A DNA stretch of 64,000 nucleotides from Candidatus Moraniibacteriota bacterium. GTDB taxonomy: Bacteria > Patescibacteriota > Minisyncoccia > Moranbacterales > UBA1568. Positions 1-64,000 of the stretch are shown here, piece by piece. Made by a program: the position numbers and the translations under genes. Position 1 is the first letter of the stretch; the number at the start of each line of letters is the position of its first letter. The notes beneath the pieces were generated by a model. The model saw nothing but the letters and a program-made list of their open reading frames with translations. It had not been told where the DNA came from and searched no databases. The stretch spans positions 259,242-323,241 of the forward strand of contig CP064974.1 of assembly GCA_016699385.1 (NCBI GenBank). The letters are read 5' to 3'.

Positions 1-296
1 GCGAGAAGGTTCGTAGCGGCACTCTCCGTATCGTTGATTCGTTCCTGCTTTCTGAATGGAAGACAAAGCGCGTTGCTGCGGCTCTATCGGCACTTTCCGT
101 GTCAGGAAAGAGCGCGGTAATTGCATTTTCTCAGGGAGAGGTGGGCATTGATCGGGCAAGTCACAATATTTCAAAAGTTTCATCGTTCCCAATTCATACG
201 CTGAATACGAAAGAGCTCTTGGACCATCAGTTTCTTCTTTTGAGCACGACTGCTATTGCTGATCTTGAGAAGCGCTGTATTGAAACAGTTTCATAA
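1..296 (+). CDS. rplD: 50S ribosomal protein L4, 3' partial (start lies upstream of window)
   Basis: Frame ending in stop at 294-296 with an L4-like C-terminus (..SGKSAVIAFSQGEVGID..). Its position immediately upstream of rplW matches the conserved S10-operon order. Confidence 0.7.
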   Translation, partial: EKVRSGTLRIVDSFLLSEWKTKRVAAALSALSVSGKSAVIAFSQGEVGIDRASHNISKVSSFPIHTLNTKELLDHQFLLLSTTAIADLEKRCIETVS

Positions 297-301
297 CGAA
301 T

Positions 302-622
302 ATGACCACGGACAAGAACAAAAAATCCATGCCGAGTGCCCTTGCTTCCAAAGTGTTGCTCCGTCCTCGTATGACTGAAAAGGCGCATTTTGCGATTTCT
401 TTGGGGAAATATGTTTTCCAAGTGACGCCATCGGCGACGAAGCAGTCGGTAAAGCAGTCTGTTGAGAATATTTATGGTGTTTCGGTGACAGCGGTGAATA
501 TTGTGAGTACGCCAAGGAAGCGCCGGGTATTCGGTCGATCTGTTGGCTGGAAATCTGCCATTAAGAAAGCAGTTGTGACCCTCAAAAAGGGAGAAAGTAT
601 CGATTTATTCAAAGGGGTATAG
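302..622 (+). CDS. rplW: 50S ribosomal protein L23
   Basis: The 106-aa translation matches L23, and the gene sits between L4 and L2 in conserved order. Confidence 0.85.
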   Translation: MTTDKNKKSMPSALASKVLLRPRMTEKAHFAISLGKYVFQVTPSATKQSVKQSVENIYGVSVTAVNIVSTPRKRRVFGRSVGWKSAIKKAVVTLKKGESIDLFKGV

Positions 623-649
623 CAGTGTCGGACTACTGAAACTATTCGT

Positions 650-1492
650 ATGGCCATTCATGTTTACAGAAAAAATACGGCAGGACGACGGAATATGTCC
701 ATGGTGAAGCCCGAGAACGTAAGTCGCGGGACAGTTCGTCCCGAGAAGTCTCTGACGACTTCGCTTACAAAGAAGTCGGGGCGTTCACACGGAAAGATTT
801 CGGTTCGTCACAAGGGAGGCGGACACAAGCGACGCTATCGATTGGTTGATTTTGCCCAGGTAGCACAGCAGGGTGTCTCAGCAACGGTTGTTTCGATTGA
901 GAAAGATCCGAATCGCTCTGCTCTTATCGCGCTTCTTCACTACGAGAATGGTGCCAAAGCGTATATTTTGGCAGCAGCTGGTGTTGTCATTGGGCAGAAA
1001 TTGCTTGCTGGACCGGAGGCTCCGGTTGCAGTAGGAAACAGTCTTCCACTCAAAAATATTCCTGCCAGTACTACGATTTCAAATATCGAGCTTTTCCCTG
1101 GAAAAGGCGGGCAAATGGTGCGTAGTGCCGGATCAAGCGCTTCTCTTATGTCGATAGATAGTGGTATGGCACGGATTCGACTTTCTTCTGGGGAAATACG
1201 TTTGGTGAATGCTGAATGTTATGCTACCGTGGGCGGAGTGAGCAATTTTGAGCATAGTGCTGAGAAAATTGGAAAGGCCGGGAGGAATCGCTGGAAGGGA
1301 AAGCGTCCGGCTGTTCGAGGCTCGGCGATGAATCCGGTTGACCATCCACATGGTGGAGGTGAGGGTCGCCAGGGTATTGGTCTCAAGCATCCGAAGACGC
1401 CATGGGGTAAGCCAGCACTTGGTAAGAAGACTCGTCGAAAGCGGAGGCTGAGTGATCAGTATATCGTGAAGCGTCGAGCAAAGAAGCGATAA
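650..1492 (+). CDS. rplB: 50S ribosomal protein L2
   Basis: The 280-aa translation carries L2 hallmarks (..GGGHKRRYR.., ..HPHGGGEG.., KR-rich C-terminus). Confidence 0.95.
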   Translation: MAIHVYRKNTAGRRNMSMVKPENVSRGTVRPEKSLTTSLTKKSGRSHGKISVRHKGGGHKRRYRLVDFAQVAQQGVSATVVSIEKDPNRSALIALLHYENGAKAYILAAAGVVIGQKLLAGPEAPVAVGNSLPLKNIPASTTISNIELFPGKGGQMVRSAGSSASLMSIDSGMARIRLSSGEIRLVNAECYATVGGVSNFEHSAEKIGKAGRNRWKGKRPAVRGSAMNPVDHPHGGGEGRQGIGLKHPKTPWGKPALGKKTRRKRRLSDQYIVKRRAKKR

Positions 1493-1530
1493 GCGTATAC
1501 AGAATTTTTCATTGAAGCTGATAATTTAGA

Positions 1531-1878
1531 GTGTTTTCTATGTCTCGAAGTCTCAAAAAAGGTCCCTACATCGATGAACGAGTTCTCCAGAAGGTGAGAA
1601 ATCGGAAGCCTGGCGATACGAGTCCTATAAAGACCTGGTCGCGAGCATGTGTCATTACTCCTGAAATGATTGGTGTGACCTTTGGTGTTCACAATGGGAA
1701 GGAATTTCCACAGGTGTATGTGACGGAAGATATGGTGGGTCATCGTTTGGGGGAATTCTCATTGACTCGAAAATTCACACGCCACGGCGGAAAGATGCAA
1801 AAAGAAATAGAGACTGCTTCCAAGCAAAAGGATGCTGGTGCGGCAGCAGGAGCTTCATCTGGTGGAAAGAAGAAATAA
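1531..1878 (+). CDS. rpsS: 30S ribosomal protein S19 with Ala/Gly/Lys-rich C-terminal tail
   Basis: N-terminus MSRSLKKGPYID... is canonical S19. A C-terminal extension (AGAAAGASSGGKKK) is present. Confidence 0.95.
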   Translation: MFSMSRSLKKGPYIDERVLQKVRNRKPGDTSPIKTWSRACVITPEMIGVTFGVHNGKEFPQVYVTEDMVGHRLGEFSLTRKFTRHGGKMQKEIETASKQKDAGAAAGASSGGKKK

Positions 1879-1882
1879 TGTT

Positions 1883-2398
1883 ATGAACATAGAGGCACAT
1901 CTCAACAATTTGCGTATTTCCCCTCGGAAAGTTCTCATGGTAGCCAAGATGCTCAAGGGTCTTCCGGCGCAAGAGGCAATCGTTCAGCTTGATCGCGAAC
2001 TTCGACGTGCGGCACTTCCGCTTGAAAAGTTGATCACGAGCGCTATTGCCAATGCCGAGCATAATTTTCAGGCAATTCCCGAGAATTTGATTGTGTCAAA
2101 AGTGACCGTCGGGGAGGGGCGAAAGCTAAAGCGGTGGATGCCTCGCGCGCAGGGGCGTGCGACACCGATTTGGAAGCGGATGTCTCGAGTGCATATCGTG
2201 CTTAGAGAGGTGGACCCGGAGTTGCGAGCTGCTACTTCTAAAGGGAAGACGCCTCATGCAAAGAGAGATATGTCTGAACCAGCGCAGGAGAAAGCATCAA
2301 AGACCAAATCTTTTTCCGATTCACATCGTTCTGGAAATATAAAGAAAACGTCTGGCACGCGATCATCCCGGTCTATCTTTCACCGAAAAGCTGTCTAG
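1883..2398 (+). CDS. rplV: 50S ribosomal protein L22 with long basic C-terminal extension
   Basis: Internal start MNIEAHLNNLRISPRKV.. at 1883 follows the rpsS stop directly. The L22 core is followed by a Lys/Arg/Ser-rich extension of about 60 aa. Confidence 0.9.
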   Translation: MNIEAHLNNLRISPRKVLMVAKMLKGLPAQEAIVQLDRELRRAALPLEKLITSAIANAEHNFQAIPENLIVSKVTVGEGRKLKRWMPRAQGRATPIWKRMSRVHIVLREVDPELRAATSKGKTPHAKRDMSEPAQEKASKTKSFSDSHRSGNIKKTSGTRSSRSIFHRKAV

Positions 2399-2423
2399 TT
2401 TCTGTTTTGAAGCCTCTTACATT

Positions 2424-3071
2424 ATGGGACATAAAGCAAATCCAATCGGCATGAGAATCGGCATTACGACTTCATGGAAGTCGCGATGGTTCGGTGGCAA
2501 GCTGTATCAAAGGCACCTTCGTGAGGATATCCTCATTCGAGAGTTTGTCATGAAGGAATGGAAGGCTGCAGGGATTTCCAGTGTCGAAATTGAACGCTCG
2601 TCTGGAACGATTCGACTTATCATTCGAACAGCTCGTCCGGGTGTCTTAATTGGTCGCGGAGGGACAGGTATTGAGGATGTCACTCGGACACTCAAGCACC
2701 GATTCTTTCCCGGTCGTCGTATTGACTTGAAGCTCGACGTGCAGGAGGTGAAACATTTTGAGGAAAGTGCAGTGCTTGTTGCTGGACAGGTAGCGGAACA
2801 GCTTGAGAGACGCTTGCCGTTTCGCCGTGTTCTCAAGGGAACACTTGATCAGGTGGAGAAGAGTCACGCGATTCGCGGAGTAAAGATTGAAATATCCGGA
2901 CGATTGGGTGGCGCGGAAATGTCACGAAGAGAATGGCTTTCTCGAGGGACGCTCCCACTGCATACGCTTCGAGCTGACATTGACTTTGCTTCAGCGACAG
3001 CTCGGACGACCTATGGAGCGATTGGCGTGAAGGTATGGTTGTATCGAGGAGAGAAATTCAGTAGCGATTAG
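2424..3071 (+). CDS. rpsC: 30S ribosomal protein S3
   Basis: [18 protein letters not shown].. shows the S3 KH-domain N-terminus in conserved order. Confidence 0.95.
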
Positions 3072-3090
3072 TATTGAACATGAGAATCGT

Positions 3091-3501
3091 ATGTTGATGC
3101 CGAAAAAAGTCAAACACCGGAAGATTCATCGCGGCGGAAAGGTCGAGGGAATTTCGTATGTTGGCAATCAGGTAAGCTTCGGAACCTATGGGTTGAAGTC
3201 GACGGAAGCGGGGCTTATATCTGCTCGCCAGATTGAGTCTGCACGCCGCGCGATGACACGCTATATTCAGCGTGGCGGCAAGGTGTGGATCCGGATTTTC
3301 CCTGACAAGCCGATGACGAAGAAGGGTGATGAGACGCCTATGGGAAAGGGAAAAGGAGCGGTAGACCATTTTGTTGCCAAAGTACTTGCTGGACGAGTCC
3401 TCTTTGAAATAGATGGCGTGTCTCGTGAAGTAGCTGAAAAGGCGATGAAGCTTGCTGCCTATAAGCTCTCTGTAAAAACGAAATTTGTTGTCTCTGAATA
3501 A
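3091..3501 (+). CDS. rplP: 50S ribosomal protein L16
   Basis: [15 protein letters not shown]... is a canonical L16 start. Confidence 0.95.
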
Positions 3502-3558
3502 GTGGGGGTTGATTTTTTTGGGAAAGAAAGGTATACTCAGAACTTCCTACGAACTATT

Positions 3559-3744
3559 ATGAATATCGCTGAAATACGGGAAAAAAGCCGAAAAGATATC
3601 GAGGAGGCACTCTTGGAAAGTCGGGAGGCACTTCGAGTTGTTCGATTTGGGATAGCTGAGCGTGAAGTGAAGAATCATCAGGAACACCGACGACTCCGTC
3701 GGGAAATTGCGCGAATGCTGACCGTGCTCAGCGAACGGATATAA
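3559..3744 (+). CDS. rpmC: 50S ribosomal protein L29
   Basis: Internal ATG at 3559 (MNIAEIREKS..) gives a 61-aa L29-like coiled-coil protein. The annotated ORF start at 3502 is probably upstream read-through. Confidence 0.85.
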   Translation: MNIAEIREKSRKDIEEALLESREALRVVRFGIAEREVKNHQEHRRLRREIARMLTVLSERI

Positions 3745-3751
3745 TTTTCTT

Positions 3752-4039
3752 GTGCTTGTTGGTATGACGAAGAAATCCCTACAATCTGAAATCTCTCAAT
3801 CGGCGAAAGCACCAGTATTTCGAGGTACGGTCGTGAGTGATCGAATGGAGAAAACTATCGTTGTCTCTGTAGAGACGCTCAAGACGCACCCGAAATATCG
3901 GAAGAAGTACCGATCAACGAGACGATATCAGGTACATGATCCGGAGAAAAAGCATGTGGTTGGAGATACGGTGGAGTTTCGCGAGTGTCCGCCAGTTAGT
4001 CGGCACAAGCGGCACGAAGTGATTGTCTCGGAGAAGTAA
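3752..4039 (+). CDS. rpsQ: 30S ribosomal protein S17
   Basis: ..FRGTVVSDRMEKTIVVSVE..HPKYRK.. matches the S17 OB fold. The start could also be MTKK at 3764. Confidence 0.9.
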   Translation: MLVGMTKKSLQSEISQSAKAPVFRGTVVSDRMEKTIVVSVETLKTHPKYRKKYRSTRRYQVHDPEKKHVVGDTVEFRECPPVSRHKRHEVIVSEK

Positions 4040-4083
4040 TTAAATTTTGAAATCTTGACAGGCGAGTAAGAATAATCAGACCT

Positions 4084-4449
4084 ATGATTCAGGCGGAAAC
4101 ACAACTGAAAGTGGCGGACAATAGCGGAGCGATTGTGATCGAATGCTTCAAAGTGCTTGGAGGGAGCAAGCGTCGATATGCAGCGCTTGGCGATATCATC
4201 GTTGCGTCAGTAAAGTCGTCTCAGCCGAGAGGTATGGTGAAGAAGGGTGATAAGGTAAAAGCGGTTATTGTTCGCCAAAAAGACACCTATCGTCGTGCTG
4301 ACAATTCCTGTATTCGGTTTGATGAAAATGCCGCTGTGATTCTCGAAGGAACAGAGCCAAAAGGATCGCGAGTTTTTGGGCCAATTGCTCGAGAAGTGCG
4401 TGACCGTGGCTTTGCGAAAATTGTTTCTCTTGCTCCGGAAGTTTTGTAA
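4084..4449 (+). CDS. rplN: 50S ribosomal protein L14
   Basis: [16 protein letters not shown]... is canonical L14. Confidence 0.95.
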
Positions 4450-4476
4450 GGCATCTATATCCCCTGAACAACCCCT

Positions 4477-4785
4477 ATGAAATTCAAGAAAGGAGATGAA
4501 GTCGAGATTATTACTGGAAAGGACAAAGGAAAACGAGGTCCTGTGTCTCGTACGGTGCCAACTCTTGGACAGATTGTAGTTGAGGGGGTAAATGTGCGAA
4601 AGAAACACATCAAGTCTCGAAAAGAAGGTCAGAAAGGTGAGCGAGTTGAAATATCATCGCCATTCTCAATATCCAAGGCGATGCTCGTGTGTCCTCATAC
4701 GGGGAAACTGACGAGAATTGGGTATCAAATGGAGAGCGGCGAGAAGATTCGCATCAGCAAGCGAGCAAATAAGCCGATTGCCTAA
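4477..4785 (+). CDS. rplX: 50S ribosomal protein L24
   Basis: MKFKKGDEVEIITGKDKGKRG.. shows the L24 KOW motif. Confidence 0.93.
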   Translation: MKFKKGDEVEIITGKDKGKRGPVSRTVPTLGQIVVEGVNVRKKHIKSRKEGQKGERVEISSPFSISKAMLVCPHTGKLTRIGYQMESGEKIRISKRANKPIA

Positions 4786-4825
4786 TATATCAAGAAAGAA
4801 CCGTTGAACCGTTTCCTCTACCTCT

Positions 4826-5389
4826 ATGGAACATGTCGATGTCACCATCCCACTCAAAGAAATCTATCGGACCCGCGCGGTTCCGGCACTGCTTGCTGCC
4901 TCTGGGAAATCCAATCCTATGGCGGTTGCGCGTGTTCAGAAAGTGGTTGTCAATGCCGGCATCGGGAAGTTTCTCAAGGAGGAACAGCGGGTTGAAGAAA
5001 TTGTTCGCTCGATAACGGATATCACCGGACAAAAGCCGGTCTTGACCCAAGCGAAGAAGGCGATTGCTGGATTTAAGATTCGTGAAGGACTAGCGGTCGG
5101 CGTGAAAGTGACACTGCGAGGGGATCGTATGTGGGACTTCTTGGATCGTCTTATCAAGACGGCTTTTCCACGAGTTCGGGACTTTCAGGGCATATCATCT
5201 TCAGTTGTAGACAGCAATGGACATCTCAATGTCGGAATTCGTGAGCATGCGGTATTTCCTGAGATTATCCCCGAGAAAGTGCAGACTTCGTTTGGGCTTC
5301 AGGTGACGGTTGTCACGACAGCAAAGACAAGAGATGTGGGTCTTACGCTCGCGAAGTCCCTCGGATTCCCGCTCCGCGACACCAATTAA
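4826..5389 (+). CDS. rplE: 50S ribosomal protein L5
   Basis: The 187-aa translation has L5 hallmarks (..VVVNAGIG.., ..[25 protein letters not shown]..). Confidence 0.95.
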
Positions 5390-5402
5390 AAGAATATATT
5401 GT

Positions 5403-5588
5403 ATGGCGAAGACATCGACCGTAGCGAGAGCTCGGAAACAACCAAAATTCTCTACTCGAATTGTTCGCCGATGCTGGCGTTGCGGACGGAAGCACGGCTA
5501 TCTTCGAAAGTTTGATTTGTGTCGAATTTGTTTCCGTGAGCTAGCGAGTAAAGGGGAAATTCCGGGTGTTCGAAAATCTTCATGGTAA
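5403..5588 (+). CDS. rpsZ: 30S ribosomal protein S14 type Z (zinc-binding)
   Basis: Internal start [12 protein letters not shown].. gives 61 aa with a C-x2-C...C-x2-C zinc ribbon ([20 protein letters not shown]). Confidence 0.9.
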
Positions 5589-5592
5589 TTCT

Positions 5593-6000
5593 ATGGATAC
5601 TATTGCAAACATGTTAACGAGAATCCGGAACGCTCAGCGAGCGGGACACGCTTCCGTCACACTTCCCTCATCCAAAGTGAAGTTGGCAATTGCATCCATA
5701 CTCGAGCGGAAGGGATTTGTGGAAAAAGCGACTGAGGAAGACCTTGGAAAGGGGTCTGCCAAAAGTCTTCATATTGTACTTCGGTATCGTCGTGTTTCTC
5801 CGACGGAGCTCGACCCAGCTATTCGCGAGATTCGTCGCGTGAGTCGCGGAGGACAGAGAATGTATGTGAAACACGAGGATATCCGGAAGGTAAAGAATGG
5901 TTTCGGTCTCGCCATTGTATCAACTTCCAAGGGAGTGATGACGGGGACAGAAGCGTATCACTCCGGACTCGGGGGAGAGTATCTCTGTCAGGTGTGGTAG
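5593..6000 (+). CDS. rpsH: 30S ribosomal protein S8
   Basis: MDTIANMLTRIRNA.. is a canonical S8 start. Confidence 0.95.
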   Translation: MDTIANMLTRIRNAQRAGHASVTLPSSKVKLAIASILERKGFVEKATEEDLGKGSAKSLHIVLRYRRVSPTELDPAIREIRRVSRGGQRMYVKHEDIRKVKNGFGLAIVSTSKGVMTGTEAYHSGLGGEYLCQVW

Positions 6001-6067
6001 AGGTTTGGGCAGTTTTCTCCTTGGGGCTGTACGAAAGCTCGGAAGTCCTGTAGGATTTTATCTAGCA

Positions 6068-6613
6068 ATGAAGCATATGAGCAGAATTGGAAAACAACCC
6101 ATTGCCATTCCAGCGGGTGTCGAGGCGACGCTTTCTGGAAATGTGGTGACAGCCAAAGGTCCCAAGGGAGTCCTTTCTTTGACGCACCACTACGATGTGA
6201 TTGTGAAAATCGAAGGTTCTGAGGTTTTGATTGAGAAGCGGGTGAATTCAAAGATGGCGCCGGCCCTCTGGGGAACCACCGCTCGATTGATTCACAATAT
6301 GATTGTCGGTGTGACTGCGGGGTTCTCAAAGCGCCTTGAACTGAACGGTGTCGGGTATCGCATGGTATTGCAGGGGCAGAAATTGGTATTTGCACTTGGT
6401 TTCTCGCATCCAGTTGAAGTTGCTCTTCCCGAAGGAATTGCAGCGAAAATAGAGAACAATGTATTGGATATCTCTGGTATAGATAAGCAGGCTGTGGGGC
6501 AGTTTACTGCAGAAATAAAGAAACTGAAGCCCGTTGAGCCTTACAAGGGAAAGGGATTTAGATATGTCGGAGAGACAGTATTGAAGAAGGAAGGCAAGAA
6601 ATCAGCCGCTTAA
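6068..6613 (+). CDS. rplF: 50S ribosomal protein L6
   Basis: MKHMSRIGKQPIAIPAGV.. opens L6. The start is 6068, or 6077 if the MSRIGK variant is used. Confidence 0.93.
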   Translation: MKHMSRIGKQPIAIPAGVEATLSGNVVTAKGPKGVLSLTHHYDVIVKIEGSEVLIEKRVNSKMAPALWGTTARLIHNMIVGVTAGFSKRLELNGVGYRMVLQGQKLVFALGFSHPVEVALPEGIAAKIENNVLDISGIDKQAVGQFTAEIKKLKPVEPYKGKGFRYVGETVLKKEGKKSAA

Positions 6614-6619
6614 TGACGA

Positions 6620-6985
6620 ATGGATATGAAAGGATCACTGACAAAAAAAAGTGGGCGAACGCTCCGAAAAAATCGGGTTCGTGCACGCATATCCGGGAGT
6701 GTGGAGCGTCCTCGTCTTTCGGTATTTCGAAGCCTTCGAGGAATTTCCGTGCAAGCGATTGATGATGTGAATGGGAAAACACTTTTCTCTGCGTATCTTC
6801 GTGAAATCAAAAATGGGAAGGCGTCGAATACCATTGCCGGTGCGCATGAAGTGGGAAAGTTGATAGCCAAGAAATGTCTCGCTGGGAATATTCAGAGCGC
6901 TCTCTTTGATCGAAGTAGCTATCGGTATCACGGTCGTGTGAAAGCGGTCGCGGAGGGAGCTCGAGAGGGTGGTTTGGTATTTTAG
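6620..6985 (+). CDS. rplR: 50S ribosomal protein L18
   Basis: The 121-aa translation shows L18 features (..RPRLSVFRS..IYAQ-like, C-terminal ..RYHGRVKA..). Confidence 0.92.
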   Translation: MDMKGSLTKKSGRTLRKNRVRARISGSVERPRLSVFRSLRGISVQAIDDVNGKTLFSAYLREIKNGKASNTIAGAHEVGKLIAKKCLAGNIQSALFDRSSYRYHGRVKAVAEGAREGGLVF

Positions 6986-7006
6986 CGGTAAACCATGTAA
7001 CTTTGG

Positions 7007-7576
7007 GTGAACGAATCTATGTCCAAGCAGAACAGAAAACCGAAACGTCGAGAGAAACCGGAGTATGATCAGAAACTTCTGAACCTTGCTCGCGTGACGC
7101 GCGTGGTAAAAGGCGGACGGCGATTTCGTTTTCGTGCGACGCTGGTTATTGGGAATCGGAAAGGCAAGGTCGGCGTTGGCGTTGCAAAGGGTTCGGATGT
7201 CTCAGATTCTATACAGAAGGCATTTAACGATGCGAAACGGAATATGATATCGGTGATGCTGGACGGTTCGACTATACCACATGATGTCCGCGAGAAATTG
7301 GGGAGCTCGATAGTTCTTCTAAAGCCGGGTATTGCTGGGCAGGGTATTATTGCTGGTGGCGCTGTCCGAGCAGTTATGGATTTAGCGGGTATCAAAGATA
7401 TCGTTTCCAAGTCACTTGGAGCATCAAATCCTCTCAATGTTGCTCGTACGACGGTTCGTGCGCTCTCGCGATTCCGAACAAAGCCGAGTATGAGACACGA
7501 TGAGAACGTATCGGAAACTGAACAAGTGGTAGCTGCCACAGATACTCCTGTTGCAGAAGTGACGACTCAGGTATAA
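7007..7576 (+). CDS. rpsE: 30S ribosomal protein S5
   Basis: ..LARVTRVVKGGRRFRFRATLVIGNRKGKVGVGVAKG.. matches the S5 dsRBD and C-terminal domains. It is followed directly by rplO with no L30 gene between them. Confidence 0.95.
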   Translation: MNESMSKQNRKPKRREKPEYDQKLLNLARVTRVVKGGRRFRFRATLVIGNRKGKVGVGVAKGSDVSDSIQKAFNDAKRNMISVMLDGSTIPHDVREKLGSSIVLLKPGIAGQGIIAGGAVRAVMDLAGIKDIVSKSLGASNPLNVARTTVRALSRFRTKPSMRHDENVSETEQVVAATDTPVAEVTTQV

Positions 7577-7593
7577 CACGACGAACGAATACT

Positions 7594-8076
7594 ATGCAGA
7601 TTCATGAAATTTCTTCAGGAAATCGGTTGCGACGAAAGCGCGTAGGGCGCGGCGGGAAGCGCGGCACATACTCTGGTCGCGGAAACAAGGGACAGAAGGC
7701 TCGCTCGGGCGCACACGTGAACCCGCTTTTTGAAGGTGGACACACATCGATTGTCGATCGTCTCAAGAAAGTGCGAGGATTTAAGTCGCCACATGCGAAG
7801 AAGTCATTTGTGAAGCTCTCAGACATTGTCCGGGTATTTACATCCGAAGAGACCGTGTCAGCGGAAACATTGGTAGCAAAGAATCTCGCTCCGACAGAAA
7901 TCTTGAAGAGCGGTGTGAAGATTATCGGCTTGGGAACTGTTCCAAAGAATCTTTCTTTTGATTCAGCTCTTTCGTTTTCGGAAAGCGTCCGCGCCGGTAT
8001 CGAGAAGTCCGGCGGGAAAATGGTATCGATGAAGAAATCTGTTTCAGCGGACAACGCAGAAGAGGAGAGTCGATAA
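7594..8076 (+). CDS. rplO: 50S ribosomal protein L15
   Basis: The L15 N-terminus matches (..RKRVGRGGKRGTYSGRGNKGQKARSG..). Confidence 0.93.
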   Translation: MQIHEISSGNRLRRKRVGRGGKRGTYSGRGNKGQKARSGAHVNPLFEGGHTSIVDRLKKVRGFKSPHAKKSFVKLSDIVRVFTSEETVSAETLVAKNLAPTEILKSGVKIIGLGTVPKNLSFDSALSFSESVRAGIEKSGGKMVSMKKSVSADNAEEESR

Positions 8077-8095
8077 CAACCGGAACACAAAAGTT

Positions 8096-9376
8096 ATGTA
8101 TGCAGCACTCATTCGTATTTTTTCCGAGAAGGAAATACGAAACAAAATCCTATTTATTTTTGGAGCGCTGGTAGTGTATCGGATAGCGGCAGTTGTGCCG
8201 TTGCCCGGTGTTGATGTTTTGCAGCTCCAGCGGTTTTTTGATCAAAATCAGTTTCTTGGACTTTTGAATGTCTTTGCTGGTGGAGGGATTTCGAGTGTTT
8301 CTATCGTGCTCTTGGGAGTGGCGCCGTATATTACGGCGTCTATTATTATGCAGCTTTTGACGACGGTCGTACCTCGTCTTGAGCGGATTTACAAGGAGGA
8401 GGGCGAAGCTGGGCGACAGAAATTCAACATGGTGACGCGATGGCTGACGATCCCGCTCGCCGTTATTCAGACCTTTAGCATGATATCGTTGCTTCGGTCG
8501 CAGGGTGTTTTGGGACAAATCACTGCCTTCGATACGACCGCGATGGTGATTATTGCGACAGCTGGTACGATTCTGCTTATGTGGCTTGGCGAGCTGATTA
8601 CCGAAAAGGGACTTGGGAATGGTGTCTCGATTATGATTTTTGCGGGCATCATGGCGGGCATCCCGGGAGTGCTCGCGCGTTTTCTCGATACGTTCGGGCA
8701 GAGTCCTGATGATTTTTTCAATAATATCGTCTTTGCAATAGTGGCGCTCCTCATGGTGGCGGGCATTGTGTTTGTCAATGAGGCACAGCGTACCATTCCG
8801 ATTTCCTATGCCAAGCGTATTCGGGGGGGCATTGCCGCGGCGGGCACATCGACACATCTTCCGTTGCGCGTCAATCAAGCAGGGGTAATCCCGATAATTT
8901 TCGCGGTTTCACTCATTATTTTGCCAAATGTCGTCGCTGGGTATCTCATGAAAACAGCGACGAATCCGACTGTGGCGAGTCTGGCGTCGAAGGCTTATTT
9001 CCTCTTTCAGAATCAGTGGTTCTACGGGATATTCTATTTCTCACTTGTCGTTGTCTTCACCTATTTCTATACCGCGGTTATTTTTGATCCGACGAAAATT
9101 GCCGAGAATCTGCAGAAACAGGGTGGCTATGTGCCGGGTATACGCCCAGGGACGCCAACCGTGGAATATTTGGCAAAAGTTTTGGGGCATGTGACGCTGG
9201 TTGGAGCGGTGTTCTTGGGGACGGTCGCTGTGCTTCCGGTTGTGGTACGCGGTTTGACTGGTGTACAGTCGCTCACAATTGGTGGTATCAGTATTCTTAT
9301 TGTTGTATCTGTGGTACTTGAGATGGTCAAGCATGTGCAGAGCCAGCTTGCTATGCGAAGCTATGAGGGATTTTGA
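8096..9376 (+). CDS. secY: Preprotein translocase subunit SecY
   Basis: The 426-aa polytopic membrane protein has SecY signature regions and sits after rplO in conserved order. Confidence 0.95.
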   Translation: MYAALIRIFSEKEIRNKILFIFGALVVYRIAAVVPLPGVDVLQLQRFFDQNQFLGLLNVFAGGGISSVSIVLLGVAPYITASIIMQLLTTVVPRLERIYKEEGEAGRQKFNMVTRWLTIPLAVIQTFSMISLLRSQGVLGQITAFDTTAMVIIATAGTILLMWLGELITEKGLGNGVSIMIFAGIMAGIPGVLARFLDTFGQSPDDFFNNIVFAIVALLMVAGIVFVNEAQRTIPISYAKRIRGGIAAAGTSTHLPLRVNQAGVIPIIFAVSLIILPNVVAGYLMKTATNPTVASLASKAYFLFQNQWFYGIFYFSLVVVFTYFYTAVIFDPTKIAENLQKQGGYVPGIRPGTPTVEYLAKVLGHVTLVGAVFLGTVAVLPVVVRGLTGVQSLTIGGISILIVVSVVLEMVKHVQSQLAMRSYEGF

Positions 9377-9400
9377 GATTCTTTTCTTTTTACTTTTTAC

Positions 9401-10066
9401 ATGAACACATTATTTACGGCTATTTTGCTAGGACCTCCGGGAAGTGGGAAGAGCACGCAGGCAGATTTTTTGGTGCGAGAGATGGAGGCGGTGCATGTTG
9501 ATATCGGTCTCGCACTTCGGAAGACCGCTGAAATGAACACGCCTCTTGGCGCGCGAGTTGCAGATATTATGAATCGCCGAAAGGAGCTTGTTCCGGATGA
9601 TATTGTCGAAGAAGTACTCTCGGGTGCACTTGCCTCGGTGCCTCCGAATCGATTGGTGATTGTTGATGGTGCTCCTCGTTGTGAAACACAGATTGAAATT
9701 ATCGATGCTATACTCAAGACATTCGAACGACGAGTGAATCTTGCTGTGTATGTTGCTCTCTCGGAAGAAGAATCGGTGCGGCGGATTTCTCGCAGATGGA
9801 TGTGTTCGCAGTGCAATCAGTCGTTTGTGTCGGGAGTAGATTTCTCGGAAGGAAACGCTCTCTGTCCTTCATGTGCTCTGCCACTTTCACGGAGAAAGGA
9901 TGATACAGAAGAGGGTGTGCGAAAACGATTCCAGGTATTTTCCTCGAATACGCTTCCAGTTGTAGAACACTACCGCAAGGAGGGCACGCTGCTTGAGGTT
10001 GATGGCACGCAAGATCCCATTACAATTTTTGGTGATATACGAAAACGTATCATGTCAAACCTTTAG
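9401..10066 (+). CDS. adk: Adenylate kinase with zinc-binding LID
   Basis: P-loop GPPGSGKSTQ is present, and the LID carries CSQC...CPSC. Confidence 0.93.
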   Translation: MNTLFTAILLGPPGSGKSTQADFLVREMEAVHVDIGLALRKTAEMNTPLGARVADIMNRRKELVPDDIVEEVLSGALASVPPNRLVIVDGAPRCETQIEIIDAILKTFERRVNLAVYVALSEEESVRRISRRWMCSQCNQSFVSGVDFSEGNALCPSCALPLSRRKDDTEEGVRKRFQVFSSNTLPVVEHYRKEGTLLEVDGTQDPITIFGDIRKRIMSNL

Positions 10067-10188
10067 TTCGCTCTTTTGTGACACAATGAAATTGAAAGAC
10101 AGAACGGTTTTTTTCAGAGTATTCTCATAAGAAAATTTTGGAAAGCTACGCCTTTCGGAAGCATGTCGCCTAAAGATGTATACGTGCT

Positions 10189-10959
10189 ATGCAACTCAAA
10201 AACAACGAGCAAATGGACGCACTTCGAGAAAGCGGCAGGCGTCTCGAGAAAGTAATGCAGGCAGTCGCAGCAGCGATTCGCCCGGGCGTTTCTACGGCGG
10301 AATTGGATGAAATTGCCGAACAAAAAATCCATCAACTCGAAAGCGCACCAGTTTTCAAAGGGTACGGCGAGGAATATGGGAAACCGTTTCCAGCGACAAT
10401 TTGTACCTCAATCAATGATGAAGTGGTGCATGGCATTCCTCGGAAAAACCGCCTTGTTCAGGATGGCGATTTGGTAAAAATAGACATGGGACTGCGCTTT
10501 AATGGGATGGTGTCCGATATGGCGCGGACATTTGCCGTCGGCGAAGTTTCCGATGAGGCGGTACGCCTCGTGCGTGTCACCGAAGAGAGCCTGTTGCGAG
10601 GAATTAGCGCCGTGCGAATTGGCGGGCGACTGTCTGATTATGCCAAGGCGGTACAAAAGCATGTTGAGGAGAATGGCTTTTCGGTCGTGCGCGATTTGGT
10701 AGGGCATGGCGTTGGTTTTGATCTCCATGAACCTCCGCAGATTCCAAATTATTATTTCGTTGGCATGAAGGATGCAATCTTCCGCGTTGGCATGGCGGTC
10801 GCTTTCGAGCCAATGGTAAATGTCGGCGGATACGAAGTGTGTCTCGGCAAAGACGGCTGGGTCTTCGCAACCGAAGATGGCAGTCTTAGTGCTCATTTCG
10901 AGGACACGGTTATTATTACTGACCAAGGCATCGAAGTCGTAACAAGAAGTGGGAAATAA
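10189..10959 (+). CDS. map: Methionine aminopeptidase type I
   Basis: The 256-aa translation shows the MetAP pita-bread fold with metal ligands (..DLVGHGVG.., ..FEPMV..). It lies after adk in conserved order. Confidence 0.93.
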   Translation: MQLKNNEQMDALRESGRRLEKVMQAVAAAIRPGVSTAELDEIAEQKIHQLESAPVFKGYGEEYGKPFPATICTSINDEVVHGIPRKNRLVQDGDLVKIDMGLRFNGMVSDMARTFAVGEVSDEAVRLVRVTEESLLRGISAVRIGGRLSDYAKAVQKHVEENGFSVVRDLVGHGVGFDLHEPPQIPNYYFVGMKDAIFRVGMAVAFEPMVNVGGYEVCLGKDGWVFATEDGSLSAHFEDTVIITDQGIEVVTRSGK

Positions 10960-10997
10960 TCTCTCACCTAGCAATATGTTCTTTTCGGCATTGTGAC

Positions 10998-11026
10998 AAA
11001 CCGTCTCTGCGGAGACGGTTTTTTGT
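10998..11026 (+). terminator. Rho-independent terminator ending the ribosomal-protein/secY/adk/map operon
   Basis: Sequence aaaCCGTCTCtgcgGAGACGGtttttt forms a perfect 8-bp stem with a 4-nt loop and a T-run. Confidence 0.75.
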
Positions 11027-11177
11027 AAGAAGTTTGGAGATTGGATATGGAGATGGAGTTGCTTGCGAAGATGACTCTGTAATGATCGGTAATTATAAAC
11101 ATTGATTTCACAATGGTACAGATATTGACAAAAATATAATTACAGTATATTTTCAAGTATACTTCTCTTGAACCCTC

Positions 11178-12128
11178 ATGAACCAGAAATCCCTCATTCT
11201 CTCTATTTTGATGGTTTTGCTCGTCGCTCTTTTCGGCGGGTGGCTTGTGTTTCGTGGTCAGAAGGGTGTTTGGAATGCTCCGAAAGGGCCATCTGTAGCC
11301 TCGGAACAGCCGGTGCAAACGGTGGAGAAACCGCAAGATGTTCAGGTTTCTGATGCCGACTTTGCCAAGTACAACAAGGTGCTTTCACGCGACAAGATTA
11401 CGGGTGTCCAAGACCTCGAAGGACCGTACAAGAAGGTGACGGTGAGTAACGGAGAGTTGACCTTTTCTTTCGAGGTCCCCGATAAGTGGCTTGTCGAGAC
11501 GCGGAATTCAGGGGAAGTGACAATGAATGAGGGGGAGTTGCGGGAGTTTTTGGGAACGAATTATGACGGGGATATCCGATCAGAAGAGGTTTGCACCAAC
11601 GAAGATGTTTATGATGCAAACGGAAAAATGACGATTGAGAAGTTTTGTGGGAAACCGTACTCCGACTATTCTGGTATGGATTGGAATACGCTTAAAAGCA
11701 TCTCGTATAAGGATATGCAGAAACGATATCTTGATGCGAAAAGTGAATTTTCTCCTGGATTTCCAAATGCAACTGTAACACCCGACAATAAAATTTGGTA
11801 CACAGATACCGGATGGGATCAGGTGCATTTTTACATTCTCGATAAAGTTTTGGATTCTCAGTATAAGTATATTAGGGGCATTACTTCTTTCTGTTATGAC
11901 ACGGAGTGTCTTCAAAAAGACTACCTTGAATATAGAGAGAATATCGAAAAGAGGGCGAAAAGAGACGAAAACAGGAATGTTATCATAGACAAGGGAGAAA
12001 TGCATGGGTTTGCGGAAACGATTGATCTTGGCAATAACAAGGTTCTTAGGATATGGAAAGAAGCCTATGCTGAAGGCGAGTTCGAAGATGGGTTTAAACG
12101 TCTCATAGACACTCTCACGTTCGAGTAA
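11178..12128 (+). CDS. Membrane-anchored hypothetical protein, paralog A (N-terminal TM helix, extracytoplasmic domain)
   Basis: The 316-aa translation starts with a hydrophobic N-terminal helix (LILSILMVLLVALFGGWLVF). It shares a near-identical internal segment and a similar C-terminus with the ORF at 13558..14457. Confidence 0.7.
   Translation: MNQKSLILSILMVLLVALFGGWLVFRGQKGVWNAPKGPSVASEQPVQTVEKPQDVQVSDADFAKYNKVLSRDKITGVQDLEGPYKKVTVSNGELTFSFEVPDKWLVETRNSGEVTMNEGELREFLGTNYDGDIRSEEVCTNEDVYDANGKMTIEKFCGKPYSDYSGMDWNTLKSISYKDMQKRYLDAKSEFSPGFPNATVTPDNKIWYTDTGWDQVHFYILDKVLDSQYKYIRGITSFCYDTECLQKDYLEYRENIEKRAKRDENRNVIIDKGEMHGFAETIDLGNNKVLRIWKEAYAEGEFEDGFKRLIDTLTFE
11343..11543 (+). repeat. About 200-bp direct repeat copy 1 (near-identical to 13704..13904), internal to paralog A
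   Basis: The nucleotide sequence gtttctgatgccgactttgccaagtacaacaaggtgctttcacgcgacaagattacgggtgtccaagacctcg... recurs with three mismatches over about 200 nt. Confidence 0.85.
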
Positions 12129-12148
12129 ATTAAATAGAAATCTGATTT

Positions 12149-12658
12149 ATGGAAAGCAAATGGAAATCAATTTTATTTCGACCAGTTTTTACGATTAGAC
12201 TTATATCTGACTACTCTCTTGTGTCAGCTTTTCTTCGAGGATTTTTGCTGAACTCGATCATTGTTGTACCTGCGAACATGTATGCGAACTTTTTCAATGT
12301 TCATGATGAGGTTGGTGATGCTACAATAATAGCTGTTTTGTATTTTGGATGTTCTCTGGTGTTTTTATGGGGCACCATTTACGGATTTTTTTCTGATAAA
12401 AGATTGTATGTCATTGGTCGTTTTTCATTCATAAGCCATGCTCTCCCTATACTATGGTCGTCTTGTTTGCTTTTTGTTTTTGTGGTTGTTGCGTCTTTTT
12501 CTTTTGATGATATATGGACATTTCTTCCAAATTCGATTTTGATTGGGATTACCTCAAGCATTATTGTTTTTTTGATCCCGTTTTTTTCTGGTTATATTTT
12601 TTCTCGTATTGTTCGATTTTTTCTTGGGATATCTTTCATGAGAAGCAAAAATGTTTGA
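12149..12658 (+). CDS. Hypothetical polytopic membrane protein
   Basis: The 169-aa ORF is AT-rich with 4-5 predicted hydrophobic helices. No motif was recognised. Confidence 0.5.
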   Translation: MESKWKSILFRPVFTIRLISDYSLVSAFLRGFLLNSIIVVPANMYANFFNVHDEVGDATIIAVLYFGCSLVFLWGTIYGFFSDKRLYVIGRFSFISHALPILWSSCLLFVFVVVASFSFDDIWTFLPNSILIGITSSIIVFLIPFFSGYIFSRIVRFFLGISFMRSKNV

Positions 12659-12687
12659 TAGTGTTTTGTAAGAAGGCATTCGATTTT

Positions 12688-12717
12688 CCACACAAATTTT
12701 CATGAAAATTTGTGTGG
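12688..12717. promoter_or_regulatory. Perfect 30-bp palindrome (13-bp arms, CATG centre) upstream of the secreted-protein gene
   Basis: CCACACAAATTTTcatgAAAATTTGTGTGG forms either an operator-like dyad or a hairpin. Confidence 0.5.
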
Positions 12718-12780
12718 AGCACCGAAGTATTCTGCTCCAAGTGCACATTGACAATCTGAATTTTAGTTGGAGGAAAAGTG

Positions 12781-13455
12781 ATGAATGTCAAGTTTGTGGT
12801 TTTGCTATTTGTATGTTTTTTCTGTCTTTGGATGGAACACGCTGTTGGTTCTGAAAGGAGTTCGTCTTTGGCGGAAAGTGTTTGGTATGGCGAAAGGCCG
12901 CTTGTATACGGGACGATCAAGACTGCGATATCTGTGCCTAATGGTCCAGCGGCTTGCGGTGACCCCAATGACACAAATGACAGAATCATGTTCTTCGATG
13001 TATCGATTTTTCGAAGAATAACCGGAAGTTCGTTTGATCCCAAAAAGATATATATCTATGGGGTGACGTTTCTTGGGGATACTGCCATTGATGTCTGGAA
13101 GTCAACAATGCCACATGGTGTGATTGAAGTATCAGCATCTCTTACGGATTGGGATAATACCGTTGCCATTTGTCTTGGCTTGAGGGCGTGGGCGTTTACT
13201 GCTGGCGGTATTGGATTTTCAGATGTTGTTCTCTGGTATGATGGTCTTGTTTCCCTTCCACCCGCCGACCCCGAATCCACCACTCCACCTCCTCCACCGT
13301 CCAACCTCCCAAGTTTGGTCTCGGCAGGAACAAGCAGTTCCGCCCCCAATCTCTCCGCAACGGTTGTGATTGAAAAGCACAACCAGCGCGAAGACACGAA
13401 CCAGCAGGTTCTTTTTGTTTCTTCATCGCGTTTTCAAAAGTTTGGAAACGAGTAG
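12781..13455 (+). CDS. Secreted hypothetical protein with Pro-rich linker
   Basis: A signal-peptide-like N-terminus (MMNVKFVVLLFVCFFCLWMEHAVG) is followed by a globular domain and a PPADPESTTPPPPPS linker. Confidence 0.6.
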   Translation: MNVKFVVLLFVCFFCLWMEHAVGSERSSSLAESVWYGERPLVYGTIKTAISVPNGPAACGDPNDTNDRIMFFDVSIFRRITGSSFDPKKIYIYGVTFLGDTAIDVWKSTMPHGVIEVSASLTDWDNTVAICLGLRAWAFTAGGIGFSDVVLWYDGLVSLPPADPESTTPPPPPSNLPSLVSAGTSSSAPNLSATVVIEKHNQREDTNQQVLFVSSSRFQKFGNE

Positions 13456-13557
13456 AGAATCAAACCGTTTCTCCTGGTACCATGGATTCATGGAACTTGT
13501 TGACAGTGCAATGATACGCAACTTGACACTAAGCCATAAACCTGTTTCAATGCTTCT

Positions 13558-14457
13558 ATGTCAAAAAAGACGCTCATTCTTGCCACCTTTTTCGTCCTCA
13601 TTGTCACTCTCGGTGGGGTGTTTTTGGTTGCGAAGGAAAAATTTGAAAGAATGGCTTTGGAAAAAGCAGACCAAGAGGAAGTGGCAAAACAAGCGGCGAT
13701 GCAACAGGTTTCTGATGCCGACTTTGCCAAGTACAACAAGGTGCTTTCACGCGACAAGATTACGGGTGTCCAAGACCTCGAAGGACCGTACAAGAAGGTG
13801 ATGGTGAGTAACGGAGAGTTGACCTTTTCTTTCGAGGTTCCCGATAAGTGGCTTGTCGAGACGCGGAATTCAGGGGAAGTGACAATGAATGAGGGGGAGT
13901 TGCGAGAATTCCTTAGTACTAGTTGTTTCTATGATGAAAAAATGAAAAGTTCCTACTTTGAACAGCAAGGAATATTTTCATCATCAAAGGAGTCATCCTA
14001 CACGGGATTTTTTCAAGAAAAGTTCAAGAAAATTACTTTCGAAGAGATGCTTACCTTATATAAAGATAAAAAAGACAAGTTTTCGGTTGGTTTTCCAAAC
14101 GCCTCTATTTCCGACGGTTGTGTAATATACTCAGGGTTAAATGGTGGACAAATAGATTTTTATCTTCTATCAGAACAGGATTCTAAACGTTACTATGATT
14201 TCGATGTTAAGGATATGAGTATATCCTCAGATGTTTCTTCTAGAGGAACAATGAGTAATACTACGCTTGGTAGTAAGAATGCCCTATCGTTTATAGGTGA
14301 TAAAACTACCGAGTATGGCTTTGCTGGCACGAGAAAGATCTTTGTGCCACTAAAAAATATAGAAAAGGTTCTTGTTATCTATCAGGAAAATGCAAACTAT
14401 AGCAATATTGTGAGCAATGCATTTGAGCATCTAATAAATACTTTCTCATTTCAGTAG
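13558..14457 (+). CDS. Membrane-anchored hypothetical protein, paralog B
   Basis: The 299-aa translation has an N-terminal TM helix. It shares ..VSDADFAKYNKVLSRDKITGVQDLEGPYKKV.VSNGELTFSFEVPDKWLVETRNSGEVTMNEGELREFL.. with paralog A. Confidence 0.7.
   Translation: MSKKTLILATFFVLIVTLGGVFLVAKEKFERMALEKADQEEVAKQAAMQQVSDADFAKYNKVLSRDKITGVQDLEGPYKKVMVSNGELTFSFEVPDKWLVETRNSGEVTMNEGELREFLSTSCFYDEKMKSSYFEQQGIFSSSKESSYTGFFQEKFKKITFEEMLTLYKDKKDKFSVGFPNASISDGCVIYSGLNGGQIDFYLLSEQDSKRYYDFDVKDMSISSDVSSRGTMSNTTLGSKNALSFIGDKTTEYGFAGTRKIFVPLKNIEKVLVIYQENANYSNIVSNAFEHLINTFSFQ
13704..13904 (+). repeat. About 200-bp direct repeat copy 2 (near-identical to 11343..11543)
   Basis: See copy 1. The flanking sequence of the two paralogs is diverged. 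Confidence 0.85.
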
Positions 14458-14467
14458 ATTCTGTTTT

Positions 14468-14518
14468 CGCAAAGAATCTTTTACAAAAAGATTCTTTGCG
14501 GACAAGGAATTTGTCCGC
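14468..14518 (+). terminator. Two overlapping perfect hairpins downstream of paralog B (13-bp stem with 7-nt loop, and 8-bp stem with 5-nt loop), no clear T-run
   Basis: The sequence is CGCAAAGAATCTTttacaaaAAGATTCTTTGCG followed by GCGGACAAggaatTTGTCCGC. Confidence 0.5.
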
Positions 14519-14572
14519 AGTGTATTTCAAGTATGGATAGATCTTTAACAACCTGAAAATGAGGTGACTTTG

Positions 14573-16516
14573 ATGAAGGCGAGATTCATAATCGTTTTCT
14601 TATTTGCAATGTTTGCATGGACGAATGCTCACGCGCAATATTGTCATGAGGGCATCCCTGGCGGTTGCCAGTGCGTTGCTTTTGCCTATGACAATGGCTA
14701 TAGCGATTTTTTTGGTACAGGATATGCCAAAAATTGGTATGGTGCCGCCAATGGGAAAGGCTATTCCACAGGGCATGTTCCCATGGTTGGTGCTGTAATA
14801 GTGTTCGATTCGTGGGGTAAGAGTGCCGCTGGTCACGTCGCTATTATTGCGAGTATTGCGAGTAGCAGTGAAATCGCTGTGAATCATGCAAACTGGGCGC
14901 CAAACGGAGCGACGGATGACAGAATTTATAGAAGTGTTTCTGTCAAAGACCTCTCTGGAGGAAACTGGACGAGCGTTTCTGTATACGGCTCCGGATCCTA
15001 TCCGGTTCTCGGTTTCATCTACTCCAAAGACGCCAACCTTGGTTTCCCTGCCACTGAATGTTCTCAAGTGAGTGCAACTCAGTATATCTGCTGGCTCACT
15101 AAGAATGGTGTTGACCGCTCTTGTGAAAATGCGACCGCATGGGGTATTGAAGATAGTGTGGCTCATATGAGCCAACCCGCAGATTGGAGTATTTGTTCGA
15201 CGTCGTGCTATGACAGTCAGTCATCAGCCCTGGATTTCTTAATTTCTCCTGTCTATGCTACTGGAACGATTAGTTCCTGCGCTAAGCAAGTGATTTCAAC
15301 CGATCATCTTGAGACTTCCATTCCCCCTCCCATCACCGGAGGCAAACACCCGGGCGACCTCCCCAATCTCATCGTTCACGAACTGTATCTGGTGAAAGAA
15401 GCCGATAGGGACAGCCCGCATCTTTCCCAAATCCATATCGGAGAACGAAGCTACTGCAACATCCAGGTCAAGAATACCGGAGAAGCCGGAGCTTGGGGCA
15501 CCTGGGCGAATCGCTGCTACTTGTCCAAAGGAAACTATCGTGATCACGATCCCGACAACCTGGGACACGAGAGCATGACTGATTTGTCGGCGGGACAATC
15601 CCGTCGAGTCTATCAAATCATTCCCGCTTTCGAATATCCGGGAAAGTTCAATATCACTGCCTGTGCAGATACGGATGGCAATGACGGCGACAAAAAGATT
15701 GCGGAATCTGATGAAGGAGACAACTGCCATGACGAATATCGTTTTGACGTGGTAAGTGATCCGAATCTTGCGACGATGGCAATCAGTCTTACTGGCATTG
15801 TCGGAAACCCCGTAATCAATCAGCCTTTCAATATTTCTTCAACCACAACCAATCTGGGAGAAAACTTCGGACCCGACTATGTCTATATCGGCTATTTCGT
15901 AGACGGAGAACTGGTGGGACAAAACCAAATCCGTCGCGAAAACATGAAAGGAGGGATGAGCAAAGCGGAAGAAATCCCCATCCACGGAGGTATTGCAACG
16001 GCCGGTGTCCACGAAATCAAAGCGTGCGCTGACTTTACGGACGATATCGTCGAGACGAACGAATCGGACAATTGCAGGATACTTCTGGTCAATGTGACTG
16101 CGCCCGTTTCTCCGATTTTGTCGATAAACGGAGTAGTTCTCGCAAACGGCACCCGCCACGTCTTCACCGACGAGCGTCCGGACATTTCCATCAGTATCGG
16201 AAATACCGGAGGCATCTCGTCTCCCATGACTGGCGAAGTATTCATTTCATCGGCTCCTCATGGGGTAGAGAATATCTCCCTGGGGACATTCCAAGTCGGC
16301 GCAGTACCCGAAGGGGGAAATGCCACTGGGACGCTTTCGGGCGTTTCGTTTACCAAGCTCGGTCCATGGGTGTTGACGGCGTGTATCGAAGGGATGACAA
16401 CCTGCACTTCAGGGGATGTCGTCACCATTGAGAGCAGCCACCCGGTAAACAAACATGTGAATCCGGCAGTCCTTATGATACTCAACAAACACAGGCGTGA
16501 GAGGAGTAGGAGATGA
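14573..16516 (+). CDS. Secreted CHAP-domain peptidoglycan hydrolase with three CARDB-like repeats
   Basis: After a signal peptide, CHAP motifs are present (..GGCQCVAFAY.. Cys and ..AAGHVAII.. His). Three repeats follow, each ending in a D/E-x-N-C (CARDB-like) motif: NCHDEYRFDV, ESDNCRILLV, and others. An RBS gaggtg lies 7 nt upstream of ATG 14573. Confidence 0.75.
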   Translation: MKARFIIVFLFAMFAWTNAHAQYCHEGIPGGCQCVAFAYDNGYSDFFGTGYAKNWYGAANGKGYSTGHVPMVGAVIVFDSWGKSAAGHVAIIASIASSSEIAVNHANWAPNGATDDRIYRSVSVKDLSGGNWTSVSVYGSGSYPVLGFIYSKDANLGFPATECSQVSATQYICWLTKNGVDRSCENATAWGIEDSVAHMSQPADWSICSTSCYDSQSSALDFLISPVYATGTISSCAKQVISTDHLETSIPPPITGGKHPGDLPNLIVHELYLVKEADRDSPHLSQIHIGERSYCNIQVKNTGEAGAWGTWANRCYLSKGNYRDHDPDNLGHESMTDLSAGQSRRVYQIIPAFEYPGKFNITACADTDGNDGDKKIAESDEGDNCHDEYRFDVVSDPNLATMAISLTGIVGNPVINQPFNISSTTTNLGENFGPDYVYIGYFVDGELVGQNQIRRENMKGGMSKAEEIPIHGGIATAGVHEIKACADFTDDIVETNESDNCRILLVNVTAPVSPILSINGVVLANGTRHVFTDERPDISISIGNTGGISSPMTGEVFISSAPHGVENISLGTFQVGAVPEGGNATGTLSGVSFTKLGPWVLTACIEGMTTCTSGDVVTIESSHPVNKHVNPAVLMILNKHRRERSRR

Positions 16517-16866
16517 AAGTGAAGCTAACATTAGCGCAAATGGTTCTGCTGATTTTCTTCAGTGGACTCATTGCTTACTCGGCTCTATCGGCTGAAACGT
16601 CGTATTGCCCGGATAGCTACAGCCAGATCGAGATAAATGGGCACTCGGTTATGCGGATTTGGGGCGTATCGGGAGTTGCTTCAAATCATGCGCTCAGTGC
16701 CAATCCCGATTATGACTGGCCGACGGAAACGTCTGTCGCTCTTTGGTACGATGCTATCGTGTCGGCAAAAGCAGATGGAACCTGTGTGAAGCTGTACTAT
16801 GACATCAATAGCAAAACGGACAGTGACAGCAACACGGTTCATGACCTGTGGTCGGTTTCCAGGTAG
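16513..16866 (+). CDS. Small secreted hypothetical protein, translationally coupled to the CHAP hydrolase
   Basis: An ATGA overlap links it to the upstream stop. A signal peptide (MKVKLTLAQMVLLIFFSGLIAYSALSA) is present, and the protein is 117 aa. Confidence 0.6.
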   Translation: MKVKLTLAQMVLLIFFSGLIAYSALSAETSYCPDSYSQIEINGHSVMRIWGVSGVASNHALSANPDYDWPTETSVALWYDAIVSAKADGTCVKLYYDINSKTDSDSNTVHDLWSVSR

Positions 16867-16899
16867 TCGCTGGAAAGTTCTTTCAATTCACAATTCAAC

Positions 16900-16930
16900 A
16901 AAACCCATTGCCGGAAGGTGGTGGGTTTTT
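16900..16930 (+). terminator. Putative terminator hairpin followed by a T-run
   Basis: The sequence AAAACCCAttgccggaaggtggTGGGTTTTTgatttggttttt forms an 8-bp stem. Confidence 0.5.
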
Positions 16931-17103
16931 GATTTGGTTTTTGGCTTGAACGGGGAGGGAAAGGGGAGTAGGATAGGGAGAGTGCTGAAGCGGAGACTTG
17001 TAAATTCAAGAAAATGTAAGGAAACTATAGATGAGAAATGTTAATGTAGTGAATCGATTGCCCTCTTTCTAAGGGAAAGTAGAGCTTTCTGTATAATAAG
17101 AGT

Positions 17104-17766
17104 ATGCCGAGAATTAAAAATCTTCCAAAACACGAGCAGCCGAGAGAAAAGCTCATTGAAAGGGGGGTAGGAAATCTTCGCGATAGTGAATTAATGGCTA
17201 TCCTCCTTGGAACTGGAATTACGGGAAAGAACGTTGTAAGGGTGTCTGAAGAAATATTGGCGAGATATCCAAAGAAGAAGCTACTAGCTCTTGATTATGG
17301 GAAATTGTCGGAAGTGAAAGGTATTGGACAGGCAAAAGCCTGTCTCTTGTTGGCGGCGTTTGAGTTGACGAAACGTGCCTTGGCGGTTGAAGATAATAGT
17401 CTCCCGATAATTGATTCGGCAAGAGACGCTGTTGCTCAGCTCCAGGAGTTGCGGACGGCTAAGAAAGAGCATTTCATTGCATTGTATTTGAATGCTCGAA
17501 ATCAACTCGTGCATAAAGAGCTTATCTCTATAGGAACGCTAAATGCTAGTCTCGTTCATCCAAGAGAGGTGTTTAAGCCAGCTGTAGATTGTCTTGCTGC
17601 GGGAATTATTGTCGCTCATAATCATCCATCAGGGAGTCTTGAGCCGTCATTTGAAGATATTGAGGTAACAAAGCGATTGTTCAGGGCGGGTAAAGTTCTA
17701 GATATACGAGTAATTGATCATATAATTGTGGCAACGGCGGGGTGGAAAGTTATCGCTATTGATTGA
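17104..17766 (+). CDS. radC: RadC-like JAB/MPN domain protein (UPF0758)
   Basis: An N-terminal helix-hairpin-helix region and the HNHPSG..EPS..D JAMM motif are present. Confidence 0.85.
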   Translation: MPRIKNLPKHEQPREKLIERGVGNLRDSELMAILLGTGITGKNVVRVSEEILARYPKKKLLALDYGKLSEVKGIGQAKACLLLAAFELTKRALAVEDNSLPIIDSARDAVAQLQELRTAKKEHFIALYLNARNQLVHKELISIGTLNASLVHPREVFKPAVDCLAAGIIVAHNHPSGSLEPSFEDIEVTKRLFRAGKVLDIRVIDHIIVATAGWKVIAID

Positions 17767-17769
17767 CTT

Positions 17770-19155
17770 ATGCAAAAGAAATACCAAACGAAGGAGGCAG
17801 TTATCAATGAAGCGAGGAAGATATTGAATCAATCCCTGCGGAGTTTGATGTCTAAAGATGATATTGATGCAGTTGAAAAGCGTCTTAACTCCTATGGTAC
17901 AAATCGGAAGGGATTTCTTGGCGGACTCGTTGAAGAGTTTGTATTTGGTCTCAGTGTAAACAATAATTCAGAAGCTGATTTCAAGATAGCGGGAGTCGAA
18001 TTAAAAACAAATCCACTTAAGAGCCATCCTACAAAGGTGTATATCTCAAAGGAGCGTCTTGTTTTCTCCCTGATTAATTACGATGAAATTGTTCAGGAGA
18101 CGTGGGAAACAAGCTCTTTCCTTAAGAAGAATAGAGTTCTTCTTATACTATTCTATTTATGGATGAAGGAGCAGAGTCTTCTTGATTATAAATTCAAATT
18201 TGTTTACTTGATGAATTTACTTGAAGATATATCGGATGTTGATATCTTTCAGATACGTAAAGATTGGGAGTATATAGTTGCGAAGATAAGACGGGGAGAG
18301 GCGCATCTTCTATCTGAAGGTGATACGTATTATCTCGGAGCGTGTACGAAAGCTGCGAATAGCCAGATTGTCCGCGAACAGCCGAACAATCGAATTCCAG
18401 CTAAACCTCGAGCATTCTCTCTCAAGCAACAGTATTTAAACTATATTATCCAGAAGGAGCTTCTCGGAAAGGATATTGAGACGGATTCTATTTTTAAGAA
18501 GACGCGGCGAATTGAAAGTGTTGATGATGCTTTTAAGGAAAAATTGAGACCTTACATCGGAAAGACTGACAAGGAGATTATTCAGGAGATTGGTTGGAAG
18601 GGAGCGACGAAAGCGAAAAATTATAGAAGGATACTCGTAAATAAGATGCTCGGGGTATCTTCAAATAGGATTGAAGAGCTTGAGAAAGCGAATGTCACGC
18701 TTAGAGTGGTAACTCTTGAACACACGGGTTCTCTCAGGGAATCCATATCATTTCCAGCCTTTGATTATAATGAACTTGTCATACAGGAATGGGAGAATGA
18801 AGAGGATGGAACTATGACGGACTTTCATTTGGCACTTGAAACAAGGAGATTTCTTTTCATAGTCTTCCAGAAGATTGTGGGAAGTAGTGAAATCGTTCTT
18901 AAAAAAATTAAGTTTTGGAATTTCCCAATGAAAGATATGACTGAAGCAAAGCGTGTGTGGGAGAAAGCTGTTGAATGTGTGAGGGAAGGGCACTATGGAG
19001 ATTTACCAAAAATGAGCGAGAGTGCCATTGCGCACGTAAGACCACATGGGAAGGATTTGACGGATACTCTTGAAACGCCACAAGGAACGCGTGAAGTAAA
19101 GCGATGTTTTTGGTTGAATGCAAATTATATACGAAGAGTGGTAGAGGATGACTAA
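17770..19155 (+). CDS. Type II restriction endonuclease, MutH/Sau3AI family (probable GATC specificity)
   Basis: The 461-aa protein carries ..EADFKIAGVELKTNP.., which matches the MutH/Sau3AI D-(x)n-E-x-K catalytic signature (DF..GVELKT). It lies immediately upstream of a C5-methyltransferase. Confidence 0.7.
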   Translation: MQKKYQTKEAVINEARKILNQSLRSLMSKDDIDAVEKRLNSYGTNRKGFLGGLVEEFVFGLSVNNNSEADFKIAGVELKTNPLKSHPTKVYISKERLVFSLINYDEIVQETWETSSFLKKNRVLLILFYLWMKEQSLLDYKFKFVYLMNLLEDISDVDIFQIRKDWEYIVAKIRRGEAHLLSEGDTYYLGACTKAANSQIVREQPNNRIPAKPRAFSLKQQYLNYIIQKELLGKDIETDSIFKKTRRIESVDDAFKEKLRPYIGKTDKEIIQEIGWKGATKAKNYRRILVNKMLGVSSNRIEELEKANVTLRVVTLEHTGSLRESISFPAFDYNELVIQEWENEEDGTMTDFHLALETRRFLFIVFQKIVGSSEIVLKKIKFWNFPMKDMTEAKRVWEKAVECVREGHYGDLPKMSESAIAHVRPHGKDLTDTLETPQGTREVKRCFWLNANYIRRVVEDD

Positions 19156-19228
19156 TCTAAGCCGTAGTTGATCAATTTTCAGTACTCTGCTACCATTGTT
19201 GTTGTGGCGTTTAACTACCTTTCTTGGT

Positions 19229-20509
19229 ATGAAGAAGATACGAATTGTTGAATTGTTTGCTGGAGTTGGAGGATTTCGTCTTGGTCTTGATGCTGCAAGT
19301 AGAAAAGATTGCAAATATGAGGTTGTCTGGAGTAGCCAGTGGGAACCTGACGCTAAGATGCAGCACGCTTCCGGTATTTATGTTCACAAGTTTGGATCTA
19401 AAGGTCACTCATGTGAAGATATACGACAAGTAGTCGAGAAAAAATTTGAAGAAATAGTAGACCATGATTTGCTTGTTGGAGGTTTCCCGTGTCAGGATTA
19501 TTCCGTTGCAAGGACATTGAGTCGAGCTGAAGGCTTGAAAGGAAAGAAGGGAGTTCTTTGGTGGTCGATATTTGATATTCTGAAGAAGAAGGGGAAAAAA
19601 GCTCCTCGATTTCTTATGTTGGAGAATGTTGATCGGTTGTTGAAATCGCCAGCATCACAGCGTGGACGCGATTTCGCAGTCATGCTTTCTTCTCTTGCTG
19701 ACCTTGGTTATGCAGTTGAATGGCGGATTATAAATGCGGCAGAATATGGATTTCCGCAGAGGAGAAGACGCGTTTTTATTCTTGGGTATAAAAAGGGTAC
19801 AAACCTGTATACAACAGTGAATTCTGAGAAAATGAAGTCAGATTGGTTGCAAAGTAATGGCGTTATAGCAAAGGCATTTCCTGTTGAGAAATCTACTAAT
19901 AGTGCCCGTGAATTTCTTATTGAAGGAGATTTTGCTGAGGTGACAAAGAATTTTTCAGTCGGAGGTCCAGCGAAAAGTCCGTTTGAGAATTCCGGGCTGA
20001 TGATTAATCGAAAAGTCTATACATTGAAGACGATTCCAAAGCAGTCGAAGCATAAGATTATTCTTGGAGATATAATTGAGACTGACGAGAAGAAGATTCC
20101 AGATGTCTTTTTTGTAGATGATAATGAGATAAAGGAATGGGAGTATTTGAAGGCAGGAAAAAAAGAACGACGAGAGACAAAGACTGGGCATGTATACCAT
20201 TATTCGGAAGGGTCGATGATTTTCCCTGACTCATTAGAGAAACCATCACGTACAATCGTAACTGGTGAAGGAGGACGTTCCGCATCGAGGTTTAAGCATG
20301 TTATTAGAACAAACTCTGGGAGACTCCGCCGATTGATGCCAATAGAACTTGAGAGGCTCAATATGTTTCCTGATAATCACACGCGGTTTATGGGGGAAGG
20401 ACTGGAAGTTTCTGATGTGAAGCGAGCGTTTATTATGGGAAACGCACTTGTTGTTGGTGTCATTAGAGAGCTTGGGAAGTCTCTTCGAAAAGCTATTGAA
20501 AAAGAATAA
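19229..20509 (+). CDS. DNA (cytosine-5)-methyltransferase (type II R-M modification subunit)
   Basis: Motifs I (ELFAGVGGFRLG), IV (GGFPCQDYS), VI (LMLENV) and VIII (QRRRRVFILG) are all present. Confidence 0.9.
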   Translation: MKKIRIVELFAGVGGFRLGLDAASRKDCKYEVVWSSQWEPDAKMQHASGIYVHKFGSKGHSCEDIRQVVEKKFEEIVDHDLLVGGFPCQDYSVARTLSRAEGLKGKKGVLWWSIFDILKKKGKKAPRFLMLENVDRLLKSPASQRGRDFAVMLSSLADLGYAVEWRIINAAEYGFPQRRRRVFILGYKKGTNLYTTVNSEKMKSDWLQSNGVIAKAFPVEKSTNSAREFLIEGDFAEVTKNFSVGGPAKSPFENSGLMINRKVYTLKTIPKQSKHKIILGDIIETDEKKIPDVFFVDDNEIKEWEYLKAGKKERRETKTGHVYHYSEGSMIFPDSLEKPSRTIVTGEGGRSASRFKHVIRTNSGRLRRLMPIELERLNMFPDNHTRFMGEGLEVSDVKRAFIMGNALVVGVIRELGKSLRKAIEKE

Positions 20510-20571
20510 AGATGAAACACACTATATAAGTGGGCGAGAGCATTTATGGGAAAATTTTAACAAAAAAACTT

Positions 20572-20925
20572 ATGAAAAAATATACGGGTGGGTGTCAGTG
20601 TGGGGTGGTGCGGTTTGAGATGGAGGTGGAGGATATCAAGGAGGTGCTCTCGTGCAATTGTTCGCGATGTGAGAAGGCGGGGTGGCTTTTGACCTTTCTC
20701 CCCAAGGCGCAATTCACGCTCCTCTCGGGAGAAGACAATCTGACAGAGTATCGCTTCGGCGACAAGAGTATCGCACATCTTTTTTGTAAGACCTGCGGGA
20801 TTGAATCATTTGCGTATGGTTTGGGGACAGACGGTGTGGAGACGGTAGCTATCAATGTGCGGTGCGTGGATAATATGGATGTCGACTCTCTGACGGTGAA
20901 GAAATTCGACGGAAAGTCGTTGTAA
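20572..20925 (+). CDS. GFA-family (glutathione-dependent formaldehyde-activating / CENP-V-like) zinc protein
   Basis: CQCG...CNCSRC...CKTCG cysteine clusters are typical of the GFA / Mss4-like fold. Confidence 0.65.
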   Translation: MKKYTGGCQCGVVRFEMEVEDIKEVLSCNCSRCEKAGWLLTFLPKAQFTLLSGEDNLTEYRFGDKSIAHLFCKTCGIESFAYGLGTDGVETVAINVRCVDNMDVDSLTVKKFDGKSL

Positions 20926-20949
20926 AATTGAGAATGACACAGCATCTTT

Positions 20950-21360
20950 ATGGAGACATTTTCCTTTCTCGGTATTGATTGGGGAGAGAAGAAGGTGGGA
21001 ATAGCAATTGCGGATTCGGAGACGCGGATGGCATTTGCCCTTGCGACACTTCCGAATGATGCCCGACTCCTCGATGCACTTGGAGAGATTGTCGAGGCGC
21101 GCCTGGTACGGGAAGTCGTCATCGGCATTCCGTCTCATGTGAATCGCGAGCAAGTCGAGTATGGTGGGGAAAAGCTGGGTAAATTAATTGCCGACCGTTT
21201 CCACCTTCCTGTTCACTATGAAAATGAAATGTTCACGACCAAAATGGCGCGCGCCGAACTCATCGCCCGTGGCGTTCGTGGACACCTCGACGCCCAAGAC
21301 GACCGCGAAGCCGCTCGTATCATCCTCGAGAGCTTCCTCGCGGGGAAGGGGAAATTGTGA
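20950..21360 (+). CDS. ruvX: Holliday junction resolvase-like YqgF/RuvX
   Basis: ..LGIDWGEKKVGIAIAD.. matches the RNase H-like YqgF signature. Confidence 0.85.
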   Translation: METFSFLGIDWGEKKVGIAIADSETRMAFALATLPNDARLLDALGEIVEARLVREVVIGIPSHVNREQVEYGGEKLGKLIADRFHLPVHYENEMFTTKMARAELIARGVRGHLDAQDDREAARIILESFLAGKGKL

Positions 21361-21407
21361 TACACTGGAAGTGTTCAGGGGTATAATTTCTCTTCCCTTT
21401 ATTTTTT

Positions 21408-22190
21408 ATGGAATCACAGCCTTTTGTTTCGGTCATTGTACCAGCGTACAAAGAAGGTGACCGTATCGGGACAACGCTTTTGGAAATCGGTAAGTACTTC
21501 AAACAGAAAGATCTCACCTATGAAATCCTCGTCGTAGTGGACGGGTCGCCGGACAATACGGCGGAAATTGCACGAAACTACGCGCTCCATATAGACAATA
21601 TTCGTGTCATCGACAATCCGGAGAATCACGGCAAGGGGTATGTGGTTCGCCAGGGACTGCTTGAGGCGAAGGGGGAATATCGGCTCTTCATGGATGCTGA
21701 TGGATCGACGGCGATTACGCATCTCGAGACATTTCTGCCGGCACTTGAGGCGGGGAATGATGTGGTGATTGGGTCGCGCGATATCGAAGGAGCATTTGTG
21801 CAGGTGCATCAGCCGCGGTATCGGGAAATCATGGGCGATATGGGTAACTGGGCGATCCGTATCGTGTTGGGGTTGTGGTCGTATCCGGATACGCAGTGCG
21901 GATTCAAGATACTCTCGGCGCGTGCCGCGGAAGCGATTGCGAGCCGTATGGTTGTCGACCGATTTGGCTTTGACTATGAGCTCATTATCTTGGCACACAA
22001 ACTGGGATTTACCGTGAAACAATTGCCGGTTCGCTGGCTCAATGAAGAAGGGTCGACAGTGGGTGGACTCTTCGGCCCAAACGGTTTTATACAGGTGCTT
22101 ATCGATCTCTTCAAGACAAAGTGGCGACTTATGACGGGTGTATACAAGATAGGAGAATATGTGTCGGATGAGAAGGTACAGGAAGGATAG
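21408..22190 (+). CDS. Family 2 glycosyltransferase (dolichyl-phosphate mannosyltransferase-like)
   Basis: GT-A motifs are present (VSVIVPAYKE.., ..VVDGSPDNT.., a DAD-like DADG). Confidence 0.8.
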   Translation: MESQPFVSVIVPAYKEGDRIGTTLLEIGKYFKQKDLTYEILVVVDGSPDNTAEIARNYALHIDNIRVIDNPENHGKGYVVRQGLLEAKGEYRLFMDADGSTAITHLETFLPALEAGNDVVIGSRDIEGAFVQVHQPRYREIMGDMGNWAIRIVLGLWSYPDTQCGFKILSARAAEAIASRMVVDRFGFDYELIILAHKLGFTVKQLPVRWLNEEGSTVGGLFGPNGFIQVLIDLFKTKWRLMTGVYKIGEYVSDEKVQEG

Positions 22191-22244
22191 TGTGAGGAAA
22201 TGACAGGGTTGTAGATAGTGGGATACGAGATGTAAAACAAAATC

Positions 22245-23291
22245 GTGAACGAGGAACTTCAAAAAGAAATAGAGGTAAAATCCACGCCTCCTTCGGTGCC
22301 GTCGATTTCGGAATTGCGGCAAGATATTGTGACAGGGGACTGGGTGGTTATTGCGACGGGGCGCGCTAAGCGTCCGGATGAATTTGCGCATCATGACCAC
22401 GAGTCGAATGATGTTGGTATCGAACACTGCCCCTTCGAGAATCCCGAGGCAACCGGGCAGGAGAAGGACGTTTTGATCTACTCTTCGGGAGATGACCAGT
22501 GGACGCTTCGGGTATTTCCAAACAAATATCCGGCTTTTTCGCGTGGCAAGGTGCCGCGACAAATCGGCGAGGGGCCGTATTTTTCGATGACGGGATCGGG
22601 ATATCATGAGCTTTTCGTGACACGCGATCACTACAATCAATTGGCGACGATGGAAACGTGGCAGGTGGCGGAAGTGCTCGATGCCTATCAAGATCGATAT
22701 CTCTCGCTCATGAAGAAAAAGAGCGTAAACTATATTCAGATATTTCATAATCACGGCAAATCTTCGGGCGCATCGCTTCCGCATCCGCACTCTCAGCTCA
22801 TGGCGATACCGGTTATCTCGCCGTACCTGCAATTGGAATTGAAAGGCGCAGAGCTTTACTATCGAAGTACGCGAAAGAAAGTATATTCCGTGATGGCGGA
22901 ATATGAACGCGAGACAAAGACGCGAGTCGTCTATGAAAATGATGCGTTCATTGCGTTTTGTCCCTTTGCCTCTCGGGCGGCATTTGAGGTGTGGGTAATG
23001 CCGAAGAAATCTTCGCCCTATTTCGAACGAATTGGCGATGAAGAAAAATTTTTTGCCGCGGAGGCGCTTCGTGCGGCACTTTTTTCGATTTATCGCGGAC
23101 TTGGTGATCCGTCATACAACTTTTATATTCATACTGCGCCCTGTGATGGTTGTGACTATCCACACTATGGCTGGCATATCGAGATTCTCCCGAAGACATC
23201 CGTCTGGGCGGGATTCGAACTTTCGACCGGTATAGAAGTCTCTTCCCTCGAACCCGAAAAAGCAGCGGAGTATTTGCGAGCACAATTGTAA
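22245..23291 (+). CDS. galT: Galactose-1-phosphate uridylyltransferase-like (HIT superfamily, GalT family)
   Basis: The HPHSQL (H-x-H-x-Q) active-site motif, N-terminal Cys/His metal ligands and ..FPNKYPAF.. are present. Confidence 0.75.
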   Translation: MNEELQKEIEVKSTPPSVPSISELRQDIVTGDWVVIATGRAKRPDEFAHHDHESNDVGIEHCPFENPEATGQEKDVLIYSSGDDQWTLRVFPNKYPAFSRGKVPRQIGEGPYFSMTGSGYHELFVTRDHYNQLATMETWQVAEVLDAYQDRYLSLMKKKSVNYIQIFHNHGKSSGASLPHPHSQLMAIPVISPYLQLELKGAELYYRSTRKKVYSVMAEYERETKTRVVYENDAFIAFCPFASRAAFEVWVMPKKSSPYFERIGDEEKFFAAEALRAALFSIYRGLGDPSYNFYIHTAPCDGCDYPHYGWHIEILPKTSVWAGFELSTGIEVSSLEPEKAAEYLRAQL

Positions 23292-23295
23292 TTCT

Positions 23296-24075
23296 ATGCG
23301 ATATCTGGTTGCCAATTTGAAAATGAAGCTGGTATCGAAGGAAGAAAATCTCGGGTATCTTTCGGCGCTGTCAGACGCTCTGAAGGGACGAAAGGAGAAA
23401 GATGTGTGTCTCGTGATATGTCCGTCATTTCCATTTCTCGGTGAATTTGGCAAAAAATTGCCGAAACAGACGGTGCTTGGTGCGCAGGATGTCGCCTCGG
23501 AAGAGAGTGGCGCCTATACGGGCGATGTATCACCCAAGTCTTTGTTCGATTGTGGCGTGACCTATGCGCTTGTGGGACACAGTGAGCGGCGGGACTATCA
23601 TGGTGAAACAGATGCACTGGTTTCAAAGAAGCTGGTAACGTGCTTGCGAAACAATATACGACCGATACTGTGCGTCGGAGAAACGTTGGCAGAGCGTTCG
23701 ACGGGGAAAACTTTTTCCATAATACGTCGACAGATTGAGTCGGCATGTGCCGGTATTTCTCCCGAAGAATTCAGGCGTGTTATGATAGCGTATGAACCGC
23801 GCTGGGCAATTGGTGCAGAACAGGTGCCTTCGTCGAATGAAATTTTGGAAGTAATCATTGCAATTCGTCGCACGCTTGTGGAAGTGTTCAACCGCGATAT
23901 GGCGGATGTACTCCCGATTCTCTATGGTGGGTCGGTGTCGGCAGATCGAGCGGGTGATATCTTGCATACGTCTGGACTTGCCGGGGTGCTCGTTGGGCGG
24001 GAGGGATTGATACCACGGGAAATAGTGAAGATTCTGAATATGCTTTCGGATAATCCGGTAAATGAACGTCTATGA
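23296..24075 (+). CDS. tpiA: Triosephosphate isomerase
   Basis: TIM motifs are present (..VGHSERR.., ..AYEPRWAIG..). Confidence 0.92.
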   Translation: MRYLVANLKMKLVSKEENLGYLSALSDALKGRKEKDVCLVICPSFPFLGEFGKKLPKQTVLGAQDVASEESGAYTGDVSPKSLFDCGVTYALVGHSERRDYHGETDALVSKKLVTCLRNNIRPILCVGETLAERSTGKTFSIIRRQIESACAGISPEEFRRVMIAYEPRWAIGAEQVPSSNEILEVIIAIRRTLVEVFNRDMADVLPILYGGSVSADRAGDILHTSGLAGVLVGREGLIPREIVKILNMLSDNPVNERL

Positions 24076-25001
24076 TAGCCAATGTAAAAGATATTCTGAC
24101 AAAGGCGAAAGAGGGGGGATATGCGGTTGGCGCATTCAACACAGTCAATCTTGAGACGACACACGCGATTCTTCATGCGGCATCCGAACTCCGCTCACCG
24201 GTTATCGTGCAAATGACAGAGAAAACGCTGGATTATGCTGGAGGACGGGCGATTTATCATCTCGTTCGTGATTTGGCAGAATGTTATTATTCGAATATTC
24301 CCGTCGGTATTCATCTCGATCATGGGAAGAGCTACGAATTGGTTGAGCGCGCGGTTGATATCGGCTTCACATCGGTGATGTATGATGGGTCGCGCAAGAA
24401 GTATATCGACAACGCCGCAATGACGAAGCGCGTTGTAGACCTTTGCCATAGTCGTGATGTGTGTGTGCAAGGCGAGCTTGGCAGTGTGCCGTATATTGGA
24501 GAAGCTTCCACGCAGACGATTGTATGGGAAGAGTATATGACTGATCCGGAAGAGGCGTGTCGATTTGTCGAAGAGACGGGAATTGATACCCTTGCTATTG
24601 CCATCGGAAATGCACATGGATTCTTCCCGGAGCGTCCCGAACCGGACTATGCGCGTCTCGAGAAACTCCGCAAATGCGTCCGCGTGCCGATTGTGCTTCA
24701 TGGTGCGTCGGATTGGGATGGAAATCGAGTGACAAAAGTCATCGGTCTCGGTGTCTCATGTTTCAATGTTGATACGGCTATTCGGTTGAGTTTCTTGAGT
24801 CAACTCTCGCAAACGCTCGCAAGTGGCGATGAGACAGATATTCGCAAAGCACTTGGTGCGGCGCGACGCAGTGCCGAGGTAGCTGTGTGGAAGAAGATAG
24901 AGCAATTTGGCTCGGCGGGAAAGGCAGAAGGAGCATCGAAGAAACCAATCAGCAATGATATTCAACTCGAATCGACGGCGAATGATAGAGCGGAAGAATA
25001 A
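24072..25001 (+). CDS. fba: Class II fructose-bisphosphate aldolase
   Basis: ..GYAVGAFN.., ..HLDHG.. and ..LHGASD-like motifs are present. A 4-bp overlap with tpiA is also seen. Confidence 0.9.
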   Translation: MIANVKDILTKAKEGGYAVGAFNTVNLETTHAILHAASELRSPVIVQMTEKTLDYAGGRAIYHLVRDLAECYYSNIPVGIHLDHGKSYELVERAVDIGFTSVMYDGSRKKYIDNAAMTKRVVDLCHSRDVCVQGELGSVPYIGEASTQTIVWEEYMTDPEEACRFVEETGIDTLAIAIGNAHGFFPERPEPDYARLEKLRKCVRVPIVLHGASDWDGNRVTKVIGLGVSCFNVDTAIRLSFLSQLSQTLASGDETDIRKALGAARRSAEVAVWKKIEQFGSAGKAEGASKKPISNDIQLESTANDRAEE

Positions 25002-25033
25002 CGAGGTGCGATTAAAAGAATAAAGAAAACACT

Positions 25034-26023
25034 ATGAAACGAATTGCAATAAATGGCTTTGGACGAATTGGGCGAACGGCGTTTCGGATTCTTTCGGACC
25101 GTGAGGGAGTGGAAGTAGTCGCGGTGAATGATTTGTCAGATGCGGCGACACTCGCGCATCTCTTGAAACATGATACGGCGTTTCGCGCTTTTGCTCACGA
25201 AGTTTCTTCGAAAGAAAATGCGATTGTGGTAGATGGAAAGGAAATTCCTGTGATTTCTGAGCCGGACCCGGCAAAGCTTCCTTGGGGAGACATGAATGTG
25301 GATGTGGTGCTCGAATGCACGGGGCGATTTGTAAAGGGTGATGCGGCGGGAAAGCACATCACCGCGGGTGCCAAGAAAGTGATTCTCTCAGCGCCGGGGA
25401 AGGGTAGTGATATCCCGATGTATCTTATGGGCGTGAATGATGATACGTATCAGGGCGAGAAGGTTATCTCGAACGCGTCGTGTACGACGAATTGCTTGGC
25501 GCCGGTTGCGCAGGTGATACAGAAGACGTTTGGCATTGAGAAAGCAATGATGACCACGGTGCACTCATACACAGCCGATCAAAATTTGCAGGATGGCCCG
25601 CACAAGGATTTGCGACGAGCGCGTGCGGCGGCGCAGAATATCGTCCCGACGACAACGGGTGCTGCAATCGCTATTGGGGAAGTCGTTCCTGAAATACGAG
25701 GGAAATTTGATGGCTTGGCGATACGCGTTCCGACATCGGTTGTATCACTCACGGATTTTACCTTTGTACTGAGTCGTGATGTGACGGCGGAAGAAGTGAA
25801 TGCGGCGCTGGAAGCTGCATCGAAGACGGATCGTTTCAAGGGAATCCTTGAAGTGACCAATGAACCATTGGTATCATCGGACTTTATTGGCAATCCGGCT
25901 TCATCGACGGTGGATCTTTCGCTTACCAAGGTAGTCGGTGGCAATCTCGTCAAAGTCGTTGCCTGGTATGACAATGAGTGGGGCTACTCCGAGCGACTTG
26001 TCGACATGACGCTCATGGTGTAA
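25034..26023 (+). CDS. gap: Glyceraldehyde-3-phosphate dehydrogenase
   Basis: NGFGRIGR (Rossmann) and SNASCTTNCLAP (catalytic Cys) are present. Confidence 0.95.
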   Translation: MKRIAINGFGRIGRTAFRILSDREGVEVVAVNDLSDAATLAHLLKHDTAFRAFAHEVSSKENAIVVDGKEIPVISEPDPAKLPWGDMNVDVVLECTGRFVKGDAAGKHITAGAKKVILSAPGKGSDIPMYLMGVNDDTYQGEKVISNASCTTNCLAPVAQVIQKTFGIEKAMMTTVHSYTADQNLQDGPHKDLRRARAAAQNIVPTTTGAAIAIGEVVPEIRGKFDGLAIRVPTSVVSLTDFTFVLSRDVTAEEVNAALEAASKTDRFKGILEVTNEPLVSSDFIGNPASSTVDLSLTKVVGGNLVKVVAWYDNEWGYSERLVDMTLMV

Positions 26024-26111
26024 GAGTCTGACGAGCAAGACTGTTCTTCAGAAAAACAAGAGGCATTTGAAATTGGAGTGAGCTTGGCTAGAAAAACAAA
26101 AAAGACGTTGT

Positions 26112-27710
26112 ATGTACGATATCATCATAAAAAACGGGGCAGTGCTCGACGGGACGGGTGCGCGTGAGTTTGCGGGCGATATCGGCATCAAGGAAGGCAC
26201 GATTGTGACGATTGGAAATCTGAACGGTGAACAAGCCGAGAAGACGATTGACGCCAAGGGTTGCTATGTCGCGCCCGGATTTGTGGACATCAACAATCAC
26301 TCGGATACCTATTGGCAGATATTTTTGAATCCCGACTTGGAAAGTCTTGTGCGACAGGGTATCACGACGATTGTTGGTGGGAATTGTGGCTCGTCTCTTG
26401 CGCCGCTCACGGATCAATCTATGCTGCAGTCCATTCAGAAATGGACGGATATTCGAAATCTCAATCTCAATTGGCTTTCGACGAATGAATTTCTGGATGA
26501 GGTTGGACGACGGGAGCTCTCGGTGAATTTTGCGACACTTTTGGGGCACGGGACACTTCGTCGCGGATTTGTCCATGATGAATCGCGACCGCTTCGAGCG
26601 GCGGAGCTTGCCGGCATGGAGAAGATGTTGAAACAGTCGATGCGTGAGGGATCGATAGGTATGTCTTTGGGACTTGCCTATGTGCATGGGCGACATGCGA
26701 CAGAGCATGAGCTTTCGACGCTCGCAAAAATAGTCGGGAAATACAATGGATTCTGCACGGCGCACCTGCGTAGTGAAGGGAAAGAGCTTCCGGAAGCGAT
26801 TGCGGAGGCAATCACGATGGCGAAACATTCCGGTGTCCGTCTCCATATCTCGCACCTCAAGGCGGTCGGGCGACGATACTGGGAGGCTATGGAACGCGCG
26901 CTCTATTTGCTTGACGCATCTGATTCCGAAGGAGTTGACGTGTCATTTGATATCTACCCGTATCGATCGACCGCAACCGTACTCTACACGATTCTCCCGA
27001 CATGGATAACTGATGGTGGGAAGAAAATAATGTTCCAACGACTCCGCAGTCCTGCCATTCGGACGGAGGCGGTTCATGATCTCAGAGAAGAACATATCGA
27101 CTATTCTTCAGCGGTACTCTCGCTCTCGTCGCTCAACAAGATGATTACTCGGACAAATGTGCTCGAGATGGCGCATGCAGAGGGAAAGACACCGGAAGAC
27201 GTTATCTTTGATGTGCTTCTTGCTTCGGATGATCGCGCGATTGTTTCACTTGACGCACTCTCCGAAGAGAATATCGAAAAGGGACTTCGTCATCCATTTT
27301 CGATTGTGAGTACGAATGGTACGGGCTATCCGGTCGGATATGCCCAAACAGGCGAAGCTATTCACCCTCGATGTTTCGGTACGTTCCCGCGCGTCCTCTT
27401 TCGTTATGTGCGCGAGCGCAAACTTCTCAGTTGGGAAGAAGCGATTCACAAAATGACCGGCAAGCCAGCTGCAAAAGCGGGCATTGAGAAACGCGGCACG
27501 ATTGCGGTTGGAAATCACGCTGATATCGTCGTGATTAACCCGAGTGAAGTCGAAGATCATGCAACATCAGAAAATCCCTATCAATACCCATCAGGAATCC
27601 CATTTGTTATTGTCAATGGTAAGATTGCAGTAGAAAGCGGAGAATACACTGGCAATCGATCCGGTACTGTACTCCGCCGCGAAAGCGGTTTCCTTGAACG
27701 ATTTTGGTGA
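26112..27710 (+). CDS. N-acyl-D-amino-acid deacylase (D-aminoacylase), amidohydrolase superfamily
   Basis: The N-terminal ..IKNG.VLDGTG.., ..GFVDINNHSD and metal-binding His motifs are present. Confidence 0.8.
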   Translation: MYDIIIKNGAVLDGTGAREFAGDIGIKEGTIVTIGNLNGEQAEKTIDAKGCYVAPGFVDINNHSDTYWQIFLNPDLESLVRQGITTIVGGNCGSSLAPLTDQSMLQSIQKWTDIRNLNLNWLSTNEFLDEVGRRELSVNFATLLGHGTLRRGFVHDESRPLRAAELAGMEKMLKQSMREGSIGMSLGLAYVHGRHATEHELSTLAKIVGKYNGFCTAHLRSEGKELPEAIAEAITMAKHSGVRLHISHLKAVGRRYWEAMERALYLLDASDSEGVDVSFDIYPYRSTATVLYTILPTWITDGGKKIMFQRLRSPAIRTEAVHDLREEHIDYSSAVLSLSSLNKMITRTNVLEMAHAEGKTPEDVIFDVLLASDDRAIVSLDALSEENIEKGLRHPFSIVSTNGTGYPVGYAQTGEAIHPRCFGTFPRVLFRYVRERKLLSWEEAIHKMTGKPAAKAGIEKRGTIAVGNHADIVVINPSEVEDHATSENPYQYPSGIPFVIVNGKIAVESGEYTGNRSGTVLRRESGFLERFW

Positions 27711-27854
27711 TGTGCCTGCTATACTTTTTGTATTGCTCTACGCATGAGTCGCACCTAGTAGTGCGTCTTTTGTTTTCCCGTGGGAGAGTTCCTCGCTTGA
27801 TAGGAGGGCACTTTGGAGGTATGGTTGAGGTGGTAGTGTGTTGACAATTGTACT

Positions 27855-30386
27855 ATGTCTGAACGACCGAAAGCGACGAAATTTGTGTTTGATTCCTACG
27901 ACTTTTCTCTCGAGGAGAGAAAAGCGTCTTTTGTGTATCGGATGGAATTTGAGAATCGGGAGCCAATGGTGTTTACTGATGCACTCCTTTTTCCGGGGTT
28001 GCCGGAAACAGTGGCTGCCTCAGAATCATTGATTGATGCGGTGCTGCAAGGAGTGCATATCGCTCTTGGTGTGAGTTACTACAAACTTTCGTGTCCGGAA
28101 CATATCGAGGTGACCCATGCGCTTTCAGAGAAGCAAGCGAACTTTTGGAATACTGTCTATCGCAAAGGACTGGGTGAATTTTTCTTTCGAAATAATCTTG
28201 ATCCGCGAGGGAGAATATCGTTTCCATATGATGCGACTCTCTCCCGGGGAAGCTATGGCGCTCATCCCGAAGACCGTGCGCTTCTCGGCATTGGTGGTGG
28301 CAAAGACTCCATCGTCGCCGGAGAACTCCTCAAAGAAATGAAGTATGAAACGACGGCATTTCTTTTTGAAACAGGGAGTCCGGTACCGCTCATTGAAAAC
28401 GTCGTTGAGACGATGGGTATTCCAACAATGAAGGTGCAACACTTCCTTGATCCGCAGGTCTTTGATGGTTATGACGGGGCGTACAATGGGCATGTGCCTT
28501 TCTCGGCGCTCGTTGCATGGGTGGGATATCTTTCGGCGGTTCTCGGTGGATATCGATATGTCATTGTGGGAAATGAGCGGAGCAGTAATATCGGCAATGT
28601 CGAGTATCTCGGTGAAACAGTAAATCACCAATGGAGCAAGTCTCTTGAATTTGAGACGATGTTTCAGGAGTATTCGCGAGCATTTTTGTCGCCGGATATA
28701 ACGTATTTTTCACTGCTTCGCCCGTTTTACGAAATTCGGATTGCAGAGATGTTTGCTTGTCATGAGAAATATTTTTCTTCTTTCTCAAGTTGCAATCGGA
28801 GTTTCAAAGTACACCAAAGGCGTTCGGAAACGCTCTGGTGTGGCGAGTGTGCGAAGTGTGCTTTTGTTTTTCTCTTACTCTCGGCATTTCTCGAAAAGCA
28901 GAACGTGCTGGAAATTTTCGGTAAGAATCTCCTTGATGATGAGTCTCTTCTCCCGCTCTTTGGCGATATTTTGGGCTTTGGTTCGATGAAGCCGTTTGAC
29001 TGCGTGGGCACGGTTGAGGAGGCTCGTGCGGCACTCTTTCTTTCAAATGAACATTTCGGCGAGAGTCGCATTGCGAAAGAATTCCTTGTGAAGATTGAAC
29101 ATCCGGAATCGCTTGTTCGCGATGTAATGAAACTGCACTCGGCGCGGGCGGTTCCGGCGGATTTCCTCTTTTCGGGCGCGAAGAATGTGCTGATTCTCGG
29201 ATATGGTCGAGAAGGGAAGGAGACCGAGCGTTATCTGAAGCAGTATAAACCACATCTTGATATCGGAATTGCGGACAAAAGTCTCGATGCTTCGTATCTC
29301 GACCAGCAGAAGGGCTATGATATCGCTGTCAGGACTCCCGGCATATCGAGGCGATTGGTGATGATTCCCTCTACGACAGCGACCAATATATTTTTTTCTC
29401 GCGTGCGAAATCTTACGATTGGTGTGACTGGGACAAAGGGTAAGAGTACGACGGCGTCTCTGATTGACTCTATTCTTCGTGTAGCAGGGAGGAAGTCGCG
29501 GCTCCTTGGGAATATCGGACAGCCGCTTCTCTCTGCGCTTCTTGCTCCGCTTGATCCAGAGACAGTCATCGTGGCAGAGCTGTCGAGTTACCAGCTTGAG
29601 GATATTCAGTATTCACCGCATATCGCGGTTGTACTCAATCTCTTCTCTGATCACATGGATTATCACGGAAATGTGGAATCCTATCATGAGGCAAAGCGAA
29701 ACATCCTTCGGTTTCAAAATGAACGCGACTTCGCAGTGTACAACGGGCACGATGAAAAGCTTTCTGCGTGGGTGAGTCAGGGCAGTGCAAAGGCGATTCG
29801 TTTTGATATTCTAGAGAATGAGGTATACGAATCTTCGCTCTTGGGGACGCACAATGTAGAGAATATTCGTGCGGCGGTTGCAGTTGCGCATCTTCTCAAT
29901 ATTCACGAAGAAGCAATTCGAGAAGGTATACGGACATTTGTTCCGCTTCCGCATCGACTTGAACGTGTCGGCAAATTTCGGGGCGTCACGTTCTATGATG
30001 ATGCAATTTCGACAACGCCGGAATCGACGCAAGCAGCGCTCGAAGCGATACCAAATGTTTCAACGATTTTCCTCGGTGGTGAAGATCGAGGCTATGATTT
30101 TTGTGGACTTGAACAAACGATTCGCGAATGTGGCGTGAAAAATATAGTTCTCTTTCCGGAGAGTGGAAAGCGAATACTTTCTTCAACTGACGGCGTCACT
30201 GTCCTTGAGACGAGAAGTATGGAAGAAGCAGTTCGTTTTGCCTATGAGAAGACACCAGCTGGTTCGACGTGTCTTCTTTCAACTGCTTCGCCAAGCTATT
30301 CTCTCTGGAAAAACTTCGAGCAAAAGGGTGATGAATTCCAACAATGGGTTCGAAAACTCGGCGAAGAGAAAGCCTTGTCGGATTGA
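27855..30386 (+). CDS. murD: Fusion protein: N-terminal PP-loop-like (GGGKDS) ATP-pyrophosphatase-type domain plus C-terminal UDP-N-acetylmuramoylalanine--D-glutamate ligase (MurD-type Mur ligase)
   Basis: The C-terminal half has the MurD Rossmann N-domain (VLILGYGREGKE..), Mur ligase P-loop (GVTGTKGKSTT) and ..NLFSDHMDYHG... The N-terminal ~390 aa has an LGIGGGKDS PP-loop-like motif and a CGECAKC cluster. Confidence 0.75.
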   Translation: MSERPKATKFVFDSYDFSLEERKASFVYRMEFENREPMVFTDALLFPGLPETVAASESLIDAVLQGVHIALGVSYYKLSCPEHIEVTHALSEKQANFWNTVYRKGLGEFFFRNNLDPRGRISFPYDATLSRGSYGAHPEDRALLGIGGGKDSIVAGELLKEMKYETTAFLFETGSPVPLIENVVETMGIPTMKVQHFLDPQVFDGYDGAYNGHVPFSALVAWVGYLSAVLGGYRYVIVGNERSSNIGNVEYLGETVNHQWSKSLEFETMFQEYSRAFLSPDITYFSLLRPFYEIRIAEMFACHEKYFSSFSSCNRSFKVHQRRSETLWCGECAKCAFVFLLLSAFLEKQNVLEIFGKNLLDDESLLPLFGDILGFGSMKPFDCVGTVEEARAALFLSNEHFGESRIAKEFLVKIEHPESLVRDVMKLHSARAVPADFLFSGAKNVLILGYGREGKETERYLKQYKPHLDIGIADKSLDASYLDQQKGYDIAVRTPGISRRLVMIPSTTATNIFFSRVRNLTIGVTGTKGKSTTASLIDSILRVAGRKSRLLGNIGQPLLSALLAPLDPETVIVAELSSYQLEDIQYSPHIAVVLNLFSDHMDYHGNVESYHEAKRNILRFQNERDFAVYNGHDEKLSAWVSQGSAKAIRFDILENEVYESSLLGTHNVENIRAAVAVAHLLNIHEEAIREGIRTFVPLPHRLERVGKFRGVTFYDDAISTTPESTQAALEAIPNVSTIFLGGEDRGYDFCGLEQTIRECGVKNIVLFPESGKRILSSTDGVTVLETRSMEEAVRFAYEKTPAGSTCLLSTASPSYSLWKNFEQKGDEFQQWVRKLGEEKALSD

Positions 30387-30449
30387 TTTCATGCTTCTCC
30401 GGTGATACACTGTACGGACGTGGGGAATTTCTTGACTGCGCCAAACACT

Positions 30450-31613
30450 ATGAAAAACGACATTGCAAAACGCGCGCTGCTTGCGCATAAGAAACTTCAG
30501 GGGAAGATTGAGGTGGTTTCCAAGGTGAAGGTGACAAAGCCGGCTGATTTGAGCGTGTACTATTCTCCTGGAGTGGGTGCGGTATCATCGTATGTGGCAA
30601 AATTTCCGGGAAGGGCGCGGGATTATACGATTCGTCGTAATACGGTTGCTGTGGTATCTGACGGGTCGGCGGTTCTCGGGCTGGGAAACTTAGGACCAAT
30701 CGGGGCGCTCCCTGTGATGGAAGGGAAGGCGATGCTTTTCAAAATATTTGCGGATGTGGACGCGTTCCCAATCGTACTCTCAACGCAAAATGTCGATGAG
30801 ATTGTCGATACGGTTGTGCGTATCGCGCCTACCTTCGGCGGTATCAATCTCGAAGATATCGCCGCGCCGCGCTGCTTTGAAGTCGAATCACGACTGAGGA
30901 AATTGCTCGACATTCCAATTTTTCATGATGATCAGCATGGGACGGCCATGGTAGTTCTTGCAGGATTAATCAACGCGCTTAAGGTGGTGAAGAAAAATAT
31001 TGCGACCGCGCGTGTGGTAATCGCCGGTGCCGGTGCCGCAGGGAACGCCATTGCGGAGCTCCTCCTTTTGGGAGGTGCTCGTGATATTATTATGATCGAC
31101 AGCGAGGGCATTCTCTCTAAGACGCGTGATGATTTGAGTCCTCCTAAACAAGAGCTCCTTGTAAAGACAAATCCGCGAGATATCTCGGGAGGTCTCGACG
31201 AAGCCCTCGTCGACGCAGATGTGTTTATTGGCGTTTCCAAGGGAGGCACCGTGAGGCGAGCGCATGTTGCTTCGATGGCGGAGCGGAGTATTGTCTTTGC
31301 TCTTGCGAATCCCGTGCCGGAAATCATGCCAGACGAGGCAAAGAAAGCTGGTGCGCTCGTTGTTGCGACGGGTCGATCGGATTTTCCCAATCAGCTCAAC
31401 AATGTCTTGGGATTTCCGGGAATATTTCGTGGTGCACTTGATCACGGCGTACAGGACATTACGAGTGAAATGCTCGTTGTGGCGGCAACAAAGCTTGCAA
31501 AACTTGTGACTACGCCAAAGCCGGACATGATTATTCCGTCGCCTTTTGATAAGCATGTTGTTCCAGCAGTTGCGAGTGCGATACGTGGCGGTTCGAAGAG
31601 AAAATGGAAGTAA
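30450..31613 (+). CDS. NAD(P)-dependent malic enzyme (short form)
   Basis: ..YSPGVG.., ..VVSDGSAVLGLGNLGP.., ..FHDDQHGTA.. and ..GAGAAG.. are present. Confidence 0.9.
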   Translation: MKNDIAKRALLAHKKLQGKIEVVSKVKVTKPADLSVYYSPGVGAVSSYVAKFPGRARDYTIRRNTVAVVSDGSAVLGLGNLGPIGALPVMEGKAMLFKIFADVDAFPIVLSTQNVDEIVDTVVRIAPTFGGINLEDIAAPRCFEVESRLRKLLDIPIFHDDQHGTAMVVLAGLINALKVVKKNIATARVVIAGAGAAGNAIAELLLLGGARDIIMIDSEGILSKTRDDLSPPKQELLVKTNPRDISGGLDEALVDADVFIGVSKGGTVRRAHVASMAERSIVFALANPVPEIMPDEAKKAGALVVATGRSDFPNQLNNVLGFPGIFRGALDHGVQDITSEMLVVAATKLAKLVTTPKPDMIIPSPFDKHVVPAVASAIRGGSKRKWK

Positions 31614-31691
31614 GAACCTATTGATAAAGGCTATTTTTCCCGAAAAACAGTGCGAGAAGCATAGCCTTTTTCGAACATTAAGAACTTTTTT

Positions 31692-32612
31692 ATGCACGAT
31701 CTCATTATTATTGGAGCGGGTCCGGCGGGGCTCTCAGCGTCTATCTATGCATCACGCTACGGTATCAAGCACGTCATTCTCGGTGAGGTTGCCGGAGGGC
31801 TTCTCACGCAGACATTTGATGTGGGGAACTGGCTCGGAACAGAGGCAATAGGTGGACAAACCTTCGCTAATAATGCGGAGAAGCATGCGAGAAGCTATGG
31901 CGTCGAGATACTGCCGCTCACGGTGGAAAGTATAGTGAAACAAGGGGAGATTTTTGAAATCTCTGCTTCCGGAAAGTCATTTCAGGCAAAGACAGTACTC
32001 ATTGCGACAGGGACGAAGCATCGCCACTTGGGCGTGCCAGGGGAGCAAGAATTTGCCGGGAAGGGCGTGTCGTTTTGTCCGACATGCGACGGATTCTTCT
32101 TCAAGGGGAAGCGCGTGGTCGTTGTCGGCGGAGGAGACAGTGCGACGGAAGCTGGCGTGTATCTCGCTGATCTGTGTTCAGATGTATTTGTGATTGTGCG
32201 AGAGAAATATATGATTGCGGAAAAGTTTTGGCAAGATCTTCTTCTCTCCAAGAAAAACGTGAAAGTGATTTTTGGAACGAATGTGAAAGAAATCCAAGGG
32301 AATGGAAAGATGGAAACGCTTCTGCTGGACGTTCCTTTTGAAGGGAGTGAAACACTTGCAGCTGATGGACTCTTTGTTGAGATTGGACTCTCACCGAATA
32401 CGAAGCTCCTTGCTGATATTGGTGCGAAGCTCGATGAACATGGATATGCGGAGACACTGGCAGATCAGAGTGTTGGCGTTCCTGGTGTCTGGGCAGCGGG
32501 CGATATTACAACGAATTCCAATCGCTTCTGTCAAATTGTGACAGCTGCGTCCGAAGGCGCTGTCGCCGCCAAAAGTATCCTCGATCATCTTCAGCGACAA
32601 AGCGCAAAATAA
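31692..32612 (+). CDS. trxB: Thioredoxin-disulfide reductase
   Basis: GAGPAG (FAD), CPTCDG (redox CxxC) and GGGDSA (NADPH) are present. Confidence 0.92.
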   Translation: MHDLIIIGAGPAGLSASIYASRYGIKHVILGEVAGGLLTQTFDVGNWLGTEAIGGQTFANNAEKHARSYGVEILPLTVESIVKQGEIFEISASGKSFQAKTVLIATGTKHRHLGVPGEQEFAGKGVSFCPTCDGFFFKGKRVVVVGGGDSATEAGVYLADLCSDVFVIVREKYMIAEKFWQDLLLSKKNVKVIFGTNVKEIQGNGKMETLLLDVPFEGSETLAADGLFVEIGLSPNTKLLADIGAKLDEHGYAETLADQSVGVPGVWAAGDITTNSNRFCQIVTAASEGAVAAKSILDHLQRQSAK

Positions 32613-32625
32613 GCAAATAAGCAAG

Positions 32626-32657
32626 AGAAAAATCCCGCAAGATGCGGGATTTTTTTG
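32626..32657. terminator. Bidirectional rho-independent terminator between trxB (+) and tRNA-Arg (-)
   Basis: aaaaATCCCGCAagaTGCGGGATttttttt has an 8-bp stem with A-tract and T-tract flanks. Confidence 0.8.
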
Positions 32658-32660
32658 ATG

Positions 32661-32732
32661 TGTCCCGAGAGGGAATCGAACCCCCATCCCTGGTTCCGAA
32701 GACCAGTGCTCTATCCGTTGAGCTATCGGGAC
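32661..32732 (-). tRNA. tRNA-Arg (anticodon UCG)
   Basis: The reverse complement folds as a 72-nt cloverleaf: 7-bp acceptor GTCCCGA/TCGGGAC, D-arm GCTC..GAGC, anticodon stem CTGGT/ACCAG with loop CTTCGGA (U33, anticodon TCG, G37), and T-arm GGGGG-TTCGATT-CCCTC. There is no encoded CCA. Confidence 0.85.
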
Positions 32733-32882
32733 AAATAGCAGTAAGTGCTTGATGCTGCTGTATCTGTTGTAAGGCATATTCGCCGGAGAGTCAAACTCAT
32801 TCCTCGTATTCTTCCGGAATGTTACCCGGGCATGCTACAATTACAATCGGCAGTACGATTTTTTGAATTGAGAATATCGCGT

Positions 32883-33653
32883 ATGCATATTCCAGATGGA
32901 TTTCTGAATAACGGAGCGGCAGGGAGTCTCATGGGAGCGGCGGTTGCAGCAGTCGCTTTTGCAGTACGGAAGGTTCGATCGGCATTTCTCGAGAAAGTCC
33001 CTGTGCTTCGAGCGCGACTTGCAACATTTCCTGATTTTGGTGGAGAATCTGCTCTTGGGTTTCGGCGGCAATTGTCGGAAGGAGGCCAGGAGAAAATGTG
33101 GCGAATGGCATCTCTTGGAGCACTTGTCTTCTCGGCACAAATGATAAACTTCCCTATCGGCGACGGAACGTCTGGTCATATGCTAGGAGGGGTGCTTGTT
33201 GCATTGGTAGCAGGTCCTTTTGAAGCGTTGCTGGTTATGACTGCCGTACTCTCGATACAGGCTTTTGTCTTTGGAGATGGTGGAGTGCTTGCTCTTGGTG
33301 CGAATATTTTCAATATGGGCATCATAGGCGCGCTCGGTGGACATGCCTTTTTTCGCTTTCTCGCAAAAGGCAGGAATTTGAAGCTATACTTTTTGCGCAA
33401 TGTGTTCGTGGCAGCATGGGTGTCAGTGATTGTTGCTTCGATTGCGGCGTCGATTGAGATAGCAATCTCTGGGACAAAGCCGCTCAACGCAGTGCTTCCT
33501 GCTATGACACTCGTGCACACTGCTATTGGATTTATGGAAGGTATCGTTACAGTGGGCATTCTCTCAGTATTGCTTCGTCGAGGGTTTGCATTGGATGTTC
33601 TGATGGAGGACGTATCTTCTCAAGAATATGAAAACGAAAACTCCAAAGAATAG
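32883..33653 (+). CDS. cbiM: Cobalt/nickel ECF-type transporter substrate-capture protein CbiM
   Basis: The MHIPDGFL N-terminus is typical of CbiM, and the protein is polytopic. Confidence 0.8.
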   Translation: MHIPDGFLNNGAAGSLMGAAVAAVAFAVRKVRSAFLEKVPVLRARLATFPDFGGESALGFRRQLSEGGQEKMWRMASLGALVFSAQMINFPIGDGTSGHMLGGVLVALVAGPFEALLVMTAVLSIQAFVFGDGGVLALGANIFNMGIIGALGGHAFFRFLAKGRNLKLYFLRNVFVAAWVSVIVASIAASIEIAISGTKPLNAVLPAMTLVHTAIGFMEGIVTVGILSVLLRRGFALDVLMEDVSSQEYENENSKE

Positions 33654-33936
33654 CTGGAAAACTCTCGTTGTTATTTCAGGAGTGATTGGTGGTGCGCTCT
33701 CACTCTTTGCCTCTTCGGCTCCAGATGGACTGGAAAGAGTTGCTGCGTCACAAGGTTTTCTTGGAAAGGGCGTGACACTTCTCTCTGCACCACTTGCCGA
33801 ATATACCGTGCCGGGAATTCATAGCACTCCTCTCGCGACAGCACTTGGGGGTATTTTTGGTGTAGGAATTGTCTTCGGTGTTCTTCTGTTTGCCGGGAAA
33901 GTTCTCTACGGTTCCCGATTGATACGGCAGAAATAG
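33628..33936 (+). CDS. PDGLE-domain membrane protein (CbiN-like accessory of CbiM)
   Basis: ..SSAPDGLERVA.. is flanked by TM helices and overlaps the cbiM 3' end. Confidence 0.7.
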   Translation: MKTKTPKNSWKTLVVISGVIGGALSLFASSAPDGLERVAASQGFLGKGVTLLSAPLAEYTVPGIHSTPLATALGGIFGVGIVFGVLLFAGKVLYGSRLIRQK

Positions 33937-34042
33937 CTGCTTGAGGAGCGTTGAAAGATTTGTATGGGATATCTCCTTGCGAAGTCTCGATTCTTCTGAG
34001 AGAATTGCGAGAGTGGATTCTTGATACTTCTGACATCTGATA

Positions 34043-34660
34043 TTGACTGTTATGGAACTTCGTGAATATATCCTTATATTTCGCCGGTATCGTGCGCTCT
34101 TTCTTGGGATAGTTGTATTCTTTGTAGTTGCGGGTCTTGCCTTCCAATTGCTCCAGCCGGTGCGTTTTGTGACAGAAATTACGATGAATGTTGCTCGCTC
34201 TGGCATTCGCGTGACGAGCGATTATTCGTATGATGATTTCTATCGTTTGCAGGCAGATGAACGATTTGCGGATACGGTGGTCAGATGGCTTGAGTCACCA
34301 CGTATCGTGGGAGATATCGCTCGTGAATCCCGTGTGTCCGAGGGAATTTCTTTTGATGCTGGCAGACTTTCATCGCAAGTGATTCGTATCCGATATACGA
34401 TGCGCGACGAAGCGGCAGCCAAGCGAATTGCAACCGCGATATTCACCGTGCTCAATCGAGAGACGGAGTCGCTCAATCAAAATCGATCGGAGGATGGGTG
34501 GTTTGCGCTTGTCGGCGAGACACCTGCGATAAGTGATGCACGTGTGAGTAGAGGAAGGATGTTTGCTCTCGCGTTTTCCTTGGGGGTATTCTTTGGATTT
34601 TTTGCCGTGTTGTTTCGATGGTATTGGGATGGTGCTTTGCCAACAAAAAGGAAGAAATGA
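34043..34660 (+). CDS. Wzz-like polysaccharide chain-length determinant family protein
   Basis: It has N- and C-terminal TM helices around a periplasmic domain. The N-terminal region (..FRRYRALFLGIVVFF..) resembles Wzz. Confidence 0.5.
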   Translation: MTVMELREYILIFRRYRALFLGIVVFFVVAGLAFQLLQPVRFVTEITMNVARSGIRVTSDYSYDDFYRLQADERFADTVVRWLESPRIVGDIARESRVSEGISFDAGRLSSQVIRIRYTMRDEAAAKRIATAIFTVLNRETESLNQNRSEDGWFALVGETPAISDARVSRGRMFALAFSLGVFFGFFAVLFRWYWDGALPTKRKK

Positions 34661-34672
34661 ACTGATGATTTC

Positions 34673-35829
34673 ATGAAAATCGGGATTGATATTCGCTGTC
34701 TTATCGGAGGGAAACGGACGGGCGTTGAAGAATACACGTTGGAACTTTTGGAGCATCTCTTCGCAGTGGATTGCGAGAATGAGTATGTTTTGTTTTGGAG
34801 TGCCTGGGAACTTCCTGTGTGTCCTCTTGATTGGAATAGTCGTTTTTCCAATGTCCGACTTGTATCATTAAGAATTCCGAATAAGCTTCTCAATTTTTGC
34901 CTCTGGTATTTTCGTTTTCCATATCTCGATAGACTCATTGGTGGCGTCGATGTTTTTTTCATGCCAAATTTGAATTTTGCGGCGTTTTCCCGAAAAGTAA
35001 AGGTTGTGTTGACAGCCCATGATGTGTCATTTGAGAGATATCCGGAGACGTTTTCTTGGAAGCGGCGATTGTGGCATATGTTCGTGAATTTTCGTCATTT
35101 GGCACTTCGGGCGGAGAAGGTAATCGCGGTTTCGCAGTCGACGCGAGATGACCTTGTCGAAGCAATTGGCATTGCGCCGAAGTCTGTGACGGTTATACGA
35201 AGTGGCATATCAGAACGATTCTGCCAAATGAACAGGAATGACTCGATGCTTTCCGATGTGAAGCGTCGGTATGAGTTACCGTATCGATTCATTCTTTTTG
35301 TTGGTACGATTGAGCCTCGGAAAATATTCTCTCACTTGCGCGTGCTTTTGATTCGCTAGTCGAAAGCAAAGAGGCGTTTGACTATGATATGGTTATCGCC
35401 GGTACACATGGTTGGAAATGCGAAGGAATGCTCGAGGAAATCGATCGCTTGCCATCGCGCGCGCGGATTCATTTCACAGGGTTTGTCCGTGATGAGGACA
35501 AGCCAGCGCTCTACAATCTTTCGAGTCTGTTTGTCTACCCATCTCTCTATGAAGGATTTGGCTTTCCGCCACTCGAGGCGGCAGCGTGCGGCGTGCCAGT
35601 TATCACGTCGAATACCTCGTCTTTTCCTGAGACGATTGGTGAGGGCGCGATGATGATTGACCCCTTGCGCCCCGACGATCTTTCTCGCGCACTTCGAGAA
35701 GTTCTTCGAGATAAGACGCTTCGAGACATGCTTTCTCAGCAAGGTGAGATGTGCGCATCGAAGTTTCAGTGGAAAGACGCAGCTCGGAAGACGCTTGGCG
35801 TGTTTCGGGACGTGATTCGCCACCCGTAG
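34673..35829 (+). pseudogene. GT-B family 1 (GT4-like) glycosyltransferase interrupted by a -1 frameshift in an A4 run (ORFs 34673..35359 and 35389..35829)
   Basis: The upstream ORF ends ..FVGTIEPRKIFSHLRVLLIR*. Adding one A to aaaa at 35321-35324 restores ..EPRKNILSLARAFDSLVESKEAFDYDMVIAG.. and the EX7E-type C-terminus (..YEGFGFPPLEAAACGVPVI..). Confidence 0.7.
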
Positions 35830-35922
35830 GTAGAGAGTTGCCTCTTTTTGGGATATTGGGCTATAGTTGGGAGAGAATATTGCAAAATGTTTTTGTATGG
35901 ATTTCTCTTTTTTTCTCTGCTT

Positions 35923-36474
35923 ATGGAACAGGTTGTTTTTGGGATATCAGGTGAACCGGGTGCAGGGAAGGACACAGTGAAGGAATATCTCGTTGAACAG
36001 TACGGTGCAGAGAGTCTCGGATTTTCACTTATCCTGAAAGATATTCTCAATCGACTTTCGCTTCCTTTGGAGCGGGCAAATTACGCGTCACTTGGGGAAG
36101 CCCTTCGAAATTCATTTGGGGAAAATATCCTTGCAACCGTGCTTTCTCTTGATGTTTCTCGGATGTCGACGTCAGTAGTTGTTATTGATGGCATACGGAA
36201 ATTTGGGGAGCTTGAAGAACTCCGGAAACTCAAAAATTTTAGATTCCTTTTTGTGGAGACAGATATGCATGTTCGGTATGAACGAGTGAAAGCGCGCGGA
36301 ATCAAAGCTGATGATAAAGAGAAAACATTTGAGGAGTTTGTACGTGATCGTGAGCATGCTGCCGATCGAGAAGTGCGAAACTTGAAGAGCGAAGCCGATG
36401 CGGTAATTGAAAATAACGGTACTCTTGGAGAGTTGCATAGACACGTAGATGAGGTTGTGAGCGGTTTGTCTTAA
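35923..36474 (+). CDS. P-loop nucleoside/nucleotide kinase-like protein
   Basis: Walker A GEPGAGKDT is present, as in dNMP-kinase or dephospho-CoA-kinase-like families. Specificity is unknown. Confidence 0.55.
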   Translation: MEQVVFGISGEPGAGKDTVKEYLVEQYGAESLGFSLILKDILNRLSLPLERANYASLGEALRNSFGENILATVLSLDVSRMSTSVVVIDGIRKFGELEELRKLKNFRFLFVETDMHVRYERVKARGIKADDKEKTFEEFVRDREHAADREVRNLKSEADAVIENNGTLGELHRHVDEVVSGLS

Positions 36475-36821
36475 AAATTCTGAAGAGACGCTTGTCTATG
36501 GATAGGGAATATGGGTTGAATTCAGATTGATTAAATGCGGCAGGAATCCATTTTTGTCTATATATACTGACATTTATTATTGACAAATTTTATTATATGA
36601 GATAGCGTACGAGATAGAAAAATAAAAGGTGTTCTCGGAATAATATTTGCACCTTCCCAATTCGTGTGTGCGCCGACAGTGGCGTTCTGCGTGGGAAGGT
36701 TTTTGTTTTCCAAAAATAAGATAGTTAGGAAAATAGGAAAAAACATTCTTTTGTTTCTTTGATACGCAGAACGTCATGGGGGCGTTCAAGAATAGCCCAA
36801 AGGGGCTTTGGAGAGATTAAA

Positions 36822-37676
36822 ATGCGAATCATCATTTCGGTTCTTTTGTCCATGTGCTCGATGTGCTCGGTTGCTGCTTCCGGCAATTATTACGGTGGTA
36901 TGCCGATGGATCCCGAAGCTTTTGCTGGTATGTACCCTGAATTGACGGAACCGGGGGAAATATTCACTGAAAAGCGGAGTGTCGCTTCAGGTGGGATTCC
37001 ACCGATTACCTATCAGGTTGAGGGGCAGGCATCTGCATATGAAGCCGAAGAGCTACGGTGTACTTACGGCGGGCATCCATCGAGGGAGGATATTTCAAAT
37101 ATTCTTCCCAACGATCAAGGCTCTGTTGATCAGGCACTTTCTGACGGGTACTTGGTAGCAATCCTGCATTGTTTTAACGGTGACAAGATTGTTAGAATCA
37201 AGCCTGTGTATCAACGGATTGTCCTGAAATATACAACTGCCGCAAAGAAGCAGGAAGGGTTCTCTTTCACTGCTTCAACCTGGCCAACGCCAAACAGTTC
37301 TAATGCTGACGGGCACATGCTCGATATGGCGTATGTAATAGTGAAGCAGGAGGGAGATGGATATTCGCGAAGGCTGATTCATAATGGACACGAGGCGCTA
37401 CTGAGTCAGTACCCTGATCCTGCCTTTAAAGCATACCCCAAGATGCAAGATATGTGCCAATCGCAATCGGAAATCTTTATGGTCATCTTTGGGCAGCAGC
37501 GGTATTTCCCTGGGAATACAGGGGACTCGTTTCTCTCGATGTTGGAGGAGATTTTGTTTTCCAATCCCTCCGATTATGGTGGGGATAAGAAAAAAGATGC
37601 GCCTCCTGTCAGGGTAGAGACATGCCTAGAAGGTTTATACAACCTCCTTGTGCCGGATTTTTTCGATAATGGCTAA
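36822..37676 (+). CDS. Secreted hypothetical protein
   Basis: A signal peptide (MRIIISVLLSMCSMCSVAAS) is present. No motif was recognised. Confidence 0.55.
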   Translation: MRIIISVLLSMCSMCSVAASGNYYGGMPMDPEAFAGMYPELTEPGEIFTEKRSVASGGIPPITYQVEGQASAYEAEELRCTYGGHPSREDISNILPNDQGSVDQALSDGYLVAILHCFNGDKIVRIKPVYQRIVLKYTTAAKKQEGFSFTASTWPTPNSSNADGHMLDMAYVIVKQEGDGYSRRLIHNGHEALLSQYPDPAFKAYPKMQDMCQSQSEIFMVIFGQQRYFPGNTGDSFLSMLEEILFSNPSDYGGDKKKDAPPVRVETCLEGLYNLLVPDFFDNG

Positions 37677-37698
37677 TCAAGCCGGTCAACCCAGTTTA

Positions 37699-37740
37699 CA
37701 TGATGGAAAGAACACCCCGTTCTTTCCATCATGACTTTTT
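37699..37740 (+). terminator. Rho-independent terminator (perfect 15-bp stem)
   Basis: CATGATGGAAAGAACaccccGTTCTTTCCATCATGacttttt. Confidence 0.85.
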
Positions 37741-37799
37741 GCCAAGGAAAAATTTTGTGCTAAGATAAGAGCTAAAGGGCTCTTTTTTCATTTCTCACT

Positions 37800-39269
37800 A
37801 TGAAATACATTCCTGTTATTGGCATGGAGGTGCATGTCGAGCTCAAGACGAAGTCGAAGATGTTTTGCGGTTGTGCGAATGGTCAGGGACTTGAGAAAGA
37901 GTCGAATGTGCATGTGTGCCCTGTTTGTACGGCACAGCCTGGGACATTGCCGGTGCCAAATCGGACGGCAATTGAATATGTGCAGAAGGCGGGACTTGCC
38001 TTGGGTTGCACGCTTCGTCTCGAATCAAAATTCGATCGCAAGAACTATTTTTACCCCGATCTTCCCAAAGGATATCAGATATCACAGTATGACAAGCCGT
38101 TTTGTGAAGCAGGTGCACTTGTGATTAATGGGAAGACCTTTCGCATCACGCGCATTCACCTCGAAGAAGACACGGGGAAGCTTTCGCATGCTGCGGGCGG
38201 TATGACGCTTGTGGATTTCAATCGCGCCGGCGTGCCCTTGATGGAGCTTGTCACTGAGCCGGATTTCGAGAATGGGAAGGATGCACGCGCATTTTGTCAA
38301 CGACTTCGGCAGATCCTTCGATATATCGGTATCTCCGATGCTGATATGGAGAAGGGGCAGATGAGGTGTGAAGTGAATATTTCCCTTTACGAGAAAGGGA
38401 AGGATCGTCTGAGTGGTACGAAAGTTGAGATTAAAAATCTGAATTCATTTCGGTCAGTCGAGCGTGCAGCAGACTACGAGATTGTTCGACAGACGGAAGC
38501 TTTGCAAGACGGAAAGAAAATTGTCCAAGAAACGCGCGGATGGGACGATGTGCGCGGTGTGACGGTATCGCAGCGTGCCAAGGAGTCAGCGCACGACTAT
38601 CGCTATTTTCCCGAACCAGATATTCCGGCGCTTGTTTTTGATGAGGCATATGTCGAACATCTTCGTCGGAGTCTTCCTGAGCTTCCGGATGCGAAAGAAT
38701 CTCGCTTTGTTGAGGAATATGGACTACCAAAGGCAGATGCGGTTGCTTTGGTGTCGGAGCGAGATATTGCGGACTATTTTGAGCGTGTTGCGAGTGAGCT
38801 CCTCGAGAAGAAGGCATCTGGAGAGGCGAAAAGCGAACCGAAGAGGCTTCTGAAGCTAGCAGCGAATTATTTTCTCACAGAAATAAAAAAGTTTCTTACG
38901 GAGAATGGCAGTGATATGCGAAGCGTTTTGGTGACAGCGGAAAATTATGCCGAATTTATTGCGCTCGTTGCGGACGGTGCAGTCAATTCGAGTGCTGCAC
39001 AAACTGTACTCGCTGAAATGATGAAGGGTGGCGACAATGATCCGTTGCATATTATCGAGCGCTTGGGACTTGCGCAGACGAATGATGAAGACGCAATCGA
39101 GAAAATAGTGCTTGAAGTGATTGCGGCAAATGCGAAGTCTGTTGCTGATTACTCAAACGGGAAAGAAAATGCACTCCAGTTTCTCGTGGGGCAGGTGATG
39201 AAGCTCTCAAAAGGAAAAGCAAATCCCGAAATGGCGCGAGAGATGCTTCTAAAAAAGCTGAAACAATGA
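37800..39269 (+). CDS. gatB: Asp-tRNA(Asn)/Glu-tRNA(Gln) amidotransferase subunit B
   Basis: MKYIPVIGMEVHVELKT..CGC.., the ..C-x2-C.. zinc site and the tail domain are present. Confidence 0.93.
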   Translation: MKYIPVIGMEVHVELKTKSKMFCGCANGQGLEKESNVHVCPVCTAQPGTLPVPNRTAIEYVQKAGLALGCTLRLESKFDRKNYFYPDLPKGYQISQYDKPFCEAGALVINGKTFRITRIHLEEDTGKLSHAAGGMTLVDFNRAGVPLMELVTEPDFENGKDARAFCQRLRQILRYIGISDADMEKGQMRCEVNISLYEKGKDRLSGTKVEIKNLNSFRSVERAADYEIVRQTEALQDGKKIVQETRGWDDVRGVTVSQRAKESAHDYRYFPEPDIPALVFDEAYVEHLRRSLPELPDAKESRFVEEYGLPKADAVALVSERDIADYFERVASELLEKKASGEAKSEPKRLLKLAANYFLTEIKKFLTENGSDMRSVLVTAENYAEFIALVADGAVNSSAAQTVLAEMMKGGDNDPLHIIERLGLAQTNDEDAIEKIVLEVIAANAKSVADYSNGKENALQFLVGQVMKLSKGKANPEMAREMLLKKLKQ

Positions 39270-39356
39270 AGTTTGACAGAATTTTTCGAGAGTGTACAAT
39301 AGTCTCTGATGAATCCGAAACGAAAAATCTGCGGAGGAGTTTTTTTGAAAGCGTGA

Positions 39357-39384
39357 AAATCGCCCCAATGGGGCGATTTTTTTT
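39357..39384 (+). terminator. Rho-independent terminator after gatB
   Basis: aaaATCGCCCCaatGGGGCGATtttttttt. Confidence 0.8.
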
Positions 39385-39492
39385 GTATCTTAACAATTTA
39401 CCGTTTGGATTGAGGGTTTTTGAAGGTGTCGTAGGTGATTTGTCGGTTTGTTTTAGGAATGCTCATTCCTTTGTCTCTGCTTCAGGAGGTGC

Positions 39493-39780
39493 GTGATGTG
39501 TGAGGCGTATGGTCTGTGTCCGGCGGAGAGAAATATCGGAAATCCGTGTCTTTACCCCGATTTGCGAGAGATTGCCCTTGATTGCGGAGCGCCCTGCTGT
39601 AGTGCTGGAATATGTAATGTTTCAGCAAGTTTTCCGGCACCTACGGTTCATCGTCCTAGTGATGATGAAGCGAGAAGAGTATTTCTCCGTATGGCGTCGG
39701 CGTCGATTGAAGGAAGGAAGGTTCGAAATCTCTTGGATATGATTGTCTATGGTCAAATAATGATGAATCATGCCTTGTGA
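39493..39780 (+). CDS. Small Cys-rich hypothetical protein
   Basis: The 95-aa protein has about 8 Cys in the first 45 residues (CEAYGLCP..CLYP..CGAPCCSAGIC). Its stop overlaps the next start (ATGA). Confidence 0.4.
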   Translation: MMCEAYGLCPAERNIGNPCLYPDLREIALDCGAPCCSAGICNVSASFPAPTVHRPSDDEARRVFLRMASASIEGRKVRNLLDMIVYGQIMMNHAL

Positions 39781-39968
39781 CCACAGTTATGAACGAATAT
39801 GAACGAACGTGTATGAATTGCGGAGTGCCCATTCTTGAATGTATGGGATTCGTGATGGCTGGAGATTTCTTTCTCGCTCTCCAGGCTCTGCAAAGGGGAG
39901 AGCGACTCCCAAAAATCCGGGAACGCTGTGGGAAGTGCGTGATGAAGATTTCCCTCTTCCCTCAATGA
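39777..39968 (+). CDS. Small zinc-ribbon-like hypothetical protein
   Basis: The 63-aa protein has CMNCG..C...CGKCV (two CxxC pairs). Confidence 0.4.
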   Translation: MTTVMNEYERTCMNCGVPILECMGFVMAGDFFLALQALQRGERLPKIRERCGKCVMKISLFPQ

Positions 39969-39994
39969 AGAAGTTGAATGTATAGATTTCGGAG

Positions 39995-40480
39995 GTGTCC
40001 TGTATGAGTTCTTTGTGTGAAGTGCGCGCGTTCCCTTTGGATTGGGAAACATTGTTTGCTGAAATATCCGAAGGTGCGCCATTGTTCGAGTTTCAGCCGG
40101 GCGTATGGTGGCATCCCGAGATAGACTGTCTGACATATCAAACGAGGGATTGTAGGTATGTCCTTGATTCTCTTGGATATCACTTCTCGGTTCTTCGGAG
40201 TAATGAGGGACAAATTGTCGGCGTATCCCTCGAGCCATTTCGGAGGTATATGTGGGAAATACGCAAGACATATCCCGGCATGGGAATTGATGGGAGAGAC
40301 TTCCTCTTGTGGCCATTGATTCAGCTTATGACAGGTAAAATGGATCTGTTCCCGACTTGTTCGCGGAGGAAGGCATCTCGTCTCCTTCCGGTCATACGCG
40401 AATTTGTGGGTTGCGTGAAGGTTCCCTTCGCGCTCTTGCAAGACATGATGCTTTCGGAGAATGGGGAATATCGCCGCTGA
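39995..40480 (+). CDS. Hypothetical protein
   Basis: The 161-aa ORF is on the same strand as gatB, and its composition is more protein-like than the antisense ORFs. Confidence 0.4.
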   Translation: MSCMSSLCEVRAFPLDWETLFAEISEGAPLFEFQPGVWWHPEIDCLTYQTRDCRYVLDSLGYHFSVLRSNEGQIVGVSLEPFRRYMWEIRKTYPGMGIDGRDFLLWPLIQLMTGKMDLFPTCSRRKASRLLPVIREFVGCVKVPFALLQDMMLSENGEYRR

Positions 40481-40528
40481 ATGAGTACGTGAACGTTTGG
40501 GGAAATTTTTGGAGCACATAAAAAACAA

Positions 40529-40566
40529 AGCTCGGACATACCGCGGTATGCCGAGCTGATTTTTTT
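40529..40566. terminator. Bidirectional terminator hairpin between convergent genes
   Basis: aaGCTCGGACATACcgcgGTATGCCGAGCtgattttttt. Confidence 0.75.
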
Positions 40567-40588
40567 GTTCCTTTCGAGGTCAAAGTCA

Positions 40589-40894
40589 TTATTCGAAGGG
40601 AATCTTGACGAAAGCGCCGACACTCGATCGCGATGCTTTTACGGACAGTGTTGCTTCCCCGACAGGAATGGAAAGTGAAGGACGACTATTTGTGTATGCG
40701 GTTATTCTCAGTCCTCCGAAATCTATTTCTTTGTAGGGCATTGATGAACTTTCCGGTACGTTTCCCAGAAGACTGGGGAGGGAATTTTCTAACGGCTGAT
40801 TGCGGAACAGTGGATCTGCATGTACTGGATGAGCGATAAACATCGAGAGTGTTACGAAGAGAGGAAATATTACCACTATTATGCATTTGGTCAT
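40589..40894 (-). CDS. Small secreted hypothetical protein
   Basis: An internal start MTKCIIVVIFPLFVTLSMFIAHPVHA gives a signal peptide of about 26 aa. Confidence 0.5.
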   Translation of the reverse strand: MTKCIIVVIFPLFVTLSMFIAHPVHADPLFRNQPLENSLPSLLGNVPESSSMPYKEIDFGGLRITAYTNSRPSLSIPVGEATLSVKASRSSVGAFVKIPFE

Positions 40895-40955
40895 GATGCA
40901 CCTTCTTGAGTGTATTATTGGGAAGTACGAAGGAACTGTCTGTACGCTAGAGGGT

Positions 40956-41906
40956 TCATCTTGTATTGTCAAATGTCGTTTTTTTCATAAACTCGTTTGT
41001 TTCTTGAAATGCCTCTTCTGGTGTTTCGACACTGTGGAGTGAGGCGCCTTGGCGTTGCCATCTGCGAATCCAGGTTATTTGGCGTTTGGCGTAGTGAATG
41101 CTGTCGAAGAACAGTCGCTCTTTCATCTCGTTGAGAGAGAGTATCTTGCGGAGGAATCGCGAGATCCAGCGGTACTCGAGTCCGAAGGCATCGAGACGCT
41201 CCCATGAGACGCCTCTACTGTGGAGTTGCTCGACCTCGGCAATCATCCCTTGGTTGAACCGCGCTTCGAGGCGGGTCTGTATGCGCGCATCAAGAATGTC
41301 TTTCGGTGGGCAGAGGGCAATAAGGAGAGAATGTGGAATAGGGAATGGCGAAGGCGGAATTTTTGGTACGGTATTTCTTATACTTGATTCCTTATCTTGG
41401 TTTTGTGCGATTTCTATGGCGCGAACGAGTCGTCGCGGATTGTTTCGATCTATTGTTTCTGCACGTTCCGGATTGAGCTGCTCGAGCATTTCGAAGAGCT
41501 CTTCTCTTGTTTTCATGGCGAGCGCTTCGCGGAGTGCAGGGTCGGGTGAAATGTTGGGAAGCTTGTGGTTTTCGATGAGTGCTTGAATCCAAAATCCCGT
41601 GCCACCACAGAGTATCGGGAGTTTGTTTCGACCAACGATGTCTTTGAATGCCATGTGCGCATCGCGGATGAAGTGCGAGACATTGTAGTCGTCATTTGGA
41701 TCGGCGATATCAAGAAGCCAGTGTCGCACTTGCGCTTGTTCTTCTTGTGTCACCTTGCCTGTCCCGATATCCATCCCGCGATACACCTGCCGACTATCGG
41801 CAGAGATGATTTCGCCATTCCATTTCTTCGCTATCTCAATCGCAAGTGAAGACTTGCCCGATGAGGTAGGTCCGAGAATGACGATGATTTTTGAAGAGTT
41901 AGACAT
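40956..41906 (-). CDS. miaA: tRNA dimethylallyltransferase
   Basis: The P-loop GPTSSGKS and ..SADSRQVYRGMDIGT.. are present. Confidence 0.93.
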   Translation of the reverse strand: MSNSSKIIVILGPTSSGKSSLAIEIAKKWNGEIISADSRQVYRGMDIGTGKVTQEEQAQVRHWLLDIADPNDDYNVSHFIRDAHMAFKDIVGRNKLPILCGGTGFWIQALIENHKLPNISPDPALREALAMKTREELFEMLEQLNPERAETIDRNNPRRLVRAIEIAQNQDKESSIRNTVPKIPPSPFPIPHSLLIALCPPKDILDARIQTRLEARFNQGMIAEVEQLHSRGVSWERLDAFGLEYRWISRFLRKILSLNEMKERLFFDSIHYAKRQITWIRRWQRQGASLHSVETPEEAFQETNEFMKKTTFDNTR

Positions 41907-41913
41907 ATTTTAT

Positions 41914-44900
41914 CTATTCTACGCCGATATTCGGAATGCTGTTCTTGAGAGTTTCAAGCGCTTCCGGTGTTGGTTCGATGGTGAAGGCGGTTTCTATCGT
42001 TCGTCCTCGGAGGTGGACGGAGATTTTTGAATTTCCGGATGGGAGAGTCTTGAGTGTTTCGACGAGGCGTTCGAGTGTTTTCTCGGTTGCGGTGTCATCG
42101 AGACGGACCGTGATTTTTCCTGGTGATGGCGCGTTTTCTTTTCCTGCTGTCTCGGTATCTGATGACTCTTTTTTCTCGGTTACTATTTCTGCTTGCTGTC
42201 CGTACTTTTTTCGCGTGAGGAGGGCGCGTTGCCAGGTTTCTATGTCTCTTAGTGAGAGGCGTTCGGCGCGCTCGACCATGATTTTGGGCGAGCCATCTTT
42301 GAGAGAAATCTTGCCAGTCACCATGACCATTTGCTCGGCGACCCAGAGGCTTTCGGTTTGCTCGGCGATGCGTGGGAAGACGACCGCTTCGATACGTCCA
42401 GTTGTGTCTTCGATGGTGGCGAAGAACATGGTTTTTTGGTCTTTCGTATATGCCTTGCGGAGTGCGGAGATGACACCGCCCACTTGAGTGACTTCGCCTT
42501 CGGGACGTTTCTCAACTTCGTGAACGGGGGTTGCGACTTCTGCGAGATATTCTTGGTAGTCACTTGCCGGATGGTCGCTCACATAAAGTCCGAGGAGCTC
42601 TTTTTCCCACTGGAGTTTCTCGTGCTTGGTGGCGACGGCGACGGGGGCGAGTCGGATAGCGCCTTTCTCGATGGGCATGTCACGAAAGAGGCTCATCGAG
42701 TGCGTTGTTTTGGTTCGTTCGCTGTTCTTTGAGTAGATTAGTATGGCGTCGATGCTTTCGAGGAGGCTCTTGCGTTCGCCGAAAGCGTCGAGTCCACCCA
42801 CCTTGGCGAGCGCTTCGATGGACTTCTTGTTGAGGTCTTTGGTGCGAACGCGCTCGATAAAGTCAGTGAGGTCTTTGAACTTTCCGTGCGCTTTTCGTTC
42901 GCGGACGATTTCTTCGGTGACGGTTGCGCCGACGTTTTTCACGGCATTGAGTCCGAAGCGGATGCGTTCGATGCCATCGTCGCCACGAATAACGGCGAAT
43001 TCCTCGAAGCTTTCATTGACTGATGGTGGTAATACTTCTATACCCATGTCGCGTGTCTCGGCGACTTCGATCGAGACGCGATCGGAATTGCTTTGGTCGC
43101 TCGTGAGGAGCGCTGCCATAAATTCCGCTGGATAATGCGCTTTGAGATAGGCGGTTTGGTAGCCGATCAGTCCATAGCAAGCCGCGTGGGAGCGGTTGAA
43201 GCCGTAGCCGGCGAAGGGTTCGATAAACGCAAAGACTTTTTCAGCGATGGTTTTTGCGATACCTTGTTTGATACATCCATCGATGAATTTTATTTTCTGC
43301 TCTTGAATGAGCTCGAGAATCTTTTTCCCCATCGCTTTTCGGAGCACATCTGCTTCGCCGAGCGTGAATCCGGCGAGGTCTTGTGCGATGCGCATGACCT
43401 GTTCCTGGTAGACAGCGACGCCGTAGCTTGTGCCAAGTATGGGTTCGAGTTTTGGGTGGAGGTATTGGACGGTTTTTGTGCCGTGCTTGCCGGCGATAAA
43501 GTCGGGAATCCAGTCCATAGGACCGGGTCGGTAGAGGGCGACCATGGCGATGATGTCTTCGAGGATGGTTGGCTTCAACTGTTTGAGATAGCGCTTCATG
43601 CCGTTTGATTCGAGCTGGAATACGCCGGTCGTATGCGCTTTCTGAAGAAGGGAGAACGTCGCTTCGTCGTCGAGCGGGAGTTTGTCCATGATGTCGGCGG
43701 TTGAAGCGTGCTCCGGATCGAGCCCAAGCTTCTCGGCAAGAGCATCGAGTTTGCCGAGCGCTTTCAAAATACGGATAGTGTCCTGGATGATGGTGAGGTT
43801 TTTGAGGCCGAGGAAGTCTACTTTGAGGAGACCAATTTTTTCGATGTAGCTCGACTTAGTAGAAGAGGAATATTGTGTGACAATGCCTTCTTTTGATCCG
43901 GAGATATTCTGGATGGGAGTATATTTGGTGACGGGATTCTTGGTGATGACGACGCCACAGGCATGCATGGACGCGTGTCTTGCGAGTCCTTCGAGTTTTT
44001 TGGCGGCGTCGATGAGTCGCTTTGCGTCAGAGTTGCTCTCGTAGAGCGCTTTGAAGTCGGGAGCCTCTTGAAGCGCTTTCTCCATTGAATGAAACTGTGG
44101 AATGAGTTTGGCAACTGTGTCGCAGAGACTATAGGAAAGTCCGAGAGCTCGACCCGTATCGCGAATCGCGGCGCGTGCTGCCATGGTTCCAAAAGTGATG
44201 ATTTGTGCGACATGGTCGTTTCCATATTTCTTCCGCACGTAGTTGAGAACGTTGTCGCGGCGATTGTCGGCGAAGTCCATGTCGACATCGGGCATGGAAA
44301 TGCGCTCTGGATTGAGGAATCTCTCAAAGAGCAAATGATATTTGATCGGGTCCATGTTGGTAATGCCGGTCAGATAGGCAACGAAACTTCCGGCAGCGCT
44401 TCCTCTGCCGGGTCCCACGACGATGCCCTCGCGCTTTGCCCAATTGACAAAGTCTTGAACAATTAAGAAGTAGGAAGCGAATCCGGTTTTCTCGATAACG
44501 CCGAGCTCGTACTCCATACGCGTGCGATGCTCATCGGTAATGTCGGTGCCAAAATGCTTGGTGAGTCCCATTTCGCAGAGTTCGCGCAGATAGACTTCGG
44601 GCGATTTGTTGTCTGGCACATCGAAGTGGGGGAGTTGTGTTTCTCCAAGTTTGATAGTGACATTGCAGCGGTCGGCAATTTTCCCAGCATTTTCAATCGC
44701 CTCAGGAATATCTTTGAAGAATGTTGCCATGTCTTCGGGTGAGCGGAGTGAGAGGTCGAGGTGGCGAAGTGAGAAGCGGTTCTCGTCGGTTACTTTTTTG
44801 TTATCGCGAATGCAGAGGAGAATATCTTGCAAATCGCTATCTTCGGGGCGAACATAGTGTACGTCACTCGCGGCGACGAGCGGGATACCCGTTTCTCGAG

Positions 44901-45477
44901 ATATTTGAACGAGACCAGCATTGGCAATGATTTGGTTTTCGTAGTCACTGTGAGGTTGAAGTTCGAGGAAGAAATTGCCTTTGCCAAAAATATCTTCGTA
45001 GCCGAGGGCGGCTTCGCGTGCGCGTTCTTCGCTTCCTGCAATGATGAGAGAGGGTACTTCGCCGGTCACTGATCCAGAGAGGGCGATGAGCCCTTCATGA
45101 TATTTCCGCAAGAGATCCTTGTCGACGCGTGCTTTGTAGTAGAAGCCCTCGATATGTGACTCGGAGATGATTTCCATCAGGTTTTGATAGCCGGTCTGCG
45201 TCTCGGCAAGGAGTACGAGATTGGAACGGCGTCGATCTTCGATGGAGACACGGCTGTGCATATTTGCCGTCACATAAATCTCCGCACCGATAATTGGTTT
45301 CATATGTCGCTCCTTTGCTTTGATCGAGAGCTCGACGGCGCCGTAGAGCGCTGTGTAGTCGGTGATGGCAAGCGCGGTCATGCCGAGTTCCTGGGCGCGA
45401 TCAAGGAGTGCATCGATCTTGGCGGGCGCCGTGAGGAGGCTGTAGTGCGAATGGACGTGGAGGTGAGCGAAAGGCAT
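41914..45477 (-). CDS. dnaE: DNA polymerase III alpha subunit
   Basis: The 1187-aa protein has an N-terminal PHP domain (HLHVHSHYS..) and polymerase core motifs. Confidence 0.95.
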   Translation of the reverse strand: MPFAHLHVHSHYSLLTAPAKIDALLDRAQELGMTALAITDYTALYGAVELSIKAKERHMKPIIGAEIYVTANMHSRVSIEDRRRSNLVLLAETQTGYQNLMEIISESHIEGFYYKARVDKDLLRKYHEGLIALSGSVTGEVPSLIIAGSEERAREAALGYEDIFGKGNFFLELQPHSDYENQIIANAGLVQISRETGIPLVAASDVHYVRPEDSDLQDILLCIRDNKKVTDENRFSLRHLDLSLRSPEDMATFFKDIPEAIENAGKIADRCNVTIKLGETQLPHFDVPDNKSPEVYLRELCEMGLTKHFGTDITDEHRTRMEYELGVIEKTGFASYFLIVQDFVNWAKREGIVVGPGRGSAAGSFVAYLTGITNMDPIKYHLLFERFLNPERISMPDVDMDFADNRRDNVLNYVRKKYGNDHVAQIITFGTMAARAAIRDTGRALGLSYSLCDTVAKLIPQFHSMEKALQEAPDFKALYESNSDAKRLIDAAKKLEGLARHASMHACGVVITKNPVTKYTPIQNISGSKEGIVTQYSSSTKSSYIEKIGLLKVDFLGLKNLTIIQDTIRILKALGKLDALAEKLGLDPEHASTADIMDKLPLDDEATFSLLQKAHTTGVFQLESNGMKRYLKQLKPTILEDIIAMVALYRPGPMDWIPDFIAGKHGTKTVQYLHPKLEPILGTSYGVAVYQEQVMRIAQDLAGFTLGEADVLRKAMGKKILELIQEQKIKFIDGCIKQGIAKTIAEKVFAFIEPFAGYGFNRSHAACYGLIGYQTAYLKAHYPAEFMAALLTSDQSNSDRVSIEVAETRDMGIEVLPPSVNESFEEFAVIRGDDGIERIRFGLNAVKNVGATVTEEIVRERKAHGKFKDLTDFIERVRTKDLNKKSIEALAKVGGLDAFGERKSLLESIDAILIYSKNSERTKTTHSMSLFRDMPIEKGAIRLAPVAVATKHEKLQWEKELLGLYVSDHPASDYQEYLAEVATPVHEVEKRPEGEVTQVGGVISALRKAYTKDQKTMFFATIEDTTGRIEAVVFPRIAEQTESLWVAEQMVMVTGKISLKDGSPKIMVERAERLSLRDIETWQRALLTRKKYGQQAEIVTEKKESSDTETAGKENAPSPGKITVRLDDTATEKTLERLVETLKTLPSGNSKISVHLRGRTIETAFTIEPTPEALETLKNSIPNIGVE

Positions 45478-45712
45478 TGTGAATCTATTAGAGTCTATGA
45501 GGAAAGCAGGAGAGGTTGTTTTTTAGCGGGTTCCTGGAAACGAAAGAGAAATCGAAACTTTTGATGTATAGGAATCTTACCGTACCCGAAGAAGAGAGGG
45601 AAGTCTTGACAGAATTTCCCCCACAAGAAGTTTCCATGCTATACTTCTCACAGTATCTTCTTTCATTTGTTTCCTTTCGAAACAAATGCATAATCAGTAA
45701 AACAAAAACGTC

Positions 45713-46222
45713 ATGCCATTTCAGTCTTCCTCAGGATCAAACAAAGTTTTGTTTTGGTCTCTTGTTGCACTTGCTATCGCCATGATACTCGCGGTTGCTT
45801 TTGCTCTCCGCGGGTTTAATCGAGAAATGGATAAGGATAGTTCTCTTTCAAACTCTCCGAATATGTCCAAAGACGATGTGAAAGATGTTCCTCCCTCTGA
45901 AGTCATGACCGAAGAAGTCCTCATGGGATGGAAGCGAGATGAACAAAATCATATCTCTGTCACCGGAGAGGTACTAGGTGTTCGTGCTGTACCCGAGCAA
46001 AAAGATGTGAAAGGCATGGAGCTTGATCTCAAAGTGAGTCCAATCATTGATTCTCTGCTCTATCCGGCCCCCGACAAACTCTATCGCTTCTTTCTTTCCG
46101 AACGAGATACGAAAGAAGGATTCTCCGAATCCTTCAAAGTAGGGGATACCGTGACAGTGACGTCACAGGCGAACCCAACGGAAGACGCGTATGTTATTGG
46201 GGAGAAGGTGGGGAAAGAATAG
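45713..46222 (+). CDS. Membrane-anchored hypothetical protein
   Basis: An N-terminal TM helix (VLFWSLVALAIAMILAVAFAL) is present. No motif was recognised. Confidence 0.5.
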   Translation: MPFQSSSGSNKVLFWSLVALAIAMILAVAFALRGFNREMDKDSSLSNSPNMSKDDVKDVPPSEVMTEEVLMGWKRDEQNHISVTGEVLGVRAVPEQKDVKGMELDLKVSPIIDSLLYPAPDKLYRFFLSERDTKEGFSESFKVGDTVTVTSQANPTEDAYVIGEKVGKE

Positions 46223-46250
46223 TTTACAGTGATAGAATTGGATTAGAACT

Positions 46251-48131
46251 ATGCGTATTAATTTCAAATTTATTCGTACTATGAAATTTCTCATCATTCC
46301 GATAGGAGTTTTCTTGGGAATAGCATGGGCGTTCTCACTCTTTTTTTCATCAGCATCGGCTGTTTATGCGAGTGATGCTCCTTGTGGAGCTGGTGGTGGA
46401 ATTCTTGGTTATACTTCTTGTTGTAAGGATGCGAAGCTTTGTCCCGATGGAACAGTGCTTGGGAGAACCCTCCCAATGTGCATCTTTCCTGAGTGTCCAG
46501 GTTCTGGCGGAGGTGGTACGAATGCAGCGTGTAGTTCAGCGGCAAAAAACTATGCGTATACAGATACAGCATATTCTCCCAGTAATCTTTGTGTATCAGG
46601 TTCATCTCCCACTGTAGGAAATGGAGCGGTTCCATTTCCTGCGCCAGGGAAGACAGTCACGTGGTCATGTTTCAATAGCTCATCTCCAACAGTGACATGC
46701 TCCGCAAGTCGAGATGCTGCCCCTGCTATCACCTGTGGCACGGCAAATGGGAAAACATATCCAACCTCAGGACCTCCTTCGGCTGACCGTTGTGTCAACA
46801 CAACGCAGACGAATTTCGCCTTCCGTTACTCTGGTTCCTATTGGAATGGATGGACATGGAATTGTGGCACAGCTTCTTGCAGTGCGAATCTTTCCCCTGG
46901 TATTTGTGGAACTGCTAACGGAACAACACGCGCAACAGCTCCATCGACTGTAGCGGAACGCTGTAGTGCCGGTGTCTCGAGTGCTGTTTCCGGTTCGGGC
47001 CCCTGGAGCTGGAGTTGTACCGGAACAGCCTGCAGTGCAAGTAAGACAGTGTCATGTACGCCAAGTTGTTCTCTAAATCCGGCGTCATATTGCACGACGC
47101 ATTACCTCGGCAGTGATGGATGTGGAGGTTCGTGTGGGTATGGGACGATGGTTTGTCCAACTCCTCGCCTCAAGGTTTGTCCTGCTGCGGTTACTCTGAA
47201 TCCGACACAAACACAACAGCTCGAAGCGCGATACTGGGCAAATCTTGCGAGTATCCCATCGTGTTCGACAACAGGGTATTCAATGGTCACTCCGAGTGCA
47301 GCGTGGTCATCTTCAGTTCCGTCCGTTGCAACAGTAGGGAACATATCCGGAACGAAGGGTGTGGTGACGGCAGGAAGTCCTGCTTCGACATCACTGGCGA
47401 ATATTCAAGCGTTGTACATCGGTTTGCCAAGTTTTAGCGCGGTGACGGTGAATGGAGTGGTAGCGAGCCCTTCGGCAACGATTTCTGGAAGCGGATGCTC
47501 CATTCCGTTAGGAGCAAGCACATGTGATGGGACATTTACCTGGACTATTTCTGGAGCTACTTCGCCAAATGTATTTAATGCGACGAGAAGCATTCAGTAT
47601 ACAACGGCTTCTTCCGGAAATAATTCTCCTTTTGCTATCACCTACGGAGCAAATACTGTGCAGGCTCGAGATGGGGCAACGGTATTGGCAACGACTTCGG
47701 TAAGTGGTACCTGCGCATCGGGGACATGGGACAGCTCGAAGTGTGCCGCTGCGAGTGGTCAATTGCTTACCGTATCGAAGTCTGGATCGGGGACAGGAAC
47801 GATAACGAGTGTGCCTGCTGGAATAAGTTATCCGGGCGATGCGACTGAATCATATTCGACCGGCACCTCGGTTGTTCTCACAGCAACTGCTACTCTTGGG
47901 TCAACATTTACTGGCTGGAGTGGAGATTGTACCGGAACGGGTACCTGTACGGTGGTTATGAACTCCCCAAAAAATGTGTCAGCATCATTTGCTGCGCCGC
48001 CAACATGTACCTGTGATAATCCAAATGCTTGTGTAGGAAGTAGCTACACGGGCACTGGGTCGGGATGTGTTCCAAACGGATGCTCTGGCACCAAGGTTTG
48101 TGACCAGCATTGGAAAGAAGTAGCGCCGTAG
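46251..48131 (+). CDS. Large secreted Cys/Thr/Ser/Gly-rich surface protein with Cys-containing W-x-W-x-C repeats, a Big_2-like Ig domain and an InlB B-repeat-like domain
   Basis: After a signal peptide come repeated modules (..TWSC.., ..WTWNCGTASC.., ..WSWSCTGTAC..). A Big_2-like segment (..AAWSSSVPSVATVGNISGTKGVVTAGSPA..) and a Listeria-Bacteroides repeat-like segment (..GSGTGTITS..YSTGTSVVLTATATLGSTFTGWSGDCTGTGTCTV..) follow. Confidence 0.6.
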   Translation: MRINFKFIRTMKFLIIPIGVFLGIAWAFSLFFSSASAVYASDAPCGAGGGILGYTSCCKDAKLCPDGTVLGRTLPMCIFPECPGSGGGGTNAACSSAAKNYAYTDTAYSPSNLCVSGSSPTVGNGAVPFPAPGKTVTWSCFNSSSPTVTCSASRDAAPAITCGTANGKTYPTSGPPSADRCVNTTQTNFAFRYSGSYWNGWTWNCGTASCSANLSPGICGTANGTTRATAPSTVAERCSAGVSSAVSGSGPWSWSCTGTACSASKTVSCTPSCSLNPASYCTTHYLGSDGCGGSCGYGTMVCPTPRLKVCPAAVTLNPTQTQQLEARYWANLASIPSCSTTGYSMVTPSAAWSSSVPSVATVGNISGTKGVVTAGSPASTSLANIQALYIGLPSFSAVTVNGVVASPSATISGSGCSIPLGASTCDGTFTWTISGATSPNVFNATRSIQYTTASSGNNSPFAITYGANTVQARDGATVLATTSVSGTCASGTWDSSKCAAASGQLLTVSKSGSGTGTITSVPAGISYPGDATESYSTGTSVVLTATATLGSTFTGWSGDCTGTGTCTVVMNSPKNVSASFAAPPTCTCDNPNACVGSSYTGTGSGCVPNGCSGTKVCDQHWKEVAP

Positions 48132-48205
48132 AAAAGGCGAAGAATATGAGAGCGAAACCGCTTCCTGGTTTGGGGAGCGGTTTTCGGTTTGAGTGGCAAT
48201 GCGCT

Positions 48206-48925
48206 ATGCTAGATAATATGAAGAAAAAGATATCTCTCATGTTTCCGACATTCGAATATGAACAATCGGTGGCAGTACAGGATCGAATCGCAGTCGGGGT
48301 GGATGAGGCGGGGAGGGGACCCTTGGCTGGGCCAGTTGTCGCGGCGGCGGCATGGTATCGATTGACTCCGCTTGTGTTTCCTGTAGGAGAAGACCGATAT
48401 ACTCGACTCATCCGTGATTCAAAAACACTCTCGGAGGATCAGCGCGAGGAAGTGTATCAGTGGATAATTGATCATTTCGAAATCGGTGTCGGCATTGTTG
48501 ATGCTCGGACTATTGATCGGGTGAATATTCTTCAGGCGACATTTCTCGCCATGCGAGAGGCGATTGCAGTGCTCGCTGGAAAGCGTGCAACAAAAGAAAA
48601 ACAAGAAACAAAAACAATGCACATGCTTGTTGATGGCAATCGAGAGATTCCAGAACTCACTTTTCCTCAGGAGGCGATGGTAAAAGGGGATGCTCGGTCG
48701 GTTTCTATTGCGGCAGCGTCTATTGTTGCCAAGGTGACTCGCGACCGAATGATGCATAAGTACGATAGTGAGTATCTCGAGTATGGATTTGCACGACACA
48801 AGGGCTATGGGACAGCGGCGCACGTCGAGGCGATTCGACGGCTTGGTCCCTGCCCGATTCACAGGCATTCTTTTGCTCCCGTCGCTGAGTTGTCTCGGGA
48901 ATTTGCCAGAAATAAAGAAAGCTGA
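48206..48925 (+). CDS. rnhB: Ribonuclease HII
   Basis: ..GVDEAGRGPLAGPVV.. and ..DSK.. active-site motifs are present. The start is ambiguous (48206, 48218 or 48239). Confidence 0.88.
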   Translation: MLDNMKKKISLMFPTFEYEQSVAVQDRIAVGVDEAGRGPLAGPVVAAAAWYRLTPLVFPVGEDRYTRLIRDSKTLSEDQREEVYQWIIDHFEIGVGIVDARTIDRVNILQATFLAMREAIAVLAGKRATKEKQETKTMHMLVDGNREIPELTFPQEAMVKGDARSVSIAAASIVAKVTRDRMMHKYDSEYLEYGFARHKGYGTAAHVEAIRRLGPCPIHRHSFAPVAELSREFARNKES

Positions 48926-48963
48926 TAGACTTGGGGACAAGTGTTTTCCATTGAGAATATCCT

Positions 48964-49176
48964 ATGTCAGTACCGAAACAGAGGCATTCCAAGGCGCGAC
49001 AGGCGCGCGGACGTGTCCGCTATGTGAAGTCAGTCAAGAACGGTGTTCTGTGCCTGAAATGTGGATCGAGTATTTTGGCACATCGCGTGTGTCCAAAATG
49101 CGGTTTCTACAAGGATCGGGAGTATGTGAATACCATGAAGCAGGTGGAAACACCAGCAAAGAAAGAGAAGAAATAG
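48964..49176 (+). CDS. rpmF: 50S ribosomal protein L32
   Basis: MSVPKQRHSKARQARGR.. and C-x2-C...C-x2-C are present. Confidence 0.88.
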   Translation: MSVPKQRHSKARQARGRVRYVKSVKNGVLCLKCGSSILAHRVCPKCGFYKDREYVNTMKQVETPAKKEKK

Positions 49177-49218
49177 CCTTTCTTGGGTCAGCTCTATACT
49201 TTGGTTGTTTTTTGAAAT

Positions 49219-49746
49219 ATGGCGAATCGGCACCTTCAACGATCGGTGGCAATGCAAGCGCTTTTTGAGTGGGATTTCCGAAAGAGCGGCGATGCGGAGA
49301 TGGCTGACATTGCACGTCGAAATCTCGAAGAATTCGCTCCGGGACTCGAGGACGCCTCGTTTACGCGCGTCCTCGTCGAGGGGACACTCGCGCATCGCAA
49401 GGTTATCGATCAGCTTATTGAGAAGTGTGCGCCCGAGTGGCCACTTGACCAGGTGACGGTTATCGATCGCAATGTATTGCGGCTCGGTATTTTTGAGTTG
49501 CTCTATGGCAACTACGATGAAGTGCCCCCAAAGGTGGCGATTAATGAAGCCATCGAGCTTTCCAAGACCTTTGGCAGTGACAGTTCTCCGCGGTTTATCA
49601 ATGGCGTCTTGGGGACGATTTATCGTGAGATGGGTGAGCCAATGAAAGACGACTCGAGCGAGAAGCGTCGCGCCGCACTGAAACTGAAGGAGCTCGAAGA
49701 ACGCCCGGGAGATATGAAGACGGAGCCAATTGATTCGGATGATTAA
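49219..49746 (+). CDS. nusB: Transcription antitermination factor NusB
   Basis: ..[13 protein letters not shown].. matches the NusB helical fold, and a C-terminal acidic tail is present. Confidence 0.85.
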
Positions 49747-49812
49747 ATCGTAATGTTCTTCCCGGCATAAGCTGGGCATTCTCCCAGAGTTTTCAAGAAT
49801 GTCGCGCTTTTC

Positions 49813-50523
49813 TTGGGAAGTGGTTTTCGTATGAAAGAATTTGAGAGTAAAGAAGTCTCTCGTGTATTGGGTGTGGAATTTCGCAATACAGAGTACCTTC
49901 AGACCGCTTTTACGCACCGTTCGTATATCAATGAGCATCGGAATTATCCATTCGATCACAATGAACGGCTGGAATTTCTGGGTGACGCTGTTTTGGAGCT
50001 CATCGTGACGGAGTATCTCTTTCATCACTATCCCAATCCCGAAGGAGAGCTCACCAGCTGGCGAGCCGCCTTGGTAAACGGTGAAATGCTCGCACGCGTG
50101 GGCGCCGAGATTGGTATAGAGCCTTTCCTTATAATGAGCCGGGGCGAGTCGAAGGATACGGGACGATCGCGTCAGTATTTGATTGCCAATGCTATGGAGG
50201 CTATTATCGGCGCACTGTATCTCGACCAGGGGTATGACGCCTCGAAGGATTTCATTCTTCGTGTCATTGTAAGTCATTTGCCGGAAGTTTTTGAACAGAA
50301 GCTCTATGCCGATCCAAAGAGCGATTTTCAGGAACAGGCGCAGACGCGTCTCGGCATGACGCCTTCCTATCGCGTGCTTTCCGAGTCTGGTCCCGATCAT
50401 GACAAGTGCTTCACTGCCGGTGCCTATGTGGGCGACGACCTGGTCGCCGAAGGAACGGGAAATTCAAAGCAGGAAGCTCAGCGTGAAGCCGCCAAAAACG
50501 CGCTCAAGAAGAAAGGCTGGTAG
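49813..50523 (+). CDS. rnc: Ribonuclease III
   Basis: The RNase III signature ERLEFLGDAVLEL and a C-terminal dsRBD are present. Confidence 0.93.
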   Translation: MGSGFRMKEFESKEVSRVLGVEFRNTEYLQTAFTHRSYINEHRNYPFDHNERLEFLGDAVLELIVTEYLFHHYPNPEGELTSWRAALVNGEMLARVGAEIGIEPFLIMSRGESKDTGRSRQYLIANAMEAIIGALYLDQGYDASKDFILRVIVSHLPEVFEQKLYADPKSDFQEQAQTRLGMTPSYRVLSESGPDHDKCFTAGAYVGDDLVAEGTGNSKQEAQREAAKNALKKKGW

Positions 50524-50601
50524 TGTCTCATCTTCCGTTTTGTTTCAATTTTTGCTATACTTTAGGAAAGTTTTGTGAAAGGGATACGTGATACAAATAC
50601 C

Positions 50602-51141
50602 ATGGAAACAGAAAAACAAGAGAAATTTCAGTCGCGATGGTTTTTTTGGGTATTCTTTCTGGCGGTCTTTCTTTCGGTGTTTGCGACATTCTACCGAGTG
50701 TTTATTGCGAAGAACTATCTGGTTGATATAGAGACGGCGTGCTCTCCGGAGACGGAAGCGTGTTTTGCGCGAGATATATGTGACACAGAAGATCAAATCT
50801 GTGCCGAGGGCGACACGCTGATAGAGACATCGTACTACAAAACCGTTGAGCGGAAGGCGTTTGCTTTTCCGGAAGCATGTGCTTCCGGATCGCTTGACTC
50901 ACCGCTTTGTGCTGATTTGTCTTGTCGGTCAGGAGAAGTAGATTGCACCGAGACTTTTTGTTCCGATGAAACAGTGCCCGAAGGCGAGACCTGTGTTGGT
51001 CCGGGAGTTGTCCCGGAAGAATCGATGACTCCAGATGAATCCGCTGTAGAAGATGAGGAATCCGGAGATACTATGAATGAAGCTCCTATGGAGGATTCGA
51101 GCGGAAAGAGTGACTCAATACAAATGAATGAGATGAATTAG
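50602..51141 (+). CDS. Membrane-anchored Cys-rich acidic hypothetical protein
   Basis: A TM helix is followed by about 12 Cys in 90 aa and then a Glu/Asp/Ser-rich tail. Confidence 0.5.
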   Translation: METEKQEKFQSRWFFWVFFLAVFLSVFATFYRVFIAKNYLVDIETACSPETEACFARDICDTEDQICAEGDTLIETSYYKTVERKAFAFPEACASGSLDSPLCADLSCRSGEVDCTETFCSDETVPEGETCVGPGVVPEESMTPDESAVEDEESGDTMNEAPMEDSSGKSDSIQMNEMN

Positions 51142-51149
51142 ACGAATAT

Positions 51150-51173
51150 GGTGATTTCGAGAGTGATTGACAG
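51150..51173 (+). promoter_or_regulatory. Conserved 24-nt motif GGTGATTTCGAGAGTGATTGACAG (copy 1; contains TTGACA)
   Basis: It recurs at 58867..58890 with one mismatch, in both cases 150-200 bp upstream of a + strand gene. Confidence 0.5.
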
Positions 51174-51322
51174 GAACCATTCTGTGTGATGCCAATAAAT
51201 AGCCAAAGAGCATATCTACTTTTTGGCAATATGCGCATGTTCTTTCAGTACTTTGAAAAAAAGGACTGTTTCTGTTTCAGTCCTCTTATATGTAAGAGGC
51301 TTTACTCTGCGAGATTCCATCT

Positions 51323-52696
51323 ATGAAGAAAAAGACTCCTGATGTGAATGTAGTCGCTCCGAGATCGATTAGTGGATTTCCCGAGTGGCTTCCCGAGGTG
51401 AAGATTCTGGAAAACCGTCTCTTGAATATCATCCGAAAGCACTATGAGTCTTTCGGTTTTGTTCCGATAGAGACTCCAGCTGTTGAGTTGCGTGAAGTAT
51501 TGACAGCAAAGGGCGGGAATGAAAAGGAAATCTACACTCTCGGTCGCTTGCGAGACGCCGGAACGGGTGATGACACCAAAGATTTGGCGCTTCACTTCGA
51601 TCTCACAGTTCCTCTCGCGCGCTATGTCGCCCAGTACCAGCGAGAGCTTGTTTTCCCATTCCGCCGCTACCAGATTCAAAAGGTCTGGCGAGGCGAACGT
51701 CCTCAATCCGGAAGGTTCCGGGAATTTTACCAGTGCGATATCGATGTCATCGGTGATGAGACACTGAACCTCCTCACTGACGCGGAAATGCCGGCAGTGA
51801 TATACCAGATATTTTCCGAGATGGGCGTCGGTCCGTTCATGATCAGGATCAACAATCGGAAGATAGTCCAAGGATTGCTTTCATGGATCGGTGTGGTAGA
51901 GGAAGACTTCACTGCTGTCATGCACATTCTGGACGATCTCGAAAAATTGGGCATCGATCGTTGTATCGCGAGTCTGAAGGAGCTGGGTATCTCGGAAGAG
52001 CTGGCACGAAAGGTGCTCACGCTTGTCGGGCGAAAGTTCACTGCGAGTTCGGCTTTGCGAGAGCTTGAAAGTCTTGGATGTTCTGAGTCTCTCTATCTTG
52101 AGGGTGTTCAGGAACTCAACACTGTCCTCGAAGGGGTGCTGGCGCTTGGTGTTCCGGAAGAATCTTTCTGTGCTGATCTCTCGATTGTCCGCGGTTTGGA
52201 CTACTACACGGGAACGGTCTATGAGACGATTCTTCTCGATCATCCGAATGTGGGAAGCGTATGCTCTGGCGGACGGTATGAGAATTTGGCAAGCTACTTC
52301 ACCAGCCGAAAGTTGCCAGGTGTCGGTATTTCCATCGGACTCTCTCGACTGCTCTCACGGCTTCTTCAGGAAAAGGTGCTCACTGCACAGCCTTGTTCTC
52401 CTGCTCCGGTTCTCGTGACGAGTATGGATGGACAGAGAATGAAGGACTACATGGAGATGGCGGCGGAACTTCGATTGACGGGTATTGGGGCGGAAACGTA
52501 CCTTGAGTTCAAGAAAATGGGCGCACAGCTTGGGTATGCCTCAAAGAAGGGGTTTCGAGTCGCGATTATTGCTGGGAGTGAGGAATTTGAGAGCGACACC
52601 GTCGTCGTGAAGAATCTTGGCACTGGTGTGCAGACATCGGTTTCCCGAGCGGAGCTTGTTCAAGAAGTTTCTTGCGTTCTTGGAAACAAGACGTAA
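51323..52696 (+). CDS. hisS: Histidine--tRNA ligase
   Basis: HisRS motif 2 is present (..FPFRRYQIQKVWRGERPQSGRFREFYQCDIDVIG..). Confidence 0.85.
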   Translation: MKKKTPDVNVVAPRSISGFPEWLPEVKILENRLLNIIRKHYESFGFVPIETPAVELREVLTAKGGNEKEIYTLGRLRDAGTGDDTKDLALHFDLTVPLARYVAQYQRELVFPFRRYQIQKVWRGERPQSGRFREFYQCDIDVIGDETLNLLTDAEMPAVIYQIFSEMGVGPFMIRINNRKIVQGLLSWIGVVEEDFTAVMHILDDLEKLGIDRCIASLKELGISEELARKVLTLVGRKFTASSALRELESLGCSESLYLEGVQELNTVLEGVLALGVPEESFCADLSIVRGLDYYTGTVYETILLDHPNVGSVCSGGRYENLASYFTSRKLPGVGISIGLSRLLSRLLQEKVLTAQPCSPAPVLVTSMDGQRMKDYMEMAAELRLTGIGAETYLEFKKMGAQLGYASKKGFRVAIIAGSEEFESDTVVVKNLGTGVQTSVSRAELVQEVSCVLGNKT

Positions 52697-52855
52697 GGAA
52701 GATTTTGTTTTATCTATGTTGAGCAGTTGGCTTCTTCGGACGATTTTCAATTTTGGAAGCGTCTTTTTTCTTTTCTATCTCTATGGTTTTTCAAATCCTT
52801 GAGAGTCTCTTTATCCCGATCAAATGCACCAAGATATGAGAAATCCGGTAAAAAT

Positions 52856-52900
52856 AAAACTGCTTGTGTAGCATTCGCCAACAAGCAGCTTCGGGTTTTC
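52856..52900. terminator. Convergent terminator hairpin between hisS and the minus-strand P-loop gene
   Basis: aaaaCTGCTTGTgtagcattcgccaACAAGCAGcttcgggtttt. Confidence 0.5.
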
Positions 52901-52906
52901 CATCAT

Positions 52907-53479
52907 TCACAGCAGATTCTGGATAAAGCGAAGGATTTTCCGTGCACCCACCAGAACTGACTGATCGTTCATCACCACCATCTTGTTTGCCATTTTGGCA
53001 GACAGTTCGTCCCACCGTACAGCATTGAGCTGAAGATCCTCAGCGCAGAGTTGCGGGACAGCATTCATAATGCGCAAGAGTCGCTCGCCATTCATTCGTC
53101 GTCGCTCGGCAATCACTGACGGATGGGCGTTAACGTACACAAACCCGCGAAAGAGCTGGAGCATCGCATCATCCCACATATCCTCAATCGCTAGTTCTCC
53201 AGACATACGAATCGGCACTACCAAATGTGTGTCCACAATTGTAACAAGACTGGTAGTGCTTTCGATGACGGCGGCTATGCCCTCGATAATCGCTCGCTTT
53301 TTTACAGTGGCGGGTGTTGATTCGAGTGCTTCGTACGAAGCTACGCTCAATGTTTCTTTCAAAACTGTACTCCCTCGCACCACGATCATGCTCGGGTGCA
53401 TTTCCAATAACGCTTCCAAGAGAGCGGATTTACCAACTCCATTTACACCAAAAACACAAACGGCAACCTTCTTGTTCAC
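52907..53479 (-). CDS. P-loop NTPase / kinase-like protein of unknown specificity
   Basis: Walker A GVNGVGKS is present in a 190-aa protein. Confidence 0.55.
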   Translation of the reverse strand: MNKKVAVCVFGVNGVGKSALLEALLEMHPSMIVVRGSTVLKETLSVASYEALESTPATVKKRAIIEGIAAVIESTTSLVTIVDTHLVVPIRMSGELAIEDMWDDAMLQLFRGFVYVNAHPSVIAERRRMNGERLLRIMNAVPQLCAEDLQLNAVRWDELSAKMANKMVVMNDQSVLVGARKILRFIQNLL

Positions 53480-53554
53480 GAAAAACCTCCTTCAGGGCAA
53501 TGATACTGCTACATGATTGTAGCGGTATCGGTTACCCTCAAGAAAGAATCCGAC

Positions 53555-55270
53555 CTACAAGGTGGCAATAAATTTTTCAAAAAACGGCAATTCCGTAAAC
53601 AGCACTCGTTCATGTACCGGCATTTGTTTGTAGGTCAGTTTTTGAGAATTTTGGGCGTGCACCGGCACAAGAATAGTGTCTAAAGGATACGCGTGATATT
53701 CGCTTTCGGTCAAAATTTTGCTAATACAAAGCGGTACCTCGGCGATACAAACCTTATACTCTTTACCATCATAAAACACCATACAGTTTCGACGCAGAGC
53801 CGTTCTGTCATCCTCGCCATCCAAAAGAGCGAGTATTTTTTCAGGACCAAGACATGTAGCTGCTTGTTTGGAGTTCGCTCCCGGAAAACCATTCAGAGCA
53901 TTGATAAATATCCCTCCATCGGTAACGATAACAGGGTGTTTGAGAATGCTATAACTCTTTCTCGCTTTATCTTTTGCAATCTCAATAATATCATCGTGTT
54001 TTATTTCGGTAATATCGACATTCGCCAAATGAAGCGTATGCTCTGTGCATTTGCTTTGCAATTCCAACACCTTCGTGGCACTACTCGTGGCAAAATATAA
54101 AGATCGGGCTGTTGGTTTGTGAAAAACCAGAACACTCACTCGGTGAGTATCGGATCCGCTGTATGACACAGTGACCAAACCGAGTTCCGCGAGAATGTCT
54201 CTAAGCCACTCTCTCTCCAGTTGATTTTTCTGCATTCTCCCTGCATCATCGTTATTGGAAATGTTGCTGATATAGTCAAAAACGAGATAGCCGTCCGGAG
54301 TGAGAGATTCCGCCATCACTGAAAGTGTCGGCAATATATCGCTCCTGTGCATGTGTGACAGCACGACTCCGCGCGAAGTGATCAGTCCATATCTCTCCTT
54401 TTCGCCCGAAAAAATACCACTCTCAAAACGAACACGCGCATCAGTTGTTTTTTCTGTCGCAACGCGAACCATTTCAGGACTAATATCCATGCCGAGAATA
54501 TCGGAGATGGTGCTATTTTCAGCAATCAATCTCGTTACTGCGCCATCCCCGCAACCAATATCCAAAGCTGATCCCGACACAAGCGGCAATATGCGCCGTA
54601 CCTCGGTATCGAAACGATCATACCCATTTTCGTGATTCACATATGAAGTTTCATCCTCGCGTATTGATTGCCAGTTTTCAGCTCGTCCGTCCCAACGACT
54701 GGCGACATGAGCATTGTGTTTTTCTCGATTTTTCTCTACCTCTTCAATATGTTTCACGAGTTTTGCAAAAGCCTTTCCTCGATGATTTTCTTCCACGCCA
54801 AGCGCACCGAGTGAAGCACGATTGATTTGCACCAACACATCAAGCGTGAGCGGAGTATTCGAGTCAAGATGCTCATAGCGCGTCGTACCGCGCACTTCCC
54901 CGCGAAACACATGGCAGTCAAAGCCGTCAAAATATCCGATAAAGCATGTTACGGTCACGGAAGTGTTGGTCGGCAAAAATTGAGGCAGTGTTGCGAGCGT
55001 GCTGTTTTTGAGAAGATGCTTGATCAGCGCTCCGGGATACGTATCCGACCCCACCGTGAGAGAGACATCGTCCACGATGAAGGGCATCATGGTCGTTTTC
55101 CGTATCTCCGCCATTTTTTCAAGTATCACTTCCTCTCCGTTTACCGACTGTATTTCTTTCGTCTCCGCCGATTTTGGAACAATTTCAAAAAGATGAGCGG
55201 GCACGGTTTTCTGCAGTTCCCGATATTGATTCAACTTTTTCTGATTTTCCGAAATACAGTACAGCTTCAT
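53555..55270 (-). CDS. Tripartite fusion: partial Ham1/ITPase-like N-domain, class I SAM-dependent methyltransferase, and a full Ham1/ITPase (non-canonical purine NTP pyrophosphatase) domain
   Basis: The N-terminus has ..KLYCISENQKKLNQ.. and ..FIVDDVSLTVGSDTYPGALIK.. (Ham1-like). The middle has ..LDIGCGDGAVT.. (SAM MTase motif I). The C-terminus has ..FYFATSSATKVLELQ.. and ..IVTDGGIFINALNGFPGANSKQ.. (second Ham1 domain). Confidence 0.6.
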   Translation of the reverse strand: MKLYCISENQKKLNQYRELQKTVPAHLFEIVPKSAETKEIQSVNGEEVILEKMAEIRKTTMMPFIVDDVSLTVGSDTYPGALIKHLLKNSTLATLPQFLPTNTSVTVTCFIGYFDGFDCHVFRGEVRGTTRYEHLDSNTPLTLDVLVQINRASLGALGVEENHRGKAFAKLVKHIEEVEKNREKHNAHVASRWDGRAENWQSIREDETSYVNHENGYDRFDTEVRRILPLVSGSALDIGCGDGAVTRLIAENSTISDILGMDISPEMVRVATEKTTDARVRFESGIFSGEKERYGLITSRGVVLSHMHRSDILPTLSVMAESLTPDGYLVFDYISNISNNDDAGRMQKNQLEREWLRDILAELGLVTVSYSGSDTHRVSVLVFHKPTARSLYFATSSATKVLELQSKCTEHTLHLANVDITEIKHDDIIEIAKDKARKSYSILKHPVIVTDGGIFINALNGFPGANSKQAATCLGPEKILALLDGEDDRTALRRNCMVFYDGKEYKVCIAEVPLCISKILTESEYHAYPLDTILVPVHAQNSQKLTYKQMPVHERVLFTELPFFEKFIATL

Positions 55271-55273
55271 ACA

Positions 55274-56050
55274 TTAAGCGGCTACGGATTGATTGAGGTA
55301 GGTGCTCAAAACACCAAAAGCCTCATTGTATGTGTTCTTATAGACATGAGCATCCGTGATATACCCGTCCATCACGCCCGTTTTGATATTGACTCCAAGC
55401 GATTGCTCGAGTTTCTTTGCTACCACATGAGTGATGTCCGCAAACACCACCAAGTCGCTTATATTTTTTTGATACGCATCTTGTGAGCGCATGAAAAAAT
55501 GCGTATTCATAGTATACTCATTCTCCTTCACCTTGTGGAGCCTGAATTGCAGAGAAACGATACAAGGAAGGTAATCGTTGAAGGGTGAATTTTTCACGTT
55601 CTCGTAATCTTCATAGGTAGGAAAAACCATAACAGCTTTCTTGCTTTCCGGAATACGCGTCAACCGATGCACGACGAAATCAATCATTTTTCCCTCTTCA
55701 AGCCGTTTTTTGTAACTCTTTGCCCCGGTGCGGAAAGAAGGCGTGATGTCAAAATCCGCCATCGTGTCAGCCTCAAAGGCGAGCTTTCGCATGGAAGCAA
55801 TCGATTCTTGATTGGCGTACTTCTGGATGATTGGATCGTTGTCGGGATGAGTGTAGTTGTTGATAATGACTCGTACTCCATGCAACGCAAAACGGGCGAG
55901 ATTTTCATCGTACTCTAAATCACCATTTTTGATACACGCTTCTACCAAACCAAGCCACGCTTCGCCTAGGGATTGAGCCTCGATAGTGCATCCAAAATTG
56001 TAACAATGCAAATTCATAGTTTCCTTTAAAAAATGAGATGCTACAGGCAA
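55274..56050 (-). CDS. Thymidylate synthase (ThyA) family protein, divergent
   Basis: The C-terminal core matches ThyA (..YLPCIVSLQFRLHK..HFFMRSQDAYQKNISDLVVFADITHVVAKKL..DGYITDAHVY, compared with LPPCH..FQFYV..SCQLYQRSCD.FLGLPFNIASY...GD.HLY). The N-terminal third is atypical. Confidence 0.6.
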   Translation of the reverse strand: MPVASHFLKETMNLHCYNFGCTIEAQSLGEAWLGLVEACIKNGDLEYDENLARFALHGVRVIINNYTHPDNDPIIQKYANQESIASMRKLAFEADTMADFDITPSFRTGAKSYKKRLEEGKMIDFVVHRLTRIPESKKAVMVFPTYEDYENVKNSPFNDYLPCIVSLQFRLHKVKENEYTMNTHFFMRSQDAYQKNISDLVVFADITHVVAKKLEQSLGVNIKTGVMDGYITDAHVYKNTYNEAFGVLSTYLNQSVAA

Positions 56051-56294
56051 GCTGTTGGCTTAAAAGGTGCGGAACCAATACCCGAAAATGCTGAATTTAT
56101 CGCTAAAATAACCATTATGCACTCGATTTCACAATGTACACCAAGAATATACTATTGTCAAGACTTCTATCCCATATAAAAGTCTTTAGGCGGACTTGAC
56201 ATATATTCTATCCCCTACTATACTCCATTATGATAAAGTGTCAACTCTCTATATGAGGCATATGCGCAAAACTAGGAACAAAGAAGATACATGG

Positions 56295-56573
56295 ATGAAC
56301 CACGATACGGAAGCCCTCTTCGGGGCTATTCTCAAGTTGAAACATGTAGATGAAGCGAAAAAGTTTTTTAGGGACCTGCTCACTGAAAAAGAAATTGAGG
56401 AGTTTGGTCAAAGATGGAAAGTGGCGCGAATGTTGGCGGAGGGAACGATCTATACCACCATCTCAAAAGAAACGGGAATGAGCTCTACCACTATTGCCAG
56501 AATTCATAAGTGGCTCAAAAAGGGCGAGGGCGGATATAGGCTCGTTTTGGAGAGGCTAAAAGAGAATCGCTAG
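56295..56573 (+). CDS. YerC/YecD family TrpR-like DNA-binding protein
   Basis: ..LLTEKEIEEFGQRWKVARMLAEGTIYTTISKETGMSSTTIARIHKWLK.. matches the TrpR-like HTH of the YerC family. Confidence 0.7.
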   Translation: MNHDTEALFGAILKLKHVDEAKKFFRDLLTEKEIEEFGQRWKVARMLAEGTIYTTISKETGMSSTTIARIHKWLKKGEGGYRLVLERLKENR

Positions 56574-56614
56574 TTTTTTTTGTTCGTATCGCTTTACTAC
56601 GATAAAGTATCACT

Positions 56615-57443
56615 ATGAAAAAATCATCAAGAAAGCCACCAACTGTGGTAGGCGCGAAGTATTTTATATCCGCCGCAGGCGGCAACATAACAAGTATTGA
56701 GATCGTGCCGCAAGCACTTTCTCGGAAAGAATACGCCAATCGCGGCCGCCATTTAATGAATATGCGCTCTCTCCATAGAACCAGAGCAATCAGGGTTTCT
56801 GGTGAAACCAGATAATACGACCCCGCATTTTGAGATGGCTGGTGGCGAGCTGTGCGTGAATGCACTTCGTGCCGCGGCTATTTTGGCAACGGGGATACCG
56901 CGAGAAGATCGCCGTGTTACCATGACGGTTTCTGGTCTCAAGTCTCCAGTGGAATGTCTCGTCGTCCCTCTTGGGAAAATACGGGACGATATGAAATATT
57001 ATGTGACAGCGTCTTTCTCCGGTATGATTCGGGAAATCAAAGTCACGGAGTACGACGGCATACGGGCGAAGATTGTGGATCTCGGTGGGATTGTTCACGT
57101 AATTGTCCCTGCTCCATTTCCGAAGGATTACGAAAGTGCTCATGGAAAAATCTGTGAAGCTTTCGGTCTTTCGGGAAGAGAAGCTGTCGGCGTGGTATGG
57201 ATTGAAGAAATGGGTGATGCAATTGCGATTCACCCAGTTGTATGGGTTCGGGATGCGGATACGTTTTTCTACGAAACATCCTGTGGCTCAGGAAGTATCG
57301 CTGCGGTGGTGGCGACTTTGTCAACGGATGGATCAAAGGATGTGATTCAGCCAACCGGTCTTCGCATGACCGTAACTATGCGAGATGGAATTATTCAACT
57401 CTCAAGCGACGTCGAGGTACTGGGTTATGAGTTTGGATCGTGA
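56615..57443 (+). pseudogene. DapF/PhzF-superfamily epimerase-like gene, apparently frameshifted (56615..56815 and 56802..57443)
   Basis: The downstream ORF has both DapF catalytic Cys motifs (..EMAGGELCVNALRAAA.. and ..ETSCGSGSIAAV..). The missing ~60-aa N-terminal strand region is encoded in another frame upstream (..AKYFISAAGGNITSIEIV..). The downstream part could instead start at GTG 56802 as an N-truncated protein. Confidence 0.5.
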
Positions 57444-57634
57444 AGATGGTGAGTCATGTAGAAATGGTAGAAAAAATTTCATGTTTTTTCTGAAAATTTT
57501 GACAAAGTACTATTGACAAGGTAGAAAAAGGCGTAGTAGAGTAAACTTTCGAAATTGGAAAGGAAATCATCAGTGTTTTATTCTGGTGACCTCTGCCCAG
57601 CTTCGAGGCTTTCGGAGTAACAGTTCCTTGTGTT

Positions 57635-58054
57635 GTGATTATGAAAAATCTATTTTGGAAAATCTACAGTATTCTTATAGCGAGCATAATTGTTGTTGCA
57701 ATTATTGCAGGCGTTCTTTTTTTTGGCGGACAGTTGCGAGTGAATTCTTTTATTGGTTTGCTTTTGGTTCTTCCGGCACTCGTACCTCCTATTGGTCTTA
57801 TCGCCTTCGCATGGGGAAAACCGATTGGTTGGTTATGGATGTGGAAAATGTTTGTATGGATACTTAGTGTTATTAGCGCTTTGGAATTTATTGGTAGGAT
57901 CATAAACATGGTAAATCAGGATGACTCTTGTTTTGGCGCATGGTGTTACATTACTGAACCGCTTTCCATAGCATTTGGGCTACCTCTTGTTATTGGACTC
58001 TATCTTTACGCCTATCGGAGCCAAGAAATTTGGAAGGTAAAACAACCTTCATGA
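57635..58054 (+). CDS. Hypothetical membrane protein
   Basis: The 139-aa protein has four hydrophobic helices. Confidence 0.5.
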   Translation: MIMKNLFWKIYSILIASIIVVAIIAGVLFFGGQLRVNSFIGLLLVLPALVPPIGLIAFAWGKPIGWLWMWKMFVWILSVISALEFIGRIINMVNQDDSCFGAWCYITEPLSIAFGLPLVIGLYLYAYRSQEIWKVKQPS

Positions 58055-58725
58055 ACTCCGCTGACTTTCGAACTGCCACGTTTCAAGATCTTCAAAAAAT
58101 CCCCACCAGCGAAAATGGGGAGACTTTGGTTGAGGCAAATACTTTTGATTACTCCATAATCTGTGAACATGTCCAGCGCGATATGGAAGGTTTCACTGGA
58201 GAAAAGGTATTCGTCCGCGAAGGATTGGCGCATCGACTTGCAAAAGCAAATGTTTTCCTTAAAACCAAGAATCCCGAATACTGCTTGCGGATCGTTTACG
58301 GATACCGCCACCCAGTTGTTCAAGAAAAATACTTTTCCGAAATGCGGCAGGTTGTCGCAAAAGAACATCAAGAACTTGATGAAAGCGAAATTATTTCCTT
58401 GACGCACAACTTCATTGCCGTCCCGGAAGTAGCAGGGCACCCAACTGGAGGAGCTGTGGATGTCACGATAGCGACAGCATCGGGCAATCTCGATATGGGG
58501 ACGGATATATCTGATTTTAGTCGCGCGGATGCTATCAAAACCTTTGCAAAAGGGATCTCTTTTGAGGCGCTTTCTAATCGACTTCTTCTTCGCGATGCGA
58601 TGGTGTCTGCCGATTTTGCACCATTCTACGGAGAATGGTGGCACTTTTGCTTTGGTGATCGAGAATGGGCGTTTTTTTATGAGAAACATGCTTCGTTATA
58701 TTCGCCGATTCGGTTTCAGATATAG
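58051..58725 (+). CDS. ddpX: D-alanyl-D-alanine dipeptidase (VanX/DdpX, peptidase M15D)
   Basis: VanX motifs are present (..IVYGYRHP.., S-x-H-x2-G-x-A-x-D as ..AGHPTGGAVDV.., and EWWHF). Confidence 0.8.
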   Translation: MNSADFRTATFQDLQKIPTSENGETLVEANTFDYSIICEHVQRDMEGFTGEKVFVREGLAHRLAKANVFLKTKNPEYCLRIVYGYRHPVVQEKYFSEMRQVVAKEHQELDESEIISLTHNFIAVPEVAGHPTGGAVDVTIATASGNLDMGTDISDFSRADAIKTFAKGISFEALSNRLLLRDAMVSADFAPFYGEWWHFCFGDREWAFFYEKHASLYSPIRFQI

Positions 58726-58866
58726 TCTAATTTTTCTCTAAAAACTTTTTGGTGAGCACTGGTAGTGATATTTTTTGGAATATGCTACAATTTCCAGAAA
58801 GATTCGAGAAGATATCTATGCCCCGTATTTGTTTCGGGGATTTGGTGTGGTGAGGCTGGAAAGATT

Positions 58867-58890
58867 GGTGATTTCGAGAGTTATTGACAG
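58867..58890 (+). promoter_or_regulatory. Conserved 24-nt motif GGTGATTTCGAGAGTTATTGACAG (copy 2)
   Basis: This is the second copy of the motif at 51150; see copy 1. Confidence 0.5.
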
Positions 58891-59018
58891 ATTTTCTGAG
58901 ATGTTTCTGATATGATTCAGCTGGAACTTATAGTTAGGAGCGGTGTTTTATCGGGATTTTCCCGATTGTAGAGGCTTTTCAAATGGACATTTCTGTCCAT
59001 TTTTTTTGACTTTTATTA

Positions 59019-59047
59019 TTGACATAGATAATGTTTCGTGATATAAA
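59019..59047 (+). promoter_or_regulatory. Sigma70-like promoter for the PurD-like gene: TTGACA-N17-TATAAA
   Basis: The sequence is ttgacatagataatgtttcgtgatataaa, and the -10 element lies about 49 nt upstream of ATG 59096. Confidence 0.55.
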
Positions 59048-59095
59048 TTAAGGTTCACTTTTAATGAATGAAGCCGTAAGGGGGATTATATTTAT

Positions 59096-60403
59096 ATGCG
59101 TGTATTGTTTGTATCTCGAGATCTATCCGGAGGAGACTTGTGTTATCGCCTCAAGCAAGAAGGGCATGATGTGAAGCTTTTCATCCGCGACAAGGATCAG
59201 CAACAGAATCTTGAAGGAATGGTGACAAAGGTGAGTGATTGGAAAAAGGAACTGAAATGGGTTGGGAAAAATGGACTCATTGTTTTTGACAGTACCGGAT
59301 ACGGTCGAGAACAGGATAAATTGCGAGCACGAGGGTACTCTGTCGTTGGGGGATGTGCGCTTGGTGATAAGTTGGAAGACAATCGGGCATTTGGTGAAAA
59401 AATCCTTTCAGAATGTGGCATTGCTACTATACCATCGAAAAGTTTTTACTCACTTGATGAGGCAATTGCATTTGTTAAGAAGAATAGAGGTGAGTGGGTA
59501 GTGAAACAAAATGGGCATGTATCCAAAATTTTCAACTACGTTGGACACATGGCGGATGGAAGCGATGTAATTGAAATTCTGAAGTCGTATAGAAAATATA
59601 ATAAGAAAGATGCCTCTTCTATTCAATTGCAGCGAAGAAAATACGGTGTCGAAATTGGTGTGGCGCGATATTTTAATGGGCATGACTGGGTGGGTCCGAT
59701 TGAAATGAATGTTGAATACAAGAGTTTGTGCGCTGGTGGTTTGGGTCCAAAGACTGACGAAATGGGAACGCTCATGTGGTACGATGACAATGAGGATAAC
59801 GTGCTTTTTCAGAGGACGCTTGCGAAACTAAAGAACTATTTGCAGGAGATAGGTTTTCATGGAGACTTTGATATTAACTGCATTGTTGATAAAGATGGCA
59901 TATATCCATTGGAAGCAACGGCACGGTTTGGTTCTCCGTCAACGCAGTTGCAGGCGAGTCTGCATGTTTCTCCGTGGGGCGAATTTCTCAAGGCAGTTGC
60001 TGATGGGAAGTCGTATAATCTGAAATATAAGCGGGGATTTGGTGTTATTGTCCTCTTGGCGACGCCTCCTTTTCCTTATACTGCTATTTCACAGCGGTAT
60101 TCTGTTCGAGGTTCCGGTGTGTTTTTCAAAGAGCAATTGACAAAAGATGAGTTGAGTCGAATTCACATCGAAGAACTTTCAACGAACAAGCAAGGCAATC
60201 TTTATATCTCTGGGAAGCGGGGATTTGTTCTTGATGTGAGTGGTGTTGGAAAGACGGTTGAGGCCGCTCAAAAACAAGCGTACTCATTGGCTGAGAAAAT
60301 CGTCATTCCAAAGAAATTCTATCGAACTGATATTGGTGAGAAATTCCTGAAACAAGAGCGAGCGCTCTTGGAAAAGTGGGGATATCTAAAGAGGAAACAC
60401 TAA
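59096..60403 (+). CDS. purD: Phosphoribosylamine--glycine ligase-like ATP-grasp protein (PurD family, divergent)
   Basis: N-terminal MRVLFVS..GG.., ATP-grasp ..EYKSLCAGGLGPKTDEMGT.., ..FNCRFGSP-like and C-terminal ..AQKQAYSLAEKI...RTDIG.. run parallel to PurD. Confidence 0.6.
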   Translation: MRVLFVSRDLSGGDLCYRLKQEGHDVKLFIRDKDQQQNLEGMVTKVSDWKKELKWVGKNGLIVFDSTGYGREQDKLRARGYSVVGGCALGDKLEDNRAFGEKILSECGIATIPSKSFYSLDEAIAFVKKNRGEWVVKQNGHVSKIFNYVGHMADGSDVIEILKSYRKYNKKDASSIQLQRRKYGVEIGVARYFNGHDWVGPIEMNVEYKSLCAGGLGPKTDEMGTLMWYDDNEDNVLFQRTLAKLKNYLQEIGFHGDFDINCIVDKDGIYPLEATARFGSPSTQLQASLHVSPWGEFLKAVADGKSYNLKYKRGFGVIVLLATPPFPYTAISQRYSVRGSGVFFKEQLTKDELSRIHIEELSTNKQGNLYISGKRGFVLDVSGVGKTVEAAQKQAYSLAEKIVIPKKFYRTDIGEKFLKQERALLEKWGYLKRKH

Positions 60404-60532
60404 CGATTCAATGATGAGGACATTTTGATAGTTCTCGATTTTTTCGGTAAAGAGGGCAGTATTCTTGTTTTTCACTCATTTTCCTAGTACCTTCTCTTTG
60501 TTAGCTGCTTATCGTATTTCTTACTTTGCTGT

Positions 60533-62521
60533 ATGGGAAAAACCTTGCAAAAAAAAGATCTTTATTGTATTTCAATAAATTTGAACAATAATGCTCAAGG
60601 TATTGTTAATGCCTGTAATATCAATGATGTTTCTCAGGGATACGACAGATTTAAGAAACTTTCTTGTGTAGAAGAGGTGGTAATTTTGCAAAAATGTAAT
60701 TGCACGGAGATTTTTATTTGGGGAACTTTTGATTTGGGAAAAATTGTAGAGACATGGAAATCTGTTAGCATTGATCCGGATGGTTTTGGTGAATCTGACA
60801 TTACCATTTACCGCGAGAACAAGTGTGTCGAACATCTCTTGCAGGTGTCTTCTGGATTGAAGAGCGTGACTGTTGGGGATGGTCAGGTGCTTGGGCAAGT
60901 TCGACTCGCTTTGACAAATAGTAAAAAATTTAAAGCCTCCGGTCCGGTTATGGAGGTTCTTTTCCGGTCGGCTAAAAAAGTAGCGCTTTTAGTAAAAGAG
61001 AAGACATCTATAGGAATCGGAAATGTTTCAGTTGGTCGACAAGCGGTAGAATTGCTTCAGAATGTAAACGGCGACCAATCTCAACGTATTCTGATTGTCG
61101 GGTGTGGGGCTATGGGAAATCTCATTGTGAATGTTCTGCATGAAAAAGGTTTTGAATGTGTTGATGTTACAAATAGAACAGCATTCCGAGCAAATAGGTT
61201 AATTGAAGCTGGAGTAGCAAGAACTAGAATTGAGTTTAGTGAATACCTTGACAAAATAGAGGGATATGATGCTGTTTTTTTCTGTCTCTCGAGTGTTCTT
61301 TCTTACGAAGAAGCAGAGAAAATAAATGCATTGTCTCATATACCAAAAATTATTGATGTTGGAAATCCACAAAACACAATTCTGCTCGCATCTCTGAATA
61401 AAAGCGCGTATATCTATTCGATAGCGACCATAAAAAAGCTGACTGCCCAGCGATATCGAGATTGGGTAGCTCAAATTGAGAAGGCAAATGAGATTATTAG
61501 AGAAAATGTTAATGAGGTGTATCGTGCTATAGAAAAAGAATTAATAAATGTGGAAGTTGGCTTAAATTTGGAACTGAGCAAAAAGAGGCTTAATAAAAAC
61601 TTGGCACATATTGCTTTTTTGAGAAGTATTTTCGAAAAAGGTTTTCGAGACTATCTACAGGAAAAGAAGGGTTACACTGAAGTTCATACTCCATATATTG
61701 TGCCGATATCAACTGATCCGCCAAGGAACAATGCGAGTGAGGAATTATTTTCTGTTCAGTGGTACGAAAGGAAGCTTTTTCTGCGACAGTCTAACCAAAT
61801 GTATAAACAAATGCTTGTCTTATCTGGGATGAAGAGAATTTTTGAGTACGGACCATTTTGGCGTGAAGAAGCGAGTCCTACCGCAAGGCACTTATCAGAA
61901 GCATGGGGACTTGATGTTGAAATGCAATTGAAAAAAAACGAAGGAATTGAAATTTTGCTTTCTGCTGCCGGAGAAATACTTCATTTTTCGTCGAAGAGGT
62001 TGTTGGAAAAGCAACTTATTGTGCAAGAGGATATTATTGCAAAAGAAATTCAGTCCATAAGTTATGACGAGGTATTTGAGATAGTAACTGCTCATATTGA
62101 TACTGATTATTCGTATGGGGATGACCTTGGTTATAGTAGAGAGTATGAAATTGCAAATCTCTTAAAAGAGAGTCGTGGCTGGGATATTTTTGCAATTGTT
62201 CATTATCCGAACCTGACGAAAAAGTTTTATACGAAAGAGGTAGACGAACACTACACAGAGTCTTTTGATATCATTTATAGGGGTTGGGAGATTTGTTCTG
62301 GCGCCGTACGCGAGACGGATGTCTCTCGCATTATTGAGAGGATGAAGACATCAGGTATAAACCCTGAAAACTTTCGCTTCTACCTTGATTATTTTATGGT
62401 GCCAACTTCGCATGGCGGTTTTTGTCTTGGAATTGATCGGGTTATTGCAAAATTGCTCGAGTGTAGTACTGTCGAAGATGTCGTATTGTTCCCAAGAAGC
62501 CAGACGCATATTATTCCTTAA
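60533..62521 (+). CDS. Chimeric protein: glutamyl-tRNA reductase (HemA) catalytic and NADPH domains fused to an archaeal/eukaryal-type class IIb aaRS (AspRS/AsnRS/AsnA-like) catalytic core that lacks the anticodon-binding domain
   Basis: Residues 1-330 match HemA: ..VVILQKCNCTEIFIW.. (compared with TCNRTE and its catalytic Cys), ..HLLQVSSGLKSVTVGDGQVLGQVRLAL.. (compared with [24 protein letters not shown]), and Rossmann ..ILIVGCGAMGN... Residues ~350-662 match a class II core: ..GYTEVHTPYIV.., ..LRQSNQMYKQ.., motif 2 ..GPFWREEASPTARHLSEAWGLDVEM.. and motif 3 ..GGFCLGIDRVIAKLL... Confidence 0.6.
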   Translation: MGKTLQKKDLYCISINLNNNAQGIVNACNINDVSQGYDRFKKLSCVEEVVILQKCNCTEIFIWGTFDLGKIVETWKSVSIDPDGFGESDITIYRENKCVEHLLQVSSGLKSVTVGDGQVLGQVRLALTNSKKFKASGPVMEVLFRSAKKVALLVKEKTSIGIGNVSVGRQAVELLQNVNGDQSQRILIVGCGAMGNLIVNVLHEKGFECVDVTNRTAFRANRLIEAGVARTRIEFSEYLDKIEGYDAVFFCLSSVLSYEEAEKINALSHIPKIIDVGNPQNTILLASLNKSAYIYSIATIKKLTAQRYRDWVAQIEKANEIIRENVNEVYRAIEKELINVEVGLNLELSKKRLNKNLAHIAFLRSIFEKGFRDYLQEKKGYTEVHTPYIVPISTDPPRNNASEELFSVQWYERKLFLRQSNQMYKQMLVLSGMKRIFEYGPFWREEASPTARHLSEAWGLDVEMQLKKNEGIEILLSAAGEILHFSSKRLLEKQLIVQEDIIAKEIQSISYDEVFEIVTAHIDTDYSYGDDLGYSREYEIANLLKESRGWDIFAIVHYPNLTKKFYTKEVDEHYTESFDIIYRGWEICSGAVRETDVSRIIERMKTSGINPENFRFYLDYFMVPTSHGGFCLGIDRVIAKLLECSTVEDVVLFPRSQTHIIP

Positions 62522-62533
62522 ATAGAAACCGTT

Positions 62534-63931
62534 ATGAAAACTTATAGAAGAAACGACTGTTCTATTGCTGAGAGTCGAGAATGTGTTGGAAAAAATATTA
62601 CACTTTCTGGGTGGGTGCACAGTCTTCGGTTGCATGGGAAGGTTGCTTTTTGTGATCTTCGTGACTTCTCAGGGAAAATTCAAGTTGTTTTTACTGGAAA
62701 AGTATTTGAGCAGATAAAAGAGGTTTCTCTCGAGTCAGTTATACAGGTTTCTGGAATCATTGTTGAACGGCAACAAAACTGCATCAATGCAAATCAACCT
62801 CTTGGCGACAGAGAACTTGTTGTGGAGACCCTTCGAGTCTTCGCATTGTCAACAGCTCTTCCATTCCCTGTCGACGATGACACGAGCAAAATAGATGAAT
62901 CTCTCCGTATGAAATATCGGTATCTCGATCTTCGATCAGATCGAATGCAGAGGAATATCCGGTCCCGCCATGAAGCTATGCTTTTTCTTCGGAACTATTA
63001 CAGTGAAAACGGCTTCTGTGAAGTGGAGACGCCTATGCTCACCAAAGGAACGCCGGAAGGTGCTCGGGAGTTCATTGTTCCTTCAAGGATTCATCGTGGG
63101 CAGTTTTATGTTCTCCCGCAATCTCCGCAACAATTCAAGCAGCTTCTCATGGTTTCCGGTATGGGGAAATATTTTCAAGTGGCACGGTGTTTTCGTGATG
63201 AAGATCAACGGCAGGATCGCCAGCCGGAATTTACTCAATTCGACATTGAAATGTCTTTTGCTGACGAGGGAGATGTTATGCAGACGGTTGAGGATTCCGT
63301 GAAAGCACTTGTTTCGAAAGTGTTTCCTGGTAAGAAGATTCTTGCTACACCATTTCCGCGAATGACCTACGCAGAATCGATTAAGAATTATGGTTGTGAT
63401 AAGCCGGATATGAGAAAAGGCGAGAATGATGATACTTTGGCATTTTGCTGGGTGACGGAATTTCCGCTTTTTGAGGAAGATAGCTCTTCAAAAAGCGGGA
63501 TTTCATCAGCGCATCACCCATTTACTATGCCACTTGACGAAGATATCCCTCGCATGAAAACTCATCCGCTCTCTGTTCGATCCACGGCATTTGATCTTGT
63601 TCTTAATGGGTATGAAATCAGCTCCGGGAGTGCCCGCATATATGATGCTAATCTGCAGAAGAATGTATTCGAGTTGCTTGGACTCGAAGAAGAAGAAATT
63701 CAGAACAAATTTGGGCATATGCTTCGGGCATTTTCCTTGGGTGTTCCGCCACATGCTGGGACGGGGCTTGGTATAGATCGTCTCTTCTCCACCATTCTTG
63801 GAGAGGGGAGTATTCGTGAAGTAATTGCTTTCCCAAAAACAGGCGAGGCAAAGGACTTGCTCATGGGTGCTCCAAGCGAGCTCTCTGATGAAACTTTGCA
63901 ACAAGCTTGGATTGAAAAACGGAAGAAATGA
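62534..63931 (+). CDS. aspS: Aspartate--tRNA ligase (bacterial type, compact, apparently without GAD insertion)
   Basis: An N-terminal OB fold, motif 2 ..FQVARCFRDEDQRQDRQPEFTQFDIEMSF.. and motif 3 ..GTGLGIDRL.. are present. The protein is 465 aa. Confidence 0.9.
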   Translation: MKTYRRNDCSIAESRECVGKNITLSGWVHSLRLHGKVAFCDLRDFSGKIQVVFTGKVFEQIKEVSLESVIQVSGIIVERQQNCINANQPLGDRELVVETLRVFALSTALPFPVDDDTSKIDESLRMKYRYLDLRSDRMQRNIRSRHEAMLFLRNYYSENGFCEVETPMLTKGTPEGAREFIVPSRIHRGQFYVLPQSPQQFKQLLMVSGMGKYFQVARCFRDEDQRQDRQPEFTQFDIEMSFADEGDVMQTVEDSVKALVSKVFPGKKILATPFPRMTYAESIKNYGCDKPDMRKGENDDTLAFCWVTEFPLFEEDSSSKSGISSAHHPFTMPLDEDIPRMKTHPLSVRSTAFDLVLNGYEISSGSARIYDANLQKNVFELLGLEEEEIQNKFGHMLRAFSLGVPPHAGTGLGIDRLFSTILGEGSIREVIAFPKTGEAKDLLMGAPSELSDETLQQAWIEKRKK

Positions 63932-63961
63932 ACAAATTGCCTTGCTTTCTATGCATGCCAG

Positions 63962-64000
63962 GAAAATCGTCATTCCAAAGAAATTCTATCGAACTGATAT
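63962..64000 (+). repeat. 39-bp exact repeat of the 3' end of the PurD-like gene (60295..60333), truncated by the window end
   Basis: gaaaatcgtcattccaaagaaattctatcgaactgatat is identical at both loci. Confidence 0.8.

Follow-up and report, generated by a model that had tools for sequence, protein, structure and literature searches.

The window analysed here is a stretch of 64,000 nucleotides of the Candidatus Moraniibacteriota contig CP064974.1, a placement with which the labels of its RuvX homologs (Moranbacteria or Moraniibacteriota) agree, and the features at the locus are listed in Table 1. The map gene is the last gene of the ribosomal/secY/adk cluster and forms the conserved left flank of a strain-variable segment. 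The strong terminator that the first-pass annotation had placed after map was confirmed by folding; it closes the ribosomal/secY/adk/map operon, and similar post-map hairpins are found in the relatives L043 (complete genome CP064989.1) and L018. The cargo genes that had been listed for the following ~9.5 kb were also confirmed by the open reading frames and family searches, over ~9.6 kb. Homology to the conspecific contigs L045 and L046 ends at position 10956 and restarts at 20532, and the recombination breakpoint is the 3' end of map.

Table 1. Features of the segment between map and ruvX and of its flanks (window coordinates).
Feature	Coordinates	Strand	Evidence or description
map (methionine aminopeptidase)	10189..10959	+	Pfam Peptidase_M24, E 7.8e-49; downstream of S5-L15-secY-adk
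Strain-variable segment (island)	10957..20531	+	blastn against conspecific contigs L045 and L046
Intrinsic terminator	10998..11026	+	10-bp GC-rich stem + U6, -16.1 kcal/mol, z -3.74
Promoter-like site 5' of first island gene	11125..11153	+	TTGACA-17-TATTTT, 10/12 matches
A1	11178..12128	+	N-terminal TM anchor, ~35-aa disordered linker, ~260-aa alpha/beta ectodomain
Gene-conversion tract	A1 11343..11548 / A2 13705..13910	+	206-nt block, 98% identical
B, small polytopic membrane protein	12149..12658	+	4 predicted TM segments; hydrophobicity scan
Near-perfect palindrome/hairpin I1 between B and C	12679..12726	+	Inverted repeat; -25.1 kcal/mol, z -5.3
C, secreted protein	12778..13455	+	Signal peptide (N-terminal hydrophobic segment), Pro-rich C-terminal part
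A2, paralog of A1	13558..14457	+	42% aa identity to A1, E 2e-66
Hairpins 3' of A2 (inverted repeat I2)	14458..14520	+	-27.4 kcal/mol, z -5.65; terminator-like site 14496-14520
Secreted CHAP + CARDB-repeat protein	14564..16516	+	Pfam CHAP 6.3e-12, CARDB 7.6e-14
117-aa secreted partner	16513..16866	+	Signal-like segment; 4-nt ATGA overlap with CHAP-CARDB stop
Terminator between surface/cell-wall module and RadC-RM cassette	16900..16929	+	13-pair stem (12 in RNA fold), T-rich tail, -18.5 kcal/mol
RadC, full-length (UPF0758 N-terminal + JAB domain)	17104..17766	+	First cassette gene; NF000642, Pfam RadC 2e-39
Sau3AI-family type II restriction endonuclease	17770..19155	+	NF040973 413.6 bits (cutoff 300); PADLOC REase_II 2.6e-81
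C5 cytosine DNA methyltransferase (cognate methylase)	19229..20509	+	Pfam DNA_methylase 2.9e-61; TIGR00675; PADLOC MTase_II 2.2e-163
GFA-family small Zn/Cys protein	20572..20925 (20572 = probable start)	+	Pfam GFA 2.1e-13
ruvX	20950..21360	+	Pfam RuvX 8.8e-24; synteny in L049-L053

The left part of the segment (11178-16866) encodes a surface and cell-wall module. The promoter-like site ahead of its first gene is a consensus match only, and such sites do not exceed the number expected by chance in the region. A1 gave no match to Pfam, NCBIfam, PADLOC or PHROG; all the named ones among the 36 homologs found are from Moraniibacteriota, and A1 is a member of a Moranbacteria-specific family. The AF2 model of A1 (pLDDT 83, pTM 0.75) has no fold match in the PDB, and an ortholog that is 56% identical occupies the same position in L043. 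In profile searches, no family match was obtained for B, whose GC3 is very low (0.29), or for C. The palindrome between these two genes is possibly a terminator; an Rfam mir-299 match at this site lies far below the gathering score and is ascribed to chance. The hairpins following A2 are probably a terminator. The tract common to A1 and A2 is 98% identical in nucleotides, compared with the ~42% protein identity of the paralogs otherwise, and over A2 13756-13913, which overlaps the tract, identity to the L043 ortholog is only ~71%. Judged from these alignments, A1 and A2 have undergone gene conversion.

CHAP domains are cysteine/histidine peptidoglycan amidases/peptidases. The CHAP-CARDB protein has an N-terminal signal-like segment and weak matches to the peptidoglycan hydrolases PcsB and ScrM, and its L043 ortholog, which is 61-73% identical, is interrupted by a DDE transposase. 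The gene for the 117-aa partner is translationally coupled to the CHAP-CARDB gene, and its product could be an immunity or accessory protein; a 54% identical copy lies beside a CARDB fragment in L043. The sharing of the surface module with L043 fits ancestral presence followed by loss in L045 equally well as gain.

The right part (17104-20509) is a cassette of RadC, endonuclease and methylase genes. RadC scores 222 bits against the NF000642 cutoff of 180 and contains the HNHPSG...D motif, and the endonuclease residues D70/E77/K79 can be read directly from the sequence. The nearest endonuclease homologs are 62-78% identical, and all homologs above 60% identity are from Patescibacteria; the homologs on Firmicutes plasmids, unlike the window cassette, are without RadC, and they are at most 39% identical. 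The methylase frame opens at TTG 19196, and relatives use ATG 19229, which yields 426 aa and is the start called in L061 and L062. By its family membership, the cassette is expected to be a type II restriction-modification system with GATC specificity, in which the methylase would shield host DNA and the endonuclease would cut unmethylated incoming DNA. Although GATC is underrepresented in the window (O/E 0.58), the shortage of GGCC is much greater (O/E 0.18), so word depletion is no specific evidence for a GATC target.

The same cassette is found in L062, where nucleotide homology covers exactly 17113-20508 in co-linear order at 73% identity (RadC 81%, endonuclease 78% and methylase 80-81% identical). 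Its context there is unrelated to that in the window, and it adjoins a large serine recombinase, together with a ParB-methylase. A third CPR contig, L063, has RadC-OLD-REase-MTase, which is the same order with an inserted OLD gene; its RadC is 50% identical to that of the window, and its endonuclease and methylase are 65-67% identical. Judging from this greater divergence, RadC may be a resident gene beside which restriction-modification systems insert, rather than a component of the cassette.

The cargo had been described as AT-richer, and a GC scan bore this out in part: GC is 0.38-0.46 at 11-15 kb and 0.39-0.43 at 17-21 kb, compared with ~0.48-0.50 in the flanks, but the drop is patchy and 15-17 kb is core-like. 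Because of this patchiness, and because a housekeeping stretch at 59-63 kb deviates compositionally as much as the island, composition alone does not prove a foreign origin. The GC3 values are 0.35-0.39 for the cassette, whereas the surface-module genes A1, C, CHAP-CARDB and partner have higher values of 0.45-0.57. The surface module is interpreted as an older resident because its codon composition is core-like and it is partly common to the genus-level relative L043 (54-73% aa identity). The 3.4 kb cassette is interpreted as having been imported later from the gene pool of the Patescibacteria because of its lower GC3 and its occurrence as a co-linear unit in an unrelated context. Rather than a single insertion, the island is a mosaic whose parts differ in their histories.

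The GFA gene between the methylase gene and ruvX is the conserved right flank and not cargo. It lies immediately 5' of ruvX in L043-L046, L048 and L058-L061, is present in truncated form where the L047 contig ends, and is missing from L049-L053; the clade carrying this flank is defined by a RuvX at least 82% identical to that of the window. Homology to L045 restarts 40 nt upstream of the GFA gene. The ruvX gene heads a conserved block, ruvX-GT2-galT-tpiA-fba-gap, in which the galT gene of the window is galT-like. The statement that housekeeping genes resume at 20.5 kb with ruvX and glycolysis genes holds for these genes, although the flanking GFA gene precedes ruvX.

The relatives are mostly metagenome contigs, and the organism assignment of each contig was assumed. 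L045, whose flanks are 99.3% and 98.5% identical in nucleotides, is without the entire segment and holds 2175 bp (~2.2 kb) of unrelated sequence in its place; the cargo of L045 and L046 (flanks 97.4-99.3%) consists of an OLD/AriA/GajA-like ATPase and a type I S-subunit fragment. L043 carries the A1 ortholog, two other anchored proteins, the CHAP-CARDB ortholog with the DDE IS inside, the partner gene and Fic/RhuM (PADLOC PDC-S23). The cargo comprises Lactamase_B-like, KilA-N and Fic/RhuM genes in L044, an AAA_15/21 ATPase and GmrSD in L058, and an EcoRI-type methylase, DUF2806, Fic/RhuM and GmrSD in L059 and L060, and map is followed by anchored proteins and an IS30-like transposase in L018 and L001. 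The interval from map to GFA-ruvX thus differs in cargo in nearly every genome of the clade, and these comparisons show the segment to be accessory and strain-specific.

Three deeper Moranbacteria lineages, represented by five loci (L049-L053), have an empty site. The map and ruvX genes overlap by 4 nt in L051 and L052 (RuvX 76% identical) and are spaced by 125 nt in L049 and L050 (69%) and by 121 nt in L053 (60%), and GT2-galT-tpiA-fba-gap follows in all five. These loci show that the ancestral Moranbacteria order was map followed directly by ruvX. The adjacency is not universal: ruvX comes after pyrG in L054-L057, which form one related group. The designation as an accessory island is thus sustained by the lack of the segment in L045, the other cargo in other relatives and the empty sites in deeper ones. 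The suggestion that the island is old is wrong for the whole, since turnover is visible within the species.

It is unlikely that the island is a degraded integrative element, that is, the remnant of a prophage, ICE or IME that entered site-specifically and has since lost its integrase. The IS elements that relatives carry in this slot, and the recombinase and ParB-methylase beside the homologous cassette of L062, are consistent with such an origin. However, profile searches, antisense frames included, found no integrase, transposase or phage family in the island, and family searches found no conjugation family. No direct repeats flank the island, the sole tRNA of the window lies at 32.7 kb, and the junctions of the variants have no common sequence motif; the proposed check for flanking repeats or tRNA remnants was therefore negative. 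Moreover, the breakpoints lie in or beside core genes, and divergence changes with distance from them as is usual for homologous exchange: between the window and L045, the count of mismatches per 500 nt increases towards the left junction, reaching 8 and 14, and beyond the right junction it declines through 11, 7 and 3 to 2. These results do not point to site-specific integration, and they agree with the earlier view of an island devoid of integrase and transposase and possibly acquired by recombination.

The interval from map to GFA-ruvX is very probably a recombination hotspot in one Moranbacteria (CPR/Patescibacteria) clade, with 10957-20531 as the cargo of this strain. A slot would have opened at the map|ruvX junction in this clade, and the GFA-family gene would have become fixed at its right edge, and the cargo between map and GFA now varies by genome. 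The observed patterns suggest that cargo is exchanged when the flanking core genes recombine homologously, probably following DNA uptake, and IS elements may contribute in some relatives. None of the competence and recombination genes searched for was found in the window. In L061, the restriction-modification genes are identical to those of the window and the GFA-ruvX allele is divergent. Genomic islands including restriction-modification systems, and competence genes, have been reported in Patescibacteria (PMC12455944).

It is distinctly unlikely that the whole segment was ancestral to the clade and that differential loss alone, without any horizontal acquisition, accounts for the differences among its genomes. 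The synteny of A1, CHAP-CARDB and the partner with L043 and their core-like GC3 are compatible with it, but the cargo sets are mutually unrelated, the RadC-RM cassette recurs in an unrelated context, and the map|ruvX junction is tight in the deeper lineages. In addition, one cargo gene is 95.9% identical in nucleotides between L018 and L043, the flanks of which are 80% identical.

The island had been thought to interrupt the ribosomal supercluster, and many other phyla retrieved with the Map query do have map-infA-rpmJ-rpsM-rpsK-rpsD-rpoA-rplQ. None of infA, rpmJ, rpsM, rpsK, rpsD, rpoA and rplQ was found in the 64-kb window by tblastn, as would be expected if a foreign island had been inserted between map and infA and had displaced the infA-rpoA-rplQ block. 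Such an insertion is very improbable, since the five deeper loci have map followed directly by the downstream genes of the window, with no island and no infA-to-rplQ genes within 10 kb, and L045 has just its 2.2 kb between map and GFA-ruvX, with no infA. The proposed synteny check for infA or rpmJ after map therefore yielded ruvX instead. Because the deeper lineages are arranged in this way, the split of the infA-rpoA block from map predates the island, and we infer that the infA-to-rplQ genes lie elsewhere in Moranbacteria genomes. Of the alternative that the annotation itself had named, an ancestral order with rpsM-rpoA elsewhere and these cargo genes conserved after map, the first part probably applies and the second does not.

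That the junctions are assembly artefacts, with a MAG chimera joining unrelated contigs after map, is extremely improbable: short-read assemblies of relatives do break here (L001 stops 0.8 kb downstream of map, and the start of L061 falls within the endonuclease gene), but such breaks are expected from strain heterogeneity and IS copies; a single-contig genome of 1,111,322 bp encodes proteins identical to the window RuvX (QQR77769.1) and A1 (QQR77759.1), and their accessions are 10 apart, in agreement with the number of genes counted in the window; the left junction, at which an A1 ortholog comes after map, recurs in the complete genome of L043; and the right junction is found independently in L061 (NCBI MAG) as REase-MTase-GFA-ruvX at 98.8% nucleotide identity.

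All sizeable genes between position 1 and ~40 kb of the window lie on the plus strand, and their order around the variable region is given in the table below. The genes and the terminator that the first-pass annotation had described after map are present as described, according to gene calls, domain searches and folding. Its limits for the island are nearly exact, as comparison with the conspecific contig L045 gives 10957-20531. The ribosomal cluster includes L15 but lacks L30, and the hairpin after map was equalled in folding by only 1 of 200 shuffled sequences.

Features at and around the island between map and ruvX (window positions)
Feature	Position	Remarks
Ribosomal protein cluster through S5, L15, secY, adk, map	left part; map 10189-10959	
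Hairpin/terminator after map	10998-11026	10-bp stem and six U, -16.1 kcal/mol
A1	11178-12128	N-terminally anchored, paralog of A2
B	12149-12658	four TM segments
C	12778-13455	signal peptide
A2	13558-14457	N-terminally anchored, paralog of A1
CHAP+CARDB protein	14564-16516	stop overlaps start of 117-aa partner
117-aa secreted partner	16513-16866	
Terminator	16900-16929	
RadC	17104-17766	NF000642, 222 bits vs cutoff 180
Sau3AI-family endonuclease	17770-19155	NF040973, 413.6 bits vs cutoff 300
C5 methyltransferase	19229-20509	
GFA-family gene, small	20572-20925	
ruvX	20950-21360	then GT2, galT-like, tpiA, fba, gap, amidohydrolase, MurL-like ligase

The window RuvX is identical to QQR77769.1 and A1 to QQR77759.1 (locus tag IPJ67_01255), and the accession gap of ten equals the gene count from A1 to ruvX. 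In another assembly of this species (GCA_049643625.1, contig L061), the endonuclease-methylase-GFA-ruvX junction matches that of the window at 98.8% nucleotide identity. Genome and metagenome scans with Map as the query gave one close lineage only (L001/L018, 84%); their other matches were at most 51% identical over any segment, belonged to other phyla and served as controls for the canonical gene order. An exact look-up of the window Map protein returned no match on record. It was the RuvX search, not the Map search, that opened up the Moranbacteria lineage, and the named RuvX homologs belong to Candidatus Moranbacteria or Moraniibacteriota (CPR/Patescibacteria).

The first-pass annotation had proposed that the island interrupts the ribosomal supercluster between map and infA, which is not supported by the relatives. 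When E. coli proteins were used as tblastn queries, no match to infA, rpmJ, rpsM, rpsK, rpsD, rpoA or rplQ was obtained in the 64 kb, and the same queries recovered the canonical map-infA-...-rplQ order in loci of many other phyla. None of the genes from infA to rplQ lies within 10 kb of any Moranbacteria locus examined, and neither infA nor rpmJ follows map in any of them. In the Moranbacteria loci, what follows map is either ruvX itself or a variable cargo with GFA-ruvX behind it, and the canonical order occurs only in other phyla. In L049-L053, which represent three deeper lineages, map is directly followed by ruvX-GT2-galT-tpiA-fba-gap. Because the two genes are already adjacent in these lineages, the island did not split the supercluster; as judged from gene order, map is the native end of the ribosomal cluster in this order-level lineage, and ruvX comes next. 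The infA-rpoA block presumably lies elsewhere in the genome, since its genes are essential and two complete genomes lack them near map. This unusual order of genes characterizes the Moranbacteria lineage and is not damage caused by the island.

The content of the map-ruvX interval in the relatives is summarized in the following table, where the RuvX identity to the window serves as a rough distance scale.

Cargo at the map-ruvX interval of related loci, ordered by RuvX identity to the window
Locus	RuvX identity	Between map and ruvX
L045/L046 (conspecific)	98%	OLD/AriA/GajA-like ATPase (482 aa), half-size type I S subunit, GFA
L059/L060	84%	EcoRI-type methylase, DUF2806, Fic/RhuM, GmrSD, GFA; left side outside the covered range
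L043 (complete genome CP064989.1)	83%	A1 ortholog (56%), two other anchored proteins, split CHAP-CARDB ortholog, partner ortholog (54%), Fic/RhuM (PADLOC PDC-S23), GFA
L044	83%	217-aa protein, Lactamase_B-like, KilA-N, Fic/RhuM, GFA; left side outside the covered range
L058	82%	AAA_15/21 ATPase, two small ORFs, GmrSD, GFA; left side outside the covered range
L051/L052	76%	nothing, stop/start overlap ATGA
L049/L050 (complete genome CP064994.1)	69%	nothing, 125-nt gap
L053	60%	nothing, 121-nt gap

The left flank, map, and the right flank, GFA-ruvX-GT2, occur together in the window, L043, L045 and L046, and the right flank was also found in L044, L047, L048 and L058-L061. At least six distinct cargo sets lie between these flanks. 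In L045, where SecY and Adk are 100% identical to those of the window and the nucleotide identity of the flanks is 99.3% on the left and 98.5% on the right, homology to the window ends at 10956 and begins again at 20532, with 2175 bp in between that are unrelated to the window island; thus a conspecific with 99% identical flanks carries wholly different cargo. In L018/L001 (Map 84%), the genes after map encode an anchored 219-aa protein, an IS30-like transposase and a second anchored protein. The outgroups L049-L053 have an empty site, with a map-ruvX spacing of -4 to 125 nt. In L054-L057 (RuvX 84%), rplI-pyrG precede ruvX, with pyrG overlapping ruvX and neither map nor GFA upstream; chromosomal rearrangement has therefore taken place at the map|ruvX junction as well. 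Since empty sites, alternative cargos and rearranged loci are found together, the feature is assigned, on comparative synteny, as an accessory island that varies between strains and occupies a conserved recombination hotspot with map and GFA-ruvX as its borders. As a side observation, the RuvX cluster P0001 (99%) and the A1 cluster P0241 (98%) each comprise four Logan contigs, the longest of which is 8179 nt in both; if this is the same contig, the distance between A1 and ruvX would be shorter there than it is in the window, as expected for a variant without the RadC-RM cassette.

An integrative mobile element (prophage, ICE or IME) appears unlikely, as no integrase or recombinase, att repeats or tRNA target was found. 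The observation that no integrase or transposase is visible was confirmed on both strands, as the island ORFs contain no integrase, transposase or phage family, and the antisense and small ORFs match no Pfam family. A tblastn search with the transposases of the relatives gave no match, and no transposase or IS remnant homologous to theirs is present in the window. The flanking direct repeats and tRNA remnants proposed as a check did not materialize: there are no direct repeats or att sites at the island, no tRNA or tRNA remnant near it, and no junction motif common to the variants. Comparison of the island with PHROGs gave only RadC and a weak CHAP match, and that with Rfam only a chance hairpin match well below the gathering score.

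The divergence between close relatives changes near the junctions. The number of mismatches between the window and L045 per 500 nt is ~1-3 and rises to 8 and then 14 at the left junction, and away from the right junction it falls through 11, 7, 3 and 2. In L061, the endonuclease and methylase are identical to those of the window, 24 differences are found over GFA-ruvX and the GT2 start, and beyond the GT2 start there are no differences for ~2.5 kb. The gene of a 219/220-aa anchored cargo protein (L018 10912-11609 vs L043 3631-4331) is 95.9% identical in nucleotides, whereas the adjacent core DNA is 80% identical, which indicates that the gene moved recently between diverged Moranbacteria at this slot. 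The mismatch gradients, the L061 tract and the contrast in identity between cargo and flank are the patterns expected from flank-anchored homologous recombination. In the proposed mechanism, the cargo would be exchanged by recombination between homologous core genes on either side of it, with IS elements adding insertions and rearrangements in some genomes. Genomic islands, one with an RM system, as well as pili and comEC have been reported in Patescibacteria (PMC12455944); from these and the divergence patterns, we infer that DNA uptake would be followed by flank-mediated replacement. Away from the island, the window and L061 show 140 mismatches over 11.3 kb, and ~100 of them fall at ~26370-28370, covering the amidohydrolase 3' end and the N-terminal part of the MurL-like ligase; with its neighbours nearly identical to L061, this segment resembles a second recombination tract.

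The island has a mosaic structure. Part of its surface and cell-wall module (11178-16866) is in synteny with L043, and the module seems to have been in the slot for longer and to have been lost or replaced in L045. The A1 family has 36 detectable members, all named ones of which are from Moraniibacteriota. The AlphaFold model of A1 is confident (pLDDT 83, pTM 0.75), and a fold search with it against the PDB gave no structural match at E < 0.4. Over its first ~60 residues, A1 is similar to other anchored slot proteins, which suggests that a common anchor-linker may carry differing ectodomains. A1 and A2 share a 206-nt block (11343-11548 vs 13705-13910) of 98% identity, and the proteins are otherwise ~42% identical. 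Because the overlapping A1 and A2 segments are only ~70-72% identical to the L043 ortholog, the block points to recent gene conversion within the genome. The same block is a direct repeat through which the 2.4 kb between the copies could be deleted.

The CHAP domain (PF05257) scored 46.3 bits against a cutoff of 26, and the sequence shows the catalytic Cys (CQCVAF) and His (GHVAII) motifs together with an N-terminal signal-like segment; the CHAP-CARDB protein is thus a predicted secreted peptidoglycan hydrolase of the CHAP type. At 5836-8028 of L043, a DDE_Tnp_1 transposase interrupts the CHAP-CARDB ortholog, and the downstream partner gene is intact. Nothing in L043 matched the CHAP-domain region (residues 1-165 of the window protein). 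A broken hydrolase gene beside an intact partner gene is the pattern that would be expected if the partner were immunity-like. The hydrolase and its coupled partner are possibly relevant to the episymbiotic lifestyle, and the A1 family, as lineage-specific surface proteins with a confident predicted fold unmatched in the PDB, is a target for study.

The right part of the island consists of the RadC, endonuclease and methylase genes. Nucleotide homology to L062 spans exactly 17113-20508 (RadC 81%, endonuclease 78%, methylase 80-81%), and the neighbourhood in L062, with UvrD, a large serine recombinase and a ParB-methylase, is unrelated to the window. The RadC-R-M order with 3-4 nt gaps is present in both, and all three proteins are ~80% identical in L062. 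In L063, the order is RadC-OLD-endonuclease-methylase, with RadC 50% and R and M 65-67% identical. Endonuclease homologs of more than 60% identity are all from Patescibacteria; those on Firmicutes plasmids do not exceed 39% identity and are not accompanied by RadC, and the R and M genes there are arranged divergently or convergently. An IMG/VR scan with the endonuclease gave no match. The NF040973 alignment covers residues 5-458 of the endonuclease, its translation contains D70, E77 and K79, and the Pfam MutH domain spans residues 59-151. The methylase begins ~70 nt downstream of the endonuclease (from the ATG at 19229), matches Pfam DNA_methylase over the full length and shows the FxGxG, PCQ and ENV motifs. 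On these family assignments, R and M are predicted to form a Sau3AI-family type II restriction-modification system.

This pair resembles the Sau3AI system of Staphylococcus aureus 3A (NF040973) in passing the family cutoff and in having the MutH-like D70/E77/K79 residues and a C5 methylase. It differs in that R and M of the window are co-directional and tightly spaced, whereas the plasmid pairs are divergent or convergent, and in the full-length RadC that lies 3 nt upstream and travels with the pair; the GATC specificity is assigned here by family only.

RadC passed the equivalog model, matches both Pfam UPF0758_N and RadC, and shows an HNHPSG...E/D motif, so it is annotated as a full-length member of the RadC (UPF0758) family. 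As in mobile-element JAB proteins (PMC5512222), RadC is here tied to laterally moving DNA and its JAB metal-binding motif is intact. Since the equivalog model was passed, it is not a short solo JAB or polyvalent protein. It differs from the mobile-element proteins in being of the full-length 'housekeeping' type (UPF0758 N-terminal plus JAB) and in being linked to an RM pair instead of anti-restriction or conjugation genes. Either RadC is a component of the mobile unit or RM systems settle beside a resident radC. That it is a functional third component of a Patescibacteria-specific Sau3AI-type RM cassette, not a passenger, appears unlikely; in that case, it could act, for example, on incoming or damaged DNA as a processing enzyme, coupling the handling of such DNA to restriction or methylation. 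To our knowledge, the function of RadC is still unknown, and the RadC-RM cassette could shed light on it.

The concept of such hotspots reportedly comes from pan-genome studies of HGT hotspots, and CPR organisms have ~1 Mb genomes, usually without CRISPR. The island is a new example of a well-known organisation, the hotspot or defence island flanked by core genes, with which it shares constant flanks, unrelated cargo even among conspecifics, an outgroup empty site and many variants without an integrase. For defence-island hotspots, the E. coli repertoire (PMC10121019) served as the comparison, and in the loci compared here the right-hand slot is dominated by defence genes, namely type II RM, an OLD/Gabija-like ATPase, GmrSD and Fic/RhuM PDC-S23. 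In contrast to these systems, the hotspot lies in an ultra-small CPR genome of ~1.1 Mb at the 3' end of the ribosomal/secY/adk/map operon, and half of the cargo consists of lineage-specific surface and cell-wall proteins. Like the Patescibacteria RM islands of PMC12455944, it is a CPR island with a complete RM system and transfer mostly within Patescibacteria. However, the islands there were predicted from composition (IslandViewer), with a type I system highlighted, whereas comparative synteny was used here and RadC precedes a type II pair of the Sau3AI type. A less likely reading is that the map|GFA-ruvX junction is a dedicated lineage-wide 'defence slot' in minimal genomes. With its empty site, alternative cargos and within-species replacement, the hotspot provides a clean case of CPR genome turnover, in which defence and surface genes are swapped at a fixed chromosomal slot without a visible integrase, and it agrees with the idea that the CPR accessory genome is driven by the uptake of DNA and its subsequent homologous recombination. 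The points of interest are the empty-site and alternative-cargo series, the RadC-RM linkage, the surface proteins and the Moranbacteria-wide map|ruvX junction.

The composition of the cargo is not uniform. GC3 is 0.29-0.39 for B, RadC, the endonuclease and the methylase (0.35-0.39 within the cassette) and 0.45-0.57, that is, core-like, for A1, C, CHAP-CARDB and the partner. Composition was rejected as decisive proof of foreignness because a housekeeping stretch at 59-63 kb, with a GC of 0.38-0.40, is as deviant as the island. The window-wide ratios of observed to expected words are 0.58 for GATC, 0.45 for CTAG and 0.18 for GGCC (22 observed vs 124 expected). The depletion of GATC is compatible with long exposure to GATC-specific restriction, although it is not specific evidence because GGCC is far more depleted. 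The depletion of GGCC suggests long-term pressure from GGCC-specific (HaeIII-like) restriction somewhere in the lineage. Within the low-GC 59-63 kb stretch, a 662-aa ORF (60533-62521) is an unusual fusion of GlutR_N, Shikimate_DH and a class II Asp/Lys/Asn-type aminoacyl-tRNA synthetase core.

Follow-up and report, generated by a model that had tools for sequence, protein, structure and literature searches.

Probable recent gene conversion between two diverged surface-protein paralogs within a mosaic envelope gene cluster of a Moranbacteria chromosome

Two neighbouring genes of a Candidatus Moraniibacteriota bacterium, designated here A and B, encode proteins that have diverged strongly along most of their length but share a tract of about 200 nt that is almost identical at the DNA level. 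What process produced such an island of identity, and does anything in the DNA itself maintain it? The window analysed is a 64-kb stretch that forms part of the closed 1.11-Mb chromosome CP064974.1. A sequence-only reading of this DNA had suggested gene conversion or recent recombination, by analogy with antigen-variation cassettes, or else strong purifying selection acting on the nucleotide sequence. The features of the locus to which the text refers are as follows.

11125 to 11153, plus strand: promoter-like site 5′ of gene A (TTGACA and TATTTT separated by 17 nt)
11178 to 12128, plus strand: gene A (IPJ67_01255), 316 aa, with a transmembrane anchor, a Pro/Gln-rich stalk (N1), module T and a C-terminal domain (CA)
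11178 to 11243, plus strand: 5′ leader segment of A, a second recombination junction
11343 to 11548, plus strand: tract copy T_A, 206 nt, codons 56–124 of A
11408 to 11540, plus strand: minimal converted patch in A, from the first to the last difference of A from the unconverted A′, L037 and L039
12149 to 12658, plus strand: gene X (IPJ67_01260), 169 aa, polytopic membrane protein without a family match
12679 to 12726, no strand assigned: palindromic hairpin between X and Y with 24-nt arms and no loop
12778 to 13455, plus strand: gene Y, 225 aa, secreted protein with one N-terminal hydrophobic segment and a Pro/Ser-rich C-terminal segment
13558 to 14457, plus strand: gene B (IPJ67_01270), 299 aa from the ATG, with a transmembrane anchor, a Glu/Lys-rich stalk (N2), module T and a C-terminal domain (CB)
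13705 to 13910, plus strand: tract copy T_B, 206 nt, second copy of the direct repeat
14496 to 14520, plus strand: terminator-like hairpin (inverted repeat) 3′ of B
14564 to 16516, plus strand: 650-aa fusion of a CHAP peptidoglycan hydrolase with CARDB domains (CHAP 6e-12, CARDB 8e-14)
16513 to 16866, plus strand: final gene of the cluster, encoding 117 aa with a hydrophobic segment in the N-terminal part
16900 to 16929: terminator-like site downstream of the gene of the 117-aa protein

The promoter-like site matches 10 of 12 consensus positions, which is a consensus match only and carries no indication of function; the region around it is conserved with L032. As the sequence-only reading had stated, both A and B possess an N-terminal hydrophobic anchor, and a polytopic membrane protein (X, with about 4–5 hydrophobic segments) and a secreted protein (Y) lie between them. 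Gene X also follows A-type genes in L004, L037, L038, L039 and L040, and L018 encodes a 173-aa hydrophobic protein at the equivalent position. The Logan contigs L037, L038 and L040 stop at the hairpin between X and Y. Segment 13256–13411 of Y is 81% identical to a stretch within the CARDB gene of L001. The CHAP-CARDB gene is a conserved downstream neighbour of the family genes, with synteny in L001, L005, L009 and L021, and counterparts of the 117-aa protein (116–121 aa) were found in L001, L005, L009 and L035. A search of positions 10000–17500 against Rfam at a permissive threshold matched only the two terminator hairpins, and did so with spurious miRNA-like models behind which there is nothing more than the hairpin shape.

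The two tract copies form a direct repeat of 206 nt (11343–11548 and 13705–13910) with a spacing of 2362 nt, the sole repeat longer than 60 nt within the window. By exact count the copies differ at four positions (11440 C/T, 11477 C/T, 11543 G/A and 11546 G/A); the first 200 nt contain only two of these mismatches, and the copies agree without interruption over at most 97 nt. The earlier count of three differences within 11343–11543 is correct; the interval given for the second copy was shifted by one nucleotide and ended too early. A and B are true paralogs (BLASTP 2e-66, 42% identity overall). Outside the tract they are 45–46% identical in DNA and 31–32% in protein, whereas inside it the values are 97.6% and 98.6%, with sharp edges at 11343 and at 11543–11549. 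Against the background of the flanks, the binomial probability of such identity is about 5e-63, a value computed with 203 matches of 206 that keeps its order of magnitude with the true count of 202. The proposed comparison of dN and dS inside and outside the tract, made by the Nei–Gojobori method, gave dS 0.095 and dN 0.006 for the tract, and saturation on both sides of it (pS 0.74–0.80). GC3 is 65–68% in the tract vs 35–45% in the rest of the genes. No further copy of the tract occurs within the 64-kb window, nor does one of either leader, and protein searches found only two family members from the source genome.

A and B are membrane-anchored extracytoplasmic proteins of a small, undescribed family dominated by Moranbacteria, and the tract encodes module T, the most conserved block of this family. 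A C-terminal hairpin-helix is conserved as well. Pfam and NCBIfam scans assigned no family to A, B, X or Y. The AF2 model of A (pLDDT 84.6) comprises a helix at residues 3–26, a disordered part at 27–56 and then an alpha/beta ectodomain, where module T forms a helix (59–65), four strands within residues 76–107 and a helix (118–125). A Foldseek search with the fold against PDB and BFVD gave nothing below E 0.04, and a profile search of PDB sequences yielded nothing significant. Some likeness exists to PsbP_2 proteins (PF18933) of CPR and Gram-positive bacteria, which have the same layout of an anchor at the N-terminus, then a stalk of low complexity and then an alpha/beta ectodomain; in both, the first element of the ectodomain is a hairpin with the motif 'YP..W / EVP..W'. 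PsbP_2 genes adjoin genes of the family and have near-identical leaders (P0034–36, L018); two carriers of the leader, P0034 and P0036, match the PsbP_2 model. Unlike these proteins, A and B have no Pfam match, with no hit to PsbP_2 at E <= 1, and no PDB or BFVD fold match. A profile alignment (hhalign) with the PsbP_2-like set reached 96% probability but was restricted to the leader and first hairpin, and therefore the family was not filed under PsbP_2.

Alleles of A that lack the converted sequence were found in four independent assemblies: L001-3 (A′), L037, L039 and L040. They are 99.4–99.8% identical to A outside the patch, but have 10–14 differences from it within 11408–11540. For A′, 14 differences fall in the patch vs 3 in 731 flanking nucleotides (Fisher 1e-9); for L037, 10 of 72 nt differ in the patch vs 2 of 1176 elsewhere (Fisher 1e-11). 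L037 and L039 retain the gene order of the window, A-X or A-X-Y. At all the sites of the patch that distinguish A from the unconverted alleles, except 11477, A is the same as B, and the two genes match at 131 of the 133 nucleotides, with 2 differences. At the converted sites, changes from AT to GC outnumber the reverse by 10 to 3. The protein motifs follow the same pattern: A carries the ELTFSF of the B lineage, vs EVTFSF (or EITFSF) in A′ and the examined A-type orthologues, and WLVE vs WLTE in most of these. Phylogenetically, the tract groups A with B, while the flanks group A with the A-type alleles. The suggested gene conversion or recent recombination is thus upheld by the low dS of the tract, by the unconverted alleles and by this discordance, and we consider recent intragenomic gene conversion from B into A to be the best explanation of the tract and a highly probable one.

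The donor is indicated by the comparison of B with its orthologue L009, where identity is uniform (87.2% in the patch, 82–88% in the flanks), which means that B evolved vertically through the patch. At the 14 sites that distinguish A from A′, L009 has the state of the window at 6 and that of A′ at 7, so sequence states alone fail to polarise every site, and the direction from B to A appears mainly from the concordance of flank and patch. Over the first 65 nt of the tract, A, B, A′ and L004 show no difference, and L009 agrees with them at 64 of 65, so the 5′ limit of the conversion cannot be placed. This sharing suggests that one or more additional exchanges took place earlier, which are beyond reconstruction.

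It seems that A and B are old tandem paralogs in direct orientation, 2362 bp apart, and that a recent non-reciprocal homologous recombination (ectopic gene conversion), presumably of RecA type, copied sequence of B into A. The copied segment would measure between 133 and about 200 nt (13770–13902 of B, possibly 13705–13904), with a largest converted extent in A of 11343–11542. The event would have fallen within the most conserved protein module of the family, where purifying selection on the protein probably holds the paralogs at about 90% DNA identity, which is enough for heteroduplex formation. Within the first 200 nt, one substitution per copy probably followed, at 11440 in B and at 11477 in A. 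Recombination across the present 200-bp identity could in turn delete or duplicate the 2.36-kb unit. A recent duplication of the whole gene followed by fast divergence was rejected, as genes of both CA and CB type have orthologues in other lineages.

Ectopic conversion is known from tufA/tufB, the rRNA operons, and the outer-membrane paralogs Helicobacter hop/bab and Neisseria opa. As in A and B, a short non-reciprocal tract homogenises a part of two paralogs of the same genome, synonymous sites included, so that the tract places paralogs of one genome together while the flanking sequence follows orthology. Unlike those families, A and B are otherwise saturated in divergence (31% amino-acid identity), which confines homogenisation to a single protein-constrained module of about 200 bp; besides, they belong to an uncharacterised family and to a CPR bacterium that has not been cultivated.

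The locus is mosaic beyond the tract. Combinations of the stalk classes N1 and N2 with the C-terminal types CA and CB occur in all four forms across genomes, the N1 class being taken to include the distant L005, L019 and L018 variants at 41–42% identity; L021, for example, has N2-T-CA in a linear context, followed by CHAP. This indicates that module T is a recurrent crossover joint. An independent contig of a related MAG, L004 (JBATLK010000232.1 of GCA_049289275.1, 2384 bp), links N2-T to CA-X-Y, being a circular permutation of the 2362-bp repeat unit with a junction at 12901/12909, and its tract is identical to the inferred ancestor of both copies in the window. L004 is 99% identical to the window, L032 94%. 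The leader of A is a second recombination junction. L032 aligns with 9513–11243 of the window at 93.9% and diverges beyond; the leader of A and the upstream adk-map-promoter region are common to a different gene in a related MAG, the PsbP_2-like P0036; and A′ (L001) has 15 differences from A within 11184–11264 and is identical to it in 11265–11407. Three neighbouring genes of L018 encode membrane-anchored proteins with similar leaders.

Such mosaicism raises the alternative of a dedicated surface-variation locus, in which cassettes would often be exchanged at the conserved leader and at module T within one cell lineage, with an excised or amplified 2.36-kb unit as the intermediate. The four stalk-and-domain combinations, the replacement of cassettes downstream of the conserved adk-map-promoter-leader region, the circularly permuted contig L004 and the three adjacent genes of L018 agree with this possibility, and the locus resembles cassette antigenic variation systems (Neisseria pilE/pilS, Borrelia vlsE, Mycoplasma genitalium mgpB/MgPar) in having surface-exposed proteins, conserved segments that may act as joints for the reshuffling of variable flanks and, at the A locus, a conserved promoter and leader followed by cassettes that differ by genome. 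Unlike in those systems, the window contains just two complete genes, each with a start codon and an anchor, and no silent promoterless partial cassettes; the segment that moved is a conserved one; and variation is seen only between genomes, not inside one. A third family protein was not found for the source genome, and the strain-level N1-T-CB product expected from deletion was absent from databases searched with B. No recombinase, reverse transcriptase or transposase was present among the 36 window ORFs scanned against Pfam, which had housekeeping or envelope matches or none; these 36 included most of the large ORFs and lay outside the ribosomal-protein region 650–7576. The analogy with antigen variation drawn in the sequence-only reading holds only in part: different genomes do combine stalks and C-terminal domains differently across module T, but both copies are full-length and a conserved piece was moved. 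A dedicated surface-variation locus is unlikely.

Another possible origin of the patch in A is import from another strain by homologous recombination, for instance from an L004-like N2-T-CA gene. The high mosaicism of the locus among strains is compatible with import, as are the joining of the same tract type to CA in L004 and the 65-nt stretch common to lineages that are otherwise about 87% identical. But the resident B, only 2.3 kb away, matches the patch at 131 of 133 positions and descended vertically, so an intragenomic donor is more economical, and we hold import to be quite improbable. The two routes yield the same product and cannot be separated by sequence alone.

The source is a metagenome-assembled genome, and L004 demonstrates that assemblers struggle at the repeat, so one may think of a collapsed repeat, or of short-read polishing that homogenised two copies of 92% identity. 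A collapsed repeat, named in the sequence-only reading as the finding that would overturn it, is made unlikely by the closed 1.11-Mb chromosome and by the independent MAG contig in which the same tract is joined to the C-terminal half of A. Both reading frames are also intact, four differences between the copies remain, and reads with 10–14 mismatches would not be misplaced across the entire patch. An assembly or polishing artefact is accordingly very hard to credit.

The identity of the tract might also have been kept by selection on the DNA or RNA itself, for example if the tract contained a regulatory RNA, a recoding signal or a binding site, and its raised GC3 is in line with that. However, in distant orthologues 40–70% of the tract codons that specify the same amino acid differ synonymously, and in another closed genome, CP064994.1, the tract is just 63% identical between the two paralogs. 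Since synonymous sites change freely in orthologues, the purifying selection at the nucleotide level considered in the sequence-only reading is ruled out; alleles of A with 14 differences exist, too, and the tract has no Rfam match, which leaves such selection with a negligible probability. Diversity-generating retroelements are common in CPR bacteria and have repeats of about this size, but generation of the pair by template and variable repeats was ruled out by the substitution pattern (C/T, C/T, G/A and G/A, not limited to the adenines of one copy, 53 adenines being unchanged) and by the position of the repeat, which encodes the N-terminal, best conserved part of both proteins and not a C-terminal variable region, no reverse transcriptase being found among the scanned ORFs either, so that this origin is scarcely conceivable.

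The tract is, then, most probably the product of ordinary gene conversion within an unusually mosaic cell-surface gene cluster. Conversion between paralogs is a textbook process, and the event itself is therefore unsurprising, but it provides an unusually clean and datable example from the CPR, with the donor, the recipient and the unconverted alleles all in hand; full-text literature searches brought up no publication that deals, for Moranbacteria or Patescibacteria, with gene conversion or with recombination between surface paralogs. The locus also exposes an uncharacterised family of anchored ectodomains, whose genes are accompanied by those of CARDB proteins and of cell-wall hydrolases of the CHAP or M23 type, and an envelope cluster that is rebuilt between near-identical strains via recombination at two short conserved joints. 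A bolder and rather doubtful extension is that Moranbacteria shuffle their cell-surface proteins by a modular system whose two joints are module T and the leader. A fixed promoter-leader downstream of the end of the secY-adk-map operon would take different ectodomain cassettes, module T would let stalks and C-terminal domains recombine combinatorially, and the 2.36-kb unit between the T copies would loop out or amplify, L004 being such a circle or a tandem junction. Were this true, its adaptive value might lie in cheap variation of the host-contact surface for an episymbiont with a 1-Mb genome. If CPR episymbionts do vary their attachment surface in such a manner, this locus would be a concrete place to test it.

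Among repeats longer than 60 nt in the 64-kb window, the sole one is a direct repeat of 206 nt, whose copies, 2362 nt apart, occupy 11343-11548 and 13705-13910. Both copies lie in frame within ORFs A (11178-12128, 316 aa) and B (13558-14457, 299 aa), which encode paralogous membrane-anchored proteins (BLASTP 2e-66). An exact count reveals 4 mismatches in 206 positions (11440 C/T, 11477 C/T, 11543 G/A and 11546 G/A). Two of these fall within the first 200 nt, and no exact run exceeds 97 nt; the sequence-only reading described this repeat correctly overall, apart from a second interval that was one base off and ended early. Within the repeated tract, dS is 0.095 and dN is 0.006. Beyond it, A and B share 45-46% DNA identity and 31-32% protein identity, and the proportional synonymous differences of 0.74-0.80 are saturated. 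GC3 in the tract is 65-68%, versus 35-45% for the remainder of both genes; it is also raised in all orthologues, to a lesser degree.

The public records are QQR77759.1 (IPJ67_01255) for A, IPJ67_01260 for the intervening gene X and QQR77762.1 (IPJ67_01270) for B, and all three genes are carried on a contig of 1,111,322 bp that belongs to a Candidatus Moranbacteria MAG. The annotated product of B has 277 aa, begins at an internal TTG and leaves out the transmembrane anchor. When B is read from the ATG at 13558, its leader (13558-13623) is conserved in the orthologues P0002, P0003, P0016 and L009. The surroundings of A and B are as follows.

Features of the locus around A and B
7594: L15, ribosomal-protein operon end
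8096: polytopic membrane ORF, 426 aa, read as secY from position and sequence
9401: P-loop ORF, 221 aa, read as adk (the counterpart in contig L032 has Pfam ADK)
10189: map, upstream of the envelope cluster
11125-11153: promoter-like site, the first element, ahead of A
12149-12658: X, polytopic membrane protein, after A
12679-12726: palindromic hairpin between X and Y
12778-13455: Y, secreted protein with a Pro/Ser-rich tail, before B
14496-14520: terminator-like hairpin after B
14564-16516: CHAP-CARDB protein, 650 aa, after the terminator-like hairpin
16513-16866: 117-aa protein, after the CHAP-CARDB gene
17104-20509: RadC, MutH-like endonuclease and C5 methylase, downstream of the envelope cluster

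The envelope locus thus sits after the ribosomal-protein operon end, and at 10959-17104 the secY-adk-map end passes directly into it, followed by the RadC, MutH-like and C5 methylase genes. The usual continuation at such an operon end is infA-rpmJ-rpsM-rpsK; these genes were not at the position after map, the only position looked at. CHAP and CARDB are fused in one protein in the window and in contig L005, while in L001 and L009 CHAP (234-243 aa) and CARDB (386-463 aa) are encoded by distinct genes and L035 has an M23 peptidase in place of CHAP. The Pro/Ser-rich segment of Y (13256-13411) shows 81% DNA identity to L001 6476-6628, inside a CARDB gene, and appears to be a further module common to otherwise unrelated envelope genes. 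No reverse transcriptase, integrase or transposase was found among the 36 window ORFs scanned, and the other large ORFs scanned were housekeeping genes or had no Pfam match. The ORF at 60533-62521 (662 aa) combines GlutR_N and Shikimate_DH, the layout of glutamyl-tRNA reductase, with the catalytic domain of a class II aminoacyl-tRNA synthetase. Directly after it, 62534-63931 encodes a complete class II synthetase, and the 662-aa ORF looks like an unusual fusion.

Unconverted alleles of A are known, among them A', present in Logan contigs L001-L003. A' differs from A at 32 positions, including 15 in the leader (11184-11264) and 14 in 11408-11540, with none in 11265-11407 and only three in the last 580 nt. 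Contig L037, spanning A' and X, has 12 differences to the window, 10 of which fall within 11474-11540 (Fisher 1e-11), versus two in the 1176 nt outside. The A'-type tract also occurs in L040 and in L039, which comes from another MAG and spans A', X and Y'. At all sites of the A/A' type except 11477, the window A has the state of the window B. Meanwhile, the identity of B to its orthologue L009 is 82-88% over the whole gene and 87.2% within the patch 11408-11540, and this uniformity indicates that B evolved vertically and A was the recipient. In agreement with this, A shares ELTFSF with the B lineage at a place where A' and the examined A-type orthologues have EVTFSF (or EITFSF), and it has WLVE where most of them have WLTE. 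Discordant unconverted alleles, saturated flanks and a concordant B bear out the initial proposal of gene conversion or recent recombination.

The transferred stretch comprises at least 133 nt (11408-11540) and up to about 200 nt (11343-11542). Both internal differences are singletons (11440 T in B only, 11477 C in A only), and at each of these two sites the tract of contig L004 shows the state inferred to be ancestral. This indicates that the conversion is about as old as the split of the window strain from its 99%-identical relatives. Of the 14 converted sites, 10 carry G/C in the window and A/T in A', and three the reverse; together with the raised GC3, this pattern resembles GC-biased conversion, or it may reflect codon selection in the conserved module. 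A, B, A' and L004 agree at every one of the first 65 nt of the tract (13705-13769 and 11343-11407), and L009, otherwise 82-88% identical to B, matches 64 of the 65; such near-identity across lineages suggests that an exchange took place earlier or between lineages.

A patch imported from another strain would, by sequence alone, look the same as one made by intragenomic conversion, but this route is less economical. An artefact of assembly or polishing is unlikely in view of the closed chromosome, the reading frames kept in both genes and the differences between the repeat copies, and because L004 independently has the same tract beside the C-terminal part typical of A. Selection at the nucleotide level, initially offered as an alternative, does not hold, as distant orthologues differ in 40-70% of same-amino-acid codons; in the closed genome CP064994.1, the two paralogs share just 63% identity over the tract, and no Rfam family matched it. 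A dedicated surface-variation system is not supported and has a low probability, since the copies number just two, both complete, silent cassettes are absent, none of the 36 ORFs scanned encodes a dedicated enzyme, and no deletion chimera at strain level was found in databases. A diversity-generating retroelement is excluded by the substitution pattern and the repeat position, and a recent whole-gene duplication by the occurrence elsewhere of orthologues of both C-terminal types.

Comparison of the stalk, the tract (module T) and the C-terminal part of each gene with the window genes revealed reassortment. A and A' combine stalk N1 with C-terminal part CA, and B and L009 combine N2 with CB. 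L004 (P0002) and L021/L020 (P0003) join N2 to CA, L019 and L018 join N1' (only 41-42% identical to N1) to CA, and L005-L008 (P0018) join N1' to CB. Stalks of the N1 class, including N1', and of the N2 class are therefore each found with CA and with CB. In L021, N2-T-CA stands in a linear context with CHAP after it. L019 and L005 have a common upstream gene (99.5% identical) and a 5' part 92% identical to the end of T, beyond which one continues with CA and the other with CB. It follows that module T is a joint at which the family is reshuffled.

The 2384-bp contig L004 (GCA_049289275.1, JBATLK010000232.1, 1-2384) matches window 12901-13910 and then 11343-12909, with an identity of about 99%, giving the gene order Y, N2-T-CA, X and the start of Y. 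Together with the 9-nt overlap of its ends, this order indicates that L004 is the 2362-bp repeat unit in circularly permuted form. Possible origins are an excised circle, the junction of a tandem duplication, a loop in the assembly graph of a window-like genome, or mis-binning of the contig; for L032, from the same MAG bin, identity to the window reaches only 93.9%.

The gene set after map varies among related genomes. In L032 (1-1729), adk and map are followed by P0036, a protein of PsbP_2 type, and by an M23 peptidase, and homology to the window stops at 11243, inside the leader of A (11178-11243). The window is identical to A' from about 11239 onward, and the region upstream of A' is unrelated to it. 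The break within the leader, with a different gene after the conserved adk-map-promoter-leader segment, indicates that the leader is a second recombination joint. L018 contains three adjacent membrane-anchored-protein genes with similar leaders, encoding a 210-aa protein, a 196-aa protein with a PsbP_2-type motif and an A-type protein. In L039 (GCA_054403375.1, 1514-2740), the order is A'-X-Y, with Y cut short where it aligns to window 13261. Next comes a fragment of a type I restriction S subunit that is also found upstream of A' in L001; this seems to be a further rearrangement around the cluster.

Neither A nor B had a match among the Pfam and NCBIfam models. A word-indexed search yielded 36 relatives, all source-named ones belonging to Candidatus Moraniibacteriota, and profile searching across 1.84 billion representatives gave 145 matches, 94 below 1e-10. 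Distant relatives are shorter (~230 aa) and keep the motifs YKKV..FSFEVP..W and ..FE..F..L..T..F. The confident AF2 model of A (pLDDT 84.6, pTM 0.75) comprises a transmembrane helix (3-26), a disordered stalk (27-56) and a single alpha/beta ectodomain, in which the tract encodes a helix (59-65), four strands within residues 76-107 and a helix (118-125), the most conserved block of the family alignment. Nothing significant came from Foldseek searches of this model in PDB and BFVD or from profile searching of PDB sequences, and the hhalign alignment with PsbP_2-like neighbours was limited to the leader and first hairpin. This layout and the neighbouring CHAP or M23 hydrolases and CARDB proteins place the family at the cell envelope. 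The A/B tract is a well-documented new instance of a known process, gene conversion, in a strikingly mosaic locus encoding a family of uncharacterised CPR envelope proteins.

Follow-up and report, generated by a model that had tools for sequence, protein, structure and literature searches.

A fused MurL-MurD2 protein in Candidatus Moraniibacteriota, predicted to perform both steps of the alternative route to peptidoglycan D-glutamate

Here, we propose that a single open reading frame (ORF) of a Candidatus Moraniibacteriota bacterium (CPR/Patescibacteria) encodes a bifunctional enzyme that would perform both steps of the MurD2/MurL route to peptidoglycan D-Glu, a reading of sequence homology to which we assign a probability of roughly 80%. 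The route is known from Xanthomonas oryzae (Xoo), where MurL (XOO_1319) and MurD2 (XOO_1320) provide an alternative source of D-Glu (Feng et al. 2017; PMC8788868; PMC5808125), and the fusion is a variant of this known pathway, not a new pathway. An earlier sequence-only reading of the window (the whole 64-kb stretch of DNA analysed) had raised the idea of a MurL-type epimerase fused to a MurD2-type ligase, and this idea is supported by a MurL profile match in the N-terminal half and by the C-terminal half, where four of the five positions that discriminate MurD2 from MurD carry the MurD2-type residue.

Results

The ORF runs uninterrupted from ATG to stop (Table 1) and holds all four motifs that the sequence-only reading had placed in one frame, namely GGGKDS, a Cys cluster (CGECAKC, residues 329-335), GTKGKST and DHMDYHG. 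The proposed domain limits needed revision: the two modules meet near residue 440 (nt ~29170) instead of near 29,050, and they measure ~437 aa (N-terminal) and ~403 aa (MurD), against the 390 and 450 aa first suggested. In a structural model of the full-length fusion (pLDDT 93.3, pTM 0.90; 94-96 at the junction), the protein is predicted to be a compact unit.

Table 1. Features of the fused MurL-MurD2 reading frame, in window coordinates.
Feature	Coordinates	Strand	Basis
Whole fused ORF, MurL (N-terminal) and MurD2-type ligase (C-terminal)	27855..30386	+	ORF listing: 843 aa and stop
MurL module	27855..29165	+	NF041275 E 2e-105; X. sacchari murL 35.5% identity; model pLDDT 95.1
MurL N-terminal sub-domain, ~aa 1-130 (boundary approximate)	27855..28244	+	Model secondary structure; Pfam MurL_N recorded on homologues
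PP-loop (QueC-like) alpha/beta core, ~aa 135-345 (boundary approximate)	28257..28889	+	Foldseek and profile search against PDB
PP-loop GGGKDS, aa 147-152, predicted ATP alpha/beta-phosphate binding loop	28293..28310	+	Motif position, conservation
Four-Cys cluster C313-x15-C329-x2-C332-x2-C335, predicted QueC-like Zn site	28791..28859	+	Invariance, QueC layout
Cys383 in KPFDCVG, candidate catalytic thiol	29001..29003	+	Invariance
MurD2-type Mur ligase module, aa 441-843: Rossmann N-domain, ATP-binding middle domain, C-domain	29175..30383	+	TIGR01087 256.5 bits
Mur ligase P-loop GTKGKST, aa 526-532; K530 = E. coli K115	29430..29450	+	Motif position, column mapping
DHMDYHG, aa 599-605; D599 = E. 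coli D182 / Xoo MurD2 E197; H600 = catalytic H183	29649..29669	+	Column mapping
I718 = E. coli K319 position, MurD2-like	30006..30008	+	Column mapping; Ile in X. sacchari MurD2
R745 = E. coli K348 / Xoo MurD2 R358 position, MurD2-like	30087..30089	+	Column mapping
P813-S814-Y815 = E. coli A414-S415-L416 / Xoo MurD2 P433-S-F435, MurD2-like	30291..30299	+	Column mapping

A database search with the full-length protein returned fusions in all of the best 120 matches (811-885 aa, coverage at least 97%). These come from NCBI, JGI, ENA and Logan assemblies and share the same junction with conserved junction residues; the best of them, 97% identical and also from Candidatus Moraniibacteriota, is named in NCBI as a D-glutamate ligase only, and one fusion lies in a closed genome of 1.09 Mb (CP064989.1, GCA_016699875.1), where the neighbourhood around it is syntenic. 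Thus the misassembled gene boundary that had been considered for this locus is not what we find. That the long ORF is an artefact, whether through loss of a stop codon, through a frameshift or through the misassembly of two genes, has a negligible probability given the junction shared by 120 of 120 matches, its conserved residues and its high model confidence, even if a two-gene arrangement prevails among relatives outside Parcubacteria, some of which are a single in-frame stop away from fusion.

The fused form is the norm in Candidatus Moraniibacteriota and common in Patescibacteria, where it is not unusual. A search with the N-terminal half alone (best match 55% identity, fusions in 13 of 120) was set aside as a selection artefact, the full-length search having given the 97% identical fusion. 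Among 80 MurL loci in a genome scan, tblastn coverage suggested at least 60 fusions, of which an ORF-level check left nine true single-ORF fusions. MurL and MurD are adjacent or fused in 61 of these 80 related loci and lie within 0.6-3.4 kb of one another in five more; the split loci mostly have ATGA-type or other short overlaps, with six parted by a single in-frame stop. In Xanthomonas, murL precedes murD2 with a 20-nt overlap, a gene order identical to the domain order of the fusion. The pair, split or fused, is present in many genomes of Patescibacteria, Clostridia, Bacilli, Bacteroidales, Acidobacteriota and Myxococcota, and the fusion arose at least three times. Some MAG titles may be mislabelled (“uncultured Gammaproteobacteria” for L007, L009 and L011, amid CPR-like sequences) and were not relied on.

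By sequence, the N-terminal domain is homologous to MurL over its full length. Its match to the MurL model NF041275 spans residues 4-435 (profile 4-437 of 447), with a score of 353 bits that lies under the NCBIfam equivalog cut-off of 700 bits, a threshold tuned to Xanthomonadales. The comparison with Xanthomonas MurL suggested earlier bears out homology from end to end, the PGAP-annotated murL of Xanthomonas sacchari matching over 99% of the query, and homologues of this half have Pfam MurL_N and MurL_epimerase_C on record. The N-terminal sub-domain is modelled as three long strands followed by helices. The MurL invariants (the GGKDS loop, H213, E241, H258, K262, R289, C313, C329, C332, C335 and C383) are all kept in the window protein, in 119-120 of the 120 fusions and in X. 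sacchari MurL, each being common to the fusions, 78 stand-alone MurLs and Xanthomonas MurL.

The predicted fold of MurL matches the PP-loop ATP pyrophosphatases, and best QueC. The top Foldseek matches of the model are TtuA, QueC, Cap9, NcsA, MnmA, NAD synthetase and argininosuccinate synthase; the E-values for the core are modest (about 1e-3; TtuA 6e-4), with a probability of 1.0 for QueC (3bl5, TM 0.56) and Cap9 (9nto, TM 0.64), both TM-scores being target-normalised. A MurL profile searched against PDB sequences found PP-loop enzymes only, aligned on the loop (TtuA, E 5.5e-4, along with MnmA and NadE), and this sequence evidence for PP-loop membership is confined to the loop region. Together, the structural and profile matches support the assignment of MurL as a PP-loop enzyme, which the sequence-only reading had left unconfirmed. 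Membership of the QueC family by sequence was rejected as too weak, hhalign of the MurL profile against E. coli QueC having covered the PP-loop alone (E 0.016, probability 2.8%). A phmmer search of PDB sequences with the MurL half gave no meaningful match, so that no MurL structure is on deposit.

The GGGKDS loop follows a strand at residues 139-145 of the model and lines up with the SGGKDS and SGGVDS loops of TtuA and MnmA, respectively, its first residue being Gly in MurL versus Ser in the SGGxDS-type loop. G148, G149, K150 and S152 are invariant in the 78 stand-alone MurLs and the 120 fusions and are common to Xanthomonas MurL, as is Cys383. The CxxCxxC cluster noted earlier is present, yet it belongs to a larger four-Cys pattern that all 120 fusions and Xanthomonas MurL carry without exception. 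The spacing in E. coli QueC (C188-x8-C197-x2-C200-x2-C203) is comparable, at a similar distance from the PP-loop, and by analogy the four cysteines of MurL most likely hold a structural zinc.

The PP-loop enzymes QueC, NAD synthetase and asparagine synthetase form amides or nitriles from adenylated carboxylates. Hence a MurL-like module with such a fold might perform some other adenylation-dependent reaction on the stem peptide, such as amidation of the Glu alpha-carboxylate to iso-glutamine, and both the ~35% identity to the Xanthomonas enzyme and the sub-cut-off NCBIfam score leave room for a different activity. We regard this as very improbable: the match to Xanthomonas MurL runs end to end and includes every invariant residue, the L-Glu-type signature of the partner ligase is sensible only if an epimerase follows, and Pfam and NCBIfam found no glutaminase or ammonia-donor domain in the ORF.

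The C-terminal part is a MurD-type Mur ligase, as first described, with a TIGR01087 (MurD model) score above the curated cut-off of 211.95 bits, a Pfam Mur_ligase_M match at E 6e-26 and S. agalactiae MurD (3lk7, E 2e-56) as its best PDB sequence match. TIGR01087 fails to separate MurD from MurD2, because the window protein passes its cut-off while carrying R745 and I718. The module is 32.5% identical to MurD2 of X. sacchari and 30.3% identical to MurD of E. coli, and the catalytic residues K530, N553, H600 and K614 are kept.

Residues were numbered by column mapping anchored on E. coli K115, H183 and K198. A pairing of E. coli K348 with the NDSKATN motif was ruled out, that Lys being K319 and K348 sitting in GGDGKSADF. 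At I718, R745, P813 and Y815 the ligase fits the X. sacchari MurD2 pattern (I, R, P and an aromatic F) versus K319, K348, A414 and L416 in E. coli, so that the Lys348 and Lys319 of canonical MurD are both replaced; the MurD2 signature sought by the sequence-only reading is present at these four positions and absent at the fifth, where Asp599 is the canonical-MurD residue and Xanthomonas MurD2 has Glu. In a set of 67 MurL-linked MurDs the K348 position is Arg in 65 of 65, as it is in all 120 fusions, while Lys occupies the K319 position in none of either set (0/65 and 0/120); position 813 is Pro in 120/120 fusions and position 815 is Tyr in 119/120. Of the best 120 fusions, 102 have Glu at position 599 and the other 18 have Asp. 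The five closest relatives (74-97% identity; P0121-P0125) all have Asp, which is thus fixed in the clade of the window protein, and among the 67 MurL-linked MurDs it appears again in 10, spread over several lineages.

These positions bear on which glutamate isomer is added. With K319T, E. coli MurD becomes able to accept L-Glu (PMC8788868), and E197 and R358 control the stereospecificity of Xoo MurD2 (PMC8788868; PMC5808125), in which E197D alters stereospecificity and E197D/R358K yields a D-Glu ligase (PMC8788868). In Streptococcus mutans, the MurD residue that corresponds to Arg358 of MurD2 is likewise Arg, and this enzyme ligates D-Glu and takes L-Glu only slightly (PMC8788868). Because the clade combines Asp599 with Arg745, its ligase might accept both isomers, in which case D-Glu salvaged from a host or the environment would also be used and MurL would correct the L-Glu products only. 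The effect of E197D, the S. mutans precedent and the fixation and recurrence of Asp599 all favour such relaxed or dual stereospecificity. We nevertheless consider it improbable, as the four other MurD2-type positions are strictly kept (with Lys319 lost) and nothing in the MurL module points to decay, an argument for L-Glu products as the main flux.

The absence of a glutamate racemase from the window, as stated by the sequence-only reading, was upheld. With E. coli queries for MurI, IlvE (class IV aminotransferase) and MurD, phmmer against the full set of 312 six-frame ORFs (80 aa or longer) matched the fused ORF alone, giving no MurI, IlvE or second MurD, and Pfam scans of 30 further window ORFs contained neither Asp_Glu_race nor Aminotran_4. 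In the closed relative CP064989.1, the syntenic stretch of 22.5 kb likewise has no glutamate racemase or D-amino-acid aminotransferase. Among CPR bacteria, an active glutamate racemase is reported for at least one, which weighs against the proposed route. An upstream amidohydrolase was considered as a D-aminoacylase for D-Glu supply; it has only a sub-threshold match to NF006560, a generic model for amidohydrolases, and no link is claimed. Its position is conserved in two relatives.

Discussion

In light of the homology of both halves, what might the fused protein do? After addition of L-Glu by the ligase, the MurL module would bind a second ATP on its GGGKDS loop, as both the Xanthomonas homology and the fold suggest, and would adenylate the alpha-carboxylate of the terminal L-Glu, with AMP released at the end of the cycle. 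Xoo MurL requires ATP and Mg2+, yields AMP and works in the L-to-D direction only (PMC8788868; PMC5808125), and unidirectional ATP- and Mg2+-dependent epimerisation is known only from the enzymes of Xanthomonas, Micromonospora and Salinispora (PMC8788868). The PP-loop fold and the QueC-like Cys4 layout fit this published ATP-to-AMP chemistry; the same reports describe AMP formation by Xoo MurL and do not mention PPi or an adenylate intermediate (PMC8788868; PMC5808125). More speculatively, Cys383 may serve as a base or as a thioester nucleophile.

The fusion probably derives from ancestral, translationally coupled and overlapping murL-murD2 genes whose proteins became joined without a linker. 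It would ensure a 1:1 stoichiometry of MurL and MurD2, and the L-Glu intermediate is probably passed directly between the two active sites.

A broader picture can be sketched, tentatively and with rather less confidence than the bifunctional assignment itself. MurL may be an adenylating PP-loop enzyme akin to QueC, with a Zn(Cys)4 site in a structural role, epimerising via an acyl-adenylate and possibly a Cys383 thioester; in Patescibacteria it may form a channelling unit with MurD2; the pathway may be a major one across CPR bacteria, gut Clostridia and Bacteroidales; and in the Asp599 clade the ligase may be relaxed and also use scavenged D-Glu.

Set beside the Xanthomonas pair, both halves are homologous end to end and in the same order. 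The N-terminal half shares the PP-loop, the Cys4 cluster, Cys383 and the other invariants of MurL, and the ligase shares the Arg (R358), the Pro and aromatic pair (P433, F435) and the loss of Lys319 of MurD2. The differences are that the window protein is a single polypeptide with no linker, at 33-36% identity, that it has Asp599 in place of Glu197 (which matters for L-Glu specificity), and that its host is a CPR bacterium, unlike the taxa listed in the literature as having MurL and MurD2. With canonical MurD it has in common the three-domain Mur ligase fold, the P-loop, the equivalents of His183 and carbamoylated Lys198, and Asp at position 182, whereas the substitutions relative to E. coli (Lys319 to Ile, Lys348 to Arg, Ala414 to Pro, Leu416 to Tyr) and the covalent link to MurL set it apart.

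QueC and Cap9, the best target-normalised structural matches to the MurL core, catalyse reactions that start with carboxylate adenylation and have AMP as a product. As in these enzymes, the PP-loop opens the core and a C...C-x2-C-x2-C cluster follows ~170-180 residues downstream. Unlike them, MurL adds a ~130-aa N-terminal domain and a ~90-aa C-terminal helical region, its loop starts with Gly instead of Ser, similarity beyond the loop is not significant, and the outcome would by analogy be epimerisation as opposed to amide or nitrile formation. Fusions of consecutive cytoplasmic enzymes of peptidoglycan precursor synthesis have precedents in MurC-Ddl (NF011171) and MurE-MurF (NF008896), which differ in their partner enzymes and both lack an epimerase.

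Our literature search found no PP-loop assignment of MurL, no MurL-MurD2 fusion and no MurL in CPR bacteria. Reviews describe MurL as being without known conserved domains and its mechanism as unclear (PMC8788868; PMC5808125); the PP-loop/QueC-like assignment, the Cys4 site and the invariant Cys383 offer concrete targets for mutation. The consequences of the fusion itself are modest, and as a natural single-chain construct it would be handy for structures of both steps. MurD2 and MurL have been considered confined to a few genera, and hence a narrow-spectrum drug target (PMC8788868; PMC5808125), a premise weakened by the wide spread of the pair. For the CPR bacteria, metabolic reconstructions will miss this source of D-Glu and may record the wrong substrate.

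A single-chain MurL-MurD2

Here, we show from homology, conserved motifs, fold, linkage and signature residues that the window protein unites MurL and MurD2 in one chain, as a variant of the pathway described in 2017. A sequence-only reading had placed a PP-loop-like domain ahead of a MurD, and all four motifs that it reported are found in the one ORF. The N-terminal half matches the NCBIfam MurL profile NF041275 (E 2e-105, 353 bits; residues 4-435 against profile positions 4-437 of 447), and the C-terminal half is indeed a MurD-type ligase, scoring 256.5 bits with TIGR01087 (murD, NCBIfam; residues 479-833) against a cut-off of 211.95. Because of these match ranges, we correct the module sizes from the 390 and 450 aa of that reading to ~437 and ~403 aa, and the boundary from 29,050 to ~nt 29170. 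Pfam matched only the Mur ligase middle and C-terminal domains (residues 524-809), the N-terminal half being left empty because MurL_N (PF26299) and MurL_epimerase_C (PF26298), the Pfam names recorded for the locus of the homologue P0124, are absent from the version scanned.

Positions of the fusion, its motifs and the upstream amidohydrolase
Feature	Position	Strand	Remark
MurL-MurD2 fusion	27855..30386	+	single ORF, 843 codons
GGGKDS	residues 147-152 of fusion		motif search
CGECAKC	residues 329-335 of fusion		motif search
GTKGKST	residues 526-532 of fusion		motif search
DHMDYHG	residues 599-605 of fusion		motif search
Amidohydro_3 protein, 532 aa	26112-27710	+	144 nt upstream of fusion

The suggested kinship with Xanthomonas MurL is borne out: a tblastn search of a plasmid collection with the N-terminal half led to a 508-kb Xanthomonas sacchari replicon, whose murL, annotated by PGAP, shares 35.5% identity across 99% of the query. 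There, murL is followed by murD on the same strand with a 20-nt overlap, so that the Xanthomonas gene order equals the domain order of the fusion, although the two are separate genes in X. sacchari and one polypeptide in the window. MurL (XOO_1319) turns the L-Glu product into the D-Glu product, in the L-to-D direction only, using one ATP and forming AMP; the stereospecificity of MurD2 is governed by Glu197 and Arg358 (E. coli MurD Asp182 and Lys348), Pro433 and Phe435 likewise differ from E. coli Ala414 and Leu416, and E. coli MurD K319T accepts L-Glu (PMC8788868, PMC5808125).

A lone MurL-like gene (32-33% identity, 88-97% coverage) also occurs on three Pseudonocardia plasmids. On one of these (pFRP1-2, NZ_CP010991.1; locus L003, 3959-5353) it is annotated as hypothetical, has no MurD neighbour and adjoins integrases and a WD40 protein; it may be a MurL homologue serving another purpose.

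The MurD2 signature

The ligase half, aligned with E. coli MurD and X. sacchari MurD2 (numbering verified at K115, N138, H183 and K198), keeps the catalytic K530, N553, H600 and K614. At the positions that discriminate MurD2 from canonical MurD (E. coli D182, K319, K348, A414 and L416), the window protein has D599, I718, R745, P813 and Y815, and X. sacchari MurD2 has Glu, Ile, Arg, Pro and Phe. The proposed MurD2 signature is thus present at four of the five positions and fails at D599, the canonical MurD residue.

Among 67 MurDs fused to or adjoining MurL in species-representative genomes, position 348 is Arg in all 65 readable cases; Lys never occurs at position 319, which is occupied by I, L or F; Tyr or Phe stands at position 416 in 62 of 65; and position 182 divides into 57 Glu and 10 Asp. 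The best 120 of 2,884 proteins matched by the full-length query, all of them fusions, have Arg348 and Pro414 in all 120, Tyr416 in 119, Ile319 in 114 (Lys in none), and Glu (102) or Asp (18) at position 182. Asp stands here in each of the five proteins closest to the window protein (74-97% identity). Among MurL-linked ligases, Asp599 is therefore a minority state that recurs and is fixed within its clade, and it does not turn the window protein into a canonical MurD. Because E197D changed the specificity of Xanthomonas MurD2 (PMC8788868), the ligase half may, with Asp599, have a relaxed specificity.

Distribution and origin of the fusion

The fusion is real, common and has arisen repeatedly. 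The whole 843-aa query retrieved 2,884 proteins at E <= 1e-20, and the best 120 all have 811-885 aa, coverage of at least 97%, and a Mur ligase plus two MurL Pfam domains. The best match (P0121, 97% identity) is from a Candidatus Moraniibacteriota MAG, with further fusions from Moranbacteria, Uhrbacteria, Parcubacteria, Paceibacterota and “Patescibacteria group”. The 97% identical homologue did not turn up in a word-indexed protein search run with only the N-terminal half, so nearest-match identities from that tool can be badly underestimated. P0124 (76% identity) lies in a closed 1,088,644-bp genome (CP064989.1) and has the same neighbourhood as the window: GT2, GalT, TPI, FBA, GAPDH, amidohydrolase, fusion, malic enzyme, TrxR, CbiM, GT4 and GatB.

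One genome was scanned per species, and the 80 resulting loci, sorted by ORF, comprise 9 single-ORF fusions, 52 directly adjacent pairs (49 murL-then-murD, 3 reversed), 5 with the genes 0.6-3.4 kb apart, and 14 with murD alone within the stretch examined. Split pairs usually overlap by 4 nt (ATGA) or slightly more. In six (L010, L011, L013, L017, L020 and L025), both genes share a reading frame with a single stop (TAG, TAA or TGA) between them and a start codon 1-37 nt after it; these are one substitution short of fusion. Nearest-neighbour comparison of each half reveals at least three independent fusions, in Parcubacteria/Moraniibacteriota, Peribacteria and Bacteroidales, the latter two groups of fusions being nearest to split pairs of their own taxon.

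The pair is also present, either split or fused, in MAGs that bear the labels Clostridia, Oscillospiraceae, Lachnospiraceae, Bacilli, Erysipelotrichales, Mycoplasmatota, Bacteroidales, Acidobacteriota, Myxococcota, Vitreimonas and Lysobacterales (labels accepted as recorded, some of which appear unreliable), a much wider range than the genera of the literature (PMC8788868).

MurL as a predicted PP-loop enzyme

The PP-loop idea for the N-terminal domain is backed by structure, loop alignment and cysteine layout. An AlphaFold2 model of residues 1-440, from 78 stand-alone MurL sequences, has a mean pLDDT of 95.1 and pTM of 0.94, and its top 21 Foldseek matches in the PDB are all PP-loop ATP pyrophosphatases (E 6e-4 to ~1.6e-2, probability 0.85-1.0), namely TtuA, QueC, QueC-like Cap9, a Methanocaldococcus PP-loop protein (3k32), NMN/NAD synthetase, MnmA, NcsA and argininosuccinate synthase (target-normalised TM-score 0.56 for QueC, 0.64 for Cap9). 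Independently of the model, an HMM of the MurL alignment matched only PP-loop enzymes among PDB sequences (TtuA at E 5.5e-4, MnmA, NAD synthetase), the SGGxDS loop of each aligning on GGGKDS. Because the MurL profile matched a QueC sequence weakly (E 0.016), the predicted assignment draws support from fold, loop and cysteine layout, with global sequence similarity playing no part. We found no statement of it in the literature searched.

The invariant C313-x15-C329-x2-C332-x2-C335 of MurL lies ~166 residues past the loop, resembling C188-x8-C197-x2-C200-x2-C203 of E. coli QueC, ~179 residues past its loop. In the B. subtilis QueC structure, these four cysteines are zinc ligands. Since Xanthomonas MurL reportedly requires only ATP and Mg2+ (PMC8788868), we infer that a structural zinc fits the Cys4 site better than an oxygen-labile Fe-S cluster; Cys383 may also have a role. 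QueC-type enzymes adenylate carboxylates, in line with the adenylation mechanism proposed for MurL, whose reaction would pass through an adenylate intermediate.

Proposed working and other sources of D-Glu

From the inferred substrate specificity, the ligase module would add L-Glu, converting ATP to ADP. A full-length model from 125 fusion sequences has a pLDDT of 93.3 (94-96 over residues 430-450) and pTM of 0.90, and the MurD alignment of split homologues starts within ~5 residues of the junction; because of this junction confidence and MurD start, the two enzymes are predicted to join without a linker into a compact unit. Such a unit would be consistent with expression of the two modules at 1:1 and possibly with direct transfer of the L-Glu intermediate between them, a putative channelling.

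As the sequence-only reading held for glutamate racemase, murI is absent from the 64-kb window, as are dat and a second Mur ligase; murI and dat are also absent from the 22.5-kb syntenic stretch of the closed relative CP064989.1. CPR bacteria are not uniformly without MurI, because glutamate racemase activity is reported for Candidatus Saccharimonas aalborgensis. The upstream amidohydrolase keeps its position in Moraniibacteriota relatives (L014, L087), and its best NCBIfam match is the generic NF006560 (PRK09061; 184 bits, below the cut-off of 340), a family presumably once titled D-glutamate deacylase, which would give a D-Glu link.

Other features of the window

In a 662-aa ORF (60533-62521, +), an N-terminal glutamyl-tRNA reductase-like part (GlutR_N and Shikimate_DH; hemA TIGR01035, E 8e-47, residues 28-335) precedes a class II AspRS/AsnRS/AsnA-like catalytic core that lacks an anticodon-binding domain (NF003483, E 6e-70, residues 352-662). 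This architecture is odd in a CPR genome, where haem synthesis is not expected. Immediately after the ORF comes an ordinary class II synthetase that has an OB anticodon domain (62534-63931, +). A Peptidase_M15 protein (58030-58725, +) resembles D-Ala-D-Ala dipeptidase (VanX/DdpX-like), with matches under the cut-off (NF007557, E 6e-13), and a 570-aa ORF (53555-55270, -) combines a SAM-dependent methyltransferase (~220-340) with Ham1/ITPase (390-553). A MutH/Sau3AI-like endonuclease (461 aa) and a C-5 cytosine methyltransferase (437 aa) at 17770-20509 (+) are likely a restriction-modification pair; the GC content around 18-20 kb (0.40, against ~0.48 nearby), the lowest in the first 60 kb of the window, suggests acquired DNA. 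A 650-aa protein (14564-16516, +) that combines a CHAP peptidoglycan hydrolase domain at its N terminus with a CARDB domain is possibly a cell-wall-attacking enzyme of an episymbiont.

Significance

We found no description of the MurL-MurD2 fusion in the literature searched. Public databases already contain it in abundance under names that are half right, JGI calling some fusions a ligase and others an epimerase, each name covering one half. The fusion matters moderately: as an annotation correction, for a distribution much wider than published, and as a concrete structural and mechanistic handle on MurL.
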